This document shows positions 1 to 64,000 of a stretch of 64,000 nucleotides of DNA, in pieces; the stretch's first letter is position 1, and every line of letters starts with the position of its first letter. The stretch spans positions 1,842 through 65,841 of the forward strand of contig JAMOAW010000006.1 in NCBI GenBank assembly GCA_039908535.1, given 5' to 3'. The translations under genes and the position numbers were made by a program. The DNA is from Magnetococcus sp. DMHC-6. GTDB taxonomy: Bacteria; Pseudomonadota; Magnetococcia; Magnetococcales; JADFZT01. Under the pieces are notes generated by a model that was not told the origin of the DNA, made no database searches, and was given only the letters and a program-made list of their open reading frames with translations.

Positions 1-72
1 GAACAAACAGTCTTTATTGAAATGCTGGGTGAACGTTTAGATACCTTACGTAAACGGCTAAAAATCAAATAG
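1..72 (+). CDS. 3' end of an unidentified CDS (partial at window edge)
   Basis: Frame 1 is open from the window edge to TAG at 70-72 (EQTVFIEMLGERLDTLRKRLKIK*). 23 aa is too short to identify. Confidence 0.3.
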   Translation, partial: EQTVFIEMLGERLDTLRKRLKIK

Positions 73-88
73 ATGGAAACATCCAAAC

Positions 89-1642
89 ATGACCAAACAA
101 CGACTTATTCGTCTCCGTTTAGAAAAACCGATCACCCCATCCGATCTGGCCGCCCACCCGGTTGTGGCTGCTGGCTTGGGAAAATCCACATCGGCCCAAG
201 GGTCGGTCATCTATTACGATACCCACAACCTGGAGCTTTGGCAGCGTGGAAGTATACTCTCCCTATGTCATCAAGAAGAGGCATGGCTACAAAGAATCGG
301 ACCCGTGCAAACAGAGGAATCTTTGGATGCCTCGGAACAGATGGAAAAAATAACGTTAAAAAGTGCCACCCCTCATTTTAGTCAGTTTAAAGAGCAAAAA
401 AAGAGCCGCAAATATATCGGTCAGATTCCGATTAAATCTCTTGAACCGCTGTTTGCAATGGAGCTGCGCAAAACCCGATGGACCCTGACATTTCCAGAGT
501 CGACCCGCCTTTTACTGATTTTGGAAGAGGGGCAGATACAACACAATAATCATCTGCAACCCTTTTGTGAACTGCTTCTTTATTATAAATCTGGGGATCC
601 CCTGCGTTTTCATCAGACTGCTTTGGCCTTGGCACACGATTTTTCCCCTCTCCTGGGTTGTGCGGCCCCGGAAATTCGTTTTTTTCTTGGACTGCACCCC
701 AAAAAAGGAATAAATTTTTCCTATCAAGAGATCAAACCGCCCAAATCTGGAACAACTGCCGAGACGGCCTTGACCATTGTTTGTCGCGACTTGGTACAAG
801 CGGTTCGACACGCTTTATGCCCCCTATTGCACGGTCAGGACGAAGAACGCTTTGCCGCACTCGAACAATTTCGCGCGATGGTGACCCGGATTCGTGTTTT
901 ATTAGATCTTTATCGCCCTCTACTCCCACAAAGCATTCGTGCCGACCTCGACAGCGAGCTCAACTGGCTCATGGCCGAGACTGGACCCGCTTGGTTATGG
1001 GATCTATTTAGTTTACATACCTTAAAGTCCTTTATGGTCTGGTTTGCAGGGGATGGCGAACCGAATCATTCCGAATTTTTAGGGCTCACCAATCAAATTC
1101 AAGCTGTTCGAGAAAAAACTTGGCAGCGCAGTATAAGCGCGATAAGCTCATTTCGTTTCACCCGATTGATTTTAGGTTTGGAAAACTGGTTGGCCAGTTT
1201 GGGTTGGCAACCTATGATTGATCTTCCACAAAAACAACAACTCAACAAACCTGTCAAAGAGTTATCCCTAGAGGCTTTACATGATCTACACCGAGCCATT
1301 CCCGATTTGATGCGTTCTTTTCCTGATATTTCAGAAAATCGGCTCCGTTCTCTCATTGATGCCACCTCCATGCTGGCCGATTTAGTCTGGTTTTTTTCGC
1401 AAGTTTATGTCAGTCAGCACGCCAAAACGTATGCAATACAACTAAATGCCTTTTTGAATTCATTACGGCGTCTTGAAGAACTACAACGGGCTGGGCGTCT
1501 GATCAAACAGATTGTTTCCCCTGCGGACCATCCAACGGTGCATTTGGCGCGTGGTTGGCTGAGTGCCATTCAAATGCAACGCAATGGCGAGGTTATCGCC
1601 ACAGGCGAGCAATTCCTGCGGCTGAAACCTTTCTGGATTTGA
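89..1642 (+). CDS. CYTH + CHAD two-domain protein (triphosphate-tunnel / polyphosphate-associated family)
   Basis: 517-aa ORF. The N-terminal ~180 aa are CYTH-like (RLRLEK... beta-rich region). The C-terminal ~300 aa are helical with Arg/His-rich helices typical of CHAD. Assignment is by eye. Confidence 0.6.
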   Translation: MTKQRLIRLRLEKPITPSDLAAHPVVAAGLGKSTSAQGSVIYYDTHNLELWQRGSILSLCHQEEAWLQRIGPVQTEESLDASEQMEKITLKSATPHFSQFKEQKKSRKYIGQIPIKSLEPLFAMELRKTRWTLTFPESTRLLLILEEGQIQHNNHLQPFCELLLYYKSGDPLRFHQTALALAHDFSPLLGCAAPEIRFFLGLHPKKGINFSYQEIKPPKSGTTAETALTIVCRDLVQAVRHALCPLLHGQDEERFAALEQFRAMVTRIRVLLDLYRPLLPQSIRADLDSELNWLMAETGPAWLWDLFSLHTLKSFMVWFAGDGEPNHSEFLGLTNQIQAVREKTWQRSISAISSFRFTRLILGLENWLASLGWQPMIDLPQKQQLNKPVKELSLEALHDLHRAIPDLMRSFPDISENRLRSLIDATSMLADLVWFFSQVYVSQHAKTYAIQLNAFLNSLRRLEELQRAGRLIKQIVSPADHPTVHLARGWLSAIQMQRNGEVIATGEQFLRLKPFWI

Positions 1643-1656
1643 TGGGGATATATATA

Positions 1657-2553
1657 ATGAAAAAACAGGATCTTAAACAGGCGCAAAAGGTACTTAAAGG
1701 AATTACGCTTCCTTCTCGGCCCAACGTGATGCTCAATGTCATTAAAGCCTTGAACGAATTTGCCCCAGATCTACGCAAAGTGATTCAAATTGTTAGCCAA
1801 GACATGGTCTTATCATCGCATGTTTTGACCGAAGCCAATACGCAAATTTCCGGTTTTCGCCGTCAGGTTGCCTCTATTGAGCAGGCCATGACTTTGCTGG
1901 GGATTGATCATATTCGCAAGGTAGTTGCGCGTCAATTTTTGCGTACCACGCTGATCGGTCGGGATGGACCTTTACAAGATCTCCGTTTTCGTGGGGTAGA
2001 GACGGGCTTGATCTCTGCCTATTTGGCACGGGAGTTACCCAAACACTCCCCCTCTTTTCAAAGCGGTTTTCTCCCCTCTATCCATCCCGATGAGGCCTAT
2101 GTTTTGGGTCTGTTTCATGATTGTGGTCAAGCGGTTCTCATGCAGCGTTTTCCAGGCTACGAACTGTTTCAAAAAGAGATACATCGAAGATCCGATACCA
2201 GTCTAGTTGCCGCAGAGATGGAACGTTATGCCACCAATCACTGTTTAGTTGGATATCTATTATGTGAATCTTGGAGCCTCCCAGAACATCTTTGTGAAGT
2301 GGTTGCGGTACATCATCAGTCACAAACATTTTCCAGACCTGGTCGTAAAATTAAAGATCGTCAGGCGGCGACGCTGCAAGGGATTTTAAATTTAGCCGAA
2401 TTTTTATCAGGAGAGTATTCCCACTTTGAATGGGAGCAGATTCGTTCAGATGTTTGCCGATTTTTTGATATGGAAGAGTCTGAAATAGTTCCTTTTAAAA
2501 ATCAAATACGGGCTTACCTGGAAAATTCTGCCAACCAAATCTCATTACTTTAA
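1657..2553 (+). CDS. HDOD domain signalling protein
   Basis: ATG at 1657 (MKKQDLKQAQKVLKGITLPSRPNVMLNVIKAL...VIQIVSQDMVLSSHVLTEANT) matches the HDOD N-terminal signature. An HD-like core is present (GLFHDCGQ, AVHH). The track ORF from 1555 overlaps the upstream gene, so the internal ATG is preferred. Confidence 0.75.
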   Translation: MKKQDLKQAQKVLKGITLPSRPNVMLNVIKALNEFAPDLRKVIQIVSQDMVLSSHVLTEANTQISGFRRQVASIEQAMTLLGIDHIRKVVARQFLRTTLIGRDGPLQDLRFRGVETGLISAYLARELPKHSPSFQSGFLPSIHPDEAYVLGLFHDCGQAVLMQRFPGYELFQKEIHRRSDTSLVAAEMERYATNHCLVGYLLCESWSLPEHLCEVVAVHHQSQTFSRPGRKIKDRQAATLQGILNLAEFLSGEYSHFEWEQIRSDVCRFFDMEESEIVPFKNQIRAYLENSANQISLL

Positions 2554-2577
2554 AAACGGAAGTTCGTAAAGATAACG

Positions 2578-3312
2578 ATGGCCAACATCTATCCCTTGAT
2601 TCGCAAACGGGTCGATTCTTCAGACAATCCATTTTGGATTAGTTATGCCGATTTGATGACCGCTCTGGTGATGCTTTTTCTTGTTGTCATGTCCATCTCT
2701 ATGGTGGCCGTGGCCTCACGTCCTTTAGTAGAAAAAAAGGTGCGTGAAAGCGAAATTTCAGATATTTTAAATCTTCTGGACCTTGAAGCACAGAACAAAA
2801 AGGTAGATATTGTCATTGATCGCAACACCCATACCATTAGCTTTGGAGATCAGGCCCGTTTTGCTTTTGATAGTTTTCAACTCTCTGAAGCCGCTCGTCA
2901 ACGACTGCGTCAATTTGTTCCTTTGCTTTTGGAGACAGAAAAGGATGAAAAGACCAAACGTTGGTTAAAACGAGTACATATTGAAGGGTATACCGATGCC
3001 ACGGGAACATATTTATACAATGTCAACCTCTCTTTAAATCGGGCACAAGCCGTGGTGTGCGCGCTGTTTGCTGGAGAATTGACCGAGGAGCAAAGACAAC
3101 GACTCAGACAGCTTTTAATTATTGACGGTGCCTCCACCACCAGCATAAAAGAGAGTCCCGGGGAGAGTCGTCGGGTTGAGGTCCATTTGGAATTTCGTTC
3201 GGTTGGAGATGTGAGTGTCAACCATGCACTCCCCAACATGCCGCTTGGTAATTGTGCCATTCCTATCGGAGAGAACACAAAATCCAAGCCAGTTGAACCC
3301 GTTCTTCCCTAA
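2578..3312 (+). CDS. MotB-like / OmpA-family peptidoglycan-binding membrane protein
   Basis: N-terminus NPFWISYADLMTALVMLFLVVM is a MotB-type plug plus single TM helix. The C-terminus has the OmpA-like motif (VHIEGYTDATG...NVNLSLNRAQAV). No MotA/ExbB/TolQ-type partner is seen nearby. Confidence 0.7.
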   Translation: MANIYPLIRKRVDSSDNPFWISYADLMTALVMLFLVVMSISMVAVASRPLVEKKVRESEISDILNLLDLEAQNKKVDIVIDRNTHTISFGDQARFAFDSFQLSEAARQRLRQFVPLLLETEKDEKTKRWLKRVHIEGYTDATGTYLYNVNLSLNRAQAVVCALFAGELTEEQRQRLRQLLIIDGASTTSIKESPGESRRVEVHLEFRSVGDVSVNHALPNMPLGNCAIPIGENTKSKPVEPVLP

Positions 3313-3326
3313 AATTTATTAATTTT

Positions 3327-3356
3327 TTATAACAAGCTATTTTTTTATTGTATAAT
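3327..3356 (+). promoter_or_regulatory. Possible sigma-70 promoter (TTATAA-N18-TATAAT)
   Basis: Perfect TATAAT at 3351-3356 with a weak -35 at 3327-3332. If used, it excludes the TTG at 3348 as a start and favours ATG 3432 for the downstream RHH gene. Confidence 0.3.
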
Positions 3357-3431
3357 CAAAAACTTTGTGGAAATGTAGAAAGGGTGAGTATTTTTTTAAT
3401 TCATTGCGTAAAAAAGGTTATAAATCAACTC

Positions 3432-3656
3432 ATGCACACTTCCAATCGTATTCAAAATCGAGTACGACCGCTGACTGGAGCCACCTTAAGACGACGGCAT
3501 GGGGATGTAAAAATCCAAGTATGTGTTAAACTACCAGAGGAGATCGTTGCCCATCTGGATCAGTTGGTTGCAAAAAATGGATCGTCACGGTCACAAGTTG
3601 TTTTGGAACTCATCACCCATGCCCATGCAGAACTACAAACAGAACAAATGGCATGA
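3432..3656 (+). CDS. Ribbon-helix-helix (CopG/MetJ-like) small DNA-binding protein
   Basis: The C-terminal half, VKIQVCVKLPEEIVAHLDQLVAKNGSSRSQVVLELITHA, has the beta-strand/helix/helix RHH pattern. The start is uncertain (TTG 3348 vs ATG 3432). Confidence 0.55.
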   Translation: MHTSNRIQNRVRPLTGATLRRRHGDVKIQVCVKLPEEIVAHLDQLVAKNGSSRSQVVLELITHAHAELQTEQMA

Positions 3657-3697
3657 ATGGGGTTGGATAAACCATTATTATAAAAAAATCAGGTAAA

Positions 3698-4426
3698 ATG
3701 GAAACATTAGCCGCACCTTCAGGACTTCGGAATATGATCAACTTTTCCAAAAACGAACTTAGCCAACAACTGCGGCGTTTGAAAGATCAACAGCGCCTGA
3801 TTAACCGCTCTTGGCATACAAAGGGCAACCAGGAACTGTTGGAATTTTTTATGGAAATCATGCCAAAATTGGTCGATGCCGAACGGTGTAGCATTTTCAT
3901 CCATGACCCGACCACCGATCAAGTTTGGCTCCAATGTGGGACTGGACTCTCTGAAAAAGAGATCATCATCCCCAAAACCGGGTCCAACGTTGGAAAGGTG
4001 ATTGCAACGGGAAAACATATTTCCATCAACCTCAAAGAAGAGCAATCCCCCTTTGCCAAACGGGTGGAAGAAAAAACCGGTTTTGTCACCCAAAACATGC
4101 TTTGTGTTCCCATTAAAAGTTTGACCAGCAAAGAGATCACGGGAGCCATCCAAGTTTTAAACAAACAAGGCCGCAAAAAAACAGAAGGTTTCTCCGAAGA
4201 GGATCAAATTCTTTTAAGCAAAGTGGCCCACCATCTGGAAATGGTCATTGAGAACATCTATCTTAGCCAAGAGATGATCAACATCTCCGACAAGTTACGC
4301 GGACGGATCGATTTTGTTGAATGGATCATTAAAATGTGGATGGGATTTATGGGGGTGATTGTGTTGGCCGCCTTTGGAATTATTGTTTATTTTACACCGC
4401 ACATTATCGGTATTTTTCAACGATAA
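3698..4426 (+). CDS. GAF domain protein with C-terminal membrane anchor
   Basis: GAF-like core (ERCSIFIHDPTTDQVWLQ...GKVIATGKHISI...MLCVPIKS...GAIQVLNK). The C-terminal hydrophobic helix is MGFMGVIVLAAFGIIVYF. Confidence 0.65.
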   Translation: METLAAPSGLRNMINFSKNELSQQLRRLKDQQRLINRSWHTKGNQELLEFFMEIMPKLVDAERCSIFIHDPTTDQVWLQCGTGLSEKEIIIPKTGSNVGKVIATGKHISINLKEEQSPFAKRVEEKTGFVTQNMLCVPIKSLTSKEITGAIQVLNKQGRKKTEGFSEEDQILLSKVAHHLEMVIENIYLSQEMINISDKLRGRIDFVEWIIKMWMGFMGVIVLAAFGIIVYFTPHIIGIFQR

Positions 4427-4574
4427 TATGCAAATCCGTCTCTGTATTTTTTTACTGTCTTTCGACGGATGATCTTAAGCCGGTTGGTCTGTAATAAAAA
4501 ACAACAAAACATAATAATCTATCACAAATTTGGATTTGGTTCGCCCCAGATTCACAATTAGGAGGCGTCATTGT

Positions 4575-5279
4575 ATGAAAAGCAGTCATCGTGGTTCCTG
4601 TCTCTCTTTATTGGTTGTACCGGTATTGTTTTGGACAATGCCTGCCCATTCGGCATCCAGCAAATTGGATAATTTCGAAAAGAAGGCTGGTTATGTTTTA
4701 GGTCTGCAGATGGGTGCCCGTTTTAAAGGTATTCCTCTTAAGTTAGACAGTGAAGCCATGCTCCAGGGAATTCGCGATGGGCTAGAAGGGACCAAACCAG
4801 CCATTGAACAAGAAGAGGCCATGCAGATCGAAAAACAGATGGAAGAGAAAATGCGCCAAGAGATGGCCAGCCGTACCCAGGCTCTTGCCGACAAAAACCT
4901 CAAAGAAGGTGTGGATTTTTTAACGAAAAACAAATCTGAAAAAGGGGTTGTGACCACGGCCAGCGGATTACAATATTTGGTCTTAACCCAAGGCAACGGT
5001 CCCAAACCCACCCCAACAGATAAGGTGCAGGTTCATTACAAAGGGACGCTATTGGATGGCACTGAATTTGACAGCTCCTACAAACGCAATAAACCGGTCA
5101 CTTTTCCCCTTGGAAACGTCATTCCCGGTTGGACTGAGGGCGTTCAGTTAATGAATGTCGGTTCGAAATATCGTTTGTTTATTCCGTCTGAATTGGCTTA
5201 TGGTAAACAAGGTCCACGGGGAATTGGTCCAAATGCCACGCTTGTTTTTGAAATCGAACTGCTCGCCATTGAGAAATAA
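4575..5279 (+). CDS. fkpA: FKBP-type peptidyl-prolyl cis-trans isomerase, FkpA/Mip type, secreted
   Basis: AGGAGG at ~4560 precedes ATG 4575. A signal peptide and an N-terminal helical dimerisation region are present. The canonical FKBP C-domain is present (VQVHYKGTLLDGTEFDSSY...FPLGNVIPGWTEG...LVFEIELL). Confidence 0.9.
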   Translation: MKSSHRGSCLSLLVVPVLFWTMPAHSASSKLDNFEKKAGYVLGLQMGARFKGIPLKLDSEAMLQGIRDGLEGTKPAIEQEEAMQIEKQMEEKMRQEMASRTQALADKNLKEGVDFLTKNKSEKGVVTTASGLQYLVLTQGNGPKPTPTDKVQVHYKGTLLDGTEFDSSYKRNKPVTFPLGNVIPGWTEGVQLMNVGSKYRLFIPSELAYGKQGPRGIGPNATLVFEIELLAIEK

Positions 5280-5346
5280 CCAGCCAAAGGATGTGCATCT
5301 AGATATTGCGGATGGGGGGAGATTCCCATCCGCAATATTTTTCATG

Positions 5347-5476
5347 TATCGGAAAAATAAAAATCAAGACCTTGGGGGGCGGAGAACCGCCCCCCAACTC
5401 CCCCACCCTTTTTTTTAATTAAAAAAAAGAGGGGGTCTGGGGGATTCATCCCCCAGGGTTTTGATTTTTTTGCCCG
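5347..5476 (+). repeat. Family-1 G/C-tract palindromic element, full copy (A)
   Basis: The sequence is tatcggaaaaataaaaatcaagaccTTGGGGGGCGGagaaCCGCCCCCCAA...aaaaaaaagagggggtCTGGGGGAttcaTCCCCCAGggttttgatttttttgcccg. It has two perfect hairpins plus imperfect ~25-bp terminal inverted repeats. It lies between convergent genes fkpA and fic. Confidence 0.9.
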
Positions 5477-5542
5477 TAGGGCATTATGTGCAGGCTCATG
5501 GTGCGCTCTGTTTTTTATGTATGGTGAAATCAACACAACGAT

Positions 5543-5593
5543 GTTTATGTCTGAAATTTTCGCAAATCTCAGACATAAACCTGTTTATGTCTG
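5543..5593. repeat. 12-bp perfect inverted repeat plus a third direct copy (gtttatgtctga / tcagacataaac / gtttatgtctg)
   Basis: Arms at 5543-5554 and 5569-5580 with a 14-nt loop. The third copy is at 5583-5593. It lies immediately 3' of the fic stop codon (minus strand). Confidence 0.8.
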
Positions 5594-5613
5594 GTGCGTC
5601 AGACTCAAAATCG

Positions 5614-6717
5614 CTACAGCACATTCCGACCCTCGGCACAGTTCAGCAGTTCACGGAACGCAAAAATAGCAGAACGCCGCCCGCTCTTTTCCCGGAGCGG
5701 ATGGAGAATCCCGGCTTCGCGCAGTCTATGCAGGAAGGGCAAAGCGGTATGCTTGGGGATCCCAGAGCGCAAGATAAAATCACCTGACTGGAAAATCGGA
5801 CGGTCAAACAAGGCGTCCAGCACCTGGATAGCATGTTGTGACCGCGTCAATTCCGTGATTTGACGTTTCATTTTTTCATAGAGTTCCAGTATCTCCCGCA
5901 CCTTTTGGGTATTGGCCCAGGCTTGTTCCACGATGGCATCCAGAAAAAACTCAATCCAACTGATCCAATCGTCATCCTGGCTGATGCCACGCAGACGGGC
6001 GTAATACAGGTCACGATGAGTCTCCAAATATTCGCTCAAATAGAACATTGGGCTGGCCAAAACATGTTTTTGAAACAAAAATAGTGGAATCAACAGGCGT
6101 CCGATGCGACCATTACCATCCTTGAATGGATGAATGAGTTCAAATTGGGCATGCACGACGGCCACTTGCACCAGCAGGTCAAAATCATCCATCGCAAGAT
6201 AACTCTCCCAGGCTTGCAGATGATCCCGCAATTGTAAGGGAGCAGGCGGCACAAAGGTCGCCTGCTCAAACGTACATCCTGCCGGGCCGATCCAATTTTG
6301 ATCCAGACGAAATTGCCCTGGAGTTTTGTTGGCACCGCGCACGCTGTCCATCAAAACCGTGTGCATCTGGCAGATCAATGACAGGGTAAAGGGGCGTTCC
6401 TTCAAAGCCTCGGATGCCAATACAAGGGCCTTACGATAATTACGAATTTCCTGAATGTCCTGGGCTTTCTCCCCACCGAAGTCGATACCCGCTTCGCATT
6501 CCAACACCTCATCGACTGTAGCTTGCGTCCCTTCGATCTTCGAGGAGAGAACCGCCTCGCGAGTGATCAGCGGGGAGAGCAGTATCGAAGGGTTGATAAC
6601 ACTTTGCAATAAGCCATCATAGCGGGCCAAAGCCGCATTGGCGGGGCCAACCTTGCGGATGAGTCGGCCATAATCCAGGTCGGACAGTGGCAGGGATTGC
6701 GGAACATAGGGAATCAT
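5614..6717 (-). CDS. Fic family protein (class II, AMPylation-type active site)
   Basis: The canonical HxFx(D/E)GNGRxxR motif is present as HPFKDGNGRIGR. The N-terminal inhibitory-helix motif [ST]xxxE[GN] is present as SSKIEG. The C-terminal region looks like a winged helix. The start is placed at the internal ATG 6717 (MIPYVPQSLP), because the 122 aa upstream in the 488-aa track ORF resemble R-M gene remnants. Confidence 0.85.
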   Translation of the reverse strand: MIPYVPQSLPLSDLDYGRLIRKVGPANAALARYDGLLQSVINPSILLSPLITREAVLSSKIEGTQATVDEVLECEAGIDFGGEKAQDIQEIRNYRKALVLASEALKERPFTLSLICQMHTVLMDSVRGANKTPGQFRLDQNWIGPAGCTFEQATFVPPAPLQLRDHLQAWESYLAMDDFDLLVQVAVVHAQFELIHPFKDGNGRIGRLLIPLFLFQKHVLASPMFYLSEYLETHRDLYYARLRGISQDDDWISWIEFFLDAIVEQAWANTQKVREILELYEKMKRQITELTRSQHAIQVLDALFDRPIFQSGDFILRSGIPKHTALPFLHRLREAGILHPLREKSGRRSAIFAFRELLNCAEGRNVL

Positions 6718-7449
6718 GCGTTTGCCTCCACAGGGAGAATTCAGAAATTGACTATCAAACAACCTTTTCACAAAACGGCCAAACATTTTCTCCGAAGGTC
6801 GGACGATGGTTAGATGGTATCCGCAGATGACACCAGGAAGCTCTTGTGGCACAAAAGCAACGATAGCGATATCATTAGCGGTCTCGAAATCTTTGGTGAT
6901 GATGACCTCCCCTGGCAGCAAAGAGAATTCAAAATCCGCATTGGCAAAGATACGGCTGATGGGCTTTCCATCCTGTTTGGCCTCTGTGAAAGGACCGAAG
7001 AGATGGGTGATTTCTTCAATATGAGTGTCGGAAAGTTCCTTTCTTTTCGACCCCAGGCTCTTCCTCATCTTCTGCCACATGGCACTGGCATCTATCTATC
7101 ATCTGCACAAGCCCCTTGCGGTGGTCGGGTTTGCGGTTGCTGACGATCCAGATGTAGATGGAGCAGAAACAACATTGAGCCATCCGAAACACGGGGAAGA
7201 CCCGGACCGAATCTCCCGTTATAACCCCTGACTCAAATGTTCCTTGCGGCCCCCTTTTCCCACTTTTTTCCATTCCACGCCGAAGAGAGGATTAGAGAGC
7301 ATGTAGTCAAATTTTTTATAATCAACAAGATGCCCCTTCAGAGCAAAAAAGTCAAAGGCAAAGCCATCACGTTCTTCACATCCTTATTGTGCATACCATT
7401 GAAAAATATTCTAAAACTTAACAGGATTCACCGCCAAGGTGCGAGACAT
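6718..7449 (-). pseudogene. Decayed type I R-M-like N6-adenine methyltransferase (HsdM-like) plus HsdS-like fragment
   Basis: My minus-strand translation from 7449 reads [95 protein letters not shown]. It carries a degenerate NPPF motif (NPLF, 7293-7282) and the [14 protein letters not shown] block, interrupted by 3 stops. Further 3' lie an HsdM C-terminal-like stretch (GSKRKELSDTHIEEITHLFG...ISRIF) and a TRD-like stretch (GYHLTIVRPSEKMFGRFVKRLFDSQF), both now in frame with fic. Confidence 0.6.
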
Positions 7450-7534
7450 CTTTTTAACCCTCCAAAAAAAAATGCAATTGGCTCAAAAACTTTTTAATTT
7501 TTATACGTTGACATACCTTTATAAAACTGGGAAT

Positions 7535-7658
7535 AAATAAAAATCAAGACCTTGGGGGGCGGAGAACCGCCCCCCAACTCCCCCCACCCTTTTTTTTAAT
7601 TAAAAAAAAGAGGGGGTCTGGGGGATTCATCCCCCAGGGTTTTGATTTTTTTGCCCGG
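7535..7658 (+). repeat. Family-1 palindromic element, full copy (B)
   Basis: Near-identical to copy A and in the same orientation. It lies upstream of tatD. Confidence 0.9.
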
Positions 7659-7718
7659 AGGGTGTTATTTTTATGCTAATTTTTTCCGTTCCCTGTTTTG
7701 TTTTAACGGTTGACTTGA

Positions 7719-8486
7719 ATGATCGATACCCATTGTCACCTCCATTTACCGGCCTTTGATACCGACCGCCAAGAGGTCTTGGCCCGCAGTCGCCAAGCGG
7801 GGGTGGACCAATGGGTGGTACCTGGCATACGCCTCAGCGATTTTCCACAACTGGTCGCCCGGCACGAAGAGGGCATTCATCTGGCGTTTGGATTACACCC
7901 TTTTTTTACCCAAGATCACCCCACAGATGGCCCCGATCAACTCATCAACTGGGTAAGGCAATACCACCCCCTGGCTATTGGAGAGATTGGCCTGGATTTT
8001 ATCGCTCCGCAAACAACACATCAAATGCAGTTGGCACTGTTCACCGAACAATTGCGTATTGCCGATCAATTTCACCTGCCGGTTTTGCTGCATGTACGCA
8101 AGGCCCACGATATTGTTCTGGGAGTGCTACGCCAACGCCCATTCCCTTTTGGCGGCATTGTCCATGCGTTTAGCGGCACCCTGCACCAAGCGCGCAGTTA
8201 TATTGAACTTGGATTTTGCCTGGGCTTTGGCGGTGTGGTCACCCGCGACAACGCCCGTCACCTGCGCGATCTCGTCCCCTTTTTGCCAGAGTCTGCCCTG
8301 GTGCTTGAAAGCGACGCCCCCGATCTGCCCCCCGCCGGACATCTTGGCGAACGCAACGAACCCTGCCATTTACCACTGGTTGCCCAAACCCTGGCCACCT
8401 TACGGAAGGTGCCAATCGAACACATGATCACCACCACCAGATTAAATGCCCAGAGAGTTCTTTGGTCGATCCATGGCATGACATGA
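7719..8486 (+). CDS. TatD-family metal-dependent hydrolase/DNase
   Basis: The N-terminus MIDTHCHLH is characteristic, and the conserved His/Asp pattern follows (GEIGLD, LHVRKAHD, GIVHAFSG, LESDAPD). Confidence 0.85.
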   Translation: MIDTHCHLHLPAFDTDRQEVLARSRQAGVDQWVVPGIRLSDFPQLVARHEEGIHLAFGLHPFFTQDHPTDGPDQLINWVRQYHPLAIGEIGLDFIAPQTTHQMQLALFTEQLRIADQFHLPVLLHVRKAHDIVLGVLRQRPFPFGGIVHAFSGTLHQARSYIELGFCLGFGGVVTRDNARHLRDLVPFLPESALVLESDAPDLPPAGHLGERNEPCHLPLVAQTLATLRKVPIEHMITTTRLNAQRVLWSIHGMT

Positions 8487-9217
8487 TTCATTCAGGATTA
8501 TTTGATCGAACCCATCTTTTGGTAGGGGATACAGGCATTGAAAAATTACAAGCCGCCCATGTTTTGCTCTGTGGGGTAGGAGGGGTGGGTAGTTTTGCCG
8601 CCGAAGCCCTAGGACGGGCGGGGATCGGTCGTCTGACGCTCATAGACCATGATATCGTTGCCCCCTCAAACCTCAACCGACAACTGCCAGCCACCCTGGA
8701 GACCATAGGAGAAAAAAAGATCGCCGTCCTCGGCCAACGCTTGGCCTCTATAAACCCCTTGTGTCAATTGGAACGAATCGATCAATTTTTAACCTCCGAC
8801 AACATCCCAAAAATTCTCGACCACACCCATCCGCACTGGGTATTGGATGCCATTGACTCTCTCAACAGCAAAGTAAGCCTGATTGTTGAATCCCACACCC
8901 GTGGCATCCCCATTGCTTGCAGCATGGGAGCTGGTGGACGACTGGATCCTACCCGTTTGATGGTAGGTGATTTAATGGACACCACCCTATGCCCTCTGGC
9001 GCGTGCTGTCCGCCACCGAGTTCGCAAACGGGGGCTTGGCCGTGGCATCCAGGCCGTCTGGTCATTAGAACCCCCGCACCCACCCTCCCCCGCTGAACCC
9101 ACCGACCAAGGACGGCCACGGGTCATCAACGGCACCATCAGCTACATGCCCGCGCTCTTTGGATTAACTTTGGCTGGAATCATTGTGCAGGGTATCTTGA
9201 GTTCACCGATCCCATAG
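8483..9217 (+). CDS. tcdA: tRNA threonylcarbamoyladenosine dehydratase (ThiF/E1-like)
   Basis: The sequence FDRTHLLVGDTGIEKLQAAHVLLCGVGGVGSFAAEALGRAGIGRLTLIDHDIVAPSNLNRQ matches TcdA/YgdL. The ATG at 8483 overlaps the tatD stop (ATGA). TTG 8462 is an alternative start. Confidence 0.8.
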   Translation: MIHSGLFDRTHLLVGDTGIEKLQAAHVLLCGVGGVGSFAAEALGRAGIGRLTLIDHDIVAPSNLNRQLPATLETIGEKKIAVLGQRLASINPLCQLERIDQFLTSDNIPKILDHTHPHWVLDAIDSLNSKVSLIVESHTRGIPIACSMGAGGRLDPTRLMVGDLMDTTLCPLARAVRHRVRKRGLGRGIQAVWSLEPPHPPSPAEPTDQGRPRVINGTISYMPALFGLTLAGIIVQGILSSPIP

Positions 9218-9225
9218 CCAATGAA

Positions 9226-9312
9226 GAGCTTGGGGGGCGGAGAACCGCCCCCCAACTCCCCCCACCCTTTTTTTTCGGGAACTCTGGGGGATTCATCCCC
9301 CAGGGTTTGGCC
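9226..9312 (+). repeat. Family-1 palindromic element, internally deleted copy (C)
   Basis: Both hairpins are retained (TTGGGGGGCGGagaaCCGCCCCCCAA; CTGGGGGAttcaTCCCCCAG), and the central A/T tract is replaced by cgggaact. It lies between convergent tcdA and glnS. Confidence 0.85.
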
Positions 9313-9320
9313 TTAATTTT

Positions 9321-11015
9321 TTATGCACGTTGCCGATTTTCAATTTTGGCCCAAGTATCACGCAAAGAGACCGATCGGTTAAAGATGAATCTTTCCCCCG
9401 CACGGGATACAACGGGATCTAAATAGAAATATCCAAGCCGTTCAAATTGATAACGACTGCCAAGCGTGGCCTGAGCCAAGGAGAACTCTACGGGACAATT
9501 GGGCAGAATGGTTAAGGATTGCGGATTGAGATGATCGGTGAACTCCCCGCCAGCGGCTTCTGGGTTGGCTTGGGTAAAAAGGGGCTCATATAGGTGAATA
9601 TCGGCGGTAGCATGCTGGGTGGCACTCACCCAGTGAATGACCCCTTTCACTTTACGTCCCTGGGGATTCATTCCCAGAGTGGACGGATCATGGCTGCAAC
9701 GCAATTCTAAAATGGCCCCACTCTGAGGATCTTTGATCACCTGCTCACAACGAATCACATACCCATGCCGCAAACGGACCTCTTCCCCAGGAACCAAACG
9801 CTTAAACTGTTTGGGAGGATTCTCACAAAAATCCTCTTGTTCAATATAGAGCTCTCTGGTAAAAGGCAACATTCGGCTACCCATTTGTGGATTTTGGGGA
9901 TGCAGTGGGGCGGAAATCTCCTCCAGATACCCTTCAGGAAGGGTATCGATTACCACCCGCAACGGCTGTAAAACCGCCAAGGCCCGGGGCGCGGTGCTCT
10001 CCAAATGGTCACGCAAGGATCCCTCCAACAGGGCCATTTCCACCATACCCAACGATTTGGTAATTCCGATTCGGGCACAAAATTCTCGGATCGATTCTGG
10101 CGTATAACCACGCCGCCGCAATCCAGCGATCGTCGGCATTCTTGGGTCGTCCCACCCGCTCACCACACCAGAGCTTACCAATTGATTGAGCTTGCGTTTG
10201 CTCATCAGGGTATATTCCAGTTCCAAACGAGAAAATTCAATCTGACGCGGTTGCGCAAGGGGAGAGAGGGCATGAATCAACCAATCATACAATGGGCGAT
10301 GATCTTCAAACTCCAAGGTACACAAAGAGTGGGTAATGCCCTCCAGGGCATCGGAGAGGGGATGAGAAAAATCATAGGTGGGATAAATTGGCCATGATCT
10401 CCCCGTTTGGTGATGCGCCACTTGCCGAATGCGATACAAAGTGGGATCGCGCATATTCATATTTGGGGAAGACATGTCAATTTTAGCCCGCAAAACCCGG
10501 CTCCCCTCGGCAAATTCACCCGCCCGCATACGCTGAAAAAGATTCATATTTTCTGCACAGTCACGATACCGAAAGGGGCTGTCTTGGCCAGGTTGGGTCA
10601 ATGTGCCACGATATTGACGCATCTGCTCGGCATTTAAATCGCACACATAGGCCAACCCCTTTTGAATCAACACCAGGGCATATTGATACAACTGCTCAAA
10701 ATAGTCCGATGTATACAACACCCGATCCTGCCATTGAAATCCCAACCAACGCACATCGGTTTGAATGGCATCGATATACACCTGACTCTCTTTTTCCGGG
10801 TTGGTGTCGTCAAACCTCAAGTTACACGTCCCGCCATACTCTTGTGCCACGCCAAAATTGAGACAAATCGATTTTGCGTGTCCAATATGCAAAAACCCAT
10901 TGGGTTCCGGCGGAAAACGGGTTGCCAAACGTCCACCATGTTTACCACTCTTTTGATCGTTGGCAATAATGGTACGAATAAAATCGAGATCATGGGATGC
11001 TAAGTCTTGCGTCAT
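9321..11015 (-). CDS. glnS: Glutamine--tRNA ligase
   Basis: 564 aa. The sequence [22 protein letters not shown] carries the class I HIGH motif. MSKRK carries the KMSKS motif. Overall it shows GlnRS-specific similarity. Confidence 0.95.
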
Positions 11016-11285
11016 ATTCTAAAGCCTATGATAAATATAAAAATATGGATATATATACCTACTTACCTCTACGAAGAAACAGAAAAAATAAAAATATACC
11101 GATTTCAAACGGGTTGATCCAAGAACAAAATTATGGCAATATAAAAAATATCGTCCAGAGTGTACCCTTCCCTCTCTTTTGAAACAATATTTTTTTAAAA
11201 ATGCAATAATTTTTTTCACGTTTCTTGCATTAAATTTTCTCAATTTCTTCAATCGTCAAACAGTTAAATTAAAAAAACAGACCCT

Positions 11286-12197
11286 ATGAAACATATCTCG
11301 ACCAATATTCAAGCCCAAGACCTCCTCGATCAACTAGAATTGGCCGTCATAACGCATGAAGATTGGCTTGGAACACTCAATCGGGCGTTAATCTGTCAAA
11401 AGCCCGATTTAGTTCAACAATTTTGTTCGATAAACTCTCATAAAACGTGCCAGTTTGGGATATGGTTCGAGTCTATATTTTTTAAAAATAAACACGACAA
11501 CCAGATTATTTACGATATTGATTTAATTCATCAACGAATGCATGCCACGGCTCAATGGCTCATGGAGAAACTACAGCGCAAAGAGTCCATCTCTCCAGAA
11601 GCGTATGACGAATTGTTATTCAAAAGACTCGCTTTTCGGGGTCATGTTTCTATTTTAATCAATCAAATTTACGATATGCTTTTACAAACCGACCCCCTAA
11701 CCCGCGTTCTCAACCGTCAAAAAATGGTTCAAACCCTGGAAAGGGAGAAAGATTCCGCGCAAACCAAACCCATCATCCCGGCCATTACCCTGGCAGACAT
11801 AGATTTTTTTAAACACGTAAACGACACCTATGGCCATGCTGTCGGCGATCGAGTGTTAAAAATGGTGGCGCAAATTTTTATGTCGCATATGCGCCCTATG
11901 GATTTAATCTTTCGCTATGGCGGAGAAGAATTTCTTCTTTATATGCAAAGCATGGATATTCACACTGCTGCCAAAACCATTGATCGTCTGCGTCAAAAAC
12001 TCCTACAACACCCCTTTCAATTGGATAATGGAGAACAGCTCACCATTACGGCCTCTTTTGGTCTCTCTGTCCTGGACAGCGACCGCTCCATCCAAGAATC
12101 TATTGAAGAAGCCGACAAGGCCCTCTATCTTGCGAAAGAGCGCGGACGCAACCGAGTAGAAGGATTATATCACGAACAACAAATTTCTCCCTGCTGA
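11286..12197 (+). CDS. Diguanylate cyclase with N-terminal CZB-like (zinc-binding) sensor domain
   Basis: The GGDEF domain is present (RYGGEEFLL, DIDFFKHVNDTYGH). The N-terminus has CZB-type ligand spacing (HEDW, CQFGIW, HQRMH), as in DgcZ-like proteins. Confidence 0.8.
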   Translation: MKHISTNIQAQDLLDQLELAVITHEDWLGTLNRALICQKPDLVQQFCSINSHKTCQFGIWFESIFFKNKHDNQIIYDIDLIHQRMHATAQWLMEKLQRKESISPEAYDELLFKRLAFRGHVSILINQIYDMLLQTDPLTRVLNRQKMVQTLEREKDSAQTKPIIPAITLADIDFFKHVNDTYGHAVGDRVLKMVAQIFMSHMRPMDLIFRYGGEEFLLYMQSMDIHTAAKTIDRLRQKLLQHPFQLDNGEQLTITASFGLSVLDSDRSIQESIEEADKALYLAKERGRNRVEGLYHEQQISPC

Positions 12198-12220
12198 TTT
12201 CTTTTTTGCAACGCCATTCC

Positions 12221-12236
12221 TGGCACATCTTCTGCT
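12221..12236 (+). promoter_or_regulatory. Candidate sigma-54 promoter (TGGCAC-N5-CTGCT)
   Basis: TGGCAC at 12221-12226 and GC at 12234-12235 have canonical GG/GC spacing. It lies 60 nt upstream of ATG 12296. Confidence 0.35.
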
Positions 12237-12295
12237 AATTTTCTCCCATATCGCTGTGCTACTCTACGCTTTTTTGGCACTATTTGGGAGAAAAA

Positions 12296-12577
12296 ATGAA
12301 AATTCAAGAACTAAAAAAACGGCTTGACTCCGCCAACCCTGTCCCCGCCCCCGCCCAGGTTTGGCGACAAATGCTGCAATCCACCCTAAAAGCCGCCACC
12401 TCCCCGGAGATCAATGAGACCTCCCGTTTGGCTCAAGATTGGTTTACCAAAGAGGGGGATGCCTTTCGCTTGGTCTGTGCTTTGGCTGGGTTATATCCAG
12501 AAGATAATCAACAACAAGATCGCTTTGAAACCCTTTTTAATCAAGCCAATTCTCATATTTGGCAACCCGGACAATAG
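12296..12577 (+). CDS. Hypothetical protein (93 aa)
   Basis: GGGAG precedes ATG 12296. No recognisable domain. Its 3' end overlaps the mutM 3' end (convergent) by 25 nt. Confidence 0.4.
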   Translation: MKIQELKKRLDSANPVPAPAQVWRQMLQSTLKAATSPEINETSRLAQDWFTKEGDAFRLVCALAGLYPEDNQQQDRFETLFNQANSHIWQPGQ

Positions 12578-13365
12578 CAAGAGCTGCGTCCTCCCAGCCG
12601 TATTTGTTGAATCAATTCAGGACAGTGTCGACAAGTTTGCCCTTCGCGACCATAGACAAGCAACTTTTGCTGGAAATATCCCGGTGCGCCATCCCCATTG
12701 CGAAAATCGCGTAAGGTTGTCCCTCCTTGTTGAATGGCCTCTACCAACGTCGCCTGGGTGGCGGAAACCAAAGAATCACACTCCATTTGAGTAAGCGTTC
12801 CAGCAGGGCGGATAGGCAGAATTCCGGCTTTAAAAAGGGCTTCCGTGGCATAAATATTGCCGACCCCCGCCACCACATGGCTGTCCATTAATAAATTTTT
12901 AACCGGGACACGCCGTCCACGGCACCGCTGGAAAAAAAATCCGCCATCAAATTGAGGCGTTAAGGGTTCAGGACCAAGGGAAACCAACAGCGGATGCTCC
13001 AAAGGGGTGCATGACCAAAGCACCGCCCCAAAACGACGCGGATCGGTCAGGCGCAGACATAACCCGTTGGCAAACAAAAAATCCAGATGATCATGTTTTT
13101 GAGCAGGTGTGGTCTGTGAACGCAGAGTCAAGCGACCAGACATCCCTAAATGAAAAATAATCCATCCCATTTCCGACTGCAGCAAAAGATATTTACCGCG
13201 TCGCATCAAAGCACAAACAGATCTCCCCTCCAGCTGACGCAACGCCTCTACTGGTAACGGCCAACGCAAATTCAGACGCCGAATCACCACCGAAATAATT
13301 TTGACACCAACCAACTGCGGTCGCAATCCCTGAAGAATGGTTTCCACTTCGGGCAGTTCTGGCAT
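12553..13365 (-). CDS. mutM: Formamidopyrimidine-DNA glycosylase
   Basis: The N-terminus MPELPEVET is diagnostic. The C-terminal zinc finger is CRHC...CYCPGCQ. 270 aa. Confidence 0.95.
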   Translation of the reverse strand: MPELPEVETILQGLRPQLVGVKIISVVIRRLNLRWPLPVEALRQLEGRSVCALMRRGKYLLLQSEMGWIIFHLGMSGRLTLRSQTTPAQKHDHLDFLFANGLCLRLTDPRRFGAVLWSCTPLEHPLLVSLGPEPLTPQFDGGFFFQRCRGRRVPVKNLLMDSHVVAGVGNIYATEALFKAGILPIRPAGTLTQMECDSLVSATQATLVEAIQQGGTTLRDFRNGDGAPGYFQQKLLVYGREGQTCRHCPELIQQIRLGGRSSCYCPGCQI

Positions 13366-13468
13366 AAAACATCCTCAATATATGTGAATAGATCCTCTTT
13401 TTTTCTGTTCATTTAGAAGCAAACACATTACAGTAATAGTAATCAACAACAATCTTTGGAAGAGATAC

Positions 13469-13972
13469 GTGAATATTCGTGTTTTAATTGATAACGTCCC
13501 AATTTTTCAATCCTTTTCCGAAATTCAAAAAAAACGGATTGCCAATCTCACCTATCTTTTTATTCGTTATGAAAAGGATGAAGTGATTCTCAAACAGTTC
13601 GAGTTGGACTCCTCGTTTTATATCCTCGTGCAGGGATCTGTTCGGGTTACCCGTGACGATCTTCCCGACAAAATAATTGCCAAACTCAAACCCGGCTCCA
13701 TTTTTGGTGAAATGGCCTACCTAACAGGAAAACCGCGTTCTACCCATGTCATCGCCCACGAACCCGAGACGATCGCCATGAAATTGGACCACAACAATAT
13801 GTTTCTTCTGCCTGCCAATGTACGCGACCGGATCAAGGATAGCCTCATTCATTTATTAGTTAACCGCATAAACCAAATGAACGACGCCTTGATCAGACGA
13901 ACAAAAAAAGATAGGATAGAAAAAAATGCACTTTCAGATGAACATATAGATCAACTTTTAATGGATTATTAA
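13469..13972 (+). CDS. Stand-alone cyclic-nucleotide-binding (CAP effector domain) protein
   Basis: GTG start. The cNMP phosphate-binding cassette FGEMAYLTGKPRSTHVIA is present. No output domain. Confidence 0.75.
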   Translation: MNIRVLIDNVPIFQSFSEIQKKRIANLTYLFIRYEKDEVILKQFELDSSFYILVQGSVRVTRDDLPDKIIAKLKPGSIFGEMAYLTGKPRSTHVIAHEPETIAMKLDHNNMFLLPANVRDRIKDSLIHLLVNRINQMNDALIRRTKKDRIEKNALSDEHIDQLLMDY

Positions 13973-14026
13973 AATTTTAAAATAATCCGCCTTTAAAAAT
14001 TTTCTAATCACTATAACTATAAAACC

Positions 14027-16612
14027 ATGCAAACTAAACGCTCTTCCAAAAAAAATGCACCTCCTCCTATATTAAATCTGACCCTCCATGGACAGACACT
14101 TCTGGATAAAAACCAGTTTAAAGAGGCCATTGAAGTTTTTAAAAAATTGGCCAAGGAACAGCCAAACGCCTCCTGGCGGGAGCCGCTCATCAAGGCTTAT
14201 CGGGGACGAGCTTTGGAATTGGCGGAAAAATCCATGTTTAAAGAGGCTCTGGTCACCTTGGAAAACGAATCCCGAATCAGCGGTCTACCAATTCCCCTGG
14301 ATCTCATCCTCCCACTGGCGGTCAACACTGGAAGTATTGATAAACTTGCGCCATTTTTCAACTATCAGAAAGAGGCTTCTTCTCTCCCTCCTGCTCATTT
14401 GCTGGAGCCAATTCAATCCTTAATGGCCATCCTTGCCTTGGTGGGTGATTCAAAAATTGACAAAATTTTTCCCAAAAAGGATCTCCCTTTTTGGGACCAT
14501 TTAGCCCGCGCCCGTGAGGCATTAACCCTCTATGGAACGAATCAAGAGACATTATTGGATGGAGCCTTGGCCAAAATTCCAGCCCAATCCCCCTTTAAAC
14601 ATTTTCGTCTCTTTTTAAAGTCGCTCTCCCTGATAAACTCCCAACCGGAGAAGGCCACGGCCTTATTGGAGCGTATTCCACCCCACACCCCTTTTGCCGG
14701 TCCAGCTTCGGTTGTGCAGGTCTGTTCCTTTTCGGAACAACATCTCCCTATGGCCTTGGTCAACCTTGATACGGCGGCCCAATCTTGTGTTGCGACGCTG
14801 GTGGGAATAGACCCCAACAGCATATCGTTACTTAATAAACTTAACATCGCCTCTCGTTCCATTCCAAAATTATTTAGTTTTTTAATAGCCCATACCGAAC
14901 AACTGAACCTGGATTGGGTGCGAACCACTTGTTTAGAATTATTATCCATTTATCCCGAAGGCGTCCCTGCATTTGAAAAAAAATTTGGACCACTGGACCC
15001 TTTTCAAAAAAATAGATTTCTCGCCCTGAAGGCAGAGAAAAATCAAGATATTACGCAAGCCGAAAAATACTGGCTACAATGTATTTCTATTCTAAAGGCC
15101 AAGCCGAATATCACAGAGGATATTCCTCTCAAAATCGCTTTAATTTTACGTCATATTCATCCTTGGCAGGAGAATACACGTCGTCGGAGACGCTCCTTTT
15201 ATTTTAATTCCGATGAAGATCAACATGAACCTTTCTATTTTCTAGAACAAAGTCTTACCTACGACCCTGATGATCCAGAGGTTTGGATTGAGTTAATTCG
15301 CGGCGTTTTAGAAATTAAAGAAGAAAAAAGGGGCAATACCCTGCTCGAAAAGGCTCTCAAAATATTTCCAGACAACCCAGCCCTGCTGACCATAGCGGTG
15401 GAATTGGCACTCAAACGCCATACCTTTGTCAAGGCCGTGCGCCTAGCTGAAAAGCTGCTCCAAATAAATCCCATCAATCCGCACATTCGCCAACAAATTT
15501 TGAGGGCACAACTCTCTCAAGCCGAAAAACAGATCCATGTCAACCGCCTGGATCTGGCCAAAAAGGAGATTCAAAAGGCCGAAGCCATGGCGCGCAATGA
15601 GATCGACCGTGGCAATGTGCGTTTTTATCAAGGGGTGTTGGCCTTGAAACATGAGGAGATAAATTTGGGACTGGCTCTCATCCAGGAAGCCCGCAGTTTG
15701 GAGGGGGAGACCCCTTTTGCCTTTTACCGAATGTTTACCGATGCCAAAAGATTAGGTCTTCAAACGAAAATTATTCAACAATTACAGCAAGATCTCAGGA
15801 AAAAACTGCTAGATCCTCCACAAAAGCAGTTTATTTTAGACCTTATAAGCCAAATAGATATCCAGCTTCCAACCTCCCAAAAGAGAGGAGCGGACAATTT
15901 TATCCTGCTGGAAGATTATCTGACCAAAGGGGTTCCCTTAAATTTTACAATTCAAGAGAGACAATGGATCTGTCAACGCTTTTTCGAAGCCGATAGAGAT
16001 GTACTTCTTAAAAAATTTGCTTCAGAAGGGGAAAAGCAATGGCCGGAAATAGATTGTTTCTTTGTTTATCGACTCTATGTGCAATATCATGGACAATATG
16101 GTCGACACGCCATCCCTGCAGACCATATTCAAAGACTCGTACAGATCTACCATAAAGCAGAAGAAAAAATGGATCCAGATCACCTTTTGGATCCAATTGA
16201 AGAGATTCTTCCACCTAACTATCTTTATGAAGATGAGGATAAAGATGAGGATGAGGATGAAGATGATTCTCCATTTTTACCAAACGACATGCCTTTGCCC
16301 TGCGCTCCTGAAGAACTGGTACAAATGGTTTGTAATTTTATTCTTGAGAATGATTCCCCACCCAAAGATATAAATGATATGGAGAGATGGATCATAAATT
16401 TAATGATAAAAGTAGATCAATTACCCATATTTAAAAATATTCCCCCCCCCTTGAAAAGTATCATTCTCTTACAGGCTGTGGAGAAAATTCTCACATCGCA
16501 AGAGGCAACGAAACCACCCCCTTCGCGGCCAAAATCTCGCATGAAACCCAAGGAAATCCCCCAAAAATCAAATTCCGATCCCGACCAATTAAAACTGGAT
16601 TTCACTTCATGA
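14027..16612 (+). CDS. Large TPR-repeat protein with internal acidic tract (first gene of the Hsp70-like operon)
   Basis: 861 aa with repeated TPR-like helical hairpins (e.g. EAIEVFKKLAKEQPN, EKALKIFPDNPALL, AEKLLQINPINPH). An acidic run YEDEDKDEDEDEDD is present. The stop overlaps the next start (ATGA at 16609-16612). Confidence 0.7.
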   Translation: MQTKRSSKKNAPPPILNLTLHGQTLLDKNQFKEAIEVFKKLAKEQPNASWREPLIKAYRGRALELAEKSMFKEALVTLENESRISGLPIPLDLILPLAVNTGSIDKLAPFFNYQKEASSLPPAHLLEPIQSLMAILALVGDSKIDKIFPKKDLPFWDHLARAREALTLYGTNQETLLDGALAKIPAQSPFKHFRLFLKSLSLINSQPEKATALLERIPPHTPFAGPASVVQVCSFSEQHLPMALVNLDTAAQSCVATLVGIDPNSISLLNKLNIASRSIPKLFSFLIAHTEQLNLDWVRTTCLELLSIYPEGVPAFEKKFGPLDPFQKNRFLALKAEKNQDITQAEKYWLQCISILKAKPNITEDIPLKIALILRHIHPWQENTRRRRRSFYFNSDEDQHEPFYFLEQSLTYDPDDPEVWIELIRGVLEIKEEKRGNTLLEKALKIFPDNPALLTIAVELALKRHTFVKAVRLAEKLLQINPINPHIRQQILRAQLSQAEKQIHVNRLDLAKKEIQKAEAMARNEIDRGNVRFYQGVLALKHEEINLGLALIQEARSLEGETPFAFYRMFTDAKRLGLQTKIIQQLQQDLRKKLLDPPQKQFILDLISQIDIQLPTSQKRGADNFILLEDYLTKGVPLNFTIQERQWICQRFFEADRDVLLKKFASEGEKQWPEIDCFFVYRLYVQYHGQYGRHAIPADHIQRLVQIYHKAEEKMDPDHLLDPIEEILPPNYLYEDEDKDEDEDEDDSPFLPNDMPLPCAPEELVQMVCNFILENDSPPKDINDMERWIINLMIKVDQLPIFKNIPPPLKSIILLQAVEKILTSQEATKPPPSRPKSRMKPKEIPQKSNSDPDQLKLDFTS

Positions 16613-16950
16613 AAAACCCTTTTCAAATTTTAGATGTTCCAGTTCAAACCGATGATGAAACGGTTCGCAAAGCGTGGTTGAATCTGGTTCGTATCTATCC
16701 ACCGGAACGCGATCCAACTCGATTTCAGGAAATACGCACCGCCTATGAAGCGATAAAAACCTACCGGGATCGTTCGCGTTTTCATTTGTTTGAACCTTGC
16801 GAACCCGTACTGGAAAGCCTCATGAGACACGGTTTGAAACGTGCTCCTGTGAGGCCCCTTTCAGAAAAAATGATTTTGGATCTTCTTGGGGAATCCAGCC
16901 GCAACTGGCGGATGAGATGGTCACACAAAGGGAAGGATGAATCCTCATGA
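16609..16950 (+). CDS. J-domain-like protein with degenerate HPD (PPE)
   Basis: The sequence NPFQILDVPVQTDDETVRKAWLNLVRIYPPERDPTRFQEIRTAYEAI aligns to the J-domain helix II-loop-helix III. YHPDKNP corresponds to YPPERDP (codons at 16696-16713). ATGA overlaps at both ends. Confidence 0.65.
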   Translation: MKNPFQILDVPVQTDDETVRKAWLNLVRIYPPERDPTRFQEIRTAYEAIKTYRDRSRFHLFEPCEPVLESLMRHGLKRAPVRPLSEKMILDLLGESSRNWRMRWSHKGKDESS

Positions 16951-17609
16951 ATCGGGCGGATAAAGAGGTGTTAATCGACCAATTTCGTACCTATCTGGAG
17001 CAATGGGAATCTCCTGATCCTGCCGGTGAGTTACCTCCTGGGGATGAACGAACCGATCTTTATACCTTTTACATTGAACTGGCCGCCCTAAAAAACGAAG
17101 TTCGCATCGAATCCCGACAATTAAAAACGGCTTTGGACCAGTTTCGTGAGGTGTTTGAAACTTTAAATGCAAGCCATGACCAACTCCAAGAGTCTCTCAC
17201 CAGAGAGAAGACCGCCCGCATGGAGGCAGGTCGTCAAGCCATTCGTCCGCTTCTCCTAGAATTATTAGAACTGCGTGACCGGATGGAGGCGGCTTTGACG
17301 CCTCCTCCTGTGGTGATCAAGACCAATTTTTTTAATTTTAACTGGTTATGCCCCCCCCACCCCGATTCTGGGCAAGCCATTCGAGAAGGGATTCGTATGA
17401 ACCTGAGGCGTTTAGATCAGATATTGTCAGGCCAAGGAGTACAACCGATTGTCACTGTTGGTCAACCACTGGACCCTCACCATATGCGGGCGACAAACGT
17501 TGTCAACCGTTCCGATGTGGCCTCTGGAATTGTTGTTGAAGAGATTCGTAAAGGGTTTACCTGGGATGGTATCTTGGTACGTCCAGCTGAAGTCATTGTT
17601 AATCAATAA
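16947..17609 (+). CDS. GrpE-like nucleotide exchange factor
   Basis: A coiled-coil N-terminus is followed by the GrpE C-terminal signature (GQPLDPHHMRATNVV...GIVVEEIRKGFTWDGILVRPAEVIV). Confidence 0.75.
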   Translation: MNRADKEVLIDQFRTYLEQWESPDPAGELPPGDERTDLYTFYIELAALKNEVRIESRQLKTALDQFREVFETLNASHDQLQESLTREKTARMEAGRQAIRPLLLELLELRDRMEAALTPPPVVIKTNFFNFNWLCPPHPDSGQAIREGIRMNLRRLDQILSGQGVQPIVTVGQPLDPHHMRATNVVNRSDVASGIVVEEIRKGFTWDGILVRPAEVIVNQ

Positions 17610-17634
17610 TTTTATTTAATGGAGTCCATATAAA

Positions 17635-19428
17635 ATGCTTAACTCTGAGCCAATTATTGGTATTGATTTAGGAACCACCAACTCGGAAGTGGCCATCTAT
17701 TTGGAGGGCCGTACACAAGTATTACAAGACAGCGAAGGAAACCGATTGCTTCCTTCCTTTGTTGGTATTGATGAAAATGGCGGTGTTTTAGTGGGACATT
17801 CGGCGCGTAATCAATATATTGTCCATCCTGATCGGACGATTAAGTCGATCAAACGACGGATGGGCTCAACCGATAAAGTCTCTATGGCTGGCAAAGAGTA
17901 TTCTCCCCAAGAGATCTCTGGCATTATTTTAAAAAGGCTCAAAGGAATTGCCGAAACCACGCTTGGTCGACCGATTCACAAAGCGGTGATCACAGTACCC
18001 GCCTTCTTCTCCGATGCCCAGCGACAAGCCACCCGTGAGGCTGGAGAGATTGCTGGACTGGAAGTGGTACGCATGATCAACGAACCCACGGCAGCGGCTC
18101 TTGCATATGAAACAGGCAACCCGCAAAACAAAAAAATATTGGTCTATGATTTGGGAGGCGGCACCTTTGATGTCTCGGTGGTGCGGATTGAAAACGGGGT
18201 GGTGGAGGTTATTTCCAGCCATGGCGATAACCATCTGGGAGGAGATGACTTTGACGCCCTGATTTACAACCATCTGATTGCCCACTTAAAAGAGAAACAT
18301 GGTGTAGATCTAACCAACCAACCTAAAGCCATTGCCCGCCTTTTACGCTGTGCCGAAAATGCCAAAAAATCCCTTTCAGATCATCCGTTTATTCTCATTG
18401 AAGAAGAGTTTATCGCTCAAGGGGCTACCGGACCGATCCATCTCTCTTTGGAATTGGATCGCCACCTCTATGAAGAGATGATCACCCCATATATCGATAA
18501 AACCCTGGAGGCGGTTCATACGGCTTTGAACGGGGCCAACCTTGTTGCAAACCATATTGAACGCATTTTATTGGTTGGTGGGGCAACGCGAACACCTCTG
18601 GTGGCGCGAAGACTCGAAGAGGTGTTCGGTTTTTCCCCCAGCAGCGAGGTAGACCCAGACCTGTGCGTGGCCATGGGGGCGGCCATTCAAGCCGCTATGA
18701 TCGAAGGTCAACAGGTCTCTGCGGTCTTGGTAGATGTCACCCCTTACACCTTTGGAACCAGTGTCTTGGGAGAATTGGATGGCGAATACACCCCCAACCT
18801 ATTTGTCCCCGTTATTCGCAAAAACTCCTCTATTCCCATTTCTCGAAGTGAAGTTTTTTTTACCGTGTTGGATTATCAAGAGAGTGTGGAGGTCAATATA
18901 TTCCAAGGCGAACACCCAGATTGTCGGCAAAACATCCCACTGGGCCAATTTACGATCACTGGATTGAGCCACGTTCCGGCCCATAATCCCATTGTCTTGC
19001 AATTGGATCTTGATTTAAATGGCATTTTACATGTTACTGCCACAGAGAAAAAAACCGGTTTACACAAAAAAATCACCATTGAAAATGCTTTTGCCAAATT
19101 AGACGACTCACAATTAAACCAAGCCCGCCAGCGTATTGATGACCTCTTCGACGAAGAGGAGATGAATGAGGAGGAGATGAATGAAGAGGAGTCCAAGCCT
19201 AACAAAAAGCATGCCGACGATTCCCTTCGATCTGCACGATTGATTTCTAAAGCCAAGGCACTGATTGAAAAATCACAACGCTTTCTTGATCAAGCCGGAG
19301 AAGAGGATCGGGATGCGATGATCAATTTAATAGAAAATATACAAGATGCCATCACTTCTCACGACATAGAACGCTTGCAAACCAATTCCGATGAATTGGC
19401 CGATATTTTATTTTATCTGGAGACCTGA
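17635..19428 (+). CDS. Hsp70-family ATPase (DnaK-like paralogue, short lid)
   Basis: Nucleotide-binding motifs are [40 protein letters not shown] and [11 protein letters not shown]. The substrate-binding beta domain is [11 protein letters not shown]. At 597 aa it is shorter than the DnaK size I recall. It has an acidic C-terminal region, [14 protein letters not shown]. Confidence 0.9.
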
Positions 19429-20045
19429 TGGCGATGGTACAGTGTCCTGTTTGTCGTGCCCGACTGGAAGAAAGATCCATTTGTCGTCGTTGTGGAACCG
19501 ATTTTACGCCAGCACTGACCATGGCGCGCGAAAGCATGACAATGGCAGGACATGCTGTATATCATTTGATCCAAGGAGAGGTTGCGAATGCCGCGCTTTA
19601 TCTGCGCCGCGCCACCTTGATGCATGCGACTCCTTTTGTGTTGGCCCTGGAGACCTTTGTACAGAGCCTCTCTTCTTTACCTGTGGTTTCTTCCTCAGAA
19701 ATCCCTATAGAGGAGAGTTCTGGGGAAGAGCTTGCGGAAGAAGAGCTTGCGGAAGAAGAGCTTGCGGAGGAAGAGCTTGCGGAGGAAGAGCTTGCGGAGG
19801 AAGAGCTTGCGGAGGAAGAGCTTGCGGAAGAAGAGCTTGCGGAAGAAGAGCTTGCGGAGGAAGAGATTGCGGAGGAAGAGATTGCGGAGGAAGAGATTGC
19901 GGAGGAAGAGATTGCGGAGGAAGAGATTGCGGAGGAAGAGATTGCGGAGGAAGAAAAACTTTCAACCCATGGCACATTCATAAACAAAAAACACAAAAAA
20001 CACAAAAAACACAAAAATAAACAAAAAAACAAACACCACTTTTGA
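19428..20045 (+). CDS. Zinc-ribbon protein with (EELAE)9(EEIAE)6 acidic repeat and basic KHK tail
   Basis: The N-terminus is CPVCRARLEERSICRRCG (CxxC-x9-CxxC). The start overlaps the Hsp70 stop (TGATG). The repeat-encoded acidic region is followed by KKHKKHKKHKNKQKNKHH. Confidence 0.65.
   Translation: MAMVQCPVCRARLEERSICRRCGTDFTPALTMARESMTMAGHAVYHLIQGEVANAALYLRRATLMHATPFVLALETFVQSLSSLPVVSSSEIPIEESSGEELAEEELAEEELAEEELAEEELAEEELAEEELAEEELAEEELAEEEIAEEEIAEEEIAEEEIAEEEIAEEEIAEEEKLSTHGTFINKKHKKHKKHKNKQKNKHHF
19725..19949 (+). repeat. 15-bp tandem repeat x15 (gaagagCttgcggaR x9 then gaagagAttgcggag x6)
   Basis: Counted directly in the sequence. The array is in frame with the CDS at 19428-20045 and generates spurious long ORFs in three other frames. 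Confidence 0.95.
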
Positions 20046-20110
20046 GGACGGCCTTGTCGAATACGGAATTTTGTACTTTTTTTTATTGGTGGACCGAGAC
20101 GACCCGTTAG

Positions 20111-20155
20111 CTCAAAATTCTCCATTTTTAAGTCTGGCAAACGGAGAATTTTGAG
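20111..20155. terminator. 13-bp perfect hairpin between convergent genes (ctcaaaattctcc / ggagaattttgag)
   Basis: Arms at 20111-20123 and 20143-20155 with a 19-nt loop. There is no clean U-tract, so terminator function is uncertain. Confidence 0.3.
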
Positions 20156-20207
20156 GTATCTCTTGGTTGGCGAATGGGAGTCGATAAATTTTGCAACATA
20201 TTGAAAA

Positions 20208-21242
20208 CTAATTTATATTAATGTTAAAATCAAACAGCTCTTCTAGAGAACGGGCATCCAGAACAAGGTCGCTCCAAAGTTCTAGGGTTTCCATATCGGC
20301 TGTACTGACCTTCTCTTGAATATTGGAAGGTAAAGAGCCGAAACGGCGAGTCAATAGGCGGAGAAGCATGTCGGCTTTACCTCTCTGCTCGCCAATCTGC
20401 AGGCCTCTCTGCTCGCCAATCTGCAGGCCTCTCTGCTCGCCAATCTGCAGGCCTCTCTGCTCGCCAATCTGCAGGCCTTCCCATTTACCAGCACCATAGG
20501 TGGAGAGCACAAAACTTGCTTGGTCATGCAGCTCTTCCTGATAGCGTTCGTAAGCCTTTCGTTCTGTCTCTGGCAATTGCAGGAGATCGAATTTTTCTTT
20601 GGCTTTTTTTAGTCCACGAGCAGTAAAATCATCACGAATATCAGAATTTTTCAGAAAATAGATCCACTCATCCAGGGTGTTGCGGGCGACATCATCGAAA
20701 TTTCTTACCTTGATAAGGTAATGCTCAGGGAAAATAGCGGCTACCGAAGGGCGTTGAAACAAGGCTTTCTGCCCCTCGTCCAAAGCCAATTCTTCTTGGG
20801 TGTGCACCCCCTTAAAAGAGGTATTGCCGACATAGACATAATCACGACCACGCCCCAGATCAAAATAGAGAATGCTGATGGTGATAACCTTGACAACGCT
20901 GGCGTAAGGCTTGCCCTCTGTCATGTGTTCGGTGATGGCCTTGGCGGTACTAAAGAGTAACCGCTGCAGGTAGTCCCACTCACGTTCATATTGCAACTCG
21001 ACAATGACGATTTCATCCCGTGTGTTTTTGATCTTAAGATCAACACGATTAAATTTGTCGTTACGGGATTCCTTATTGCTTTCACTTTCCAGGATTTCAA
21101 CGATACGCATATCCTCGCGCAGGAGTTCACTGAGGAACCCTTCCAAAATTTCGAAGTTGGCCTTGCTGCGCAGCAGGCGTTTCAAGGCCCAGTCGAAGCT
21201 AATCAACCGTCGTTGCGGCATGTTGAAAAAATCTCCATTCAT
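20208..21242 (-). CDS. Rpn-family / PD-(D/E)XK nuclease-like putative transposase with DUF4351-like C-terminus
   Basis: The N-terminus is ISFDWALKRLLRSKANFEILEGFLSELL...RVDLKIKNTRDEIVIVELQYE (a D...ExQ nuclease core). The C-terminus is ADMLLRLLTRRFGSLPSNIQEKVSTADMETLELWSD. It contains 4 tandem LQIGEQRG units. Confidence 0.75.
   Translation of the reverse strand: MNGDFFNMPQRRLISFDWALKRLLRSKANFEILEGFLSELLREDMRIVEILESESNKESRNDKFNRVDLKIKNTRDEIVIVELQYEREWDYLQRLLFSTAKAITEHMTEGKPYASVVKVITISILYFDLGRGRDYVYVGNTSFKGVHTQEELALDEGQKALFQRPSVAAIFPEHYLIKVRNFDDVARNTLDEWIYFLKNSDIRDDFTARGLKKAKEKFDLLQLPETERKAYERYQEELHDQASFVLSTYGAGKWEGLQIGEQRGLQIGEQRGLQIGEQRGLQIGEQRGKADMLLRLLTRRFGSLPSNIQEKVSTADMETLELWSDLVLDARSLEELFDFNININ
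20380..20475. repeat. 24-bp perfect tandem repeat x4 (cctctctgctcgccaatctgcagg)
   Basis: Counted directly. It encodes (LQIGEQRG)4 on the minus strand inside the Rpn-like CDS. Confidence 0.95.
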
Positions 21243-21482
21243 TTATGAAGGGTGAGGTTCCACTGCTCCTTGCCCGCTTTAAGAAAATTTGGGCTATTTT
21301 GAGTAATGAATCCTCAACATTGTTTCTGATTCTCTCGAAAATCTACCTCGGTGTCCAGAAAAAACGGCTCTTCCGGTTTTGCGTACCTATCACTACCAAA
21401 GGCCTCATCCGAGCCAATTTTATACCAATTTGCAATCAAATGGGTAAATATGGGACATTGTCTTGTACAATATGAGCATGTC

Positions 21483-21697
21483 GTAAACATCATGCCTATG
21501 GGAAAAATTAAAAACAAGACCTTGGGGGGTTGCACCCCCCAACCCCCCTGCTTTGGGGCTACAAAGTCAAAAACAAAGTCAAAGTCAAAAACAAAGTCAA
21601 AGTCAAAAACAACACCTTGGAGGCTCTGCCTCCAAACCTCCGCCGGGGAGCGTGACGCTCCCCGGACCCCTCCAATAATACTTTATTGAACGCAAAT
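21483..21697 (-). repeat. Family-2 element, diverged reverse-orientation copy with extra hairpins
   Basis: It contains ccTTGGGGGGTtgcaACCCCCCAAcccccctgc, the reverse complement of the family-2 right arm. It also has aaagtcaaaaac/aaagtc tandem units and two further hairpins (ttggaggctctgcctccaa; ccggggagcgtgacgctccccgg). The ends gtaaacatca and ttgaacgcaaat are degenerate versions of the TIR. Confidence 0.6.
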
Positions 21698-21972
21698 TGG
21701 TATGAGTCACATTGCGAGGCTGTTTGACGATTGAACCTCTGGATTTTGCTGGACACAGAGATAAATTTTTACGACAATCAAAGACAAGATTGATGGATTA
21801 ATATTTCAAACATAAGAAAATTGCAAAATTTCATTTTTTCGTCATTCCCACGCAAGCGGAAATCTACAGCCGATTGAAATTCTAGGATTCCCACTTGCGC
21901 AGAAAAAAGATATTTTACTCTTGTGTTGGGTCTTGCAATTTTTCCACATAAAATAGAATACCCCTATTAATC

Positions 21973-22911
21973 ATGTTTTTCACAATGAAAGTAAACACAC
22001 CTATGACTTGGCTTTGGTTTTTTCCACTTTTGATCCTTTTCACCTTTAGTTTGGTCTTTTCCCCTCTGTTTACCAACAAGGGTAGACTACCGCTACCTAT
22101 TGGACGTGAACCAGTCGGAAAAGAAAAAACATCACAATGGGATCTAAAAAATCGCAAAGATACCTTATTAAGACAAATAAAAGAACTAGAATATGAATTG
22201 GCAGCTGGCAACCTAGAAGCGTTGGAGGGTCAAAATCAACGTCAAGAACTGGAACAAGAGCTGATAGGCCTTTTAAAAGAATTGGATCATGCACCCAATA
22301 ATAATTCAACCTCTAAAGGAGATAAAAAACTCAGTTTAGAGAGCCAACGGCCTTTAGATATCGCTTCTGGTGTAGCGGTTATGGTTTTAGTAGCCATGGT
22401 AAGCTCAGGTCTTTATCTGGCCCTCGGCACCCCGGAACTGGTCCCAAGTCCCAAAGCCGAAATGGGCGCCAATCTCCACGATATGGAAGGAAAAATCGCT
22501 GGATTGGCAGATCGTTTAAAAAACGAGCCTGACAACCTCTCTGGTTGGATGCAGTTGGGAAAAACATATGCCGTCATGGGGCGGACCCCCGAAGCAATTT
22601 TGGCATTCGAACACATTTTATCTCGCCAACCAAACGACTTGGAAGCAGCAGTTTTGCTAGGCGAAAATCGTATTCGCGATGACCGACCTGGACAATTACA
22701 AAAAGGACTGGAGCTTTTTCAACAAATTCTTGCCAAAAATCCCGAACGACCAGAACCCTATTGGTTTTTGGGTGCCCTTGCTCTCCGGGCTGGAGAACGT
22801 GATAAAGCCATTGAATTATGGGAAAAACTTGCAAAAATTTTACCTGTGAGCGATCCTGCCCAGGCCACTGTCCAAGAAGCACTCAAAAACGCCCGTTCAG
22901 GCACCCCATAG
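21973..22911 (+). CDS. ccmI: c-type cytochrome biogenesis protein CcmI (CycH)-like
   Basis: The topology is TM1, then a charged coiled-coil loop (LRQIKELEYELAAGNLEALEG...), then TM2, then periplasmic TPRs (LSGWMQLGKTYAVMGRTPEAILAFEHILSRQPND). The start may be 21988. Confidence 0.6.
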   Translation: MFFTMKVNTPMTWLWFFPLLILFTFSLVFSPLFTNKGRLPLPIGREPVGKEKTSQWDLKNRKDTLLRQIKELEYELAAGNLEALEGQNQRQELEQELIGLLKELDHAPNNNSTSKGDKKLSLESQRPLDIASGVAVMVLVAMVSSGLYLALGTPELVPSPKAEMGANLHDMEGKIAGLADRLKNEPDNLSGWMQLGKTYAVMGRTPEAILAFEHILSRQPNDLEAAVLLGENRIRDDRPGQLQKGLELFQQILAKNPERPEPYWFLGALALRAGERDKAIELWEKLAKILPVSDPAQATVQEALKNARSGTP

Positions 22912-22958
22912 ACATCAAAGGATAAAATTATTCTCAACATATCTCTCTTAGGAACCGT

Positions 22959-25022
22959 ATGAAAAAATTATTCCGCCGATACGATCTTATTTTTACCGTT
23001 TTACTGTTTATTTTGGCCGTACCGGCGGAATATTATGAAATTTTTTCCCTACTAGAGGATCAAACCATCTCCTTTAGACATATTTTTCGTATGCACTATG
23101 GCAACAAAGACGATACCACCTTTTCCAAGGAGATCGTCTTGGTCAATACCGATGAAGCATTTTTCCAAGAGTATGGCAGCTATCCCCTACGCCGAACAGA
23201 CATTGGAAAAATTGCCGAAAATTTGCATACATTAGGGGCAAAAGTTGTTGCTCTGGATATTTTAATGGATTTTCCAAGCTCCTATGGTGAAGACCCGATC
23301 ATTGCTAAATCTTTAGCCACCATTGGCCGCCCTCTTTTGGTCTCCCAAGCAGAATTTAAGGGGAATCAATTTATTAAACTCAATCCACCAACGCCCGTTT
23401 TAAATGCCGTTGTCGAGACGGGCTATTCTAATATCAGCTCTTCCAGTGCGGTTGTCACCACGCTCTCCAAACTGCGCATCTATCCAGAAGTGGCAGAAAA
23501 AGGAGGATGGCCCTTTGCGATCAAGGCCCTTGCACTCTATTGGAACTTGGAACCAACTTTTGAAGGTCAACATCTCACTCTGGGAAAGATGATGACCATT
23601 CCACTAGATCAGTTTAACAATCTCTATATTGATTTTCCCTCACTCCCCAGTGGAATACATTATTTAAGCGAAGTTGCTGGACTCTCTGCCATGGAGTTTC
23701 TGGATATTTCTGACCTAGACGACAATGAATTAAACGAACTCAGTTATTGGGTCAAAGATAAAATCGTTTTGTTGGGCGACACCTCAGAGGTATCACATGA
23801 CTGGTTTGATACTCCAGTTGGAATGGTTTATGGAGTTGAAATTATTGCCGATACCATCCACACCATACTGAAAGGATGCCCTCTACGCCCGGCCCCTCTG
23901 TCGATGGAAGTTTTACTGAGTGGGACCTTTATGCTGACCATCATTTTTACCGGACGAATCTCTCACCCCTCGCTGCGCGCCCTCATAGCCACTCTCTTTA
24001 TACTAACCTATATCACGGCACTCACCTGGGCCTATGTTCAAATTGGCCTGGTTATCTCTATGGTTTACACTCTTTTGGCGGGGGTGATCAGTTTTCTGGC
24101 TATCAGTCTACGCTATTATTTAATGGTGATGGGTCAGAAACATCTCATTCAAAATGCCTTTGGTCAATATCTTTCTCCAAAAGTAGTTGATATTTTGGTT
24201 AAAGATCCAAGCAAGCTCACCTTGGGTGGTGAACAACGGGAGATGACCGCGCTTTTTTCTGATGTTGCTGGTTTTTCAAGCATCTCCGAAAATCTTACAC
24301 CAAAGGAGTTGGTCCATCTCCTCAACGAATACCTCACGGCCATGTGTAATATTATCGCCCGCCACCATGGCACCATAGATAAATTTGAAGGGGATGCCAT
24401 TATTGCCTTTTGGGGAGCCCCGATTGATCAAGCCGATCATGCCAAACTCGCCTGCTTGGCCTGTATCGACATGCAAAAAGAGATGCATCACATGCGCAAT
24501 CGGCTTAAGGAGGCCAATCGACCTGCCATGCACATCCGCATTGGCTTGAATTCTGGTCCTATGGTCGTCGGAAACATGGGCTCAGCCCAACGCATGGATT
24601 ATACCATTATGGGGGACGCAGTTAATTTAGCCGCCCGTTTAGAGGGTGCCAATAAATTTTATGGTTCCGATACACTTATTTCAGAAACAACATATAAGCT
24701 GGCTCAAGAGGTTATTGATGTACGCCAATTGGACACCGTGCGTGTCGTTGGCAAACGCGAAGCGGTGACCATTTATCAATTGCTGGACCGCAAAAATCAG
24801 GTCTCAGGAACCATGGCGGAGATGTTGGTCTACTATGAAAAAGGGTTAACTGCCTATCAAAACATGGATTTTTCTCAAGCTTTGCTATTTTTTCAAACAG
24901 CACTGAAAATTTTACCAACAGATGGTCCATGTCAAACCTATGTAGATCGTTGTCAGCAGTTTTTATTAACACCTCCTGATCATCACTGGGATGGCGTGTT
25001 CCAATTGACCTCTAAAGGTTGA
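22959..25022 (+). CDS. CHASE2-sensor class III adenylate/guanylate cyclase with C-terminal TPR-like region
   Basis: An N-terminal TM helix and an extracytoplasmic CHASE2-like domain are followed by 3 TM helices. The cyclase core is FSDVAGFSSISE...IDKFEGDAIIAFWGAP...GLNSGPMVVGNMGS...YTIMGDAVNLAARLE. Confidence 0.85.
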   Translation: MKKLFRRYDLIFTVLLFILAVPAEYYEIFSLLEDQTISFRHIFRMHYGNKDDTTFSKEIVLVNTDEAFFQEYGSYPLRRTDIGKIAENLHTLGAKVVALDILMDFPSSYGEDPIIAKSLATIGRPLLVSQAEFKGNQFIKLNPPTPVLNAVVETGYSNISSSSAVVTTLSKLRIYPEVAEKGGWPFAIKALALYWNLEPTFEGQHLTLGKMMTIPLDQFNNLYIDFPSLPSGIHYLSEVAGLSAMEFLDISDLDDNELNELSYWVKDKIVLLGDTSEVSHDWFDTPVGMVYGVEIIADTIHTILKGCPLRPAPLSMEVLLSGTFMLTIIFTGRISHPSLRALIATLFILTYITALTWAYVQIGLVISMVYTLLAGVISFLAISLRYYLMVMGQKHLIQNAFGQYLSPKVVDILVKDPSKLTLGGEQREMTALFSDVAGFSSISENLTPKELVHLLNEYLTAMCNIIARHHGTIDKFEGDAIIAFWGAPIDQADHAKLACLACIDMQKEMHHMRNRLKEANRPAMHIRIGLNSGPMVVGNMGSAQRMDYTIMGDAVNLAARLEGANKFYGSDTLISETTYKLAQEVIDVRQLDTVRVVGKREAVTIYQLLDRKNQVSGTMAEMLVYYEKGLTAYQNMDFSQALLFFQTALKILPTDGPCQTYVDRCQQFLLTPPDHHWDGVFQLTSKG

Positions 25023-25080
25023 TTTTTTCAGTCAAGCGCATGGATCGGTTATTTTCTCTCAATACGTATCTAAAAAAAGG

Positions 25081-25110
25081 TTGACAATCCACGCCATTTA
25101 ACCAATAATT
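25081..25110 (+). promoter_or_regulatory. Sigma-70-type promoter for tRNA-Leu (TTGACA-N17/18-AATAAT/ATAATT)
   Basis: Perfect TTGACA at 25081-25086. An AT-rich -10 lies at ~25104-25110, 13-18 nt upstream of the tRNA 5' end. Confidence 0.45.
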
Positions 25111-25122
25111 CTGCCCTTAAGT

Positions 25123-25208
25123 GCCCAGGTGGCGGAATGGTAGACGCGCTAGATTCAGGTTCTAGTGGCTGCAAGGTCGTGGAAGTTCAAGTCTTCTCCT
25201 GGGCACCA
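25123..25208 (+). tRNA. tRNA-Leu (anticodon CAG), class II with long variable arm, CCA encoded
   Basis: Manual fold. Acceptor stem is GCCCAGG/CCTGGGC and D stem is GCG/CGC. Anticodon stem is CTAGA/TCTAG with loop TTCAGGT. The variable arm is long. T stem is GGAAG/CTTCT with loop TTCAAGT. The 3' end is ACCA. Confidence 0.9.
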
Positions 25209-25430
25209 ATAAAAAAACCCAATGGGTATCCAAGAATGGTGGTAAAAAAAACAAAACGGGGATGTGGTATACCTAAACAATCCATCTCAAAATAATTAGA
25301 AAATTCATCATATCAAAATTTTCAATCGAATTAGCCCCCCTTTTTTTGAAATAGGAGATGACTGTTACTGTCTTGGGTATAGTCACCCTGATTTTAATTT
25401 TTTTTCCCGCATTAAATACAAAACGACCAC

Positions 25431-25579
25431 AAAAAATCAGCCCGCAGGGCATCATGTTCATGGTGTCGGAAAAATAAAAATCAAGACCTTGGGGGGCGGA
25501 GAACCGCCCCCCAACTCCCCCCACCCTTTTCTTTTAATACTTAAAAAAAAGAGGGGGTCTGAGGGATTCATCCCCCAGG
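25431..25579 (+). repeat. Family-1 element: right-end fragment (25431-25459) abutting a forward copy (D, 25464-25579) that lacks its right terminus
   Basis: The fragment aaaaaatcagcccgcagggcatcatgttc equals the right terminus seen in copies A, G and E. It is followed by tgtcggaaaaataaaaatcaagacc...cccccagga. Confidence 0.85.
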
Positions 25580-25583
25580 ATAT

Positions 25584-26258
25584 TTATTTATCCGACCACC
25601 ATTGTTGCGGTGAATCTTTGTGGATCACGCTGTGACAGCGTTGGCATGTATAAGCGGAAAAAGCGACGCGACCATGACAGGCTCCACAATATCGACCCCG
25701 AAAGACATCGTCCATGCGAATGGGGTTGCCGCCGGTTTTTGGAAAAAAAATTTCTGGATGACAGTTGGAGCAGTCCAACCATTGGGTATGGGCCAAATGG
25801 GGAAAACGGACATGAGGCATGGTCTTGGTATCGGTCATGATAATGTCTAAATCCAAAGGTTCCATTTTAGCATCCCCCGTGCGATTGGCACGAGGCTTGA
25901 TTAGACCTTGTGAAAGGGCCATCATCCAGTTGACCTGCCCCCGCTGATCCAAAGGAAATTGTGACATCGCCTCAGCAGGGTTTTGCAAATAAGCAATCCC
26001 GGCATTGCTTGGATCATGGATACCATCTTTGCGAATTTCCGAAGTGGTAAATGCGGCGGGTTTTTGTTTAACTTTAGCATTGGTTGGGGCAGCGGATAAA
26101 TTTTCTGAGGCTGGCGGGGCTTCAACTCCCTGTTTAGAGGAGGAAGATATCGTTTTGGAACGGGTAACACGCGCCTCGGCAGAATGATAAATGGTACCAA
26201 AAAAAATAAAAAAAAGCAAAATAAGACGCAATTGCATATAATCCGCAAGAGAAGACAT
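25584..26258 (-). CDS. Secreted triheme c7/c3-type cytochrome c
   Basis: A signal peptide is present. Three CxxCH motifs are in c7-like spacing (CSNCH, CGACH, CQRCH), with FPHLAHTQWLDC preceding the first. Confidence 0.7.
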   Translation of the reverse strand: MSSLADYMQLRLILLFFIFFGTIYHSAEARVTRSKTISSSSKQGVEAPPASENLSAAPTNAKVKQKPAAFTTSEIRKDGIHDPSNAGIAYLQNPAEAMSQFPLDQRGQVNWMMALSQGLIKPRANRTGDAKMEPLDLDIIMTDTKTMPHVRFPHLAHTQWLDCSNCHPEIFFPKTGGNPIRMDDVFRGRYCGACHGRVAFSAYTCQRCHSVIHKDSPQQWWSDK

Positions 26259-26388
26259 TTCGGCCCCTTAAAAAAGTTGATAGTCTATAAAAAATCCCTG
26301 CCTAGCCGTGGCTATGAAAGGGAACCCGAACATTTCGTTTCTTAGGTAATGGTACTATTAAATCAAATTAAATTAAAAGAGTCCCTTT

Positions 26389-28689
26389 ATGTTTAGGCTG
26401 CTCCGTTATTATTCCATCACCAGTTTTATCGCCACCGGGTTGATTGCCCTCTCATTGGTTTTTTTCTTTGGCTATCTGGTTCGGCACTCATTGCTCCATT
26501 TAGGCGAAAAACAAAATGTAGCGATGACGCGGGCATTCAGCAATGCTTTATGGCCTATATTAGAGGGATTATTAGACCCAGAATTGGGCTCTATCGACCG
26601 CCGCTCCTTAGGAGTACACCCTTTAATTCCTATTTTGGATCGCCAATTGCGTCTGATTATGGAAAACTTGGAGGTGATGGAGATAAAAATTTATTCCCCC
26701 CAGGGCATGACAGTTTACGCCACCCATTTAAATCAAATCGGTCAAAAACACAGTGGAAATTCCGCTTTTAAACGGGCCGTGCAGGGAGAAGTCGTAAGTT
26801 CCATGGCCCTTCGGCCTGATGTCTCCTCTTTGGAGGGGGTGATCGAAGATCGCCATTTGATCGAAAGTCTTGTTCCCTTGAATCGAGGGGGAAAAATTCT
26901 TGGGGTATTTGAACTGTACTACGACATCTCAACGGTGTTGGATCACATCAGCTCCGCTCAAACTCGAATGGTGGCAGGGGTGGGAGGACTTTTTTTAATC
27001 CTCTATTTTACCTTATTTGGCCTCGTTCGGCGCGCAGATCGGATTATTGCCCAACAAAATGGACAACTACAAGAGTATTTAGCTCAAATCACTGAGATCA
27101 ATGCCTCGTTGGAACAACGCGTAGAGGATCGGACCGAAACCCTCAATATTACCAATCAGGTCCTCAAAGAGGAAATCATTGAGCGACAAATTGCCGAGGC
27201 AGAGTTGACCAAACTGTCCAGAGCTGTCGAGCAAAGCCCGGCCTCAGTCTTGATCACCGATACTGAAGGACGAATTGAATATGTCAATCCCACCTTTCAA
27301 CGGGTGAGCGGATACTCTTTGGAAGAGGTCGTTGGCAAAAATCCCAAGATTTTAAAATCAGGAAAAGTAGCGGCTCAAGATTATGAACAATTATGGACCT
27401 CCATCCAAAATGGCCATGAGTGGCGCGGAGAGTTGCTCAACCGCAAAAAAAATGGCGAACTTTTTTGGGAGTTGGCCTCTATCTCCCCCATTCGCAACCG
27501 TCTCGGTCGCATTACCCATTTTGTAGCGGTCAAAGAGGATATTACCAATCGCAAACAGGCCGAAGAGCGTTTACAACGCAGTGAGGCACGTTTGCGTAGT
27601 ATTATGGATAACGTGATGGAAGGCATTTTATCGATTCAAAAAGAGGGCTCCATCGAATCGGTCAATCCCTCTATGCAGCGCATATTTGGATATACCGATG
27701 CCGAAATGGTGGGTGCCCATGTGGGACAATTTTTAGGAGAACCATTTATTTATATACAAAAAAATCGGATGGCGCGCTATCTTTCGTTTCACGCCCGCAA
27801 GCGCAGTTTTATCGATACAGAAATTCGTGCCGATCGCAAAGATGGCAGCAAAGTTCCTCTGGAGGTGACGTTAATTGATGTACAATCCCCCAGTGGCATT
27901 CACTATATCGCCACCATTCGAGATATCAGTGAACGTAAAAAAGCCGAAAAAGAGCTGGAAGAGGCCCGCAGAAGTTATTACCATCAAGAAAAAATGGCCT
28001 CTATTGGAACCCTTGCCGCTGGGATTGTCCATGAAATTGGCAATCCAATCACAGCCATTTCCGGTTTAATTGAAGCCTTGCGCGACTCTTTGGACAATTT
28101 AGGTACCGAAGATGCCTCTTTATTAAACATGATTGATGAACAGGTTCGACGTCTGACCAGCCTGATTCGCGATGTGCGGGAGTTTTCTATGCCCCAATCC
28201 GATGAGATGGACCTCCTGGTCATCAACGATCTGGTGGGGGCCTGCGTTCGTTTAATGCGTTTTGACAAACGGACCCGCAACATTAATATTCTCTTGCAAC
28301 TTGGACAAAAAATTCCGGCCATTTCAGGCTCTGGCAATCAATTACGGCAGGTGATCATTAATTTATTGATCAATGCTTCCGACGCCTTAGAGGGAATTGA
28401 AGGACGCAAACCAGAAGTGGTATTGGCAACCCAAGTGCTGGATGGTAAATTACTCTTGACGGTCACCGATAATGGCATTGGTATGGATCCCAAAACACGG
28501 GATCAAGCTTTTGATGCCTTTTTTACCACAAAGCCAGTCGGCAAAGGAACTGGTCTTGGACTTTCCCTTTGTTATTCAATAATTGCCAAGCATGGGGGCA
28601 CAATGGAAATTGAATCTGAACTGGGTAAAGGAACAACATTAAAAATACTTCTTCCCATTTTAGAACTAAAAGAGAGCCATGAGGCATAA
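26389..28689 (+). CDS. Sensor histidine kinase (2 TM + extracytoplasmic domain, 2 PAS, HisKA, HATPase_c)
   Basis: PAS motifs are present (ITDTEGRIEYVNPTFQRVSGYS; SIESVNPSMQRIFGYT). The H-box is GIVHEIGNPITAI. The N/G boxes are LINASDAL and GTGLGLSL. Confidence 0.85.
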   Translation: MFRLLRYYSITSFIATGLIALSLVFFFGYLVRHSLLHLGEKQNVAMTRAFSNALWPILEGLLDPELGSIDRRSLGVHPLIPILDRQLRLIMENLEVMEIKIYSPQGMTVYATHLNQIGQKHSGNSAFKRAVQGEVVSSMALRPDVSSLEGVIEDRHLIESLVPLNRGGKILGVFELYYDISTVLDHISSAQTRMVAGVGGLFLILYFTLFGLVRRADRIIAQQNGQLQEYLAQITEINASLEQRVEDRTETLNITNQVLKEEIIERQIAEAELTKLSRAVEQSPASVLITDTEGRIEYVNPTFQRVSGYSLEEVVGKNPKILKSGKVAAQDYEQLWTSIQNGHEWRGELLNRKKNGELFWELASISPIRNRLGRITHFVAVKEDITNRKQAEERLQRSEARLRSIMDNVMEGILSIQKEGSIESVNPSMQRIFGYTDAEMVGAHVGQFLGEPFIYIQKNRMARYLSFHARKRSFIDTEIRADRKDGSKVPLEVTLIDVQSPSGIHYIATIRDISERKKAEKELEEARRSYYHQEKMASIGTLAAGIVHEIGNPITAISGLIEALRDSLDNLGTEDASLLNMIDEQVRRLTSLIRDVREFSMPQSDEMDLLVINDLVGACVRLMRFDKRTRNINILLQLGQKIPAISGSGNQLRQVIINLLINASDALEGIEGRKPEVVLATQVLDGKLLLTVTDNGIGMDPKTRDQAFDAFFTTKPVGKGTGLGLSLCYSIIAKHGGTMEIESELGKGTTLKILLPILELKESHEA

Positions 28690-28691
28690 CC

Positions 28692-30104
28692 ATGGGTAGA
28701 TCCTTACATATTTTGGTGATCGACGATGAACCGGCCATTCGACAAATTGTCGTCACAACTCTGAAAAAGAATGATTATTCCGTCGAATCAATTGGTAGCG
28801 GCGCAGAGGCTTTGGTGCGTTTGGAAAATGGCGATGTGGACGTCGCGATCTGTGACATCAACATGCCCGGCATGGATGGCATTGAGGTGGTCCGTCAGGC
28901 ACGAGAAATGAAAATAGAAACGGTATTTTTAATGATGACCGCCTTCGCTTCTATTGAAACCGCTGTCAAAGCCATGCGATCAGGGGCCTATGATTATTTA
29001 ATCAAACCATTGCGCAAAGAGGATCTCTTGCTCCGCTTGGAACAAATCGGCAACATGATCGGTCTACAAGATCAAAATCGCGCCTTGCGCAATTTGGTTC
29101 AGGCTGGCGAGCGGCGGCGTTGTCGATTGGTTTCCCCAGGAATGATGGAGGTAGACCGTTTGATTCGCAAGGTGGCTCCAACCGAGTATACCGTTTTAAT
29201 CTCTGGCGAGAGCGGCACCGGAAAGGGAATTTTAGCACGACAAATGCATGAAAAAAGTCGGCGCAGCGGGGCTCTTTTTATTCCAGTCAACTGTGGCTCC
29301 ATTCCTGAAAATCTTTTAGAAAGCGAATTTTTTGGCCATACCAAAGGGGCTTTCACTGGAGCCGATCGGGCTAAAAAAGGGTTGTTCCTAGAGGCCGACA
29401 ATGGCACCCTTTTTTTGGACGAAATTGGTGAATTACCATTGCATTTGCAAGTAAAATTGTTGCATGTTCTAGAAGAAAAACAAATTCGTCCTGTGGGCAG
29501 TGAACAATTTCGCAAGGTGGATGTGCGTATTGTCGCCGCGACCAATCGAGATCTTCAACACATGGTTACCGAGGGAACCTTTCGAGAAGATCTGTTTTTT
29601 AGGTTGAATATATTCAGTATTCATATTCCACCTTTACGCAGCCGAAAAGAGGATATCCCCTTGTTGGTGCAGTTTTTTTTAGATCGAAATCGTGATCGAG
29701 GCGATGATCAAAACATTTATCTGGATAGCGATGCCGAGGCAGCCTTAAAATCATATACTTGGCCAGGAAATGTTCGCGAGTTAGAAAATGTCATTGAAAG
29801 ATCTTTAATCTTAGCCGAAAATGGGGTTATCTCTCTGGAGGATTTACCGAAACATGTCGCGGCTGCCTTCACCATAAATGAATCCAATGCCGAGGGAGAA
29901 TTGCCCCCTGGCTCTGGTGGTTCATATGAGGTAACCGGTGGAAAATTGCGTGATCAATTGCGCGATTTTGAAATACGCGTCATCCAAGAAACCATTGAGC
30001 GTGCCAATGGAGACCGAAAACTGGCTGCTCGTCAATTGGGAATTGGTTTATCCAGTCTCTATCGCAAACTGGAATCAGCCGAAGTCCCCAATATGTTTTG
30101 TTAA
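28692..30104 (+). CDS. Sigma-54-dependent response regulator (NtrC family: REC-AAA+-Fis HTH)
   Basis: The receiver domain carries DINMPGMDG. Walker A is GESGTGKG and the GAFTGA loop is present. ESEFFGHTKGAFTGA is also seen. The C-terminal HTH is AARQLGIGLSSLYRKL. Confidence 0.9.
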   Translation: MGRSLHILVIDDEPAIRQIVVTTLKKNDYSVESIGSGAEALVRLENGDVDVAICDINMPGMDGIEVVRQAREMKIETVFLMMTAFASIETAVKAMRSGAYDYLIKPLRKEDLLLRLEQIGNMIGLQDQNRALRNLVQAGERRRCRLVSPGMMEVDRLIRKVAPTEYTVLISGESGTGKGILARQMHEKSRRSGALFIPVNCGSIPENLLESEFFGHTKGAFTGADRAKKGLFLEADNGTLFLDEIGELPLHLQVKLLHVLEEKQIRPVGSEQFRKVDVRIVAATNRDLQHMVTEGTFREDLFFRLNIFSIHIPPLRSRKEDIPLLVQFFLDRNRDRGDDQNIYLDSDAEAALKSYTWPGNVRELENVIERSLILAENGVISLEDLPKHVAAAFTINESNAEGELPPGSGGSYEVTGGKLRDQLRDFEIRVIQETIERANGDRKLAARQLGIGLSSLYRKLESAEVPNMFC

Positions 30105-30203
30105 AAGAAAAAATTTTGCGATACGCAAAAAACTTTTTCTGATCATCCGTTTAGAAAAACAATGGTATCTTTTTATTGGTTTAATATAGTCTTAGGAGCG
30201 AAA

Positions 30204-30857
30204 ATGAAAATGAAAATGGATTCCTGGAAAAAGGGTTTGGTATTTTTTTTCAGTACCTCTTTGTTGGTATTGGTGACAACAAAATCAATTTTAGCGCAAT
30301 CCATCACTCCAGAGGAGCATTATAAAAAGGGCATGGAAGCCTATCAGACAACCGATATGGCAGGAGCGACACAAGAGTTTCGTTTGGCTGCTGAAGCAAA
30401 TTATGGACCGGGGATGCTGATGTATGCCGATCTCCTGGACCGAGCCGAAGATGACGCTTTGGCGGTTGAATGGTATAAAAAAGCTTTAGCCAATAAGGTT
30501 CCTGGAGCGGGTCTGGGCTTGGGGCGCATGATGTGTGACGGCGAAGGGGTTGCAAAACCAGATTGCGCCGAAGGGATCCGTTTGGTGACCGATTCGGCGC
30601 AGTCTGGTCATCTTCCCGCCATGATGCTCCTGGCGCGCATCTACCGCAACGGCGAAATGGAGGTAAAACCAGATCCTGCCATCTCCTTGGAATGGTTGAC
30701 CAAGGCGGCCGAAGGGGGCTACCAATCCGCCATGACTGAGCTTGCCCATGTCTATAAAGATGGCCTATTGGGTGTGGCACCAAACCCAAAAGAGGCGCAA
30801 CGCTGGAAAGAGGCCGCCGATAAAATTAAAACGAAATTAAAGGAAGCCACCCGTTGA
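30204..30857 (+). CDS. Secreted Sel1-repeat (TPR-like) protein
   Basis: AGGAG precedes ATG 30204 and a signal peptide follows. Repeated Sel1 units are present (AVEWYKKALANKVPGAGLGLGRMM; SLEWLTKAAEGGYQSAMTELAHVY; AQRWKEAA). Confidence 0.8.
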   Translation: MKMKMDSWKKGLVFFFSTSLLVLVTTKSILAQSITPEEHYKKGMEAYQTTDMAGATQEFRLAAEANYGPGMLMYADLLDRAEDDALAVEWYKKALANKVPGAGLGLGRMMCDGEGVAKPDCAEGIRLVTDSAQSGHLPAMMLLARIYRNGEMEVKPDPAISLEWLTKAAEGGYQSAMTELAHVYKDGLLGVAPNPKEAQRWKEAADKIKTKLKEATR

Positions 30858-31213
30858 GAATTTCAATTTGGGCTTTTTTAATCTCTCTAGCTATTTTTTG
30901 GGTTGGCTCTGGAATTTTTATTCCTCCAGCTTGGAGCCAGTCCACGACAAAAGAGATTGGGCCTGGTTTAAAAACGGGTAAACAAAACTATGCGCAATAT
31001 TGTGCCAGATGCCATGGTGCGACTGGACGCGGAAGCATGGCCGGTGTCCCAGATTTAAGTTGGCGCGGCGGAAAAGCCAATGGATTGGGTCAATTTGAAG
31101 AACACCTGCAAAACCGCATTTTGGCGGGTGGCAAGCTTTGTCCAGCCTATCAGGGTATTTTGACCAGTGATGAAGTTCGGGATGTTATACACTTTTTGAG
31201 AATGCTGCCATAA
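30854..31213 (+). CDS. Monoheme class I cytochrome c, secreted
   Basis: The TTG start overlaps the Sel1 stop. A signal peptide is present. There is a single CARCH motif, with a distal Met candidate in the C-terminal region. Confidence 0.7.
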   Translation: MRISIWAFLISLAIFWVGSGIFIPPAWSQSTTKEIGPGLKTGKQNYAQYCARCHGATGRGSMAGVPDLSWRGGKANGLGQFEEHLQNRILAGGKLCPAYQGILTSDEVRDVIHFLRMLP

Positions 31214-32340
31214 TGATCAAAAACTTGCTTCCTCTCCTTGTTCCGGCTTTGCTGGTGGCCTGTTCGGACCAAACGGATTCCACGGCCACCGCAGCACAGG
31301 AAAAACCACACGTTCAGCTCTCCACGACGAAAGCTTCTGCTCTGCCTATCTATCGTATGGTGGACTCCTTTGAGGTAGGTGAGAACGTTTATGTGCGTTC
31401 TCTCAAAGCCGAACCCAGTCAAAATGCCATGTGGGTGGGAACCAGTGTCGGCGTCTTGGAAGTGGACATGAAATCTCTTTTACCCAAGCAAACCTTTACG
31501 AGAGAGAGTGGTTTGGCCAACGAGTATGTCTTTGCCATAGGTATTGATCAAAAAGGTGCCAAATGGTTTGGCACCAATGCGGGGGGTATGTCACGCTACC
31601 AGGATGGTCAGTGGCGCACCTATTTTCCCATGCACGGCCTGGCCGATTATTGGGTCTACTCGTTTGCCAATCATCCCGATGGTGGTTTATGGATCGGCAC
31701 CTGGGCTGGGGCCAATCGTCTGGATTTAAAGACAGGCGAATTTACCACCTATGTCAAGGAGTTGATCAACGAATGGGTCTATGCCATTCAAATAGATTCC
31801 AAAGGTTACGTTTGGTTTGGAACCGAAGGAGGAATCTCCCTCTTTGATGGCCAAACATGGAAATCCTGGACCCATACCGATGGCTTAGGTGCCCTGAATG
31901 GCAATCAACTGCCGGTCAGCACCAATACTGGACTCGGCACCCGCAAACGACATGATTTGGGGGTTTTAAACGATGGTAGCCCGACCTATAATCCAAATTA
32001 TGTCTTTTCAATTGTGGTGGACCCAGAGGATATCATTTGGGCTGGCACATGGGGAGGGGGCGTGAGCCGTTTTGATGGAAAAAATTGGACCAGCTATACA
32101 ACCGCACAGGGATTACCCGGAAACATTATATACAGCATGATTCGCGATTCCCAAGGTGTTCTTTGGGTCGGGACCGAAAACGGCATCGGTCATTTTCGCG
32201 ATGGTCGATGGGAGGCCTTTGCAGACAATTATCGTTTGATTGGTGAAAATGTGTATACCTTGGCAGAGTCCTCCTCAGGAGAAATTTGGGCAGGAACGCG
32301 GGGCAAAGTGATTCGTATCAGTTCGGCGGCGACGCCGTAA
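31213..32340 (+). CDS. Lipoprotein with 7-bladed two-component-regulator-propeller (Reg_prop-like) domain
   Basis: The ATG overlaps the preceding TAA. The lipobox is LLVAC. There are seven repeats of the W(V/F/I)GT..GG(h)..(F/Y/L) type (MWVGTSVGV, KWFGTNAGGM, LWIGTWAGAN, VWFGTEGGIS, IWAGTWGGGV, LWVGTENGIG, IWAGTRGKV). Confidence 0.7.
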   Translation: MIKNLLPLLVPALLVACSDQTDSTATAAQEKPHVQLSTTKASALPIYRMVDSFEVGENVYVRSLKAEPSQNAMWVGTSVGVLEVDMKSLLPKQTFTRESGLANEYVFAIGIDQKGAKWFGTNAGGMSRYQDGQWRTYFPMHGLADYWVYSFANHPDGGLWIGTWAGANRLDLKTGEFTTYVKELINEWVYAIQIDSKGYVWFGTEGGISLFDGQTWKSWTHTDGLGALNGNQLPVSTNTGLGTRKRHDLGVLNDGSPTYNPNYVFSIVVDPEDIIWAGTWGGGVSRFDGKNWTSYTTAQGLPGNIIYSMIRDSQGVLWVGTENGIGHFRDGRWEAFADNYRLIGENVYTLAESSSGEIWAGTRGKVIRISSAATP

Positions 32341-32353
32341 AAAGGAGAGTGAT

Positions 32354-34102
32354 GTGACCAGCCAGACCAAAATGTATCTTTTGACCGCCGCCGCCATTGT
32401 TTTGGTGGTTGGACTTGTCGTTGGAGCTTATTTTATCGGAGTAAAAAAGGGTTCTGTTCCCATATCTGATTCCAATACCAACAACCCACCCACGGCGCGC
32501 TCTACGCAACCGATTCCCAATGCAGCTCCCCCTCCACCTCAGAGTGCTGGGGGGTCTGAACTTAGACAGGTTGGCAAAATTCCACCTGGAGCCGTTGCCC
32601 CAGCCAATCATCCCCCCATTCCAACGGGACCGCAACGCGACTCAATATCGACCGAGGGCGTCTCGGCCGATAAACCGCGGGCGGGCGTCAAGTTTGTCCA
32701 TTTTCGGGTGGGCAACCGCAATGTCAAAGATATGCTAGCCGATGGTCGATATGTATGGGTTGGCACCTCTGGTGGGGTAATTCGCTACGATACCCAAAGC
32801 GATGATTATAAATTATTTGATGTCCGCAACGGCAGCCTTCTCGCCAATGGGGTGTTTCATGTGGGCCGTTTGGGCCAAGATAAAATTTCGGTTGGAACCT
32901 ATGGCGGCGGCTGGTCAATCTATGATCAAACCGCAGACAAATGGAGCTCTTTCAACATTCCAGATGGTTTGGCAGATGCCTTTGTCTATGATGTCCTTGA
33001 GTTGAAAAATGGGGATGTTTGGGTGGCAACTTGGTCGGGTGCCAACCGAATTCGCGGTGGACAGATGAAAGATCGCAGCAAATGGGATACCTTTACCGTT
33101 GAAAACACCCAAGGTGGTTTACCCAATAACTGGGTTTATGGCTTGGCAGAGGGAAAAAATGGAGAAGTCTGGCTGGCCACCGAAGGGGGCTTGGCCCGTT
33201 TTAAAGAGGATAAATGGCAACATTGGAACCACGACGATGGTTTGGGTATGACCTATGAAAAGGTCAAAGAGCAAAACCAATTCATGAACGATCCCGGCTT
33301 GAGTTCCAGCCACCACGCCCGCCAAAAAGAGGAGCAAGGGTTGTCCAAGGTGACCACCGCCTACAACCCCAATTATATCATCTCATTACAAGTCGATCCC
33401 CAGGGCAATGTTTGGTGTGGCACCTGGGGGGGGGGATTGGCGCGCTTTGATGGGCAAAAGTGGGTCAATTTTAGTATGAGTGACGGGCTGCCTTCGAATT
33501 ATATTTTTATGCTGCATCAAGATCAACAACATCGCCTCTGGCTGGGCACCTCCAAGGGATTGGCCCGCATGGATGGCGCGCAGTTTAAAGTTTTAACCAC
33601 CCAAGACGGACTCTTTTCCAATAATGTCTTTTCCATGTCTTTTGCCGAAGATGGCAGCATGTGGGTGGGAAGCTATGGCGGGGTAGCGCGGATTTTTCCA
33701 GAAACAAAAACCGAAACAGGAACTTCTCCAGCGGCTCCTAGCACACCAACAGAGGCCGCGCCTGTAACTACTCCTAGCGCACCAACAGAGGCCGCAGCAC
33801 CGGCAGAAAGCGCACCAACAGAGGCCGCGCCTGTAACTACTCCTAGCGCACCAACAGAGGCTGCAGCACCGGCAGAAAGCGCACCAACAGAGGCCGCGCC
33901 TGTAACTACTCCTAGCGCACTAACAGAGGCTGCGCCTGTAACTACTCCTAGCGCACCAACAGAGGCTGCAGCACCGATGGCAAGCACACCAACAGAGGCT
34001 GCAGCACCGACGGCAAGCACACCAACAGAGGCTGCAGCACCGACGGCAAGCACACCAACAGAGGCCGCGCCAGTGGATGGCACACCAACCAAAGAGAACT
34101 AA
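32354..34102 (+). CDS. Membrane-anchored 7-bladed Reg_prop-like propeller protein with Pro/Thr/Ala-rich repeat tail
   Basis: GTG start after AGGAG. An N-terminal TM helix and a Pro-rich linker are present. There are seven WVGT-type blades (VWVGTSGGV ... MWVGSYGGV). The C-terminus has about 11 PTEAA-containing repeats. Confidence 0.7.
   Translation: MTSQTKMYLLTAAAIVLVVGLVVGAYFIGVKKGSVPISDSNTNNPPTARSTQPIPNAAPPPPQSAGGSELRQVGKIPPGAVAPANHPPIPTGPQRDSISTEGVSADKPRAGVKFVHFRVGNRNVKDMLADGRYVWVGTSGGVIRYDTQSDDYKLFDVRNGSLLANGVFHVGRLGQDKISVGTYGGGWSIYDQTADKWSSFNIPDGLADAFVYDVLELKNGDVWVATWSGANRIRGGQMKDRSKWDTFTVENTQGGLPNNWVYGLAEGKNGEVWLATEGGLARFKEDKWQHWNHDDGLGMTYEKVKEQNQFMNDPGLSSSHHARQKEEQGLSKVTTAYNPNYIISLQVDPQGNVWCGTWGGGLARFDGQKWVNFSMSDGLPSNYIFMLHQDQQHRLWLGTSKGLARMDGAQFKVLTTQDGLFSNNVFSMSFAEDGSMWVGSYGGVARIFPETKTETGTSPAAPSTPTEAAPVTTPSAPTEAAAPAESAPTEAAPVTTPSAPTEAAAPAESAPTEAAPVTTPSALTEAAPVTTPSAPTEAAAPMASTPTEAAAPTASTPTEAAAPTASTPTEAAPVDGTPTKEN
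33727..34075 (+). repeat. In-frame tandem repeats (about 33/36-bp subunits) encoding PTEAAPVTTPSA / PTEAAAPAESA / PTEAAAPTAST units
   Basis: The repeated DNA units are gcaccaacagaggccgcgcctgtaactactcctagc and gcaccaacagaggc[ct]gcagcaccg[gr]c[ag]ga[a]agc. They produce a spurious antisense ORF at 33673-34092. Confidence 0.85.
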
Positions 34103-34119
34103 ATAGACCTTATAAATTA

Positions 34120-34190
34120 AGACGTTGGGGGGCGGATCTTCTCTGCAACAACCGGACGCCCCCCGACTCCCCTACTTTTTTTGGCTCTTC
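34120..34190 (+). repeat. Degenerate family-1-like hairpin remnant downstream of 32354-34102
   Basis: The sequence gacGTTGGGGGGCGg...cCGCCCCCCGACtcccctactttttttgg has the same G6/C6 arms but a longer, unrelated loop. It may act as a terminator. Confidence 0.35.
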
Positions 34191-34488
34191 CGTTTTTTGC
34201 GTACTTGGGGGAATGACAGAGGGGGAATGGAGGCACGCGATGACTACCCAATCAATGCCAACGTGGCATCATGAAGAGTCATTATTTTCAGTTTAAAAAA
34301 CTCCATCTCAATGTAACCATACGCCTTCCTTTGCATCAATCCAAGACACAGTTTTTTTGCGATTTTTTAAAAAATCGCATGCTCATGAGAGATCTGCCTG
34401 ATATGGCTAGTTTTGACCATCCAGTGATAGTGCCTGACATGTTCAGAATGTAACTATTCACCACCCCCTCGGAAATATCCGAATGAGC

Positions 34489-34645
34489 ACATAATGCCCT
34501 CCGGGCAAAAAAAAAAATCAAAGGCCAAACCCTGGGGGATGAATCCCCCAGACCCCCTCTTTTTTTTAAGTATCAAAAAAAAGGGTGGGGGGATTGGGGG
34601 GCGGTTCTGTGCCCCCCAAGGTCTTGATTTATGTTTTTCTGATAC
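34489..34645 (-). repeat. Family-1 palindromic element, full copy in reverse orientation (E)
   Basis: Its reverse complement reads ggtatcagaaaaacataaatcaagaccttggggggcacagaaccgcccccc...gggtctgggggattcatcccccagggtttggcctttgattttttt...gcccggagggcattatgtg. Confidence 0.9.
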
Positions 34646-34690
34646 CTATAGGTTAAAATCGCCAAAACACTTTTCGACCATAGAAAGTTC

Positions 34691-37018
34691 ATGTATCATA
34701 GATGTTTCGTTCATCTCTTCCATTTTTCTTGGCCAATGATCTCTACATATAAAATGACCTCTCTATTTATGCGTTTTTTTATAGGCGCATGCCTCTGCTT
34801 TTTTTTACCCATCGACCTTTTTGCTCACGGTCCAGGCCGGTCTGTTCGATTGGAAACCGGTTATTGCGGTATACATCCCGACTCTTTAGAACGCACGTTA
34901 AGTTTAACAGCTGAACAGAAAAAAACCGAATTACCCTTTTGTCTACGTTTAATTAACCTGGAAGCGTTCCCGTTGGCGGTTCGGCTACGGGTTTTGCCTG
35001 GAACCACACTTGCGGATGGCATGGATGTTTGCTCCTTGATACCCGACGGCGAAGAAAAATATTATCAGGGGGTGTTTAAAAAAGAGGATCAAACATGCAA
35101 AGAACTCTCCTTGGTGTTGGAAGCTGGCGCAACACAAAATATTTCCGGTCAATGGTCTTATCACCCCCCTAACCCAGATCCCTCTGGAGAGGGGCGTATG
35201 GTGCGTTGTCTGTTTGTCGATGGTCTCCCCCTTGACATCAATGGAGATCTCCACCAAAGCGGCGTTCATATCAAAGGTCAACGCAAGTTACATATGACCC
35301 GAATAGTTGGCAATCTGACCCATATAACCGATGCCACTCCTCCCAAAACAGATGCAGAGATTTGTAACCCAGTACCCCCCCTTTTATCCCGTCTTGAGGC
35401 AGAACAAAAACAAAAATCGTTACAAAATTCAAGTATGATGCCACCCATGGTTCCCACAACAATAGCCAAAAAAGAGATGACCCATCCCGGGTTACCGATG
35501 CCCTGGTTGTGGTGTGCCGGGGTTGGTTTGGCTTTGGTGGCTCTTTGGGGGAGTGTCAGACCTTTACCACAAAAAACGGAATCCATGACAATCCCCATGA
35601 CCCGCTTACCCATTTTAGGCGGATTGACACGTCTGTTTATGAAAACCCCTTGGCCATTTATTGTATTAAAAATCATCGCTGTCCTGTTATTTATTGAGGT
35701 CATCTGGACCGGTTGGGCGGGCACACAACAGGCTGGACAAAATTTAGCAACCGTACTGGTATGGAATTATTGGTGGCCGTTGGTGATCATTTCGGTGTTG
35801 CTGGTGGGAACGGGTTGGTGTGCCATCTGCCCCTGGGATACCTTGGCTACGGCATTGGTCTGGACACGCCTGTTTCGCTCCCCCAAAGGGTTTATCGGAT
35901 TGACTTGGAAAGTGCCAGGATGGTTACGCAATATCTATCCCGCCCTGTTTTTGTTGCTGGGATTGACTTGGATAGAGCTGGGGGGAGAGGCCACACGATA
36001 CCCTTGGTTGACCGCCAGTATGGCCTTGATCCTCCTGGGGTTGGCCATTCTCTCCTTGTTAGTGTTTGAACGCAAAGCCTTTTGTCGCTATTTTTGTCCG
36101 GTTGGTCGAACATTAGGAGCTTATGCCCGCCTCTCCCCTGTCGCAATCCGTCCTCTGGAGCAACATCGTTGCGATGCTTGTACGCGTTTGGCCTGTTTTC
36201 ATGGCACACCACAAGCCTCTTCCTGTCCTACCCATTTGACGATAGGGCGATTTTCACAAAATACCTATTGCATCTCTTGCGGACATTGCATCTTTTCATG
36301 CCCGGAAAAAAATGTCACTTGGCATCTGCGCAGCATGGGAGAAGAGGCGGCCATGGTAAGCCGTCCAGCATGGGATGGGGCTTGGTTTATGCTGGTTTTA
36401 CTTGGATTAACTCTATTTCATGGCTTTTCCATGACCGCAAATTGGGAAATTTTTTTAACCTCCATCGCTTTAACAATCGGCGAACGAGGCTCCTTAGGCA
36501 TAAGCTTTGCCTTGGGCATGGGAATTCTCATCCTGATGCCCATTGGGCTTTATGGGTTGACTGTGCATGTTATGAGAAAAAATTGGAACCCCGGGGGAGG
36601 ATACCGTACCCGTTTCGCCACCTTGGCTTTCGCCACCCTGCCCTTGGCGTTTGTCTATCACCTATCACACAATCTGGCCCATATATTTCGAGAATCCACC
36701 GATCTATGGCCTCTGTTATGGAATCCGTTGGGCCATCAAATGGCAGGAATGAACCACATGGCCATGATGATGAACCACATGACCATGATGAACCACATGC
36801 AAAGCCTCTCCATTGCAAGCATGGGGATGTATACGGTGCAAACCGTTTTGGTGGTCTTGGGAGGCTATCTCTCAATGCGCATTGTGCGGTTTCGGGTTGG
36901 AATGGGTTTGGCACAAGAGCAAAAAGGTTGGCAAATTTGGCCCATGACGCTCTTTGGACTGAGCATCTCCAGTGTCAGTTTATGGTTGCTCTCCCAAGAG
37001 ATGGTGATGCGATTTTAG
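34691..37018 (+). CDS. Polytopic membrane iron-sulfur protein (NapH/CcoG-like CxxxCP + 4Fe-4S motifs) with large N-terminal periplasmic domain and Met/His-rich loop
   Basis: Motifs seen are WCAICPWD, FCRYFCPVGR, CDACTRLAC and CISCGHCIFSCP. It is a paralogue of 59568-61130, with the same motif order and the same C-terminal ending (QEMVMRF vs QDMVMRL). The start is uncertain (34691/34736/34754). A signal-like segment ends at LFA|HG. Confidence 0.7.
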   Translation: MYHRCFVHLFHFSWPMISTYKMTSLFMRFFIGACLCFFLPIDLFAHGPGRSVRLETGYCGIHPDSLERTLSLTAEQKKTELPFCLRLINLEAFPLAVRLRVLPGTTLADGMDVCSLIPDGEEKYYQGVFKKEDQTCKELSLVLEAGATQNISGQWSYHPPNPDPSGEGRMVRCLFVDGLPLDINGDLHQSGVHIKGQRKLHMTRIVGNLTHITDATPPKTDAEICNPVPPLLSRLEAEQKQKSLQNSSMMPPMVPTTIAKKEMTHPGLPMPWLWCAGVGLALVALWGSVRPLPQKTESMTIPMTRLPILGGLTRLFMKTPWPFIVLKIIAVLLFIEVIWTGWAGTQQAGQNLATVLVWNYWWPLVIISVLLVGTGWCAICPWDTLATALVWTRLFRSPKGFIGLTWKVPGWLRNIYPALFLLLGLTWIELGGEATRYPWLTASMALILLGLAILSLLVFERKAFCRYFCPVGRTLGAYARLSPVAIRPLEQHRCDACTRLACFHGTPQASSCPTHLTIGRFSQNTYCISCGHCIFSCPEKNVTWHLRSMGEEAAMVSRPAWDGAWFMLVLLGLTLFHGFSMTANWEIFLTSIALTIGERGSLGISFALGMGILILMPIGLYGLTVHVMRKNWNPGGGYRTRFATLAFATLPLAFVYHLSHNLAHIFRESTDLWPLLWNPLGHQMAGMNHMAMMMNHMTMMNHMQSLSIASMGMYTVQTVLVVLGGYLSMRIVRFRVGMGLAQEQKGWQIWPMTLFGLSISSVSLWLLSQEMVMRF

Positions 37019-37038
37019 TTGGTTTTCAATACGATTAT

Positions 37039-37839
37039 TTACAAATCATGGCAGGTCATGCACAGGCCAGAATCGTCGTTAGAACGCACCAACGCGCCAT
37101 GTTTTTCGCTATATCCTTGATGACAAGAGATGCACCCAACCTTACCATCGGGCAAGACGACTTCGGTTGGTATTTGGTTGAGCGGACGATAGCCACCAAA
37201 ACTGGTTGCCTTTTCATATTCAACACCAATGGGGTGGCTACCTGCGCCCTCCTCATGTTTGACCAAACCGGCACTCATTTTTATTTTGATGGCCGCAGTG
37301 TCATCGTCGTGGCAGCCGACACATTGCAAAGAGAAAGAATCCAGGTTATCCCATTTTTCCTCTGTGGTCTCACTTCGGGCATCCAGGTGACCAGAATTAA
37401 CCATAGAGGCCCCACGATCGGGCATTTGATCAAAAAATGTCTCCGTATGGCAGGAAAGACAAAAAGGGAGGCCTTTTGTCTGACTTCGCATTAAACCGGG
37501 GGTGTTGGCGTGAATGAGATGACAAGAAGAACAGGTCATGTCGCCTTTCCAGTCCAAAGGAAACTCTTTTGGCAGCTCATGACGAGGTGAAAAACCAGAG
37601 GGATGACTTAAACGAATGGCATCTGGATGACAAGTGCTGCACAATTTTTCTTGGCTAGCCAACAACATAGAGCTGTTTTTGCCGTCCACTTTTTCAGCCA
37701 AATGACAATCGGTGCAATCGGCATCAAGAAGGTGTCCTTTTTTAGTAGCCGAGCTGTTAAAAACGACACCAATCAAAATGGCCAACGCAACCGGTACAAT
37801 CATTCGGTATATGATGACCAAATGGCTTGATATCCACAC
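37039..37839 (-). CDS. Heptaheme c-type cytochrome, membrane-anchored or secreted
   Basis: Seven CxxCH motifs are present: CTDCH, CSTCH, CSSCH, CLSCH, CVGCH, CISCH and CMTCH. The N-terminal hydrophobic segment is MIVPVALAILIGVVF. Confidence 0.85.
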   Translation of the reverse strand: MWISSHLVIIYRMIVPVALAILIGVVFNSSATKKGHLLDADCTDCHLAEKVDGKNSSMLLASQEKLCSTCHPDAIRLSHPSGFSPRHELPKEFPLDWKGDMTCSSCHLIHANTPGLMRSQTKGLPFCLSCHTETFFDQMPDRGASMVNSGHLDARSETTEEKWDNLDSFSLQCVGCHDDDTAAIKIKMSAGLVKHEEGAGSHPIGVEYEKATSFGGYRPLNQIPTEVVLPDGKVGCISCHQGYSEKHGALVRSNDDSGLCMTCHDL

Positions 37840-38027
37840 AGTGGTTTACCCCCAAAAAAAAGTTGGAGCAATGGCAAAGCCATTTCCCAAAAAAAAAAAT
37901 TCCTCAATGATGGGTTAATTATGACACAATATTATTTTTTTAGGTAGATGGCAATCTTAATGCCAAAAATTTTTATTTATCTCTTTTGATATTGATCCAC
38001 AATTGCAAGGCGAATATGAGCAAAGAT

Positions 38028-38068
38028 AAAACCCTGGGGTATGAATCCCTCAGATCCCCTCTTTTTTA
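38028..38068 (-). repeat. Family-1 element, reverse-orientation right-half fragment
   Basis: The sequence aaaaccctggggtatgaatccctcagatcccctctttttt matches the corresponding part of copy E. It directly abuts the next full copy. Confidence 0.75.
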
Positions 38069-38200
38069 TGTATCGGAAAAATAAAAATCAAGACCTTGGG
38101 GGGCGGAGAACCGCCCCCCAACTCCCCCCACCCTTTTTTTTAAATCTTAAAAAAAAAGAGGGGGTCTGGGGGATTCATCCCCCAGGGTTTTGATTTTTAT
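38069..38200 (+). repeat. Family-1 palindromic element, full copy (F)
   Basis: The sequence runs atgtatcggaaaaataaaaatcaagaccttggggggcggagaaccgcccccc...cccccagggttttgattttt. Confidence 0.9.
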
Positions 38201-38283
38201 TTCCTCAACCGATCCCATGCTGAATCGTAAATTTTTTAAATCCAGACCATCAAAATAATTCATGATAAATTCTTTGATTTATA

Positions 38284-38311
38284 TTGATGAAACCTACGTT
38301 TAGCCTATAAT
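38284..38311 (+). promoter_or_regulatory. Sigma-70-type promoter (TTGATG-N16-TATAAT)
   Basis: TTGATG at 38284-38289 and a perfect TATAAT at 38306-38311. It lies ~45 nt upstream of ATG 38356. Confidence 0.45.
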
Positions 38312-38355
38312 TGGGAATTTCAAAAGCATTAACTTTTTACCATGGAGTGACATAT

Positions 38356-38517
38356 ATGGCTACCCCTGCAAAAAAACCCGCTGCTGCCGCTGCTAAACCA
38401 GCCCCTGCCGCTAAACCAGCCCCTGCCGCCAACCAAAAGTCCACCGCTCGCCCTGCGGCAGCGGCTGCGAAGCCTGCGGCTACTGGCAAATCTCAAGCTG
38501 GTGCGAGAAAGCGTTAA
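38356..38517 (+). CDS. Small Ala/Pro/Lys-rich basic protein (histone H1-like low-complexity, 53 aa)
   Basis: GGAG precedes ATG 38356. The protein is MATPAKKPAAAAAKPAPAAKPAPAANQKSTARPAAAAAKPAATGKSQAGARKR. It is flanked by a good promoter and an intrinsic terminator. Confidence 0.55.
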   Translation: MATPAKKPAAAAAKPAPAAKPAPAANQKSTARPAAAAAKPAATGKSQAGARKR

Positions 38518-38554
38518 TTTTTACGCGCAATCCATAATTAGGTAAGTCAACGGC

Positions 38555-38596
38555 AAAAAAAACGGCCTTCAGGGAGACCTGAAAGCCGTTTTTTTG
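38555..38596. terminator. Bidirectional intrinsic terminator
   Basis: The sequence is A8-AACGGCCTTCAGGgagaCCTGAAAGCCGTT-T7. The stem is 13 bp with one mismatch and a 4-nt loop. It lies between convergent genes ending at 38517 and 38613. Confidence 0.7.
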
Positions 38597-38612
38597 ATAG
38601 AAGCATTCATAC

Positions 38613-39593
38613 CTAAATATAACTCTTATATTTGGAATCGGATCTTGTTGTATGTTGAAGAAACCACTCCACAAGAAAAAATTTCAAATCGACTGTGAAC
38701 AAAATATTACGCTCCTTTAAAAGTTGTTTCTTCAACTCTTCTAACTTGGAGATCAATTTTTGATGTTCTTCGATATGTCCATTTAATAATGGATATTGAT
38801 GTTGCTTTAAAATATTTTCTTCATGTTTAAAATGAGTTAAACAATACTGCGTAAGAAAATCAAGTATGTGATCCACTTTTTTCCAATCAGCGTTTTCTGG
38901 TTTTCTAACCTGAATATTTTCAACAAATTTATGAAAATTTAAAATTTGATCCAACAGTTGTCTATGTTCATGATCAATATGGGTATTTCCTGTAACCACC
39001 AGACGTTTTAAAAGTTGATCACGAAAGATGCTTCCACTTGTTTGGCTCTCCTTGGATTCATTAAGAGGGGGAACGACGGTTTTGCAAACAGCAGGAGAGA
39101 GGGATTGACCCAAAAAGGCTTTGGAATAACGCGTGTCCATCTGATTGATATGATCAAATAGCCATCCCATAACCAAATGCAAAAGATCAATCACATAAGA
39201 GACCGATTTTTGATGAATTTTTTCTTCTAATTCGAGCAAGGCCTGGACAAATTTTTGATGGGCACGGCGATGAATGTCCAGTTCAGTAAACTGATTTTTT
39301 TCCATAAAAACCTCTTCGGACCGAAAATGACGACCTGCATATTGTTTCAAATGGTCCAAAGTGGCTGTCAATGCCTTTATATCGCCTGGTTCTGGCGCAT
39401 GCATTTGTAATTTTTTGACATGGGCGTAGACTTCAATAATAATCTCAAGCAGCCCCTCATGTTCTAGTTGAAATTGAGGAACGGCTATGTTGCGCAATCT
39501 CTTAAAAAGATTTTTGCGAAAATCTTCAATGGCGGTATCTTGGAATAGTTTTAAATCGATTTTGTCCACAGACATGCCACTCTCCCCATACAA
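38613..39593 (-). CDS. Tandem (double) bacteriohemerythrin-domain protein
   Basis: There are two hemerythrin units, each with H...HF(R/K)xEE...H..H...(W)(L/F).(D/Q)H...D patterns (HFRSEEVFM...HRRAHQKF...WLFDHINQMD; HFKHEENIL...HIEEHQKL...WFLQHTTRSD). Confidence 0.8.
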   Translation of the reverse strand: MYGESGMSVDKIDLKLFQDTAIEDFRKNLFKRLRNIAVPQFQLEHEGLLEIIIEVYAHVKKLQMHAPEPGDIKALTATLDHLKQYAGRHFRSEEVFMEKNQFTELDIHRRAHQKFVQALLELEEKIHQKSVSYVIDLLHLVMGWLFDHINQMDTRYSKAFLGQSLSPAVCKTVVPPLNESKESQTSGSIFRDQLLKRLVVTGNTHIDHEHRQLLDQILNFHKFVENIQVRKPENADWKKVDHILDFLTQYCLTHFKHEENILKQHQYPLLNGHIEEHQKLISKLEELKKQLLKERNILFTVDLKFFLVEWFLQHTTRSDSKYKSYI

Positions 39594-39717
39594 AAGGAAT
39601 AAAAAATTTAAATTTTACATAGTTTGCATTCTATATAATCGCATTATTTTTCGATAAAATCAACCTTGATTTTTCCTTCGAAAGGATAGCTACCATCATG
39701 ATGACTTGTTTATCACT

Positions 39718-40503
39718 ATGAACACGGTTCGTTTTATTGCTCGATTGGATGTCAAAGCCCCTTATTTGGTCAAAGGAGTGCAATTAGAGGGCTTGCGACA
39801 ACTAGGAGATCCACATCGATTTGCCTGTGATTATTATGAACAGGGCATTGATGAAATTCTCTATATGGATATCGTCGCCAGCCTTTACGATCGCTCCAAT
39901 ATTTTGGATTTAGTGGAAAAAACCACTCAAAATGTTTTCGTCCCTTTAACGGTAGGAGGCGGGCTTCGTACCGTGGCGGATGTCGCACGTGCGTTACAAT
40001 CAGGTGCAGACAAAGTGGCCATTAATACAGCGGCCATCAAACGACCAGAATTGATTACTGAAGTAGCCAACCATTTTGGTTCTCAATGTATGGTGGTCTC
40101 CATAGAGGCCAAACGCAACACCGATTCCACTGGTTGGCAGGCCTATTATGACAATGGTCGGGAACCTACAGGCAAAGATGTCGTAGCCTGGGCCAAGCAG
40201 GCCGCCGACTTGGGTGCTGGAGAAATTCTTTTAACCAGTGTCGATCGCGAGGGATTGGGCAAAGGGATGGATGTGGCGTTGGTGGCTGCGGTAACCGAAC
40301 AGCTCTCTATTCCAGTAATCGCTTCTGGTGGGGTGGGTCGGGTAGAAGATGTTTTTACGGTGATTGAACAAGCTCATGTCCAAGCGGTGGCCATGGCGCA
40401 TGTGTTGCATTATGGCAAAATAGAATTGGAAAATTTACGACGACGTGCCAAAGAACGAGGAATCTCTGTCCGGCAATGGCAAGAGATCAACGAGGCATCA
40501 TGA
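39718..40503 (+). CDS. hisF: HisF-like imidazole-glycerol-phosphate-synthase cyclase subunit paralogue (sugar-amidination type)
   Basis: The sequences IARLDVKAPYLVKGVQLEGLRQLGDP...PLTVGGGLRT...SIEAKR...LLTSVDREG are HisF-like. It is located in a nonulosonic-acid locus rather than a his operon. Confidence 0.8.
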   Translation: MNTVRFIARLDVKAPYLVKGVQLEGLRQLGDPHRFACDYYEQGIDEILYMDIVASLYDRSNILDLVEKTTQNVFVPLTVGGGLRTVADVARALQSGADKVAINTAAIKRPELITEVANHFGSQCMVVSIEAKRNTDSTGWQAYYDNGREPTGKDVVAWAKQAADLGAGEILLTSVDREGLGKGMDVALVAAVTEQLSIPVIASGGVGRVEDVFTVIEQAHVQAVAMAHVLHYGKIELENLRRRAKERGISVRQWQEINEAS

Positions 40504-41144
40504 ACAACAAGGTCACAATCATTGATTATGGTGCTGGCAATTTATTAAGTGTTCGCCGAGCCTTCGAACATTTCGGTGCCCAGGTAACCATAGCCGATAC
40601 GCATAGTGCCATTGATGCCGCCGATCGCTTGGTCTTGCCAGGAGTTGGAGCCTTTGGCAAAGGGATGGAACAGTTGCAAAAACGACGATTGATCTGGGCC
40701 ATTCAAGGGTTTGCCACTCTCGGACGTCCGCTGCTTGGTATTTGTCTCGGAATGCAAATGTTGTTGGAAGAGAGTGAAGAGTTTGGCACTCATGCTGGTC
40801 TTGGCTTGATTCCTGGACGGGTGGTCGCGCTACCAAAACAAGATAAAGAGGGAAAACCCCTCTGTATTCCGCACATCGGTTGGAATGGGGTACTACCGCT
40901 GCACACTTTGTCCGATTGGCAAAAAACAGCTCTTGAAGGAACAAAAGAGGGAGAAAACTTTTATTTTGTTCACTCTTTTCAAGCGCAACCAACAGATCCA
41001 ACGCATGGTTTGGCCCATTGCCTATATGGTGGCTTGCCGGTTTGTGCCGTGATCCATCGCGATAATTTAACGGGATGTCAATTCCATCCAGAAAAAAGTG
41101 GTAAAAGTGGTTTGCGCGTCATTCAAAAATTTTTACAAAGCTAG
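40500..41144 (+). CDS. hisH: HisH-like glutamine amidotransferase subunit paralogue
   Basis: The sequences VTIIDYGAGNLLSVRRAFE...LPGVGAFG...GICLGMQML...VHSF...QFHPEKSG carry the class I GATase Cys-His-Glu triad. The ATG overlaps the hisF-like stop. Confidence 0.85.
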   Translation: MNNKVTIIDYGAGNLLSVRRAFEHFGAQVTIADTHSAIDAADRLVLPGVGAFGKGMEQLQKRRLIWAIQGFATLGRPLLGICLGMQMLLEESEEFGTHAGLGLIPGRVVALPKQDKEGKPLCIPHIGWNGVLPLHTLSDWQKTALEGTKEGENFYFVHSFQAQPTDPTHGLAHCLYGGLPVCAVIHRDNLTGCQFHPEKSGKSGLRVIQKFLQS

Positions 41145-41149
41145 ATATA

Positions 41150-41275
41150 CAAATCAAGACCTTGGGGGGCAGAGAACCGCCCCCCAATCTCCTTTAAAAA
41201 AAAGAGGGGGTCTGGGGGATTCATCCCCCAGGGTTTGGCCTTTGATTTTTTTTGCCCGCAAGGCATCATGTTCTA
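41150..41275 (+). repeat. Family-1 palindromic element, copy G (shortened centre, full right terminus)
   Basis: The sequence runs caaatcaagaccttggggggcagagaaccgccccccaat...gggtctgggggattcatcccccagggtttggcctttgattttttttgcccgcaaggcatcatgttc. It lies between convergent genes. Confidence 0.9.
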
Positions 41276-41307
41276 AACATAAAGAGAGAGGCCCCCTCTT
41301 GCCCCTC

Positions 41308-42513
41308 TTAAGCGGCGATATTTTGCTGTTTATTGTCATCTGTTTCCTGCCAAATGGCATGACGCAAACTCCAAACACCCTCATTTTTTTTCCAAAGATG
41401 ATCAGATCGCCAACTGTCGATCACCCGATGAAATTGTTCATCACTCAAACCACAATAGTCCAAAAAGGTTTGATAATATTTTTTGGTAAACTCTCCATCA
41501 TATTTACGCACCAACGCAATCCCCTCCTCACGGGTGATCTTTCCATCGCGAATCTCATGCGCCGTATCGGAGGTGGCCCGACCAATGCCAAACTTAATGT
41601 AGGCCAAATAATAATGAAACCCATCCAATTTATCATCTAAGCTGGCATATTTAGAGTAGGTTCCTTCGGTACGCTCTGGGTTGGGACGAAAACCGGTGTT
41701 TTCGGAGCAATAGTAAAAATTTTCCTGGGGATCCCAATATTTGTAATAACCAAAAAAGTGAATTTCCGTCTGATTACGCATGATCTGTGCAAACTGGGGG
41801 GCCATATAGGCATGCAGATTTTGCGGGGTAATGCCATGAGCCAACCAAGCCTCAGGAGGAATGCCAGAAAAATAGTGATCTTTATGATCGGTTATCTCAC
41901 GAGTAGGCCGAAAGGCGTTTTTCATGTCACCACCATATTCGACTTCCCCATTTTCGCCATACATAATCAATTGGATGCCATGCTGAACCGCCATACGCAA
42001 CGGAAAGTTGGTCTGCCCATAAATAAATGGTTGAAAGGGATCGCCGATAAATTGAAACGAAAGCCGGGTCATCAGTTGATGAATCTGACCATTGGGGCGA
42101 CCATAAATGTTATCAAAACCAGAATTAATAAAATTTTCCAGGTTTTGCCGCCCAATATCGGTGCTTAAATGGGGGGCCCAAGTAACAGTTAACGGATTCA
42201 TTCCATAAACATATTTCAATTGATGGGCAACAAAGCCACCATCTTTACCACCACTCACGGGGACAATAACATCATAAGAGCCATCGCTACGCCGATGTCT
42301 GTCACATAAAGCTTGCAGTTCCGCTTCGCGTTTTTCCCAATCCAAAGTTTTTTTAAAATCGGCATAGTTGCAAGCACTACACACGCCATTTTTATCAAAC
42401 GTAATGCGGGGACGTTGGTTGGAGATGGTGCAACGGGTACAAAAACGCACCTCTTTGGGTAGATTATATCGGGTGATGGTATCCTGTTTTTCTACAATAA
42501 AATTATCGGTCAT
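41308..42513 (-). CDS. N-acetyl sugar amidotransferase (PP-loop ATPase; WbpG/PseA-like)
   Basis: The N-terminal zinc ribbon is FCTRCTISNQRPRITFDKNGVCSACNY. The PP-loop is VPVSGGKDG. This gene is typically a partner of HisH/HisF paralogues. Confidence 0.85.
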   Translation of the reverse strand: MTDNFIVEKQDTITRYNLPKEVRFCTRCTISNQRPRITFDKNGVCSACNYADFKKTLDWEKREAELQALCDRHRRSDGSYDVIVPVSGGKDGGFVAHQLKYVYGMNPLTVTWAPHLSTDIGRQNLENFINSGFDNIYGRPNGQIHQLMTRLSFQFIGDPFQPFIYGQTNFPLRMAVQHGIQLIMYGENGEVEYGGDMKNAFRPTREITDHKDHYFSGIPPEAWLAHGITPQNLHAYMAPQFAQIMRNQTEIHFFGYYKYWDPQENFYYCSENTGFRPNPERTEGTYSKYASLDDKLDGFHYYLAYIKFGIGRATSDTAHEIRDGKITREEGIALVRKYDGEFTKKYYQTFLDYCGLSDEQFHRVIDSWRSDHLWKKNEGVWSLRHAIWQETDDNKQQNIAA

Positions 42514-42564
42514 GGTATACCTCTCGTGTTTGGTTTTTTAATAACCATATATTTTGTTTAAATT

Positions 42565-43659
42565 TTAATAAATAAACTGACCTTTTTCATAACTTTTTTT
42601 AGATTTATTGCCAAGATAATTCCAGTAATAAATAGGTGTGATACCGGTTCCTGGTCTTTTAACCCCCAAATTTTGCTCTGTAAAACGCTCCCCCGCCTGA
42701 ATGGATTCTAAAGCGACCAAACTGCAACGCGCGACCTTGGCCATATCGATTTCACCAGGAGTAGGAATTTTACGTCCATCTCCTAAGGCCTGTTCCACCT
42801 CACGAATGGCCTGCACCATCTGTTTAAATGGCTCAGGTTCCAAAGAGGCGCGGTGATCTGGTCCCGCTAGGTTTTGATCCAAGGTCAGATGTTTTTCAAT
42901 CACCCGTGCTCCTTTGGCTACCGCAGCGATGGGAATCGCTATCCCCGCGCTATGATCGGAAAGGCCAACGGGCAAACCAAAGGTTTTTTCCAAAGTTTCC
43001 ATAGCCAAGAGGTTGATGGTATCTGCAGGAGCTGGATAGGCACTGGTACAATGCAATAGCGTCACCCGGCGCGCCACCCCCCTTTTTCCCACTTGGGATT
43101 GCAAATATTTATCTATCTTATGCAATTTAGGTGCCATTTTATTTTCTGTCATGGCAAAAGCCAATATTTGCAACGCCTGCTTGATCTCTTTCAAGGTACT
43201 CATCCCTGTCGAGAGGATAATGTCGCACCCACTTTGCCCAGCTTTGAACAAAAGAGGCCCATGGGTAATCGCCCCAGAGGAGAGTTTCAAGAGAGGAAGG
43301 TTCATCTCCTGAACCAAAAAGGCAAGAGTTGCCGTATCAAATGGGGTCGACAGGAATTTTATACCCACTTTGCGGCACTGCTCTGCCAATTGATGATGCG
43401 CAGCCGGGGAGAGTTCAAGTTTTTTGAGCATCTCCAGTTGGGATTCATCGGGCTGTGCGCTATTATATTGATAAACCGCCTTTGGGGCGTGGGCATCTAC
43501 CAAATTTTCTGCCTTAAAGGTCTGAAATTTAACCACGTCAGCCCCTGCCGCCCGGGCCGCATCCACCAATTGCAGGGCCATGGCGAGAGAACCATTGTGG
43601 TTGACTCCCGCTTCGGCAATGATTAAAACCGGTTTGTGTAAGGCGATGCTGGTCTTCAT
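42565..43659 (-). CDS. neuB: N-acetylneuraminate/legionaminate synthase family (NeuB-like) with C-terminal SAF domain
   Basis: The sequence LIIAEAGVNHNGSLAMALQLVDAARAAGADVVKFQTF is the NeuB signature. 364 aa. Confidence 0.85.
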   Translation of the reverse strand: MKTSIALHKPVLIIAEAGVNHNGSLAMALQLVDAARAAGADVVKFQTFKAENLVDAHAPKAVYQYNSAQPDESQLEMLKKLELSPAAHHQLAEQCRKVGIKFLSTPFDTATLAFLVQEMNLPLLKLSSGAITHGPLLFKAGQSGCDIILSTGMSTLKEIKQALQILAFAMTENKMAPKLHKIDKYLQSQVGKRGVARRVTLLHCTSAYPAPADTINLLAMETLEKTFGLPVGLSDHSAGIAIPIAAVAKGARVIEKHLTLDQNLAGPDHRASLEPEPFKQMVQAIREVEQALGDGRKIPTPGEIDMAKVARCSLVALESIQAGERFTEQNLGVKRPGTGITPIYYWNYLGNKSKKSYEKGQFIY

Positions 43660-44834
43660 AGATTCTCTGCTCGGGTTGGAATATCAAAAAATTTTTTATG
43701 GATTAACTCCGCAAAAGGGGTCTCGGTCAAAATTTGCACAATATACTGACTACTCTTTCCTGCCCCATAAGGAGAAACCACCTGAGTGATCCCCTGCTTG
43801 ATACCCGAAACAAGGGCCTGCTGAATCGCCTGCAGGATGGCTTGCGAATTTTCTTGACAATCGAAGACCGAGGTCGCCCGCAAACGACCTTTTTGCCGAT
43901 TGCCAATATTGACGGTAGGGGTCTGGAAAAAAGGTGCCTCAATCAAACCACTGGAAGAGTTGCCTAACACCACATCAAAAAGAGACAGGGCTGCCACGTA
44001 AAGTCGCGAGCCAAGGTTGGCAAACAGTGCGGTTCGGTGTGGATGACGATGCACATAATCCTCCAAACACTGATTCATCCGTCGTCCCCCAGCATCGGCA
44101 TTGGCCTTGGTGAATAGAATGTGCGCCTGTGGATAGGAGTCCAAGGCGGTCAATAAGGCCTCCATAACCGATACAGGATCATTATTTTCCAGGGTGACGG
44201 GATGGTAGGTCACCAAAAAGTTAAGCTCCCCCAATTGAAAGCCACTCTCTTCCTCCCACCGCGGTCGGGTCACTAAATCGGCAGAACGCAGTTGATCCAA
44301 CCCCAAAGCCCCCACATTAAAAACCCGATGAGGCTGTTCTCCCAGTTGAATCACCCGCTGCCGATAAGGCTCTGCCGCGACAAAATGGAGATGACTGATT
44401 TTGGTGAGCATATGCCGCATGACCTCGTCAATCGCCCCCTCGGTCGTCTCGCCGCCGTGAATATGGGCTATAGGAATACAGGCAGGCACTGCTGCCAAAG
44501 CAGCGGCCAATATTTCAAACCGATCCCCCAAAATTAATATCAAATCTGGTTGCAACCGCCCCCACACATCGGCAAACCCCGCCACCCCCAACGCCATGGA
44601 TTTAGCCGTACCAATCGGGGTATCGCTGTTGAGGAGTGTTTCAACCTGGGCATCGATCCCAAACCCATCTTGGACAATTTCCTGCCAAGTCAGGCCGAAG
44701 TCCGCACTTAAATGCATCCCAGTCACTGCCAGTTGCAAACTCAAACTCTGGGATTGCTGGATACAGCGCAACAACGGCTTAAAAATGCCATATTCGGCCC
44801 GTGAGCCAGTCACCACACAAATTTTTTTTTTCAT
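43656..44834 (-). CDS. neuC: UDP-N-acetylglucosamine 2-epimerase (hydrolysing), NeuC/LegG-like
   Basis: The N-terminus is MKKKICVVTGSRAEYGIFKPLL. HIHGGE is present. The stop overlaps the neuB start. Confidence 0.85.
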   Translation of the reverse strand: MKKKICVVTGSRAEYGIFKPLLRCIQQSQSLSLQLAVTGMHLSADFGLTWQEIVQDGFGIDAQVETLLNSDTPIGTAKSMALGVAGFADVWGRLQPDLILILGDRFEILAAALAAVPACIPIAHIHGGETTEGAIDEVMRHMLTKISHLHFVAAEPYRQRVIQLGEQPHRVFNVGALGLDQLRSADLVTRPRWEEESGFQLGELNFLVTYHPVTLENNDPVSVMEALLTALDSYPQAHILFTKANADAGGRRMNQCLEDYVHRHPHRTALFANLGSRLYVAALSLFDVVLGNSSSGLIEAPFFQTPTVNIGNRQKGRLRATSVFDCQENSQAILQAIQQALVSGIKQGITQVVSPYGAGKSSQYIVQILTETPFAELIHKKFFDIPTRAENL

Positions 44835-44839
44835 ATTTT

Positions 44840-45018
44840 GTAACCGTTCATATATTAATAAAAAAAAGGGGTCTGGGGGATTGCCCCCAGGGTTTTGTTT
44901 TTGACTTTGCTTTTGAATTTGCTTTTGAATTCGGTTTTGCTTTCTTCAAATAGCAGGGGGATTGGGGGATACAATCCCCCAAGGTATTGTTTTTGATATT
45001 TTTTATCTGAACGGTTAC
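44840..45018 (+). mobile_element. Family-2 MITE-like element (179 bp) with 11-bp perfect TIR and 8-bp flanking direct repeat
   Basis: The TIRs are GTAACCGTTCA (44840-44850) and TGAACGGTTAC (45008-45018). The flanks are CATATTTT (44832-44839) and CATTTTTT (45019-45026). Internally there are two G/C hairpins and ttgcttttga(a/c)tt short tandem units. Confidence 0.7.
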
Positions 45019-45178
45019 CATTTTTTATCTCATAACGTAAGGTTGTATGGCTAATTATGCAATTTAAAGTCCAATTTTATAGTTAAATAAGCCAATTTAT
45101 TTGAAATATTATTGACAATAGAGTGAACTATTTTGTATGCTTATTTAAAAAATAATCCTTATTTATCGAGACCATCCC

Positions 45179-45727
45179 ATGTCCATCACCTCTTTTAATG
45201 GCATTTTGCCTCGTATCGATCCCACCGCTTTTGTCCATCCCGATGCCATTATTATTGGGGATGTGCATATAGGTCCTGAATCTTCCATTTGGCCTGGTGT
45301 GGTGATACGTGGAGATGTCAATTTTATTCGTATTGGGACGCGAACCAACGTACAAGATGGATCCATTCTCCATGTTGCCCGTGTCACCACCGAACGACCA
45401 GAAGGTTTTCCATTGATCCTGGGCGACAACATCACCATTGGCCATAACGTCGTCTTGCATGGCTGTCGCGTAGAATCGGGATCTATGATTGCCATTGGTG
45501 CCATTGTTTTGGACGGTTCGGTGGTCGGCGCGGGGGCACTTCTTGGCGCGGGAAGCCTAGCAACACCAGGAAGCAAAATTGGCCCCGGCGAACTTTGGAT
45601 CGGCTCCCCAGCCCGACTGTTGCGTCCATTGACAGAAAAAGAACGTTTGGGCCTAGAGGATACCAATAAAAGCTATGCCAAATTGGCCAAACAATATCAA
45701 TTGATGGAAAGTTCCAACGACCCCTAA
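45179..45727 (+). CDS. Gamma-carbonic-anhydrase-family left-handed beta-helix protein (YrdA/PaaY-like)
   Basis: The sequence FVHPDAIIIGDVHIGPESSIWPGVVIRGDVNFIRIGTRTNVQDGSILH contains hexapeptide repeats and the conserved His ligand positions. Confidence 0.85.
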   Translation: MSITSFNGILPRIDPTAFVHPDAIIIGDVHIGPESSIWPGVVIRGDVNFIRIGTRTNVQDGSILHVARVTTERPEGFPLILGDNITIGHNVVLHGCRVESGSMIAIGAIVLDGSVVGAGALLGAGSLATPGSKIGPGELWIGSPARLLRPLTEKERLGLEDTNKSYAKLAKQYQLMESSNDP

Positions 45728-45877
45728 CAGCTCCATCTATCGACGATTGCTCCTTTGAGGCCATATAAAATCCGTCCCTTCTCAGAGGGATAAGGGTTGC
45801 GAAGGAGTACCCTAAAAAACATATATCGTTACTGTTTTATCCAAAAAAATCATCCCTAAAACGCCCTGCAAGACAAA

Positions 45878-46846
45878 TCACTCCGCGAACACCTCGTCCA
45901 CAGAATTGGCAAACACGAAGTTATCACTCCATCTTTCGATAAATTCCAAGCTCGCCGCCCTCACCTTTTCGGTTACCCAATCTGGTGTAGAGCCAAATTT
46001 GCGCCGCATCAGTTTGAGAAGCATGGAGGCAGCTTCTTCCTCCTGTCGACCAATTTGGATACCGATCAACTTACCCTTCTCTTCGCCAATCCGTTCCACA
46101 CTTGTAATATAAGGCATTTTTTTATTCTCCTCATAATTGGACAAATCTTCCCAAAACTGATTATCAAGTTCTGCTGGGAGGCTGAGTACCCAGTCGATGA
46201 ACCTGTAAAAATCAATAATTTCCTGGCGGTTGAATCCATGCTGGTACAGACTGCGCGTCATGCTCACTTTCTTTTTGAAACGCGCTTCTGGTTGGTTTTT
46301 GGTCTGTTTAGCGCACAAATGCGCCAGAGAGACGATGGCAAACGGGTTGTTAGACCTCTCCAGATCTGATAAATGATCCATATAGTCAAGCAATTTGATT
46401 GCGTTGAACCTGTATATCACTTCTGATCCAAACATTTCCTGTCGATACTCCGAAACCCGCCAGCTCTCTTCTTCATCCGCCAAAATCGCCAAACCGACTA
46501 CCGGCTTACGATGAAGGTCATATGCACGATACTGACAGGTATACATCCGCTCCGTAAATCCAATATCGCGGTCCCCCTGAATTTCAACATGGATCAAGAT
46601 CCAAAGCTCATCACCGTTGAGCAGCCACACCTTGACCAGAAGATCTACACGACGATTGCTCGATTTTGCCTCTTTTGTAATCCGGTCCAACTCTTTATCT
46701 AGAAACTCATGGTCACGTTGCCAATCGATTCCATCATGGGCTATCGGGAGAAAAAACGCTAAAAATTCTTTAAAGTATCCCTTCAAAACCTCCTTCCATG
46801 GGGAGTCGTACTCGGTCGTTTGACTCTGATGATCGTCATTGGTCAT
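45878..46846 (-). CDS. Rpn-family recombination-promoting nuclease / putative transposase with DUF4351-like C-terminus
   Basis: The sequences DSPWKEVLKGYFKEFLAFFLP...RRVDLLVKVWLLNGDELWILIHVEIQG form the nuclease core. The C-terminus is ASMLLKLMRRKFGSTPDWVTEKVRAASLEFIERWSD. Confidence 0.75.
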   Translation of the reverse strand: MTNDDHQSQTTEYDSPWKEVLKGYFKEFLAFFLPIAHDGIDWQRDHEFLDKELDRITKEAKSSNRRVDLLVKVWLLNGDELWILIHVEIQGDRDIGFTERMYTCQYRAYDLHRKPVVGLAILADEEESWRVSEYRQEMFGSEVIYRFNAIKLLDYMDHLSDLERSNNPFAIVSLAHLCAKQTKNQPEARFKKKVSMTRSLYQHGFNRQEIIDFYRFIDWVLSLPAELDNQFWEDLSNYEENKKMPYITSVERIGEEKGKLIGIQIGRQEEEAASMLLKLMRRKFGSTPDWVTEKVRAASLEFIERWSDNFVFANSVDEVFAE

Positions 46847-46989
46847 ACACGCATCCTTAACTCATGAATTTTTTATCAAGGAATAGATATTCGAGATACC
46901 AATCAATCCCATCATGGAGCACGGAAAAATTGCAATAATTTAGTCTGATGTCCCCAAAATTCCGCGACATCGTCATGTCGCAGAAAGCA

Positions 46990-47619
46990 TCAAGATCCAT
47001 CTCGCACAGGCCAGACATAGCGGGGAAACGTTAAATCACTGACGGACGCGCTGCCGCCGTTGAGGTTCACTAACCACGCGCCATTACCGCCGAGAGAACT
47101 CGACCAATAGGAGGAGTTCTGAACATTAATGAACAAAGACCTAATAGTAGGATGTTCTTTTATATAAAAAAGAAGTGATAATTCATAAGGATATTCATAT
47201 TTCGGTAACCGCCACTCACCTGCAGTTGAACCATCGGTCAAACCACAGGCTCCACTCGCTAGAGTAGCCGCTGCCGACATAGCTGAATCCCAATCCATCT
47301 CACCAAAACAGTTGGCATTGGCCAAATAAACTACACCAGTTGCTGCATAGGTGATAGTTCCGTTATAGTTATCGCAGAATCCATCTGTATTCGGCACTAT
47401 ACATGGGGGGTCTTGAGGAATATCTTCAAGAGTTCTAAGCCTTTTTTTTAATTCATTAATTTCTTTAACCAACACATCAAAATTCTCATTCACTTCCGAA
47501 GACATGATTTTCGTCCCAGATGTAAACGTATTCGGTATAGTCATATCTTCAGCAAACGTCACCCCAGTGCCCAAAAAAAGAGTAGCGACCAAGACAGATA
47601 CGGTTTTTAACATTTTCAT
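46990..47619 (-). CDS. Secreted DUF1566 (Lcl C-terminal-like) domain protein
   Basis: A signal peptide (MKMLKTVSVLVATLFLGTGVTFA) and a short coiled coil are present. The DUF1566-like motifs are WRLPKYEY...YWSSS...AWLVNLNGGS...VWPVRDG. Confidence 0.7.
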   Translation of the reverse strand: MKMLKTVSVLVATLFLGTGVTFAEDMTIPNTFTSGTKIMSSEVNENFDVLVKEINELKKRLRTLEDIPQDPPCIVPNTDGFCDNYNGTITYAATGVVYLANANCFGEMDWDSAMSAAATLASGACGLTDGSTAGEWRLPKYEYPYELSLLFYIKEHPTIRSLFINVQNSSYWSSSLGGNGAWLVNLNGGSASVSDLTFPRYVWPVRDGS

Positions 47620-48048
47620 TTTATATCTCCAAGAGCTCAATAATAAATTATGCTGGAAAGTAAAAAACAATTTTGTTCTTCTCGATTTTTTTAACAGAAA
47701 CGATCAATTTCCGCCTTCTTCTAAGTAAAACGCCATTATCGTAGACTTTCAGAGACATCCGACTAAATCCCCCTTAACTTCCGCAAAAATCCATGGGACA
47801 TATTTTTCCAACTTCACCGACTACTAAAATTTTCAAATTATAAAATTAAAATATTATACAAATTTAAAATAACAAATCAAATGTAAAGATATATCCACAT
47901 AAAAAAATCATCTAATGAAAATTGATCAGAGATCGACTTGAAAAAACTTGTCAACCAAAAACATTGAAAAAAGTTTTATCATGCCTCCCTGGCTCATTTC
48001 GCCAACAACCTCAAAATATTTACCCCTTTCACATCTACCCCTAATGGC

Positions 48049-51000
48049 TCAATCCATCGACTGTTGCTCTTTTGGATCTATATAAACCCGCACCTTCTCT
48101 AAATAGAGATAAATCACCGGCGTAATATAAAGGGTCAACCACTGAGAGAGAATCAATCCTCCCACTACGGCAAGCCCCAAGGGCTGGCGAGCCTCTCCTC
48201 CGGCTCCTAAACCAAAGGCAATGGGCATGGTGCCCACTAGGGCGGCCATGGTGGTCATCATGATAGGACGAAAACGCACCAAACCGGCTTGACGAATGGC
48301 CTCCAAAGGGGTGAGCTTCCCGGTACGACGGGCCTCAATGGCAAAGTCAATCATCATAATAGCGTTTTTCTTGACAATACCAATCAGCATCATCAACCCA
48401 ACGAAACCATACAAATTCAACTCTATCTGAAACATTTTCAGGGTAAGTAACGCCCCTAACCCCGCCGCTGGCAGACCCGACAAAATGGTCAGCGGATGGA
48501 TGTAACTTTCATAAAGAATGCCCAACACCAGATAAATCACCAACACCGCCAACCCCAACAACCACCCCAATCCAGAGAGAGAAGATTGAAACACTTGGGC
48601 TGTCCCTTGAAAATTGGCGGCAATGGCCAAAGGCATCCCTATCTGGTCTCTGGCTTGATCAATGGCCTCCATGGCCTGATTTAAAGAAAACCCAGGGGCA
48701 AGATCAAAAGAGAGTGTAACAGCGGGCATCTGTCCCCGATGGGAAATGGCCGCCGGTCCGACGCTACGAGAAACTCGCACCACCGCATCCAAAGGCACTA
48801 AAACATTATTGGCACCCCGCACCTGCACCAAAGACAATACCGATGGATCGGTTTTGTACGGATCGTCCAATTCCAACAGCAAGGCATATTGATTGCTGGG
48901 AGCGTACAAAGTGGAGATCTGCTTGGGTCCAAAAGCGGCATAAAGGCTCATCTCCAATCGCTGGGGCGAAATTCCCAAGGTGGCGGCTTTGTCTCGGTCG
49001 ATCTCCACTAACAGTTGCGCCTTGGCCAACTGCATGTCATTGGTGACATTTTGAAAGCCTGGCAACTGGCGCAAAGCGTTTTCAACCTTCTGAGCCCAAG
49101 AAAAAAGTTCATCGGTATCGGTCCCTTGCAGGGTGTATTGATATTGACTCTTGGTGAGTTGGGTGCCAATACGAATCACAGGTAAATTTTGCATAAAAGC
49201 CTTAATCCCGGGAATCTTCGCAAGCTTTGGCCGCAACCGCTTGACAATCACATCCGCATGGTCGCGCTCATTCATGGGCTTCAACCGCACAAAAACACGG
49301 CCATTATTGAGCGCAGACTGGGAATTACCCCCCCCAATAAAGGACATAGTGGCCAATACCCCAGGATCCGCGCCAATAATCTCTACCACCTGCCGTTGCC
49401 GCTCACTCATCGCCGTAAAACCTATGTCTTGTTCGGTCTCGGTCATACAAAATATTTGCCCGGTATCTTCGCTGGGTAAAAATCCAATGGCCATATCTCG
49501 ACCCACCTGCACCGACCACCCCACCATGCACACAAAAAACAACAGAACCCACCGACGGTGCCGCAACGACCAATCCAACGAGTTGGCATACCCACGCCGC
49601 AAAGCCAAAAAAAATCGCTCACTGCCCCGAATAATAAAATTGGCCCGCCCCAACGTCTCAGGCTTAAGAAAACGAGAACAAAGCATCGGCGTAAGAGAAA
49701 GAGAAACCACCCCAGAAAGCGTCACCGTGGCGATAATGGCCACTGCAAATTCATGCAAAAGCCGACCTAAAATCCCTCCCATAAAAAGAACAGGTATAAA
49801 AACAGCCACCAATGACAACGTCATTGAAACAATCGTAAAAGCAATTTGACGGCCACCAATCAACGTGGCTTGCCAAGGGGTTTTCCCCTCCTCCATATTG
49901 CGGGTGATGTTTTCCAACATGACAATGGCATCATCCACCACAAAACCAACCGATAAGGTCAACGCCATCAGGGAGATAATATTGATGCTCATGTCTAAAT
50001 AGAACATCAATGGAAAAATACCCACCAAGGAGATGGGCAAAGCCAAACTTGGAATCAACGTCGCAGAGGCGTTGCCTAAAAAAAGATAGATCACCCCCAC
50101 CACCAAAACCAACGAAAAAAGCAGGGTCAACTGCACGTCCCGTACCGACTCACGAATCGTGAGAGAACGATCATATAAAACCGCCAAGTCAGCGGCAGCT
50201 GGCAACTGTTGACGCAAATTGGGAACAATCGCCTGGATGGCATCGGCCACGGCAATGGTATTGGAACCAGGCTGGCGCTGAATGGCCAAAACCACACCAC
50301 GGGTGGCATTAAACCAAGCCGCCACCAAATCGTTTTCTGGACCATCCACCACTGAAGCCACCTCCTCTAAACGCAAAGGGCGGCCCTCTTTTTGGGCAAT
50401 GACAATGGAACGATAACTTTTGGCCGTCGGCGGACGATCTGGGGTATCCAAAGAGGTCAACCGATTGGAATTCAACAAATAACCAGTTGGCAAATTAGGG
50501 TTATTCTGTTGAATGGCCGTCTCCACATCCTCCAAAGAAAGACCATTAACCGCCAAAGCATACGGATTCACCTTAACCCGCACCGCAGGGTTTTGTTGTC
50601 CATAAATACTCACCTGCGCCACACCTGGAAGGGTAGAAATGCGTTGCGAAAGGGTGGTATTGGCAAATTCTGAAAGTTCGGTCAGGGGCAAAATTTCCGA
50701 AGTGAGAGCCAGATAAAAAATGGGCATCTCCGCCGGATTGACCTTGCGGTAAAACGGGGGAATGGTCATATTGTTGGGCAGACGCCGCTGGGCCGACGAG
50801 AGGGCCGCCTGCACATCCTGGGCGGCGGCGTCGATCTCCCGATCCAGGTTAAACTGCAACGAAATCTGGGTCGTTCCCAAACCGCTGGTGGAGGTCATGG
50901 ACTCCACCCCGGCGATGGTGGAAAACTCTTTCTCCAGGGGCAAGGCCACCGAGTTGGCCATAGTGCTTGGTGCGGCTCCAGTAAGGGTCGCCGAAATCTG

Positions 51001-51135
51001 TAAGGTGGGATAATCCACCGTGGGCAAAGCCGCCACAGGCAGCAAGCGATAGCTCAACACGCCAAAAAGAAAGAGTGCGACCATAGTCAGCACCGTGGTG
51101 ACCGGACGATGGACAAAAAAAGCGGTTATATTCAT
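48049..51135 (-). CDS. RND efflux transporter permease (AcrB/MdtB/MdtC family)
   Basis: 1028 aa with the 12-TM RND architecture. The N-terminus is FFVHRPVTTVLTMVALFLFG, and the conserved TM4 region is VGFVVDDAIVMLENI. Confidence 0.95.
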   Translation of the reverse strand: MNITAFFVHRPVTTVLTMVALFLFGVLSYRLLPVAALPTVDYPTLQISATLTGAAPSTMANSVALPLEKEFSTIAGVESMTSTSGLGTTQISLQFNLDREIDAAAQDVQAALSSAQRRLPNNMTIPPFYRKVNPAEMPIFYLALTSEILPLTELSEFANTTLSQRISTLPGVAQVSIYGQQNPAVRVKVNPYALAVNGLSLEDVETAIQQNNPNLPTGYLLNSNRLTSLDTPDRPPTAKSYRSIVIAQKEGRPLRLEEVASVVDGPENDLVAAWFNATRGVVLAIQRQPGSNTIAVADAIQAIVPNLRQQLPAAADLAVLYDRSLTIRESVRDVQLTLLFSLVLVVGVIYLFLGNASATLIPSLALPISLVGIFPLMFYLDMSINIISLMALTLSVGFVVDDAIVMLENITRNMEEGKTPWQATLIGGRQIAFTIVSMTLSLVAVFIPVLFMGGILGRLLHEFAVAIIATVTLSGVVSLSLTPMLCSRFLKPETLGRANFIIRGSERFFLALRRGYANSLDWSLRHRRWVLLFFVCMVGWSVQVGRDMAIGFLPSEDTGQIFCMTETEQDIGFTAMSERQRQVVEIIGADPGVLATMSFIGGGNSQSALNNGRVFVRLKPMNERDHADVIVKRLRPKLAKIPGIKAFMQNLPVIRIGTQLTKSQYQYTLQGTDTDELFSWAQKVENALRQLPGFQNVTNDMQLAKAQLLVEIDRDKAATLGISPQRLEMSLYAAFGPKQISTLYAPSNQYALLLELDDPYKTDPSVLSLVQVRGANNVLVPLDAVVRVSRSVGPAAISHRGQMPAVTLSFDLAPGFSLNQAMEAIDQARDQIGMPLAIAANFQGTAQVFQSSLSGLGWLLGLAVLVIYLVLGILYESYIHPLTILSGLPAAGLGALLTLKMFQIELNLYGFVGLMMLIGIVKKNAIMMIDFAIEARRTGKLTPLEAIRQAGLVRFRPIMMTTMAALVGTMPIAFGLGAGGEARQPLGLAVVGGLILSQWLTLYITPVIYLYLEKVRVYIDPKEQQSMD

Positions 51136-51144
51136 ATTGGCTCT

Positions 51145-52293
51145 TTACAATGCGCCATGATTCTCCCCTACCTTTTCCGTAGCCTGTATAATCTCCACTT
51201 GCGCCCCAGGCTTGAGACGCCACTGCCCCACGGTGACCACCTCCTCCCCCACGCTAACCCCCTCACGGACCACCACCCACTCTTTATCTTCCTGGGCAAT
51301 GGTGAGAGAACGTAACGTCACCCTCTTGTCAGAATTGACCACATAGACAAAAGGGCCTTGACCTCCAGTTTGCACGGCCTGGGCCGGAATTAACAAAGCG
51401 TCGGGACGGTCGGCCAGTTTGACGGTGAGGGTAAGAAACATGCCTGGCCACAGGCGGTGTTCTAAATTACGCGCCTGAGCCTTCAATCGCACCGTACCGG
51501 TTTGCCGATCAATATGATTATCCAGCGCAAGCAGACGCGCTTCCACAGGTTGAGAGCTCTCATGATTGGGAAAAATTTGTAATTCCAAAGGAGCCTTGGC
51601 TTGATTTTCTCGAATAACAGAAAGATATTGCTCCGCCACCGTAAAAGTGATGCAAATAGGATCCCATTGGCTGATCTCCACCAAAGGATTGGTGTCATTG
51701 GCCTTCACCAAGTTCCCCGATTGCATCCAAATGCGCCCCGCCATGCCAGAGATTGGGGCGGTGATATGGGTAAAAGAGAGTTGAAGTTCTCCTTCAGCCA
51801 CCGCCCCTCGGTCCGCCGCCACCGTTGCCTCCAGGGCTTGACGGCTGGTGACCTGCGTGGTAAGCAGCTCCTCAGAACTAAATTTTTCTTTGTTCAATAC
51901 CAATTGCCGACGTTCCTTGGCACGGGCATTCTCCAAAAGAGCCAAGTCGCGCTCCAGGTTGGCCTTTAACTGGGTCAGACGATGTCGGTAAAGACGATCA
52001 TCCAAATCAAACAGCAAACTCCCCTGGACCACCTCCTGACCATCGGCAAGATAAACTTTAACGATCTCTCCATCCACCCGGGATTTTACCCCCACCGAAT
52101 GGCAACTCTCGGCATTCCCCATGGCATGAAGGGTCATGGGATTATTTTTTTGCACCACCAAAGCGGTCGTAACCGGTACCAAGTCACTCCCCTTTCCGCC
52201 CTTCACGGCCTCCTCTTTAGAACAGGAGGTTATGCAAATATCAGATAAAAACAATAGCAATGCAACAAAAAACCGCTTTCGCGCCATTTCCAT
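51145..52293 (-). CDS. RND periplasmic adaptor (membrane fusion protein) lipoprotein
   Basis: The lipobox is ITSC. The order biotinyl-lipoyl-like, alpha-hairpin, then beta-barrel domains is typical of AcrA/MdtA. It lies 9 nt upstream of the RND pump gene. Confidence 0.9.
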   Translation of the reverse strand: MEMARKRFFVALLLFLSDICITSCSKEEAVKGGKGSDLVPVTTALVVQKNNPMTLHAMGNAESCHSVGVKSRVDGEIVKVYLADGQEVVQGSLLFDLDDRLYRHRLTQLKANLERDLALLENARAKERRQLVLNKEKFSSEELLTTQVTSRQALEATVAADRGAVAEGELQLSFTHITAPISGMAGRIWMQSGNLVKANDTNPLVEISQWDPICITFTVAEQYLSVIRENQAKAPLELQIFPNHESSQPVEARLLALDNHIDRQTGTVRLKAQARNLEHRLWPGMFLTLTVKLADRPDALLIPAQAVQTGGQGPFVYVVNSDKRVTLRSLTIAQEDKEWVVVREGVSVGEEVVTVGQWRLKPGAQVEIIQATEKVGENHGAL

Positions 52294-52765
52294 AGAGAGA
52301 TCACCTTAAAGAAAAGAGTCTATGATCACCAGCACACAAAACAAAGCATGCTAAAATTTTATAAAGCATAAAACTTGTACCCAAAAAAGAGTCACTAAAA
52401 AATTAAAATTGATCTATGTCAATTTACAAAAATCACTCTATTCTTATCTACACTCCTCAAAACTATTAAAATCTTTACAGGATCACGTGAATGGAAAAAA
52501 CGATACAATAAGTTACATTAATCAATCATAAAAAACATATAAATATCAATCATTTAATAAATAAAAAATTACAATTATGTCTTGCCTATAAAAAAAAATC
52601 CTAAAAAAAAAATCAACGTAACGGCCAATTTTTCCTTTGACATTTTACATCAAAAAGGTCAAATTTTACATTATTAATAAATTACAAAAGAACGCATTGT
52701 TCACCAAATCTGTGTAAAATCTTTTTTTGTGGAAAAACCTATCAAAAATGAATGGAGGAAAAGGT

Positions 52766-53470
52766 ATGCGACACCAAGGTAAGAGAATGATATGGATGTT
52801 TATATCAGGATTGGCGTTATTCGGATATACAGGTTATGCGGTATCCCAAACCAATACGGCACCCGTAGATGAGAAAAAATCAGAATTCGTAGCATCCGTT
52901 GATCCAAAACAAATTCAACACGGAAAAATGCTCTACACTGAAAACTGCCAAGTATGCCACCAAGAAGAAGGAAAAGGCAAACCCGGTGTCGCCCCATCCC
53001 TCACCAATAAAGAACTCCTCACGGCGGCTTCCGACGAATTTCTTCTCTCGACCATTCGCGATGGTCGTGCTGAAACCCCCATGCCTGCTTGGGGAGAGAC
53101 GCTTAAACAAGAAGAAATACAAGATATTATCTCCTATTTGCGCAGCTATTCCAAAGGCCCAATGGTTGCCAATATGTTAGATAAAGATCATACGGCTATG
53201 GGTGACCCACGCCTTGGGAAACGGTGGTTTGCCCAAATCTGCGCCGGTTGCCACGGCCCCAACGGCGAAGGATATGAAGGTTCTGGTTCTGGTACCGCCA
53301 TTGGTAAATCTGGATTCCTCAACAAGGCAACCGATGGATTCATCCGTTATATCATCCAAAATGGCCGCTCCAATACCTCCATGCGCGGTTTCTCTGGTGC
53401 AGAGGGATTGGCTCATTTAAATGACCAGGAAATTGATGATATTATTTCATATCTGCGCATCCTCCAATAA
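52766..53470 (+). CDS. Diheme class I (c4-like) cytochrome c, secreted
   Basis: GGAGG precedes ATG 52766 and a signal peptide follows. There are two CxxCH motifs (CQVCH, CAGCH), each followed by a MP(A)W / MRGF Met-ligand region, indicating an internally duplicated domain. Confidence 0.8.
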   Translation: MRHQGKRMIWMFISGLALFGYTGYAVSQTNTAPVDEKKSEFVASVDPKQIQHGKMLYTENCQVCHQEEGKGKPGVAPSLTNKELLTAASDEFLLSTIRDGRAETPMPAWGETLKQEEIQDIISYLRSYSKGPMVANMLDKDHTAMGDPRLGKRWFAQICAGCHGPNGEGYEGSGSGTAIGKSGFLNKATDGFIRYIIQNGRSNTSMRGFSGAEGLAHLNDQEIDDIISYLRILQ

Positions 53471-53535
53471 CGGATCGTCGCGTCAAATACGGAAACCTAA
53501 GGTTATCTTTATATTCGTAAGGCAAGGAGAACATA

Positions 53536-56271
53536 ATGAAGCGTGATCGCATGAGTTTAGGCCGTCGGGCCTTTTTAAAAGGCAGTGGTGCCATGGTTGT
53601 TGCTGGTACAGCTGGCACAAGTCTTATGATGAATAACCCTGAATTGGTCGCCGCCGAAGCCCCGGCCACCAATGTCAAAGATGTCAAATCCTCAACCAGT
53701 AAAACCTCTTATGCCGCTTGCCCCTATTGTGGTGTTGGCTGCGGGACCATCATCCAGACCGAAAATGGCAAAATCACCTCCATGCAACCAGACCGGGATC
53801 ACCCGACGAACAAAGGTCTACAGTGCATCAAAGGACTCACCGCTGCCGAACCTATCTATGTGGACCGTCTCGAAGGGGATTGCTACGTCCGTAAAGATGT
53901 CTGGGCCGAATGGAAAAAACCCGGTCATGGCGATATTGAATATGTCTCGAAGACCAAAGGGGCCTTTGATGAGGAACTCTGGGATCGGGTTCCCTATGAA
54001 GATGCTGGCAATATGATCGCTGAAAAAGTCGCCCACTTTGCCAAAAAATATTCCGGCAACTCCATTGGCTTGTATGGTTCTGGTCAGTTAACCCTGGAAG
54101 GCCAATATCTGGAAAATCTATTTCTCAAGGGTGTTTTGGGTTCCAACACCATTGAGGCCAATGCCCGTATGTGCATGACCTCGGCGGTAACGGCCTATTT
54201 TGCCACTCTAGGTTCTGACACCCCCCCCTTGTGTTACGAAGACCTGGAACTGTGCGATATGATTATGCATTTCGGTCACAACCCACGGGAAGCCCATCCC
54301 ATTGTCTTCTGGCGGATTGCCGACCATAAAAAACGCATGGACATTCCCACTGTCGTCGTGGACCCAAGACGTACCGGTACGGTCCAAGGTTATTCTGACA
54401 TCAATGCCAAGAATACCGTTCATGTCCCGATTCTCAATGGTGACATCGCCTTTCTAAACGCCATTGCCCACGTTTTGCTCAAGGATCATCCCGATGTCAT
54501 TGATTGGGATTTCATGAAAGAGAACACCAAAGACTGGGAAGAGTACACCAAGGGAGTTGCTGAAAAATATAGCCCCGAGCAGGTTCAACAATTTATGGGC
54601 GGGGTCAATCACCCAGTTCCCCCTGAACTCATCCGTCACGTTGCAGGACTTTTTGCCGATGCCACTCGCAAACGGTTGGCACGTAAAAAAGCTGGTCAAC
54701 CCGAACAAGGCGGTGTCATTATTATGTGGGGTATTGGCTATAACCAACACATCCACGGTCAACACAACGTCATCTCCATTATCAACCTGCTCTCCATGAC
54801 AGGCAATCTGGCCAAACCCGGCTGCGGTCCTTTCTCAATGACTGGACAACCCAATGCCATGGGCGAACGCTTAACGGGTGGTCTGACGGGTCGTCTCCCC
54901 TTTAATATCGGCCTGGACAACGAAAAACATCTCTCCCATATGGCCGCAGCCTGGAATGTTCCAGAAGATAATCTCAAAACATCTGCCAAGGCGCAAAATC
55001 CCGGTTTTGCTGTAGGAATGATGGAGCGGGCCCAAAAAGGCGATGTCAAGGCCATGTTCCTAATCTACGCCACCCACATTGATCTACCCGATACCCATAA
55101 CTTGGTACGCCCGGCCTTGAACAAGGCCTTTGTCATCGCACAAGAGATCTATCGTCACGCCCCCAACAATCTCTATGCCGATGTCATTTTACCCGCTGCC
55201 ACTTGGGGTGAAGTGCAGGGAGTCTATATCAACTCTGAACGCCGACTCCATGTAATAGACAAAGCGGCCCAGGCTCCCAAAGGATGCAAACCAGATTTGG
55301 ACATGGTCATCGACAAAGGCCGCCATATTGCCACTCTTTTAGGCATGGATGGCGAAAAAATCTTCCCATGGAAACGGGATCCCGCAACGGGCGAATACAA
55401 CGCGGCAGAAATCTTTGAAGCCTTCATTCTCGCCTCTAAAGGGACCGATAGCGACCTGACAGGCATGTTGGAAGTACAGAAAAAAGATGGTCTGACCCCT
55501 TATGATCAAATCCGCAGCATTGACGGCAAAGACAGAGGGATGCAGTGGCCCGCTCCCAACTATGAAATTGCCAAAGCTGGAGGCACCAAACGCCGTTATA
55601 TGAATCAAGAAGGGTGGGCCGAAAGACCCTACGGAATGTTCCGCAAACCAGATGGCAAAATGCAGTTTAAACTGTGCCATATGGACTATTCCAATCGGGT
55701 GGAACTCACCAACAAGCTCATGGAGTTTGGGCGTAAAGATGGCGACAAAAACCTGTTCACCATTGACAACCTCGACCTCATGAAAGAGGCTCGTGACAAA
55801 GCCATGACCCCGGATCTACCCGATGAAGATTTTCGCAACCAGGCTTGGCATGCGGTCCCAAAAGACAAATATCCCATGTGGTTGGGCCTTGGCGTGGTCT
55901 ACGAGCATTTTCATACGGCCAAATCCAATCGTAGCCCCACCACCCGCCGTCTGGTTCCAGAACAGTATGTGGAAATGCATCCAGATGACGCCAAAGAGAT
56001 GGGCATCAAAGACGGCGATTTAATCAACCTGATCACCCGTCGTGGCCAATTCCAAGCCCGTGCCCAGGTGGGTACCAATAGCCTTGTCAAACCAGCCCGT
56101 AACAGCGTCCCCAGAGGCTATCTCTTCAGCCCCTGGAACCTCTCCGTGGCCGATAGTGCCGATCCCAAAAAGAATAAATGGCTGGTCAATGGGACGTCAA
56201 GCCGTATTTGGGATACCGTGTCGGGTCAGGTAGACTTTAAAAAGCTGGCCTGCCGGGTCGAAAAAGCGTAA
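53536..56271 (+). CDS. Tat-exported molybdopterin (Mo/W-bisPGD) oxidoreductase catalytic subunit, NapA-like but divergent
   Basis: The twin-arginine motif is LGRRAFLKGSG. The N-terminal 4Fe-4S motif is CPYCGVGCG-x27-C. The candidate Mo ligand Cys lies in ANARMCMTSAV, at the position of NapA ARHCMASAV. The C-terminal barrel domain carries TRRGQFQARAQV...FSPW. At 911 aa it is longer than the ~830 aa I recall for NapA. Confidence 0.8.
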   Translation: MKRDRMSLGRRAFLKGSGAMVVAGTAGTSLMMNNPELVAAEAPATNVKDVKSSTSKTSYAACPYCGVGCGTIIQTENGKITSMQPDRDHPTNKGLQCIKGLTAAEPIYVDRLEGDCYVRKDVWAEWKKPGHGDIEYVSKTKGAFDEELWDRVPYEDAGNMIAEKVAHFAKKYSGNSIGLYGSGQLTLEGQYLENLFLKGVLGSNTIEANARMCMTSAVTAYFATLGSDTPPLCYEDLELCDMIMHFGHNPREAHPIVFWRIADHKKRMDIPTVVVDPRRTGTVQGYSDINAKNTVHVPILNGDIAFLNAIAHVLLKDHPDVIDWDFMKENTKDWEEYTKGVAEKYSPEQVQQFMGGVNHPVPPELIRHVAGLFADATRKRLARKKAGQPEQGGVIIMWGIGYNQHIHGQHNVISIINLLSMTGNLAKPGCGPFSMTGQPNAMGERLTGGLTGRLPFNIGLDNEKHLSHMAAAWNVPEDNLKTSAKAQNPGFAVGMMERAQKGDVKAMFLIYATHIDLPDTHNLVRPALNKAFVIAQEIYRHAPNNLYADVILPAATWGEVQGVYINSERRLHVIDKAAQAPKGCKPDLDMVIDKGRHIATLLGMDGEKIFPWKRDPATGEYNAAEIFEAFILASKGTDSDLTGMLEVQKKDGLTPYDQIRSIDGKDRGMQWPAPNYEIAKAGGTKRRYMNQEGWAERPYGMFRKPDGKMQFKLCHMDYSNRVELTNKLMEFGRKDGDKNLFTIDNLDLMKEARDKAMTPDLPDEDFRNQAWHAVPKDKYPMWLGLGVVYEHFHTAKSNRSPTTRRLVPEQYVEMHPDDAKEMGIKDGDLINLITRRGQFQARAQVGTNSLVKPARNSVPRGYLFSPWNLSVADSADPKKNKWLVNGTSSRIWDTVSGQVDFKKLACRVEKA

Positions 56272-56298
56272 AGAGTATCTTATCACTCCAATTTAGTT

Positions 56299-56335
56299 TT
56301 ATCGGACTGGATCTTCTCAAGATCCAGTCCGATAA
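56299..56335 (+). promoter_or_regulatory. Perfect 17-bp stem / 3-nt loop intercistronic hairpin
   Basis: The sequence is TTATCGGACTGGATCTTctcAAGATCCAGTCCGATAA. It lies between the molybdoenzyme stop (56271) and the next start (56361), and no U-tract follows. Confidence 0.6.
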
Positions 56336-56360
56336 ACACAGTTAAAGGAGTTCGTTCTCT

Positions 56361-56954
56361 GTGTTTAGACGTAGCTTCTTAAAGGCGTTAGGTGTTCTTG
56401 TTATCACTGCTGCTGGGACCGCCTCTCCTCTCCACGCCAGACCAACGGCTGAATATCGTTTACGATTTTTACGTCCTCCAGGTGCGGATAAAGACGATCA
56501 ATTTCTCACCCAGTGTATTCGTTGCGGACAATGCGGCCAAATCTGCCCCAATCAAGCCATTCGTTATTTTAATCTGGAAAACGGGCTGGCCTCGTTGGAT
56601 ACACCGCATATCATTCCTCGAGAGCAAGCCTGTATTTTATGTATGAAGTGTGGCGAAATCTGCCCTTCGGGGGCCATCCCTAAAATTCCCAGGGAAGCAG
56701 AAGCCATTCTCACTCATGTCCGCATGGGCATGGCTGTAGTGGATCAAAATCTATGCCTCTCTTACCAAGGAAAAACGTGTGGTGTTTGTTACCGAGCCTG
56801 CCCTCTGCAAGGTGTCGCCCTTAAAGTAGGCATGTTAGAACAACCCTCCGTTACCAATCAATGTGTCGGTTGTGGATTATGTGAACGCTCCTGCATTCAA
56901 ATGCCACAGGCGATACGTATTTTTCCAATGCGGCAGGATGCCGCTACCGTCTGA
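56361..56954 (+). CDS. Tat-exported 4x[4Fe-4S] ferredoxin, NapG/MauM-like (copy 1)
   Basis: GTG start after AAGGAG. The Tat motif is RRSFLKALG. LRPPGA is present. There are four Cys clusters (CIRCGQCGQICP, CILCMKCGEICP, C..YQGKTCGVCYRACP, CVGCGLCERSC). Confidence 0.75.
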   Translation: MFRRSFLKALGVLVITAAGTASPLHARPTAEYRLRFLRPPGADKDDQFLTQCIRCGQCGQICPNQAIRYFNLENGLASLDTPHIIPREQACILCMKCGEICPSGAIPKIPREAEAILTHVRMGMAVVDQNLCLSYQGKTCGVCYRACPLQGVALKVGMLEQPSVTNQCVGCGLCERSCIQMPQAIRIFPMRQDAATV

Positions 56955-56976
56955 CCTTTTTAAAATAGGTTTTTTC

Positions 56977-57993
56977 ATGAACTTACATACCCCGCCGCCA
57001 GCTTTTTTCTTTTTAAAACATATCAATAAATTCCGTTGGCTCACGTTAACGCTGGTCTTTGGTCTGTTAATTGCTTTGCCCTACATCAGCTTGTATCAAA
57101 ATTTTCGGGCGGCGCATGCCTATGATTTTTTACCTCCAAGCGATGTCCGTATTTATGATGCGGTGGAATGGTTGACGGCTCCCTTTATTCACACCCATGA
57201 GGCCTCTGAACTCAATGCCATCAAGGGGAACACCTGGTCGGGAACTCTTTTCGGTCTAAAGTTGAGCGATCCCTTAACCTTAGTCAGCCAAATGGCCACC
57301 CAACTTCAGGTCTACTGGCCATTAATCCTCACAGTCTTGCTGCCAATCGGACTGACGGTGTTATTTGGTCGATTTTATTGTGGCTGGATCTGCCCGGCTA
57401 CTTTTCTTTATGAACTTTTCGATAAATTACGTCTTTTGCTGCTGCGCTCTGGCATACCTTTAGGTGCGGTACGGTTGGATTTACGCTTAAAATATTTGGT
57501 CTTGGCCATTGGAATCGCGTTATCGACCGCGCTTGGCACGGTGGTTTTTTCAGCCATTTATCCCCCGGCCATTATTGGACGAGAGTTACAATATTGGATT
57601 ACAGTTAACAGTATTGGGGCCGGGAGTACATTTTTTGCGGTGACCCTTTTGTTTGATCTTTTGGTTTCAAGACGTGGTTTTTGTCGTTATTTATGCCCAG
57701 GAGGTGCCCTTTACTCCCTTTTGGGACGCTATCGACTGTTGCGCATCCAGCGTTTACCGAACCATTGCAACGATTGCACCCTGTGCAACCGTGAATGCCA
57801 ATTTGGTCTCAAGCCCATGCGAGATGAATTTGGTCAGGAGTGCAACAACTGTACCGCCTGTATCGCGGTCTGTCCTACGCAAGCCTTGACTTTTAAAATC
57901 ACCCCCAAAGATCAATCCTACCAGGGCCATGGTCATCTTGGTCCCGCTTATAAACGGACACAAGTGACGATGGACAAGGAAAAGGTGAACTAA
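56977..57993 (+). CDS. NapH-like membrane quinol-dehydrogenase-type iron-sulfur protein
   Basis: Four predicted TM helices. Two CxxxCP motifs are present (FYCGWICPATF, FCRYLCPGGALY). There are two C-terminal 4Fe-4S motifs (CNDCTLCNRECQ, CNNCTACIAVCP). The start is placed at ATG 56977. Confidence 0.75.
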   Translation: MNLHTPPPAFFFLKHINKFRWLTLTLVFGLLIALPYISLYQNFRAAHAYDFLPPSDVRIYDAVEWLTAPFIHTHEASELNAIKGNTWSGTLFGLKLSDPLTLVSQMATQLQVYWPLILTVLLPIGLTVLFGRFYCGWICPATFLYELFDKLRLLLLRSGIPLGAVRLDLRLKYLVLAIGIALSTALGTVVFSAIYPPAIIGRELQYWITVNSIGAGSTFFAVTLLFDLLVSRRGFCRYLCPGGALYSLLGRYRLLRIQRLPNHCNDCTLCNRECQFGLKPMRDEFGQECNNCTACIAVCPTQALTFKITPKDQSYQGHGHLGPAYKRTQVTMDKEKVN

Positions 57994-58676
57994 TGCAACG
58001 GCGCACCTTTTTACAACAACTCATTTTTGCCAGTGCCGTTGGAGCCGGGGCCTCCACCCCTTTTGCCTTGGCGCGTCTAATGACCCCCAACGCCAACGCC
58101 GCCCCCCACACCCATTTACGTCCCCCAGGCGCCCTTCAAAATGAACAAGCTTTCATTGAGGCCTGCATCGGTTGTGGCTATTGTGGAGAGGCCTGTCCGG
58201 TTGGGGCCATTCGGTTTTATACCCGCGAGGGGGGAAATAAAATCAATACCCCTTATATCAACCCAGAGATCAAAGCCTGTACTTTGAGCGGTCACTGCAT
58301 GAAGGTGTGTCCCACCAACGCCTTGACCGAGACCCCCATCAAAGAGATCAAAATGGGTATTGCCAAAATTGATCGTTCGGGCTGTTATCCCTGGGTGGAT
58401 CGAGGCGTCTGTGGGGCCTGTGTAACGGGTTGTCCAGTTGGCAAGGAGGCCATCACCTTTGCCTTTGCCAATTTTTATCGACCCGTGGTTTTAAAAGGGT
58501 GCGTGGGGTGTGGGGTCTGCGTGGAAGTATGTCCTCATCCCAGTTTACCCATTAAAATTGTCAGTCACTTGTTGGCGGTCAATGCACCAGAAAGCATTGT
58601 TCCAGAACCCTCCTTGCCCCCAGAGATAATCGGCATTGTCGAAAAAAAGGAGACGCCTGGCCTCATGCCATTTTAA
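57993..58676 (+). CDS. Tat-exported polyferredoxin, NapG-like (copy 2)
   Basis: The start overlaps the preceding stop (TAATG). The Tat motif is QRRTFLQQL. LRPPGA is present. The Cys clusters are CIGCGYCGEACP, C..SGHCMKVCP, CGACVTGCP and CVGCGVCVEVCP. Confidence 0.7.
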   Translation: MQRRTFLQQLIFASAVGAGASTPFALARLMTPNANAAPHTHLRPPGALQNEQAFIEACIGCGYCGEACPVGAIRFYTREGGNKINTPYINPEIKACTLSGHCMKVCPTNALTETPIKEIKMGIAKIDRSGCYPWVDRGVCGACVTGCPVGKEAITFAFANFYRPVVLKGCVGCGVCVEVCPHPSLPIKIVSHLLAVNAPESIVPEPSLPPEIIGIVEKKETPGLMPF

Positions 58677-58726
58677 TCTTTCTAAAAAAGAGTTATTTTA
58701 ACTTTTACCCTCTTTTATTCAGGAGT

Positions 58727-58949
58727 GTAACCGTTCAGCGAAGTAAAATTTTACATTAATTAAAACTCAATGATTTATTGCTTTGGCGTAACATATATTA
58801 ATAAAAAAAAGGGGTCTGGGGAATTGCCCCCAGGGTTTTGCTTTTGACTTTGCTTTTGACTTCGGTTTTGCTTTCTTCAAATAGCAGGGGGGTTGGGGGA
58901 TGCAATCCCCCAAGGTCTTGTTTTTGATTTTTTTTATCTAAACGGTTAC
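58727..58949 (+). mobile_element. Family-2 MITE-like element (with 50-bp internal extra segment) flanked by perfect 8-bp direct repeat TCAGGAGT
   Basis: The left TIR is GTAACCGTTCA (58727-58737) and the right TIR is AACGGTTAC (58941-58949). The flanking TCAGGAGT lies at 58719-58726 and 58950-58957. The core is >85% similar by eye to 44840-45018. A second gtaac at 58788 marks the point where the similarity resumes. Confidence 0.7.
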
Positions 58950-58968
58950 TCAGGAGTTTGGTCCATTC

Positions 58969-59568
58969 ATGGCGCGCACTCTTTTTATATTACTCTTTAT
59001 CGTCATGCTCCAACTTCTTGTTGGTCTCTCCCCCGCCCTTGCCCACCACATATTGGGTCGTCCTGCGTATCACTTTGGAGAAGATTCTTCTACCCCTCCG
59101 TCCATTTCATTGGAGACGCAAATTGGCCAGTATGTGGTCAATGTCATGGTCTTTCCCGCCTTTCCAAAACCTGGAGAGGAGAGTCGGATCAAATTTTACG
59201 CCATCCATTTAAAAACGAAAGAGACGCTCAGCGTTCCGATCCAATTTCTCATTCGGGACGATGTATGGTTTGGTGATAAACGTTTGGAAAGTCTGGGAGA
59301 GCAACGCCCCATTGACGGCATTTATCGTCAATCTGTTATTTTTAAAGAAGAGGCCAATTATATTCTTACCGCCCAATTTGAGGCCCTCAACGAACCCTAT
59401 ACGATTGATATTCCGTTGACCATTGGCAATCCCACCTCTTCCTGGCCGCTTTTTATTGCCGCTGGGGTGGTGGGGGGGATGCTTCTTTTACTCGTATGGC
59501 ACAAAAAACGACGCCGCCGCCACCAACCTCTTGCCTCTATGGACACCGATTTAACGGAACCTAGCTGA
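58969..59568 (+). CDS. Periplasmic beta-rich protein with C-terminal TM anchor; predicted mature N-terminus His-His
   Basis: The signal peptide ends ...LSPALA|HHILGRP. About 150 aa of alternating beta-like segments follow. The TM helix is LFIAAGVVGGMLLLLVW, followed by KKRRRRH. No family was recognised by eye. Confidence 0.5.
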   Translation: MARTLFILLFIVMLQLLVGLSPALAHHILGRPAYHFGEDSSTPPSISLETQIGQYVVNVMVFPAFPKPGEESRIKFYAIHLKTKETLSVPIQFLIRDDVWFGDKRLESLGEQRPIDGIYRQSVIFKEEANYILTAQFEALNEPYTIDIPLTIGNPTSSWPLFIAAGVVGGMLLLLVWHKKRRRRHQPLASMDTDLTEPS

Positions 59569-61130
59569 TGCCAGGGGAACCCTCCATATTGGATCTCTCT
59601 TTTTGTCCTCCCCCTGATGGTTCTCTGACCATGATTCACCGAGGACTCCCCTCAGGATGGGCTTTTATTGTCGTTGTCGGCGTATTTGTTTTATGTACGC
59701 TGACCCTCATGCAAAAAAAATCCACTTCCCCAAAAAACCATTTTTTTTATCTACTCCGCATTCCCATCTTCGGTCCCCTCGTAGCGAGGTTAACCGCCTC
59801 TCCCTGGCCACTGGTCGGATTAAGAGGGATAACCGTTTTTTTCTTGCTTCTAGTGATTGCCACGGGGTTATGGGGAACCCCTTTTCCAGAACGCAATTTT
59901 GCCACCACCTTGACTTGGACCTTTTGGTGGACGTTGGTAATTATTTCGGTTTTTTTTATCGGAACCGCTTGGTGCGCCATCTGCCCGTGGGATGCCATTG
60001 GGGTATGGTTGACGCGGCGTAAACTCTGGGGGCGAGGGGCGGAAGAGGATGGCTTTAACCTGCGCCTGCCGCAATTTTTGCGCTCGGTCTGGCCAGCTCT
60101 TCTGATGTTAACCGGTTTAACTTGGCTAGAGTTGGGATTTGGGGTGACGGTCCATCCCGCCTCCACGGCCATTTTGGCTTTGATCATGGTGGTGTTGACC
60201 ATGGTTTCGTTGGCTCTTTTTGAACGCAAATCTTTCTGCCGCTATCTCTGTCCGGTGGGGCGCACCCTTGGATTTTACGCCCAACTCGCCCCTTTAGAGT
60301 TGCGTCCCCTGGATCAGGAACGTTGCCAAATCTGTACCACCTTAGAGTGTTACCACGGTTCTCAAACAATTGAACCCTGCCCGACCTTTTTAACCATGGG
60401 TCGCTTTGGGCAAAACACCTATTGCCTCTCCTGCGGATCTTGTGTCTTGAGTTGTCCCCACGCCAACATCTCCTGGCGTTTGCGCCCCATGGCTGCTGAA
60501 GCCAAAAGCGGTGCCCGCCCCCACCCAGATGAGGCTTGGTTTATGGTGGTTCTCCTCGCCCTCACGACCTTTCATGGCATCACCATGATGCCTATGTGGG
60601 AGGATTTTTTACGCGCTACCGCCCCCTACCTCAAAGATTCCGGCAAACTGTTGCTCTCGTTCAGTTTGGGAATGTCTATTATTATTGGCGGGACGGTAGC
60701 CCTTTACCTGTTGACGGTGGCCTGGAGCCGTTGGTGGAGTGGCGTTGCTTGGCTGCGTCTATTCACTGGATTTTCCTTCGCCACTTTGCCAGTAGCCTTT
60801 GCCTACCATTTGGCCCATAATCTTAACCATCTGCTGCGCGAAGGGAGTGGATTTACCGAAGTTCTTCTAAATCCCTTTGGAACAAACGTTCTCCCCATGA
60901 CCCCTCTGCTGCGCCATATGCGCATGAAAGAGATGTGGATACCCGAATCTTGGGTGTTTGCCCTGCAGGCGATGCTCCTATTGTGGGGATTTTGGATGGC
61001 GACAGAGATCGTTCAACACCGATTGGAAGGAATCCAAGGCTGGAAGCGTCTGCCCATGCTCATTTTTCTGGCTGGGTTTACCGGATTAAACCTCTGGATA
61101 GTGATGCAAGATATGGTCATGAGATTATAA
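59568..61130 (+). CDS. Polytopic membrane iron-sulfur protein, paralogue of 34691-37018 (NapH/CcoG-like)
   Basis: The start overlaps the preceding stop (TGATG). The motifs are WCAICPWD, FCRYLCPVGR, CQICTTLEC and CLSCGSCVLSCP. There are about 10 TM segments. Confidence 0.7.
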   Translation: MPGEPSILDLSFCPPPDGSLTMIHRGLPSGWAFIVVVGVFVLCTLTLMQKKSTSPKNHFFYLLRIPIFGPLVARLTASPWPLVGLRGITVFFLLLVIATGLWGTPFPERNFATTLTWTFWWTLVIISVFFIGTAWCAICPWDAIGVWLTRRKLWGRGAEEDGFNLRLPQFLRSVWPALLMLTGLTWLELGFGVTVHPASTAILALIMVVLTMVSLALFERKSFCRYLCPVGRTLGFYAQLAPLELRPLDQERCQICTTLECYHGSQTIEPCPTFLTMGRFGQNTYCLSCGSCVLSCPHANISWRLRPMAAEAKSGARPHPDEAWFMVVLLALTTFHGITMMPMWEDFLRATAPYLKDSGKLLLSFSLGMSIIIGGTVALYLLTVAWSRWWSGVAWLRLFTGFSFATLPVAFAYHLAHNLNHLLREGSGFTEVLLNPFGTNVLPMTPLLRHMRMKEMWIPESWVFALQAMLLLWGFWMATEIVQHRLEGIQGWKRLPMLIFLAGFTGLNLWIVMQDMVMRL

Positions 61131-61735
61131 TGGAACGCCGCGCACTCTTTCGATTGGGTCTCAAAAACACCTTAAACGCTCTTGTCCAGGGTGTAGAAGA
61201 GCGCACGGATAGGCAAACCGCTCGTTGGTTTCGTCCACCGTTTGCTATCCGTGAACTCTATTTTCAACTATCTTGTACCCGTTGCGATAAATGTATACAA
61301 GCCTGTCCCTATGGGGTTTTATTTGCTTTACCCTTTAAATATGGTCCACAGGTGGCGGGAACGCCTGTTCTGGATCTTTTGCAAAAAGGGTGTCGCCTAT
61401 GTCGTGATTGGCCATGTGTAGCGGCATGTGAACCCCAATCTTTACGCCTTCCTCCCCAAACAGAAGGGGTTCCCCCCCCCCTGCCCCACCTCTCCAAGGC
61501 CAAAATCGACCCCTTGCGTTGTCTGCCTTTTATGGGACCGGAATGCGGGGCCTGCCAAGGAGTTTGTCCAGTTCCAGGAGCTCTTGCTTGGCAAGGTGCC
61601 CGGCCAACGGTTGTAGAAAGTGTGTGTGTGGGATGTGGGATGTGCCGCGAGGCCTGTGTGACTGCCCCCAAATCAATTCATTTAGTGCCCATCATTTTAG
61701 AAGCAAGCTCGAACACAGACAATCATGAAATTTAA
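61130..61735 (+). CDS. NapF-like cytoplasmic/peripheral polyferredoxin
   Basis: The ATG at 61130 overlaps the preceding TAA. The sequence is RPPFAIRELYFQLSCTRCDKCIQACP. Further Cys clusters are present (CRLCRDWPCVAAC, CGACQGVCP, CVGCGMCREAC). Confidence 0.6.
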   Translation: MERRALFRLGLKNTLNALVQGVEERTDRQTARWFRPPFAIRELYFQLSCTRCDKCIQACPYGVLFALPFKYGPQVAGTPVLDLLQKGCRLCRDWPCVAACEPQSLRLPPQTEGVPPPLPHLSKAKIDPLRCLPFMGPECGACQGVCPVPGALAWQGARPTVVESVCVGCGMCREACVTAPKSIHLVPIILEASSNTDNHEI

Positions 61736-63776
61736 TTTTTTTTTCTTATTAATAAGTTGCTTTATGGCAATCCAACCGATCATGGGGAATGAAAACCGCT
61801 TAGGCAACAGCCAAAGCCCCTATCTGCGCCAGCATGCCAGCGAGGCCATCCATTGGCAACCGTGGGGAACCGCCGCCCTAAAGCAGGCCAAAGAGGAAGA
61901 TAAACTCATTCTTCTAACCATCGGCTATTTAGCCTGTCATTGGTGCCGGGTCATGTCTGAAGAGACCTTCGCGGATGCCGAGGTCATCACCCGCCTCAAT
62001 GACCATTTTATCCCCATTCTAGTGGATCGCGAGGAGCGCGCCGATCTGGACACCCACTATCTAGCGGTGGCACAACGCATGATGGGACGCTCAGGTTGGC
62101 CGCAATTCATTTTTTTAACCCCAGATCTATTGCCTCTTTTTGCCGGAAACTATTTTCCTCCAGAGGACAAAAACGGCCAGACTGGATTCAGACATATTTT
62201 ACGTGATCTTGCCAAAGAGTGGCAGGAAAACCGTGCCGCACTTTTGAGCAACGAAGAGAGAACTAAAGCCCAACTACAATCTATGTGGCAACTCTCCTCT
62301 CTCCCTGGTGGCGAGGGCGACCCCCGCCAACGGGCGGCGCAACGTTTACGAGCTATTTTAACCAACTCTGCCGACAATGCCCCCCGATTTCCCCGTCCAA
62401 CCGCCTTATCTTTTCTTTTACGACATGGGGTACGCACCCATGATCAAAAATTGTTAGACGAGGTCCACGCCCTTTTAGAAGCCATGGCTGCAGGTGGTAT
62501 TCGCGATATTTTAGGAGGGTTGTTTCATCGTTATAGCGTGGATGCGGCTTGGCAAAAACCCCATTATGAAATCATGTTGTTGGATAACGCGCTTCTAGCG
62601 CGGGTCTACCTAGAGGCCTATCAGGTTTTTAGCACTTCTGGCGATGCCCTAGTTGCCCAAGAAATTTTTGAAGGTATTTTTAAACAGTTGCAGGTGTCGC
62701 AAAATAATTTTGGCTCTTCTTTAGCCGCCGATAGCCCAGACAGCCAAGGCAAGATGCGCGAAGGGACCTATTATCAATGGACACCCAGCGCAATAAAAAA
62801 TCTCCTTGGAGATGCCGGGTTGCAAAAAATCCAAAAATGGCTACACATAGAGGATGGCCCCTTACGCTGGAAAGGGCCAAGAATTCCCTGGAACGATCCG
62901 ATTTTAAAAGAGCTGACCCCTTTGCGCCAAGCCCGCGCCCAACGCTCTGCTCCGCAACGCGACGATAAAATCATCACCTCTCAAAACGCACTGCTGGCCA
63001 GTTCTTTGGCCTTAGGGGCGCGGGTGTTGGCAAAGCCGGAATATCTTCAAGTCGCCAAAGAGATTTTACTCCCATTGACCACCTATTTTCGCAAACACCA
63101 GACGCTTCCCCATATGCGCCTGGAGCACACCTGGGGAGAGACTGGTTTTTTGGACGCTTACGCCTTTACCATTCAGGCGTTGCTAGATATTTATGAAAGC
63201 GATTTTGATCTTTCTCATCTGGAATTGGCGCGCGAAATGGCCGAAGTGATGCAAAACCGTTTCCGCTCCAAAAGTGGCCCCTGGTGGAAATTTACCGCCG
63301 ATGAATCTCAAGAATTGATATTTCTAGAAGATCGAGAAGGTCTGCCCACTGCCAACAACGTGGCATGGAGCACTCTCGCCCGTCTATCCAAATGGCAAGC
63401 CCAAGAGGAAAAACGTCAACAACAGCTCTACCCCGCGCTCCCAGAGGCGATTCAACACTCAAGCGAACTTTTGCGGGCAGTGGATTATCTTGACCCAGAG
63501 GCGATCCAAGTGATTGTAGTTGGTTCCCCCTTTGATCCCATGACCCAGCTATTAACCCACGAAGTAAGCCGCCGCCTGTTACCAGGAGCCGTTTGGGCCG
63601 TTCTCGACCCCACCTCTGCGCCCCCTTCTCCCCACTGGCCCGCGTTAATCCCCCACCCCCTACAAAAAGGCCAACCCACCGCCTACCTCTGCCACCAAAA
63701 CCTCTGCCAAACCCCTGTTACCACAATAGAAGCCTTGAGGGAACAACTCGCGGCTATTGGCTATAAAGCTCCGTAG
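61725..63776 (+). CDS. DUF255 thioredoxin-domain protein (YyaL-like, thioredoxin + (alpha/alpha)6 barrel) with N-terminal signal/anchor
   Basis: The sequence NRLGNSQSPYLRQHASEAIHWQPWG...LLTIGYLACHWCRVMSEETF carries the CHWC motif. The N-terminal hydrophobic segment is FFFLLISCFMAIQPIMG. It overlaps the previous gene by 11 nt. Confidence 0.8.
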   Translation: MKFNFFFLLISCFMAIQPIMGNENRLGNSQSPYLRQHASEAIHWQPWGTAALKQAKEEDKLILLTIGYLACHWCRVMSEETFADAEVITRLNDHFIPILVDREERADLDTHYLAVAQRMMGRSGWPQFIFLTPDLLPLFAGNYFPPEDKNGQTGFRHILRDLAKEWQENRAALLSNEERTKAQLQSMWQLSSLPGGEGDPRQRAAQRLRAILTNSADNAPRFPRPTALSFLLRHGVRTHDQKLLDEVHALLEAMAAGGIRDILGGLFHRYSVDAAWQKPHYEIMLLDNALLARVYLEAYQVFSTSGDALVAQEIFEGIFKQLQVSQNNFGSSLAADSPDSQGKMREGTYYQWTPSAIKNLLGDAGLQKIQKWLHIEDGPLRWKGPRIPWNDPILKELTPLRQARAQRSAPQRDDKIITSQNALLASSLALGARVLAKPEYLQVAKEILLPLTTYFRKHQTLPHMRLEHTWGETGFLDAYAFTIQALLDIYESDFDLSHLELAREMAEVMQNRFRSKSGPWWKFTADESQELIFLEDREGLPTANNVAWSTLARLSKWQAQEEKRQQQLYPALPEAIQHSSELLRAVDYLDPEAIQVIVVGSPFDPMTQLLTHEVSRRLLPGAVWAVLDPTSAPPSPHWPALIPHPLQKGQPTAYLCHQNLCQTPVTTIEALREQLAAIGYKAP

Positions 63777-64000
63777 GCCAAGTTCGACATCATTCTTTGC
63801 TTGTTTTATTTTCTCTTCATAGCAAGGCTAGCGAGACGCCCGCGTTCCCAGGGGCAAAAATTTGAACATAGAGTATCCCCAAGAATTATCGGTGGTGCCT
63901 TTCAATGACCTAATCCTGCACAAGAACATGTCATTTCGCAAATTTAATGCTTGGCAAAGAAATTCTGATTGGTATAGCATGTTTCCATTCTCTCTCTTTT

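Follow-up and report, generated by a model that had tools for sequence, protein, structure and literature searches.

A conserved five-gene operon of Magnetococcus sp. DMHC-6 encodes a putative accessory Hsp70 system with a TPR scaffold, its own GrpE-like protein and kinship to HscC

The HscC Hsp70 of Escherichia coli is thought to work independently of a nucleotide exchange factor, and in canonical J-domains the histidine of the HPD triad is essential. In eukaryotes, the TPR co-chaperones Hop/Sti1, CHIP and Hip bind the EEVD-COOH tail of Hsp70, and the mitochondrial import motor combines mtHsp70, Mge1, Pam16/Pam18 and Zim17/Hep1, of which Pam16 lacks HPD and Zim17 is a small zinc-binding partner of Hsp70. 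A review by Mayer lists an insertion in the substrate-binding loop L1,2, a deletion in NBD lobe I and a size near 580 aa without a disordered C-terminal tail as hallmarks of HscC (PMC8215388), and an HPE triad is known for its J-proteins DjlB and DjlC (PMC10410713). Specialised DnaK paralogue systems include cyanobacterial DnaK1/DnaJ3, which links type IV pili to polysaccharide secretion (PMC9239167), and Myxococcus GrpS-DnaK2 (SglK), in which a bicistronic operon pairs DnaK2 with a GrpE of its own, encoded upstream (PMC11019930). Further, Hsp70 and GrpE with DnaJ- or TPR-fused partners form one theme of the GAP1-N2 GTPase conflict systems (Kaur et al. 2020, PMC7159879). We found no published description in the literature of the five-gene system reported here.

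The cassette was read in a 64-kb stretch of Magnetococcus sp. DMHC-6 DNA (64,000 nucleotides, the window), where five ORFs lie on the forward strand at 14027-20045 and encode, in order, a TPR scaffold, a J-like protein, a GrpE-like protein, an Hsp70 paralogue and a zinc-ribbon/TPR small protein (Table 1). The original prediction had described tightly packed ORFs with ATGA, ATGA and TGATG junctions and a GGAG-bearing gap before the Hsp70 gene, and direct reading of the sequence located each of them.

Table 1. Features of the cassette (positions are those of the window)
Feature	Position	Strand	Evidence or detail
TPR scaffold protein gene	14027..16612	+	ORF, 861 aa; Pfam TPR_19/TPR_14
Best-conserved block of scaffold, aa 400-520	15224..15586	+	
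Disordered acidic loop of scaffold, aa 735-759, YEDEDKDEDEDEDD	16229..16303	+	pLDDT <50
TPR stop/J-like start overlap, ATGA	16609..16612	+	sequence read directly
J-like protein gene	16609..16950	+	113 aa; Pfam DnaJ 27.3 bits
PPE triad of J-like protein	16699..16707	+	
J-like stop/GrpE-like start overlap, ATGA	16947..16950	+	sequence read directly
GrpE-like nucleotide-exchange factor gene	16947..17609	+	220 aa; Pfam GrpE 85 bits
GGAG-bearing spacer, 25 nt, likely ribosome-binding site for Hsp70 gene	17610..17634	+	read from sequence
Hsp70 paralogue gene	17635..19428	+	597 aa; Pfam HSP70 517.7 bits
Insertion in SBD-beta loop L1,2, 8 aa, aa 380-387	18772..18795	+	
Hsp70 C-terminus, FYLET-COOH	19411..19425	+	
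Hsp70 stop/zinc-ribbon start overlap, TGATG	19426..19430	+	sequence read directly
Zinc-ribbon/TPR small protein gene	19428..20045	+	205 aa; no Pfam family
C4 site, C6, C9, C19, C22	19443..19493	+	
Three-helix 1.5-repeat TPR module, aa 27-82	19506..19673	+	
15-bp in-frame tandem repeat, 15.4 copies, (EELAE)9(EEIAE)6	19724..19954	+	TRF, 97% matches

The cassette is a real, tightly packed operon, and hundreds of environmental bacteria carry a conserved version of it. The five-gene synteny, which had been set beforehand as a refutation test, proved strongly conserved: the same order was found again in 56 independent loci of several phyla, with median gaps from the first to the fifth gene of 1.5, 6, 5 and -1 nt (the GrpE-to-Hsp70 gap thus has a median of 5 nt, against 25 nt in the window). 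The TPR proteins of these loci are only 22-39% identical, and the arrangement is far beyond chance. With the GrpE-like protein as marker, relatives are encoded in 268 of 185,579 species genomes (0.14%), and the carriers include Competibacteraceae, Beggiatoaceae, Magnetococcales, Methylobacter, Thiorhodococcus and Desulfobulbales. Beyond the five, no gene is conserved across the loci, and the flanks consist of lineage-specific housekeeping genes. The Hsp70s are 51-97% identical between phyla, which indicates purifying and not diversifying selection; purifying selection also acts on family-specific elements, namely the His-less triad of the J-like protein, the C-terminal motif of Hsp70, the N-terminal helix of the GrpE-like protein and the four cysteines of the zinc ribbon.

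The closest known relative of the cassette appears to be the HscC/DjlB/DjlC set of E. coli, a kinship that the original prediction had not mentioned. Like HscC, the cassette Hsp70 carries 8-9 extra residues at the same site of SBD-beta loop L1,2; both have lost one residue of the PAPRGMPQIEV segment, four residues of lid helix B and a piece of NBD lobe I, both have the P-Y in the linker region, and both end without a disordered C-terminal tail at a length of about 580 aa. The kinship is judged from these indels and from a few positions compared with a single HscC sequence; eight derived positions are shared with HscC versus two with HscA. Against it, overall identity is 34.5% to E. coli HscC versus 47% to a Gram-positive DnaK, that of Geobacillus, which is also the best PDB match. 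Moreover, the cassette Hsp70 falls below the NCBIfam equivalog cut-off for HscA, and it differs from HscC in keeping the GrpE-signature loop alongside a dedicated, co-encoded GrpE.

The Hsp70 has kept its ATPase motifs and its VLVDVTP linker intact and is predicted to be ATPase-competent, which agrees with the first half of the original statement on its motifs; the second half, that all substrate-binding features are canonical, does not hold in view of the 8-residue insertion in L1,2. Likewise, the lid had been called short, and it is better described as an HscC-type lid that stops at its final helix and is followed by no disordered tail. In 61 of 62 family members the C-terminus of the Hsp70 reads [FY][YF]LEx-COOH (also written [FY][YF]LE[ST]-COOH), a conserved motif that had gone unremarked before and that aligns to the point where the last lid helix of DnaK ends. 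It resembles the situation of Hop/Sti1, CHIP and Hip in that TPR proteins are encoded together with an Hsp70 whose extreme C-terminus is strictly conserved. Unlike EEVD, however, the motif is made up of aromatic and aliphatic residues with one acidic residue and lies at a helix end and not in a flexible tail, and it may be conserved for packing of the lid and not for docking.

The J-like protein matches the DnaJ domain slightly under the Pfam cut-off of 27.8 bits. Its domain is of the short-loop type with Glu third in the triad, as in DjlB/DjlC, and is 38% identical to the DjlC J-domain with no gaps, versus 28% for DnaJ, where the alignment has a gap of 6 aa; the domain is followed by a tail of about 45 aa. 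The absence of HPD, noted in the original prediction, is a family trait: the triad reads PPE in 59 members, SPE in 6, PPD and PAE in 3 each and APD and SPD in 1 each, so that the His is missing in 73 of 73, whereas DjlB/DjlC have HPE. Since the triad lacks His, productive ATPase coupling by this protein is uncertain, and it could even be inhibitory. No G/F, zinc-finger or C-terminal domains and no hydrophobic or transmembrane segment were detected in it, and it is a soluble protein of about 100 aa compared with tail-anchored proteins of about 480 aa for DjlC/DjlB. The E. coli hscC locus (ybeQRSTUV-hscC) contains genes of the TPR-like Sel1 type as well as gene pairs that are coupled to djlB and djlC, and like the cassette has its J gene translationally coupled to an upstream gene; the cassette differs in its gene order, in an extra zinc-ribbon/TPR gene and in its scaffold, for which no homology to YbeU or DjlC was found. 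The GrpE-like protein had been judged intact and indeed matches Pfam GrpE over the full profile (positions 11-165 of 165), with a conserved C-terminal beta-domain as in housekeeping GrpE and a family-specific N-terminal helix in which L9, F13 and L17 are invariant.

The scaffold is modelled by AF2 as an all-alpha solenoid of about 44 helices (pLDDT 78). Its family comprises 647 clusters (50% identity, E<=1e-30), of which the best 150 matches are all near full-length, and its members in the cassette measure 800-860 aa. The conserved columns include K468, K469, D481, P482, R500 and K501, and the best-conserved TPRs are lined by conserved basic residues. Foldseek with this model returned only long TPR scaffolds (e.g. 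Ctr9, Ski3, APC subunits, Naa15). In the zinc-ribbon protein, the four Cys and R21 are invariant in alignments of 46 and of 61 sequences. The TPR module that follows the ribbon had escaped the earlier reading; in the AF2 model (pLDDT 87) its three helices superimpose on HOP TPR2A and the middle domain of Hip, the best Foldseek matches, with an rmsd of 0.8 A over about 51 residues at E-values that are not significant.

The original prediction had also proposed that TPR domains dock onto acidic tails. All three acidic tracts do occur in the window, but the docking is unsupported because the tracts are window-specific or variable. In the window the zinc-ribbon protein continues after its TPR module with the acidic repeat and a basic KKHK tail, whereas its homologues (268 clusters) are typically 80-95 aa long and all lack the repeat; it is a lineage-specific expansion outside the conserved system. 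The acidic insert between the lid helices of Hsp70 sits in a variable linker, and among 48 homologues of the scaffold the loop region is net acidic (by 5 or more) in just 25; it is rich in F, P and D in many of them and, in Competibacteraceae, basic with abundant Pro and Met.

We consider it probable that the cassette encodes a client-dedicated cytoplasmic Hsp70 machine that is organised on a TPR scaffold, has its own GrpE and works alongside the housekeeping DnaK; a client-dedicated chaperone machine was one of the readings raised in the original prediction. The motor would be the Hsp70 paralogue with its HscC-like remodelled L1,2 loop and lid, which, unlike HscC and HscA, would depend on nucleotide exchange and be reset by the co-encoded, co-evolving GrpE paralogue. 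The TPR solenoid, resembling long solenoids that organise eukaryotic complexes, may serve as the assembly platform, and the J-like protein, of DjlB/DjlC lineage and translationally coupled to it, may tether or position Hsp70 on the solenoid with ATPase stimulation that is weak or conditional at most. The Hsp70 C-terminus and/or the zinc-ribbon/1.5-TPR protein could provide further contacts for docking or client selection, and the complex would remodel, assemble or disassemble one or a few specific clients encoded elsewhere. DnaK1/DnaJ3 and GrpS-DnaK2 likewise involve DnaK-type accessory chaperones, each serving one particular process of the cell, although a TPR scaffold, an HPD-less J-like protein and a zinc-ribbon gene are unreported there. 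The mitochondrial import motor offers no more than an analogy (an Hsp70 of its own, a GrpE-type factor, an HPD-less J-like protein and a small zinc protein); no membrane-spanning segment is predicted in any of the five window proteins, there is no HPD-bearing equivalent of Pam18, and the zinc protein combines a C4 ribbon with a TPR module, with no Zim17/Hep1 structure among the top 50 Foldseek matches of its model.

A rather unlikely alternative is a regulatory switch, in which Hsp70 reversibly sequesters or releases a factor involved in signalling or transcription, in the manner of DnaK and sigma-32, and the zinc-ribbon/TPR protein is the target or a redox or metal sensor. The invariant C4 site could sense redox state or metal, and in 37 of 61 loci the start codon of the zinc-ribbon gene overlaps the stop codon of the Hsp70 gene, suggesting a fixed stoichiometry. 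The dense signalling genes around the cassette in the window, however, are not conserved at other loci, and the fusion of the zinc-ribbon protein to an HD_4-like (RelA/SpoT-type) domain is a single case in one genome and below the Pfam threshold. Moreover, no DNA-binding, sigma or anti-sigma domain was detected, and a simple sequestration switch would have no need of an 800-aa scaffold.

A chaperone-based conflict (anti-phage or abortive) system, in which Hsp70/GrpE sets the threshold of an effector or senses invader proteins, has only a slim chance of being correct, and the conflict module raised in the original prediction found little support. The cassette is patchily distributed, with a preference for large, filamentous or multicellular bacteria; patchiness would also fit an accessory or a transferable function. 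The cassette was absent from the plasmid and phage collections searched. One locus adjoins NACHT-FGE proteins and a DGR (L003), another SNF2 helicases (L007) and a third a type I restriction subunit (L047), yet a mere handful of the 97 flanking ORFs scanned matched defence models, three of these having been included on purpose, and in Competibacteraceae the flanks are housekeeping genes in conserved synteny. The scaffold has a weak, sub-threshold EAD1 match, whereas no effector domain (nuclease, protease, TIR, pore-former etc.) was detected in the five conserved proteins, and PADLOC gave no match save one marginal one on the repeat region. The purifying selection on Hsp70 also speaks against this reading. 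As in the GAP1-N2 systems, GrpE and partners with a DnaJ domain or TPRs are encoded beside Hsp70, but the cassette lacks the GTPase, the FNIII-repeat protein and the second NBD-only Hsp70, and occurs in Pseudomonadota and Desulfobacterota and not in actinobacteria and firmicutes. A defence role is unlikely.

That the cassette is simply the housekeeping DnaK/DnaJ/GrpE in an unusual arrangement is hardly credible: the Hsp70 is full-length with all catalytic motifs, the GrpE domain is bona fide and no other dnaK lies within the window, but the Hsp70 is under both NCBIfam DnaK cut-offs (557.8 bits vs 648 and 547 vs 822), the GrpE-like protein scores far under every NCBIfam GrpE equivalog cut-off, the J partner lacks HPD and the other DnaJ domains, and the cassette occurs in a minute fraction of species while 98.9% of bacteria reportedly have dnaK (PMC11019930). 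The two systems share the three protein folds, and the cassette Hsp70 conserves the ATPase motifs, the interdomain linker, the GrpE-binding loop and what we take to be the equivalent of R167 in DnaK; they differ in the remodelled substrate-binding loop and the added TPR and zinc-ribbon genes. No DnaJ is encoded within 8 kb of any cassette locus and no enrichment of sigma-32 or heat-shock promoters was found at the cassette. These comparisons support a second, accessory Hsp70 system, in agreement with the original view that the arrangement is not the housekeeping one. Even in gammaproteobacterial hosts the cassette Hsp70 shows an identity of only about 39% with E. coli DnaK and is devoid of the proteobacterial NBD segment, and PGAP labels it as "Hsp70 family protein" and not as DnaK.

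All five open reading frames of the cassette were recovered by ORF calling on the plus strand of the window, exactly where the original prediction had placed them. Reading of the sequence also bore out the overlapping stop and start codons that had been claimed (ATGA at 16609-16612, ATGA at 16947-16950 and TGATG at 19426-19430) as well as the 25-nt spacer with GGAG before the Hsp70 gene. The acidic tracts described earlier do exist in the window proteins, and in protein 5 the tract is encoded by 15.4 copies of a 15-bp tandem repeat (97% matches). In NCBI, proteins 1-4 are named 'tetratricopeptide repeat protein', 'J domain-containing protein', 'nucleotide exchange factor GrpE' and 'Hsp70 family protein', and protein 5 is a 'hypothetical protein'; an exact look-up of the window Hsp70 returned no database record. 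Scanning the window for promoters and terminators by simple means was not informative, and Rfam and tRNA scans of the whole window found only a tRNA-Leu (25123-25208). Upstream of the cassette, the sigma-32 consensus (up to 2 mismatches) was present in 4 of 61 regions against 2.05 in shuffles, which is a crude test, and the sigma-54 consensus was not enriched across the 61 loci.

Genes of the cassette and signalling-related genes around it in the window
Feature	Coordinates	Strand	Remarks
GGDEF protein	11286-12197		
cNMP-binding protein	13469-13972		54 nt upstream of the cassette
Protein 1, TPR protein	14027-16612	+	861 aa; Pfam TPR repeats
Protein 2, J-like	16609-16950	+	113 aa; Pfam DnaJ domain 27.3 bits, cut-off 27.8
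Protein 3, GrpE-like	16947-17609	+	220 aa; full-length Pfam GrpE, 85 bits, cut-off 25.8
Protein 4, Hsp70	17635-19428	+	597 aa; Pfam HSP70, 517.7 bits
Protein 5, zinc-ribbon	19428-20045	+	205 aa; no Pfam family
CcmH-like TPR protein	21973-22911		
CHASE2-cyclase	22959-25022		
PAS histidine kinase and sigma-54 activator	26389-30104		
Sel1 and Reg_prop proteins	30162-34102		

The window Hsp70 scored below both NCBIfam DnaK equivalog cut-offs (PRK00290, 557.8 vs 648; TIGR02350, 547.1 vs 822.55), in agreement with the earlier view that this is not the housekeeping grpE-dnaK-dnaJ arrangement, and the GrpE-like protein stayed below all NCBIfam GrpE equivalog cut-offs (best 53.8 vs 137). In addition, the proteobacterial segment in lobe I of the NBD was missing from the Hsp70s of the family (the homologues in cassette-type loci), gammaproteobacterial members included, and the 8-10 kb around each locus, like the 64-kb window, contained neither a DnaJ-like gene nor a second Hsp70. 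The cassette shares with the housekeeping system a GrpE-fold exchange factor, whereas its J partner consists of a J-like domain only and lacks the HPD triad and the G/F, zinc-finger and C-terminal domains of DnaJ. Judged by these sequence comparisons, a housekeeping identity of the cassette appears effectively excluded. The equivalog score of HscA, of the HscA/HscB Fe-S system, was not reached (TIGR01991, 429 vs 708.55), and the flanks of the cassette loci held no isc genes, the context of HscA/HscB. The ORFs that encode the Sel1 and Reg_prop proteins were considered as a canonical grpE/dnaJ/dnaK set and rejected.

Conserved synteny, on which the original prediction had staked its case, was found in many genomes. 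By tblastn and ORF extension, 56 loci had all five genes in the order TPR, J, GrpE, Hsp70, zinc-ribbon, and 65 loci had the first four, with median intergenic distances of 1.5, 6, 5 and -1 nt along the cassette. A word-based homologue search detected few relatives of the TPR protein (8 proteins), and the order TPR, J, GrpE, Hsp70 was seen on every contig with such a relative; an exhaustive HMMER search with the profile of this protein, hereafter the scaffold, reached 647 clusters (50% identity) at E<=1e-30, and the best 150 matches were all near full-length. The fifth gene is conserved too, being called in one locus (L001) and present as an uncalled GTG ORF in another (L007). Clustering of about 1,000 flanking ORFs gave no conserved sixth gene; the recurrent neighbours were lineage-specific housekeeping genes (M16 peptidase, sugar dehydratase, exonuclease III, ComB and cytochrome bc1). 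In one locus (L003, 719-9437), two NACHT-FGE-sulfatase proteins and a diversity-generating retroelement (bAvd, reverse transcriptase) lie directly upstream of the cassette.

Relatives of the GrpE-like protein were present in 268 of 185,579 species (alignment scan, one genome per species). The best 80 of these 268 carriers belonged mainly to the following groups: Competibacteraceae, Contendobacter and Competibacter; Beggiatoaceae (Thiomargarita, Thioploca, Parabeggiatoa, Marithrix); Magnetococcales; various Chromatiales-like gammaproteobacteria, among them Nitrococcus, Thiogranum, Granulosicoccaceae and Thiorhodococcus minor DSM 11518, which is in culture (WP_164454419-WP_164454423); and some Burkholderiales and Desulfobacterota. 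The zinc-ribbon family search added Methylococcaceae, Sedimenticola and one planctomycete as hosts, and the full cassette was found in two Methylobacter genomes (GCA_000383855.1 and GCA_000746145.1). The sole planctomycete-labelled locus among the best 80 (L009, on a contig labelled Phycisphaerales) has flanking genes that cluster with Competibacteraceae loci, and its label may be a binning error rather than the sign of a true distant host. Some Beggiatoaceae (L034, L043, L057 and L067) have gaps of 200-700 nt inside the cassette, between genes that are contiguous elsewhere. The GrpE-like gene was solitary in loci L048, L052, L053, L058, L060 and L076 (match at about 8001-8645 in most), whose hosts are Thioploca, Marithrix, Halobeggiatoa and Thiotrichales HSG1; there the TPR, J and Hsp70 genes were absent within 8 kb and the flanks varied between genomes. 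In these hosts the system has either been dispersed or been lost in part.

When 62 complete family Hsp70s were aligned to reference proteins, the E. coli ones taken from K-12, identity was 36.7-41.9% to E. coli DnaK in all 62 (gammaproteobacterial members included), 44-50% (about 47%) to Geobacillus DnaK, about 35% to E. coli HscA, about 34.5% to E. coli HscC, and 51-97% within the family, whose members measure 576-611 aa. The claim that all ATPase and substrate-binding motifs are kept was right in its first half: the ATPase motifs were intact in the alignments, as was the VLVDVTP linker, whereas 8-9 aa are inserted into loop L1,2 of SBD-beta, where DnaK has its 'IETMGG' arch, an insertion conserved in 62/62 members. 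Beyond this insertion, the Hsp70 has a one-residue deletion, its lid helix B is 4 aa shorter, its lid contains a variable acidic linker, and its C-terminus is the end of the last lid helix.

The hallmarks of HscC according to the Mayer review (PMC8215388) are deletions in helix B and lobe I, an insertion of 4-8 aa in L1,2 and a size of 550-580 aa. Family Hsp70s have their L1,2 insertion at the same site as HscC, share with E. coli HscC the 4-aa lid helix B deletion, and end with it at the same alignment position without a long tail; their consensus has the HscC-unique residue at 8 positions against 2 for HscA, as counted with a single HscC sequence. In contrast to HscC and HscA, which have deletions there, the family Hsp70s keep the GrpE-signature loop intact, and every cassette locus also encodes a cognate GrpE; the loss of this loop in HscC would mean independence of a nucleotide-exchange factor.

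The J-like protein was said to lack HPD, and indeed His was absent in 73 of 73 full-length homologues, with the triads PPE (59), SPE (6), PPD (3), PAE (3), APD (1) and SPD (1). HPE J-domains, DjlB and DjlC among them, make up about 1% of all J-domains (PMC10410713). The family J-like proteins share the short J-domain loop of DjlB and DjlC, but His never occurs in the family triad, while DjlB and DjlC have HPE. In BLASTP, the window protein aligned without gaps to the DjlC J-domain (38% identity) and with a 6-aa gap to DnaJ (28%); DjlB and DjlC also fall below the Pfam DnaJ cut-off, as it does. DjlC is a tail-anchored protein of about 480 aa, whereas the family J-like proteins have 97-123 aa and, unlike DjlC, the J-like protein has no transmembrane segment (maximum 19-residue hydropathy 0.19 vs 1.99). 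The E. coli hscC locus (L089, K-12 676000-688000) contains the Sel1-repeat genes ybeQ and ybeT and the DUF1266 genes ybeR and ybeU, with a stop/start overlap in the pairs ybeR-djlB and ybeU-djlC, the same kind of coupling as between the scaffold and J-like genes of the cassette; hhalign found no homology of the scaffold to E. coli YbeU (DUF1266) or DjlC. The GrpE-like protein proved intact, as anticipated, with a canonical C-terminal beta-domain, and its N-terminus forms a family-specific amphipathic helix in which L9, F13 and L17 are invariant.

The AF2 model of the scaffold (9-sequence alignment, pLDDT 78) is an uninterrupted solenoid of about 44 helices with three disordered segments, a basic loop (387-398), an acidic loop (735-759) and a tail (827-861). 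Foldseek matched it only to long TPR proteins that organise complexes of many subunits (Ctr9, Ski3, IFT-A, APC/C subunits, Naa15 and TTC7B; TM 0.15-0.25), and its best-conserved block, aa 400-520, contains the nearly invariant K468, K469, D481, P482, R500 and K501. In many homologues a disordered scaffold loop (aa 728-765, window 16208-16321) is rich in F/P/D/G, e.g. NPFDIFGDDDD, which we take to be reminiscent of the DIF motif in the G/F region of DnaJ. Homologues of protein 5 typically have 80-95 aa, with four invariant Cys and an invariant Arg (RCPxC...CxRC), and the acidic repeat and basic tail occur in the window protein only. Its AF2 model (61 sequences, pLDDT 87) shows a zinc ribbon followed by three helices, which fit TPRs such as HOP TPR2A and the Hip middle domain to within 0.8 A, although with non-significant Foldseek E-values. 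A Hep1/Zim17-like identity was not supported for protein 5, as the model is a C4 ribbon with three TPR-like helices; no Zim17/Hep1 structure was among the top 50 Foldseek matches. Against PDB sequences, the TPR and zinc-ribbon family profiles gave generic TPR or ribbon matches only. In one Magnetococcales MAG (L047, 3289-4008), protein 5 is fused to a C-terminal HD_4-like (RelA/SpoT-type HD) domain at a sub-threshold Pfam score of 21 bits, with a type I restriction R subunit just downstream.

The suggested docking of TPR proteins to acidic tails did not stand as a conserved logic, because the tract of protein 5 is window-specific, that of the Hsp70 lies in the variable linker, and only 25 of 48 homologues have a net-acidic scaffold loop, which in Competibacteraceae is basic and Pro/Met-rich (PMPMPMP-type). 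Unlike the partners of EEVD-tail TPR co-chaperones, family Hsp70s lack EEVD-COOH and end in [FY][YF][LMI][ED]x-COOH in 61 of 62 members (FYLES 27 times; the single exception has three extra residues). This C-terminus would be a better candidate for a docking element than the acidic tracts, and the features that may be set beside the idea of a carboxylate clamp are the conserved basic residues in the TPR core of the scaffold and the non-significant fold resemblance of protein 5. A purely structural role is also conceivable, because the C-terminus is aligned with the end of the last lid helix of DnaK.

From the composition, conservation and folds established for the cassette, we infer that its proteins form a complex, divide roles among them and serve a client. 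We propose a client-dedicated cytoplasmic Hsp70 machine, in which the Hsp70 would cycle with its private GrpE, and the His-less J-like protein, whose gene is translationally coupled to that of the scaffold, would position the Hsp70 on the scaffold and stimulate its ATPase weakly or conditionally at most. The scaffold and the zinc-ribbon/TPR protein would provide client selection and further contacts, and the remodelled L1,2 loop may narrow substrate specificity. A regulatory switch is a possible alternative, to which the zinc site of protein 5 and the one sub-threshold HD fusion lend anecdotal evidence. The conflict module offered as an alternative in the original prediction, or a defence system, is unlikely: Pfam found no effector domains in the five proteins, PADLOC left four of them without a match and gave a marginal one (E=9e-4) on the repeat region of protein 5, defence models matched a handful of 97 flanking ORFs (three of these added on purpose), the cassette was not found in plasmids and phages, where tblastn with the GrpE-like protein gave no match, the Hsp70 is under strong purifying selection, and the Hsp70-GrpE theme of Kaur et al. 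2020 needs a GAP1-N2 GTPase and FNIII proteins (PMC7159879), neither of which was found here by Pfam or flank clustering.

We found no description of the cassette in the literature searched. Recent reviews of bacterial Hsp70s distinguish DnaK, HscA and HscC besides unclassified 'derivatives' (PMC8215388; PMC13580251), and within these three types only DnaK uses an exchange factor (PMC8215388); a J-domain requires HPD or, in rare cases, HPE (PMC10410713), and specialised DnaK paralogue systems are known from cyanobacteria (PMC9239167) and Myxococcus (PMC11019930). The dedicated machine proposed here would be an undescribed HscC-related, GrpE-dependent Hsp70 system with TPR partners. Such a conserved system would be unusual in three respects: its HscC-like Hsp70 has a GrpE of its own, its J-like partner is strongly selected to lack His in the triad, and its TPR partners recall eukaryotic co-chaperones. 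Further, we tentatively raise the idea, which we regard as rather doubtful, of a fourth bacterial Hsp70 class beside DnaK, HscA and HscC, in which an HscC-related, GrpE-dependent Hsp70 would be driven or tethered by a His-less J-domain and organised by TPR proteins that recognise its invariant [FY][YF]LE[ST]-COOH. Bacteria would then have invented independently the way in which eukaryotes couple TPR co-chaperones to Hsp70 tails, and the system would serve a particular client or structure of metabolically complex bacteria. Among the hosts are bacteria of ecological and technological importance, such as methanotrophs, magnetotactic bacteria, giant sulfur bacteria and the Competibacteraceae that accumulate glycogen in wastewater plants; two hosts are cultured (Methylobacter and Thiorhodococcus minor), and therefore these questions are directly testable. 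The cassette could also illuminate the roles of E. coli HscC, DjlB and DjlC and of the neighbouring Sel1 and DUF1266 genes.

The window around the cassette (11286-13972 and 21973-34102) is dense in signalling genes, none of which was conserved beside the cassette elsewhere in the flank clustering. A PD-(D/E)XK Rpn-type transposase-like protein with DUF4351 is encoded on the minus strand at 20208-21242, and its gene contains a perfect in-frame 24-bp tandem repeat of 4.1 copies (20380-20478, GLQIGEQR x4). The neighbouring zinc-ribbon gene has 15-bp and 9-bp repeats, and together these repeats suggest a genome prone to in-frame repeat expansion.

What the first reader, a model, noticed from the sequence alone, without database searches (positions are those of the whole stretch)
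52766..63776. Atypical periplasmic molybdoenzyme respiratory cluster: c4-type cytochrome + NapA-like + NapG + NapH + second NapG + anchored periplasmic protein + polyferredoxin membrane protein + NapF-like + exported DUF255
The catalytic subunit has a Tat signal, the CxxCxxxC...C 4Fe-4S motif and a Cys at the NapA Mo-ligand position. However, it is 911 aa, which is longer than the NapA size I recall. No NapB (the small diheme partner) or NapD chaperone is visible. Instead a c4-like diheme cytochrome precedes the catalytic gene. The electron-transfer module is duplicated and expanded: two Tat-dependent NapG-like ferredoxins, one NapH-like protein and one ~10-TM CcoG/NapH-like protein. Most junctions are overlapping stop/start codons (57993, 59568, 61130, 61725). 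The substrate (nitrate versus another oxyanion or a metal/metalloid) and the direction of electron flow cannot be deduced from the sequence alone.
Basis: partly seen in the sequence, partly recalled or inferred. Interest (0 to 1): 0.7.

Follow-up and report, generated by a model that had tools for sequence, protein, structure and literature searches.

The report
Divergent Nap-like periplasmic molybdoenzyme operon
A Magnetococcales genome carries a complete operon for a periplasmic molybdenum enzyme that looks like a nitrate reductase but belongs to a separate, uncharacterised lineage with a different cytochrome partner and two extra proteins, and the same operon is found in many sulfur- and iron-oxidising and low-oxygen marine bacteria.

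Summary

The 911-aa Tat-exported Mo-bisPGD protein is not canonical NapA. It scores 333 bits against a cut-off of 904 and is 31-33% identical to NapA. It forms its own clade (NJ bootstrap 100), outside NapA (100), Nas and Fdh. It keeps the nitrate-reductase core (four FeS Cys, Lys99, Cys213-Met214, Asp228, Arg445). Four pocket or channel residues differ.

The operon recurs in at least 80 species-level genomes of Alpha-, Beta- and Gammaproteobacteria and Magnetococcales at about 70% identity, with fixed gene order. In 51 of 70 relatives a NapC/NirT tetrahaem gene precedes it; the window has none.

NapB is replaced by a conserved His/Met dihaem (c4/CcoP-like) cytochrome. No NapD was found. An FNR-type box lies upstream in 24 of 75 loci, about ten times chance.

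The 199-aa protein has an invariant N-terminal His-His, a beta-sandwich and a C-terminal membrane anchor. The 520-aa polyferredoxin has no solved structural relative.

Most likely this is a low-oxygen-induced respiratory nitrate (oxyanion) reductase. It is a new variant of the Nap kind. The substrate is untested.

The parts
52409..52422 (+). FNR/CRP-type box TTGATCTATGTCAA, 344 nt upstream of the first gene, in a 470-nt AT-rich intergenic region
   Evidence: Near-identical boxes lie upstream of the orthologous gene in Thiohalobacter and Sulfuriflexus. A box with at most one mismatch is present in 24 of 75 loci, against 0.031 expected per 480 nt.
52766..53470 (+). Sec-exported dihaem class I cytochrome c (c4/CcoP-like), the presumed partner of the catalytic subunit in place of NapB
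   Evidence: Pfam Cytochrome_CBB3 and Cytochrom_C, two stretches. The best PDB match is CcoP 8smr_G, E 6.7e-23. Two CxxCH motifs and both distal Met motifs are conserved in 79 orthologues. The gene is present in 76 of 78 loci.
53536..56271 (+). Tat-exported Mo-bisPGD catalytic subunit, 911 aa, of a distinct clade beside NapA and Nas
56296..56338 (+). Stable stem-loop (15-18 bp) between the catalytic gene and napG1, with no U-tail
   Evidence: RNA fold gives -34 kcal/mol, z -7.3. A comparably stable structure (z below -3) occupies the same gap in 27 of 63 related loci. A role in mRNA stability or attenuation is inferred.
56361..56954 (+). NapG-like Tat-exported 4x[4Fe-4S] ferredoxin (copy 1)
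   Evidence: NCBIfam NapG 133 bits (cut-off 269) and MauM/NapG 107 bits. It has an RRSFLK motif. Present in 53 of 55 loci.
56977..57993 (+). NapH-like membrane ferredoxin with two CX3CP motifs and two FeS motifs
   Evidence: NCBIfam NapH 130 bits (cut-off 234) and Pfam Fer4_5. Present in 53 of 55 loci.
57993..58676 (+). Second NapG-like Tat-exported ferredoxin
   Evidence: NCBIfam NapG 97.5 bits. Present in 46 of 55 loci.
58969..59568 (+). p199: signal peptide, invariant mature N-terminus HHILGRPAY, eight-strand beta-sandwich and a C-terminal membrane helix. It is a putative metal-binding periplasmic subunit.
   Evidence: No Pfam or NCBIfam family. Alignment. AF2 pLDDT 82. Weak fold matches to the Cu/Fe-binding proteins CrdA, FetP and P19. 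Present in 52 of 55 loci, also where the next gene is missing.
59568..61130 (+). mem520: polytopic NapH-related polyferredoxin with two CX3CP motifs, a CxxCxxCxxxCP motif, and invariant MxHPGLP and YHLAHNLNH motifs
   Evidence: Pfam Fer4_5 and weak NapH/NosR hits. 27% local identity to the window's NapH. AF2 pTM 0.85 with no PDB fold match, best E 0.05. Some homologues carry His/Met-rich N-terminal repeats. Present in 41 of 55 loci.
61130..61735 (+). NapF/NapG-family polyferredoxin with a vestigial RR motif and no hydrophobic signal region, so presumably cytoplasmic and NapF-like
   Evidence: NCBIfam NapG 92 bits and NapF 59 bits. Present in 52 of 55 loci.
61725..63776 (+). Exported DUF255/Thioredox_DsbH protein (CHWC motif plus a helical barrel); an optional member of the cluster
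   Evidence: Pfam 3.2e-60. PDB 7tkv_A E 6.5e-76. It directly follows the NapF-like gene in 14 of 55 loci.

Best explanation
The window encodes a complete, divergent Nap-type periplasmic respiratory oxyanion reductase. Its most likely substrate is nitrate.

Shown by the data:
- The catalytic subunit is Tat-exported.
- It holds one [4Fe-4S] cluster and a Cys-ligated Mo-bisPGD site.
- Its core residues are those shared by NapA and Nas.

Inferred:
- The catalytic subunit pairs in the periplasm with the co-transcribed His/Met dihaem cytochrome, which takes the place of bis-His NapB.
- Electrons come from the quinol pool through NapH and the two Tat-exported NapG ferredoxins. In most relatives they also come through a NapC/NirT tetrahaem cytochrome, which this genome lacks. 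The high-potential dihaem may additionally accept electrons from the periplasmic cytochrome c pool.
- The NapF-like protein serves cytoplasmic maturation.
- p199 and mem520 form a metal-binding or redox accessory module of unknown role.
- Expression is switched on at low oxygen by an FNR-family regulator.
For: - The nitrate-reductase core is invariant in 120 family sequences (alignments). It comprises four FeS Cys, Lys99, Cys213-Met214, Asp228 and Arg445. NapA and Nas share it; Fdh does not (Cys-His, no Arg).
- Every partner is a Nap homologue: NapG twice, NapH and NapF, plus NapC/NirT directly upstream in 51 of 70 relatives. NapC/NirT scores Pfam PF03264 at 2.5e-49 and TIGR02161 at 266 bits.
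- Gene order is fixed across Alpha-, Beta- and Gammaproteobacteria and Magnetococcales.
- FNR-type boxes occur in 24 of 75 loci against about 2.3 expected by chance. A Crp/FNR gene and moaA lie beside the Sulfuriflexus locus.
- The hosts are interface and low-oxygen lithotrophs: Thioploca, Ca. Parabeggiatoa, Thiohalobacter, Gallionellaceae and OMZ Arenicellales.
Against: - No activity, expression or genetic data exist for any member.
- All subunits score below the curated Nap cut-offs.
- Four pocket or channel positions differ from NapA and are fixed in the family: Ala to Thr215, Glu156 to Thr229, Met308 to Ile400, and Asp/Glu355 to Phe/Leu446. This could mean another substrate.
- NapD, which canonical NapA needs, was not found.
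- Cultured Magnetococcales already carry a canonical napFDAGHBC (PMC6783814), so a second nitrate reductase would need its own rationale.
- The cluster does not sit in denitrification islands. The only recurrent neighbours are napC, moaA and DUF255.
Confidence: 0.6

Rival explanations
1. The architecture and electron flow are the same, but the physiological acceptor is another oxyanion, such as chlorate or perchlorate, selenate, tellurate or iodate. The re-lined substrate channel would select for it.
For: Two acidic NapA channel residues are replaced by Thr and Phe/Leu, and Met308 is replaced by Ile. All three are fixed in 120 sequences. The family is a separate clade with 100% bootstrap. NapA enzymes are known to be promiscuous toward chlorate and perchlorate (PMC12769810). 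Some hosts probably also carry canonical Nap or Nar (PMC6783814; PMC11172852).
Against: The residues that define nitrate reductases (Cys-Met, Asp, Arg) are intact. No chlorite dismutase, selenium-handling or other substrate-specific gene recurs next to the cluster. Nitrate is the abundant acceptor in the habitats of these hosts.
Confidence: 0.2
2. The enzyme works in the oxidative direction. It would be a periplasmic dehydrogenase for a reduced inorganic compound that hands electrons to the high-potential dihaem cytochrome and on to a cbb3 oxidase, or via NapC/NapGH to quinone.
For: The partner cytochrome is of the His/Met c4/CcoP type that usually feeds oxidases. The hosts are sulfur and iron oxidisers, and one locus abuts dsrAB-like genes. 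From established knowledge, NapC/NirT-family proteins can run as quinone reductases, for example cM552 of ammonia oxidisers.
Against: The active site matches reductases of the Nap/Nas type, not Fdh. All accessory genes are known from reductive Nap systems. Nitrite oxidation at +420 mV could not reduce quinone. FNR-type control fits an anaerobic acceptor pathway.
Confidence: 0.08
3. The region holds two functionally independent units that merely travel together. Unit one is a five-gene Mo-enzyme module (cytochrome, catalytic subunit, NapG, NapH, NapG). Unit two is a metal-handling module (p199, mem520, NapF-like, DUF255) that resembles CcoG-type or FtrD/P19-type metal reductase systems.
For: One genome has only the first five genes (L004/L087). 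A repeat element with terminator-like hairpins separates the halves in the window. mem520 has a paralogue elsewhere in the window next to multihaem cytochromes. Its homologues carry His/Met-rich repeats. p199 weakly resembles Cu/Fe-binding sandwiches.
Against: p199 and the NapF-like gene follow the Mo module in 52 of 55 loci across four proteobacterial classes, mostly with gaps of under 50 nt or overlaps. The most divergent p199 relative still sits next to a NapH-like gene. NapF is a Nap maturation factor.
Confidence: 0.1

Closest known systems
Enterobacterial Nap (napFDAGHBC; E. coli or Salmonella NapA, PDB 2nya)
   Same: Both have a Tat-exported Mo-bisPGD subunit with one [4Fe-4S] cluster, a Cys-Met Mo-ligand motif, and the conserved Lys and Arg. 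Both have NapF, NapG and NapH homologues. Most relatives of the window also have NapC.
   Different: The window protein is 33% identical to Salmonella NapA. It scores 333 bits against a cut-off of 904. It lies outside the NapA clade. There is no NapB and no NapD. It has a second NapG, p199 and mem520. Four pocket or channel residues differ.
Campylobacterota Nap (napAGHBFLD; C. jejuni NapA 924 aa, PDB 9pxt)
   Same: As in this window, there is no NapC, so NapGH is the only quinol-oxidising module. The catalytic subunit is long (over 900 aa). NapF is present.
   Different: The extra length comes from different insertions. C. jejuni NapA belongs to the NapA clade and pairs with NapB, NapL and NapD. 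The match to the window protein is only E 3e-62.
Monomeric NapA systems (napCMADGH; D. desulfuricans NapA, PDB 2nap/2jio)
   Same: D. desulfuricans NapA is the best PDB sequence match (E 4e-72). NapB is absent there too, and another c-type cytochrome (NapM) is encoded instead. NapC, NapG and NapH are present.
   Different: The D. desulfuricans enzyme is 723 aa and is placed inside the NapA family in the published NapA tree (PMC12769810). NapM is a tetrahaem, not a c4-type dihaem. NapD is present.
Assimilatory nitrate reductases (NasA/NarB)
   Same: They share the same core residues, and the spacing of the TGQPNAMGxR motif is the Nas one. Public pipelines name family members 'ferredoxin-nitrate reductase' or 'assimilatory nitrate reductase'.
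   Different: Nas is cytoplasmic and has no Tat signal. The window protein has a Tat signal and periplasmic partners. It forms a separate clade.
Cytochrome c4 and the CcoP subunit of cbb3 oxidase
   Same: Both have two class I His/Met haem domains in one chain. CcoP is the best PDB match.
   Different: The window protein is a soluble exported protein encoded immediately upstream of a molybdoenzyme gene. It is not part of an oxidase operon.
NapH/NosR/CcoG/FtrD membrane polyferredoxins, and the P19/FetP/CrdA periplasmic metal-binding sandwiches
   Same: mem520 has the CX3CP and FeS motifs of this group. p199 has a beta-sandwich fold and an N-terminal His pair. Homologues of mem520 have His/Met-rich tails. 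The pairing recalls FtrD with P19, or CcoG with its copper substrate.
   Different: No curated family matches p199. mem520 gives only weak NapH/NosR hits and no CcoG hit. It has no structural match in the PDB. Metal binding is untested.

Membership tests
Canonical periplasmic nitrate reductase NapA (NCBIfam NF010055 / TIGR01706) | Whole-protein score above the curated equivalog cut-off | tested here: not met
   333 bits against 904, and 301 against 930.
Canonical periplasmic nitrate reductase NapA (NCBIfam NF010055 / TIGR01706) | Placement inside the NapA clade | tested here: not met
   In the NJ tree of 128 sequences, the NapA clade excludes the family in 100 of 100 bootstraps, and the family plus its sisters is recovered in 98 of 100. 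The tree is distance-based only; no ML tree was run.
Canonical periplasmic nitrate reductase NapA (NCBIfam NF010055 / TIGR01706) | Tat signal, N-terminal [4Fe-4S] motif and the Lys between FeS and pterin | tested here: met
   SLGRRAFLKG; C62, C65, C69, C97 and K99. All are invariant in 120 sequences apart from one Ser at C62.
Canonical periplasmic nitrate reductase NapA (NCBIfam NF010055 / TIGR01706) | Mo-ligand Cys followed by Met, plus the active-site Asp and Arg (Dd C140, M141, D155, R354) | tested here: met
   C213, M214, D228 and R445 are invariant.
Canonical periplasmic nitrate reductase NapA (NCBIfam NF010055 / TIGR01706) | NapA substrate-channel residues Glu156, Met308 and Asp/Glu355 (Dd numbering) | tested here: not met
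   Thr229, Ile400 and Phe/Leu446 occupy these positions and are fixed in the family.
Canonical periplasmic nitrate reductase NapA (NCBIfam NF010055 / TIGR01706) | Nitrate reductase activity | not testable with these tools
   Needs an enzyme assay.
Nap operon (the four architectures listed in PMC13223375) | The napD chaperone gene is in the operon | tested here: not met
   tblastn with Salmonella NapD gave no hit better than E 0.18 in the window or 83 loci. There is no unassigned coding space in the cluster. Sensitivity is limited.
Nap operon (the four architectures listed in PMC13223375) | NapB bis-His dihaem partner | tested here: not met
   No NapB-like hit. A His/Met class I dihaem is encoded instead.
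Nap operon (the four architectures listed in PMC13223375) | NapG, NapH, NapF and NapC electron-transfer and maturation genes | tested here: inconclusive
   NapG, NapH, NapF and NapC models are the best hits, but all score below the equivalog or subfamily cut-offs. NapC is absent from the window itself.
Assimilatory nitrate reductase (NasA/NasC/NarB) | Cytoplasmic location (no Tat signal) and a score above the cut-off | tested here: not met
   A Tat signal is present. Scores are 263 bits against 1000 and 228 against 1100.
Formate dehydrogenase alpha (FdhF/FdnG) | A (Se)Cys-His dipeptide at the metal ligand | tested here: not met
   The dipeptide is Cys-Met. All 22 Fdh sequences in the set have Cys-His. 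The score is 329 bits against 666.
Cytochrome c4-type dihaem | Two class I domains, each with CxxCH and a distal Met | tested here: met
   Both CxxCH motifs and both Met motifs (GR..T.M.P and GRSNT.M) are conserved at 90% or more across 79 orthologues. Haem ligation and redox potentials were not measured.
CcoG-type cupric reductase (for mem520) | Match to the CcoG/FixG model (TIGR02745) | tested here: not met
   mem520 gave no CcoG hit, only weak NapH and NosR hits.

The most novel reading that the evidence does not exclude
This is an unrecognised fifth architecture of periplasmic nitrate-type reductase, here called 'c4-Nap'. Its catalytic subunit would be wired to a high-potential His/Met dihaem cytochrome rather than to bis-His NapB. 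Lithotrophs could then pass electrons from the periplasmic cytochrome c pool (Sox, Cyc2, bc1) straight to nitrate or a related oxyanion, as well as from quinol. The system would depend on a new membrane-anchored His-His protein and on a polyferredoxin with no solved structural relative. Because pipelines call it nasA or narB, it would be a hidden dissimilatory nitrate sink in surveys of oxygen minimum zones, hydrothermal vents and sediments.
Probability: 0.3. Interest if true: 0.75.

Novelty: new variant of a known kind. Interest (0 to 1): 0.62.

Why it matters
Periplasmic nitrate reductases are a textbook part of the nitrogen cycle. Recent reviews and NapA phylogenies recognise four operon types, all of which include NapD, and three of the four include NapB (PMC13223375, PMC12769810).

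This lineage is conserved at about 70% identity across four proteobacterial classes. It is present in giant sulfur bacteria, Gallionellaceae, Thiohalobacter, OMZ Arenicellales and magnetotactic cocci. It has a different cytochrome partner, no recognisable NapD and two unknown subunits.

Automated annotation labels it variously as assimilatory or ferredoxin-nitrate reductase, 'selenocysteine-containing dehydrogenase' or a generic molybdopterin oxidoreductase. Gene-based nitrogen budgets may therefore misplace it.

If the dihaem does connect it to the cytochrome c pool, that would change how sulfur or iron oxidation is thought to couple to nitrate in these organisms. p199 and mem520 are also new targets for structural and metal-binding work.

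Tried and rejected
- **Canonical NapA, Nas and Fdh membership.** All rejected by curated scores, motifs and tree.
- **A named close relative.** None exists among 72,556 plasmids; all hits are below 30% identity. No solved structure matches better than E 4e-72.
- **NapB or NapD elsewhere in the window or in relatives.** Nothing was found.
- **Literature.** Seven full-text searches and six papers found no description of this operon type. Ca. Siderophilus has ordinary napABCD. Beggiatoaceae and Magnetococcales papers list only napAB or napDAGHBC.
- **The p199 fold.** Only weak matches (E about 1e-3) to generic Ig-like sandwiches. The copper and iron proteins among them are a lead, not an assignment.
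- **Is p199 fused to the window's mem520 paralogue?** No detectable similarity to that N-terminal domain, nor to the gene upstream of the YQC-3 paralogue.
- **The mem520 fold.** No PDB match.
- **Recurrent denitrification neighbours.** None appeared in a clustering of 2,311 flank ORFs.
- **The terminator-like hairpins before p199.** They were first taken as an operon boundary, but they belong to a dispersed repeat family.

Full report
**1. What is in the sequence**

Nine co-directional ORFs fill 52766-63776. A 470-nt AT-rich intergenic region precedes them and separates them from a divergent RND/HlyD efflux pair. Four junctions overlap (57993, 59568, 61130, 61725).

Pfam and NCBIfam give the following:

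- a two-domain cytochrome c;
- a 911-aa protein with Molybdop_Fe4S4, Molybdopterin and Molydop_binding domains;
- a NapG-like ferredoxin;
- a NapH-like membrane ferredoxin;
- a second NapG-like ferredoxin;
- a 199-aa protein with no family (p199);
- a 520-aa Fer4_5 membrane protein (mem520);
- a NapF/NapG-like ferredoxin;
- a DUF255/Thioredox_DsbH protein.

The closest relatives of several of these proteins come from Magnetococcales MAGs: 86% identity for the catalytic subunit and 62% for mem520. The window is therefore from a magnetotactic coccus relative.

**2. The catalytic subunit is not NapA, Nas or Fdh**

It scores 333 bits on the NapA equivalog model (cut-off 904) and 329 bits on Fdh-alpha (cut-off 666). 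Over aligned columns it is 31-33% identical to Salmonella and C. sphaeroides NapA, 31-32% to two Nas proteins and 29% to FdhF.

An exhaustive profile search of 1.8 billion representatives shows a sharp drop in score. One 51% relative scores 940 bits, one 50% relative 740 bits and one 42% relative 475 bits. Below that lies the broad Nap/Nas/Fdh continuum at about 300 bits. None of the three nearest outsiders reaches any curated cut-off either.

In an NJ tree of 128 sequences, with references taken from annotated plasmids, the results were:

| Grouping | Bootstrap support (of 100) |
|---|---|
| The family | 100 |
| Family plus the 51% sister | 100 |
| Family plus all three sisters | 98 |
| NapA clade, excluding the family | 100 |

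**3. The active site is of the nitrate-reductase kind, but re-lined**

I compared 120 family members with 13 NapA, 65 Nas-like and 22 Fdh sequences (alignments).

- The four FeS cysteines, Lys99, Cys213-Met214, Asp228 and Arg445 are conserved in the family (one sequence has Ser at the first FeS Cys). NapA and Nas share them. Fdh instead has Cys-His and lacks the Arg.
- Four positions differ from NapA and are fixed in the family. Thr215 replaces Ala. Thr229 replaces Glu156 (D. desulfuricans numbering). Ile400 replaces Met308. Phe/Leu446 replaces Asp/Glu355.
- Arg354, Asp155, Glu156 and Asp355 are the charged channel residues named in the 2026 Nap review (PMC13223375). Two of the four have therefore lost their negative charge.
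- The extra length comes from eight insertions of 8-23 residues, mostly between residues 640 and 780.

**4. It is a family, with a fixed operon**

A scan of one genome per species found 120 matching places. The 80 that were kept share 68-86% identity. They come from these groups:

- Magnetococcales;
- Gammaproteobacteria: Thiohalobacter, Thiogranum, Thioploca, Ca. Parabeggiatoa, Acidiferrobacteraceae, Arenicellales from oxygen minimum zones, and Motiliproteus;
- Betaproteobacteria: Gallionellaceae and Rhodocyclaceae;
- Alphaproteobacteria: Rhodospirillaceae, Hyphomicrobiaceae, Magnetovibrio and Ruegeria sp. HKCCD8929.

I mapped the nine window proteins onto 83 loci:

| Gene | Loci with the gene / loci that could be scored |
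|---|---|
| Cytochrome c | 76 / 78 |
| NapG1 | 53 / 55 |
| NapH | 53 / 55 |
| NapG2 | 46 / 55 |
| p199 | 52 / 55 |
| mem520 | 41 / 55 |
| NapF-like | 52 / 55 |
| DUF255 | 14 / 55 |

Clustering the flank ORFs revealed one more member. A NapC/NirT tetrahaem gene lies directly upstream in 51 of 70 loci. It scores Pfam PF03264 at 2.5e-49 and TIGR02161 at 266 bits against a cut-off of 310.

The window and the other Magnetococcales lack napC. There, NapGH is the only visible link to quinol, as in Campylobacterota. Minimal versions also exist: napC, cytochrome and catalytic gene in Ca. Parabeggiatoa, and the catalytic gene alone on a Thioploca contig.

**5. The partner cytochrome**

Its best solved relatives are CcoP subunits of cbb3 oxidases. 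Both CxxCH motifs and both distal Met motifs are conserved in 79 orthologues. It is therefore a His/Met class I dihaem of the c4 type, unlike bis-His NapB.

No NapB or NapD was detected in the window or in any related locus. The review lists only napEDABC, napDAGHB, napCMADGH and napAGHBFLD as operon types. The latest NapA phylogeny has no such clade.

**6. Regulation and transcript structure**

A TTGAT-N4-(A/G)TCAA box lies at 52409-52422. Near-identical boxes precede the operon in Thiohalobacter and Sulfuriflexus. Overall, 24 of 75 loci have such a box within 450 nt upstream. The expectation is 0.031 per 480 nt, about 2.3 loci.

A stable stem-loop follows the catalytic gene (-34 kcal/mol, z -7.3). 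A similar structure (z below -3) recurs in 27 of 63 loci. This fits higher expression of the structural genes than of the accessory genes, but that reading is an inference.

The 293-nt gap before p199 is an insertion of a dispersed hairpin repeat, with 16 copies in the window. In other genomes this gap is a few tens of bases.

**7. The two unknown proteins**

*p199.* It has a signal peptide, an invariant mature N-terminus HHILGRPAY and a C-terminal membrane helix. AF2 (pLDDT 82) gives an eight-strand sandwich. Foldseek hits are weak. The better-fitting ones include the periplasmic Cu/Fe-binding proteins CrdA, FetP and P19. p199 stays in the operon when mem520 is absent. Its most distant relative still follows a NapH-like gene.

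*mem520.* It shares the CX3CP and FeS region with NapH. It also has invariant MxHPGLP and YHLAHNLNH motifs. AF2 folds it confidently (pTM 0.85), but nothing in the PDB matches it. Some homologues carry His/Met-rich N-terminal repeats.

A metal-related role is a reasonable lead for both proteins. It is not shown.

**8. Interpretation**

The best-supported reading is a low-oxygen-induced, Nap-type periplasmic oxyanion reductase, most probably for nitrate. Its electron entry would be through NapGH here, and through NapC as well in most relatives. A c4-type dihaem would be the immediate donor.

What is shown:

- periplasmic localisation signals;
- cofactor motifs;
- homology of every partner to a Nap component;
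- conserved synteny;
- enrichment of the FNR-type box.

What is inferred:

- the complex between the catalytic subunit and the cytochrome;
- the direction of electron flow;
- the substrate;
- the roles of p199, mem520 and DUF255.

Three rivals remain: another oxyanion, an oxidative direction, and two independent modules. They are weighed in their own sections of this report.

**9. Verdict**

It is a new variant of a known kind. It is widespread, uncharacterised, inconsistently annotated, and directly testable in at least two cultured strains.

Noticed in passing
window 58815-58927; also 5358/5451, 7538/7632, 21508/21603, 25475, 34518, 38082/38180, 41148/41226, 44885/44977: A dispersed intergenic repeat: a GC-rich hairpin followed by GGTnTTGnTTTTGA. 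It usually occurs as a pair about 90 nt apart. There are 16 copies in 64 kb against 0.03 expected. One pair is inserted between napG2 and p199.
   Followed up: partly
window 34691-37018 (+), with 37039-37839 (-), 30854-31213 (+), 31213-34102 (+) and 26389-30104 (+): A 775-aa paralogue of mem520 (41% identity over all 520 residues) has an extra exported N-terminal domain of about 240 aa. It sits beside a multihaem cytochrome c, a monohaem cytochrome c, two Reg_prop beta-propeller proteins and a PAS kinase with a sigma-54 response regulator. A similar arrangement occurs in Magnetococcus sp. YQC-3 (L093).
   Followed up: partly
P0351, P0381, P0306 (homologues of window 59568-61130); L094 8001-9749: Some mem520 homologues have long N-terminal His/Met-rich repeats (HDHxxMP..., AHHPAS x6). 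Such repeats are typical of metal-binding tails. One of these homologues lies inside a complete Nap-like operon.
   Followed up: partly
L094 12913-17265: In one related genome, genes resembling dsrA, dsrB and dsrL (NIR_SIR, NIR_SIR_ferr, and a GltD-like gene) follow the operon directly. This links the operon physically to a sulfur-oxidation locus.
   Followed up: no
L092 579-2705 and 17916-20291: One relative has a second, 708-aa Mo-bisPGD gene 7 kb upstream. Its DUF255 protein is fused to a DsbD_N domain, which hints at a periplasmic thiol-reductant role for the DUF255 member.
   Followed up: no
P0172, P0220, P0266, P0212: Four Tat-signal proteins of about 940 aa group with the sister clades on a long branch but lack the Mo-ligand Cys (Ser or Arg instead). 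They may be non-catalytic or differently ligated relatives.
   Followed up: no
L091 1-7038: Next to one operon lie an FTR1 permease with a Fer4_5 polyferredoxin, and a set of FMN_bind, PepSY_TM and ApbE genes. These are other periplasm-facing metal or electron modules.
   Followed up: no
L002 1664-6820: The Sulfuriflexus locus is flanked by an Rrf2 regulator, a truncated globin, a flavin reductase, moaA, a Crp/FNR regulator and a small DsbH protein. This is a nitrogen-oxide or low-oxygen-flavoured neighbourhood.
   Followed up: no
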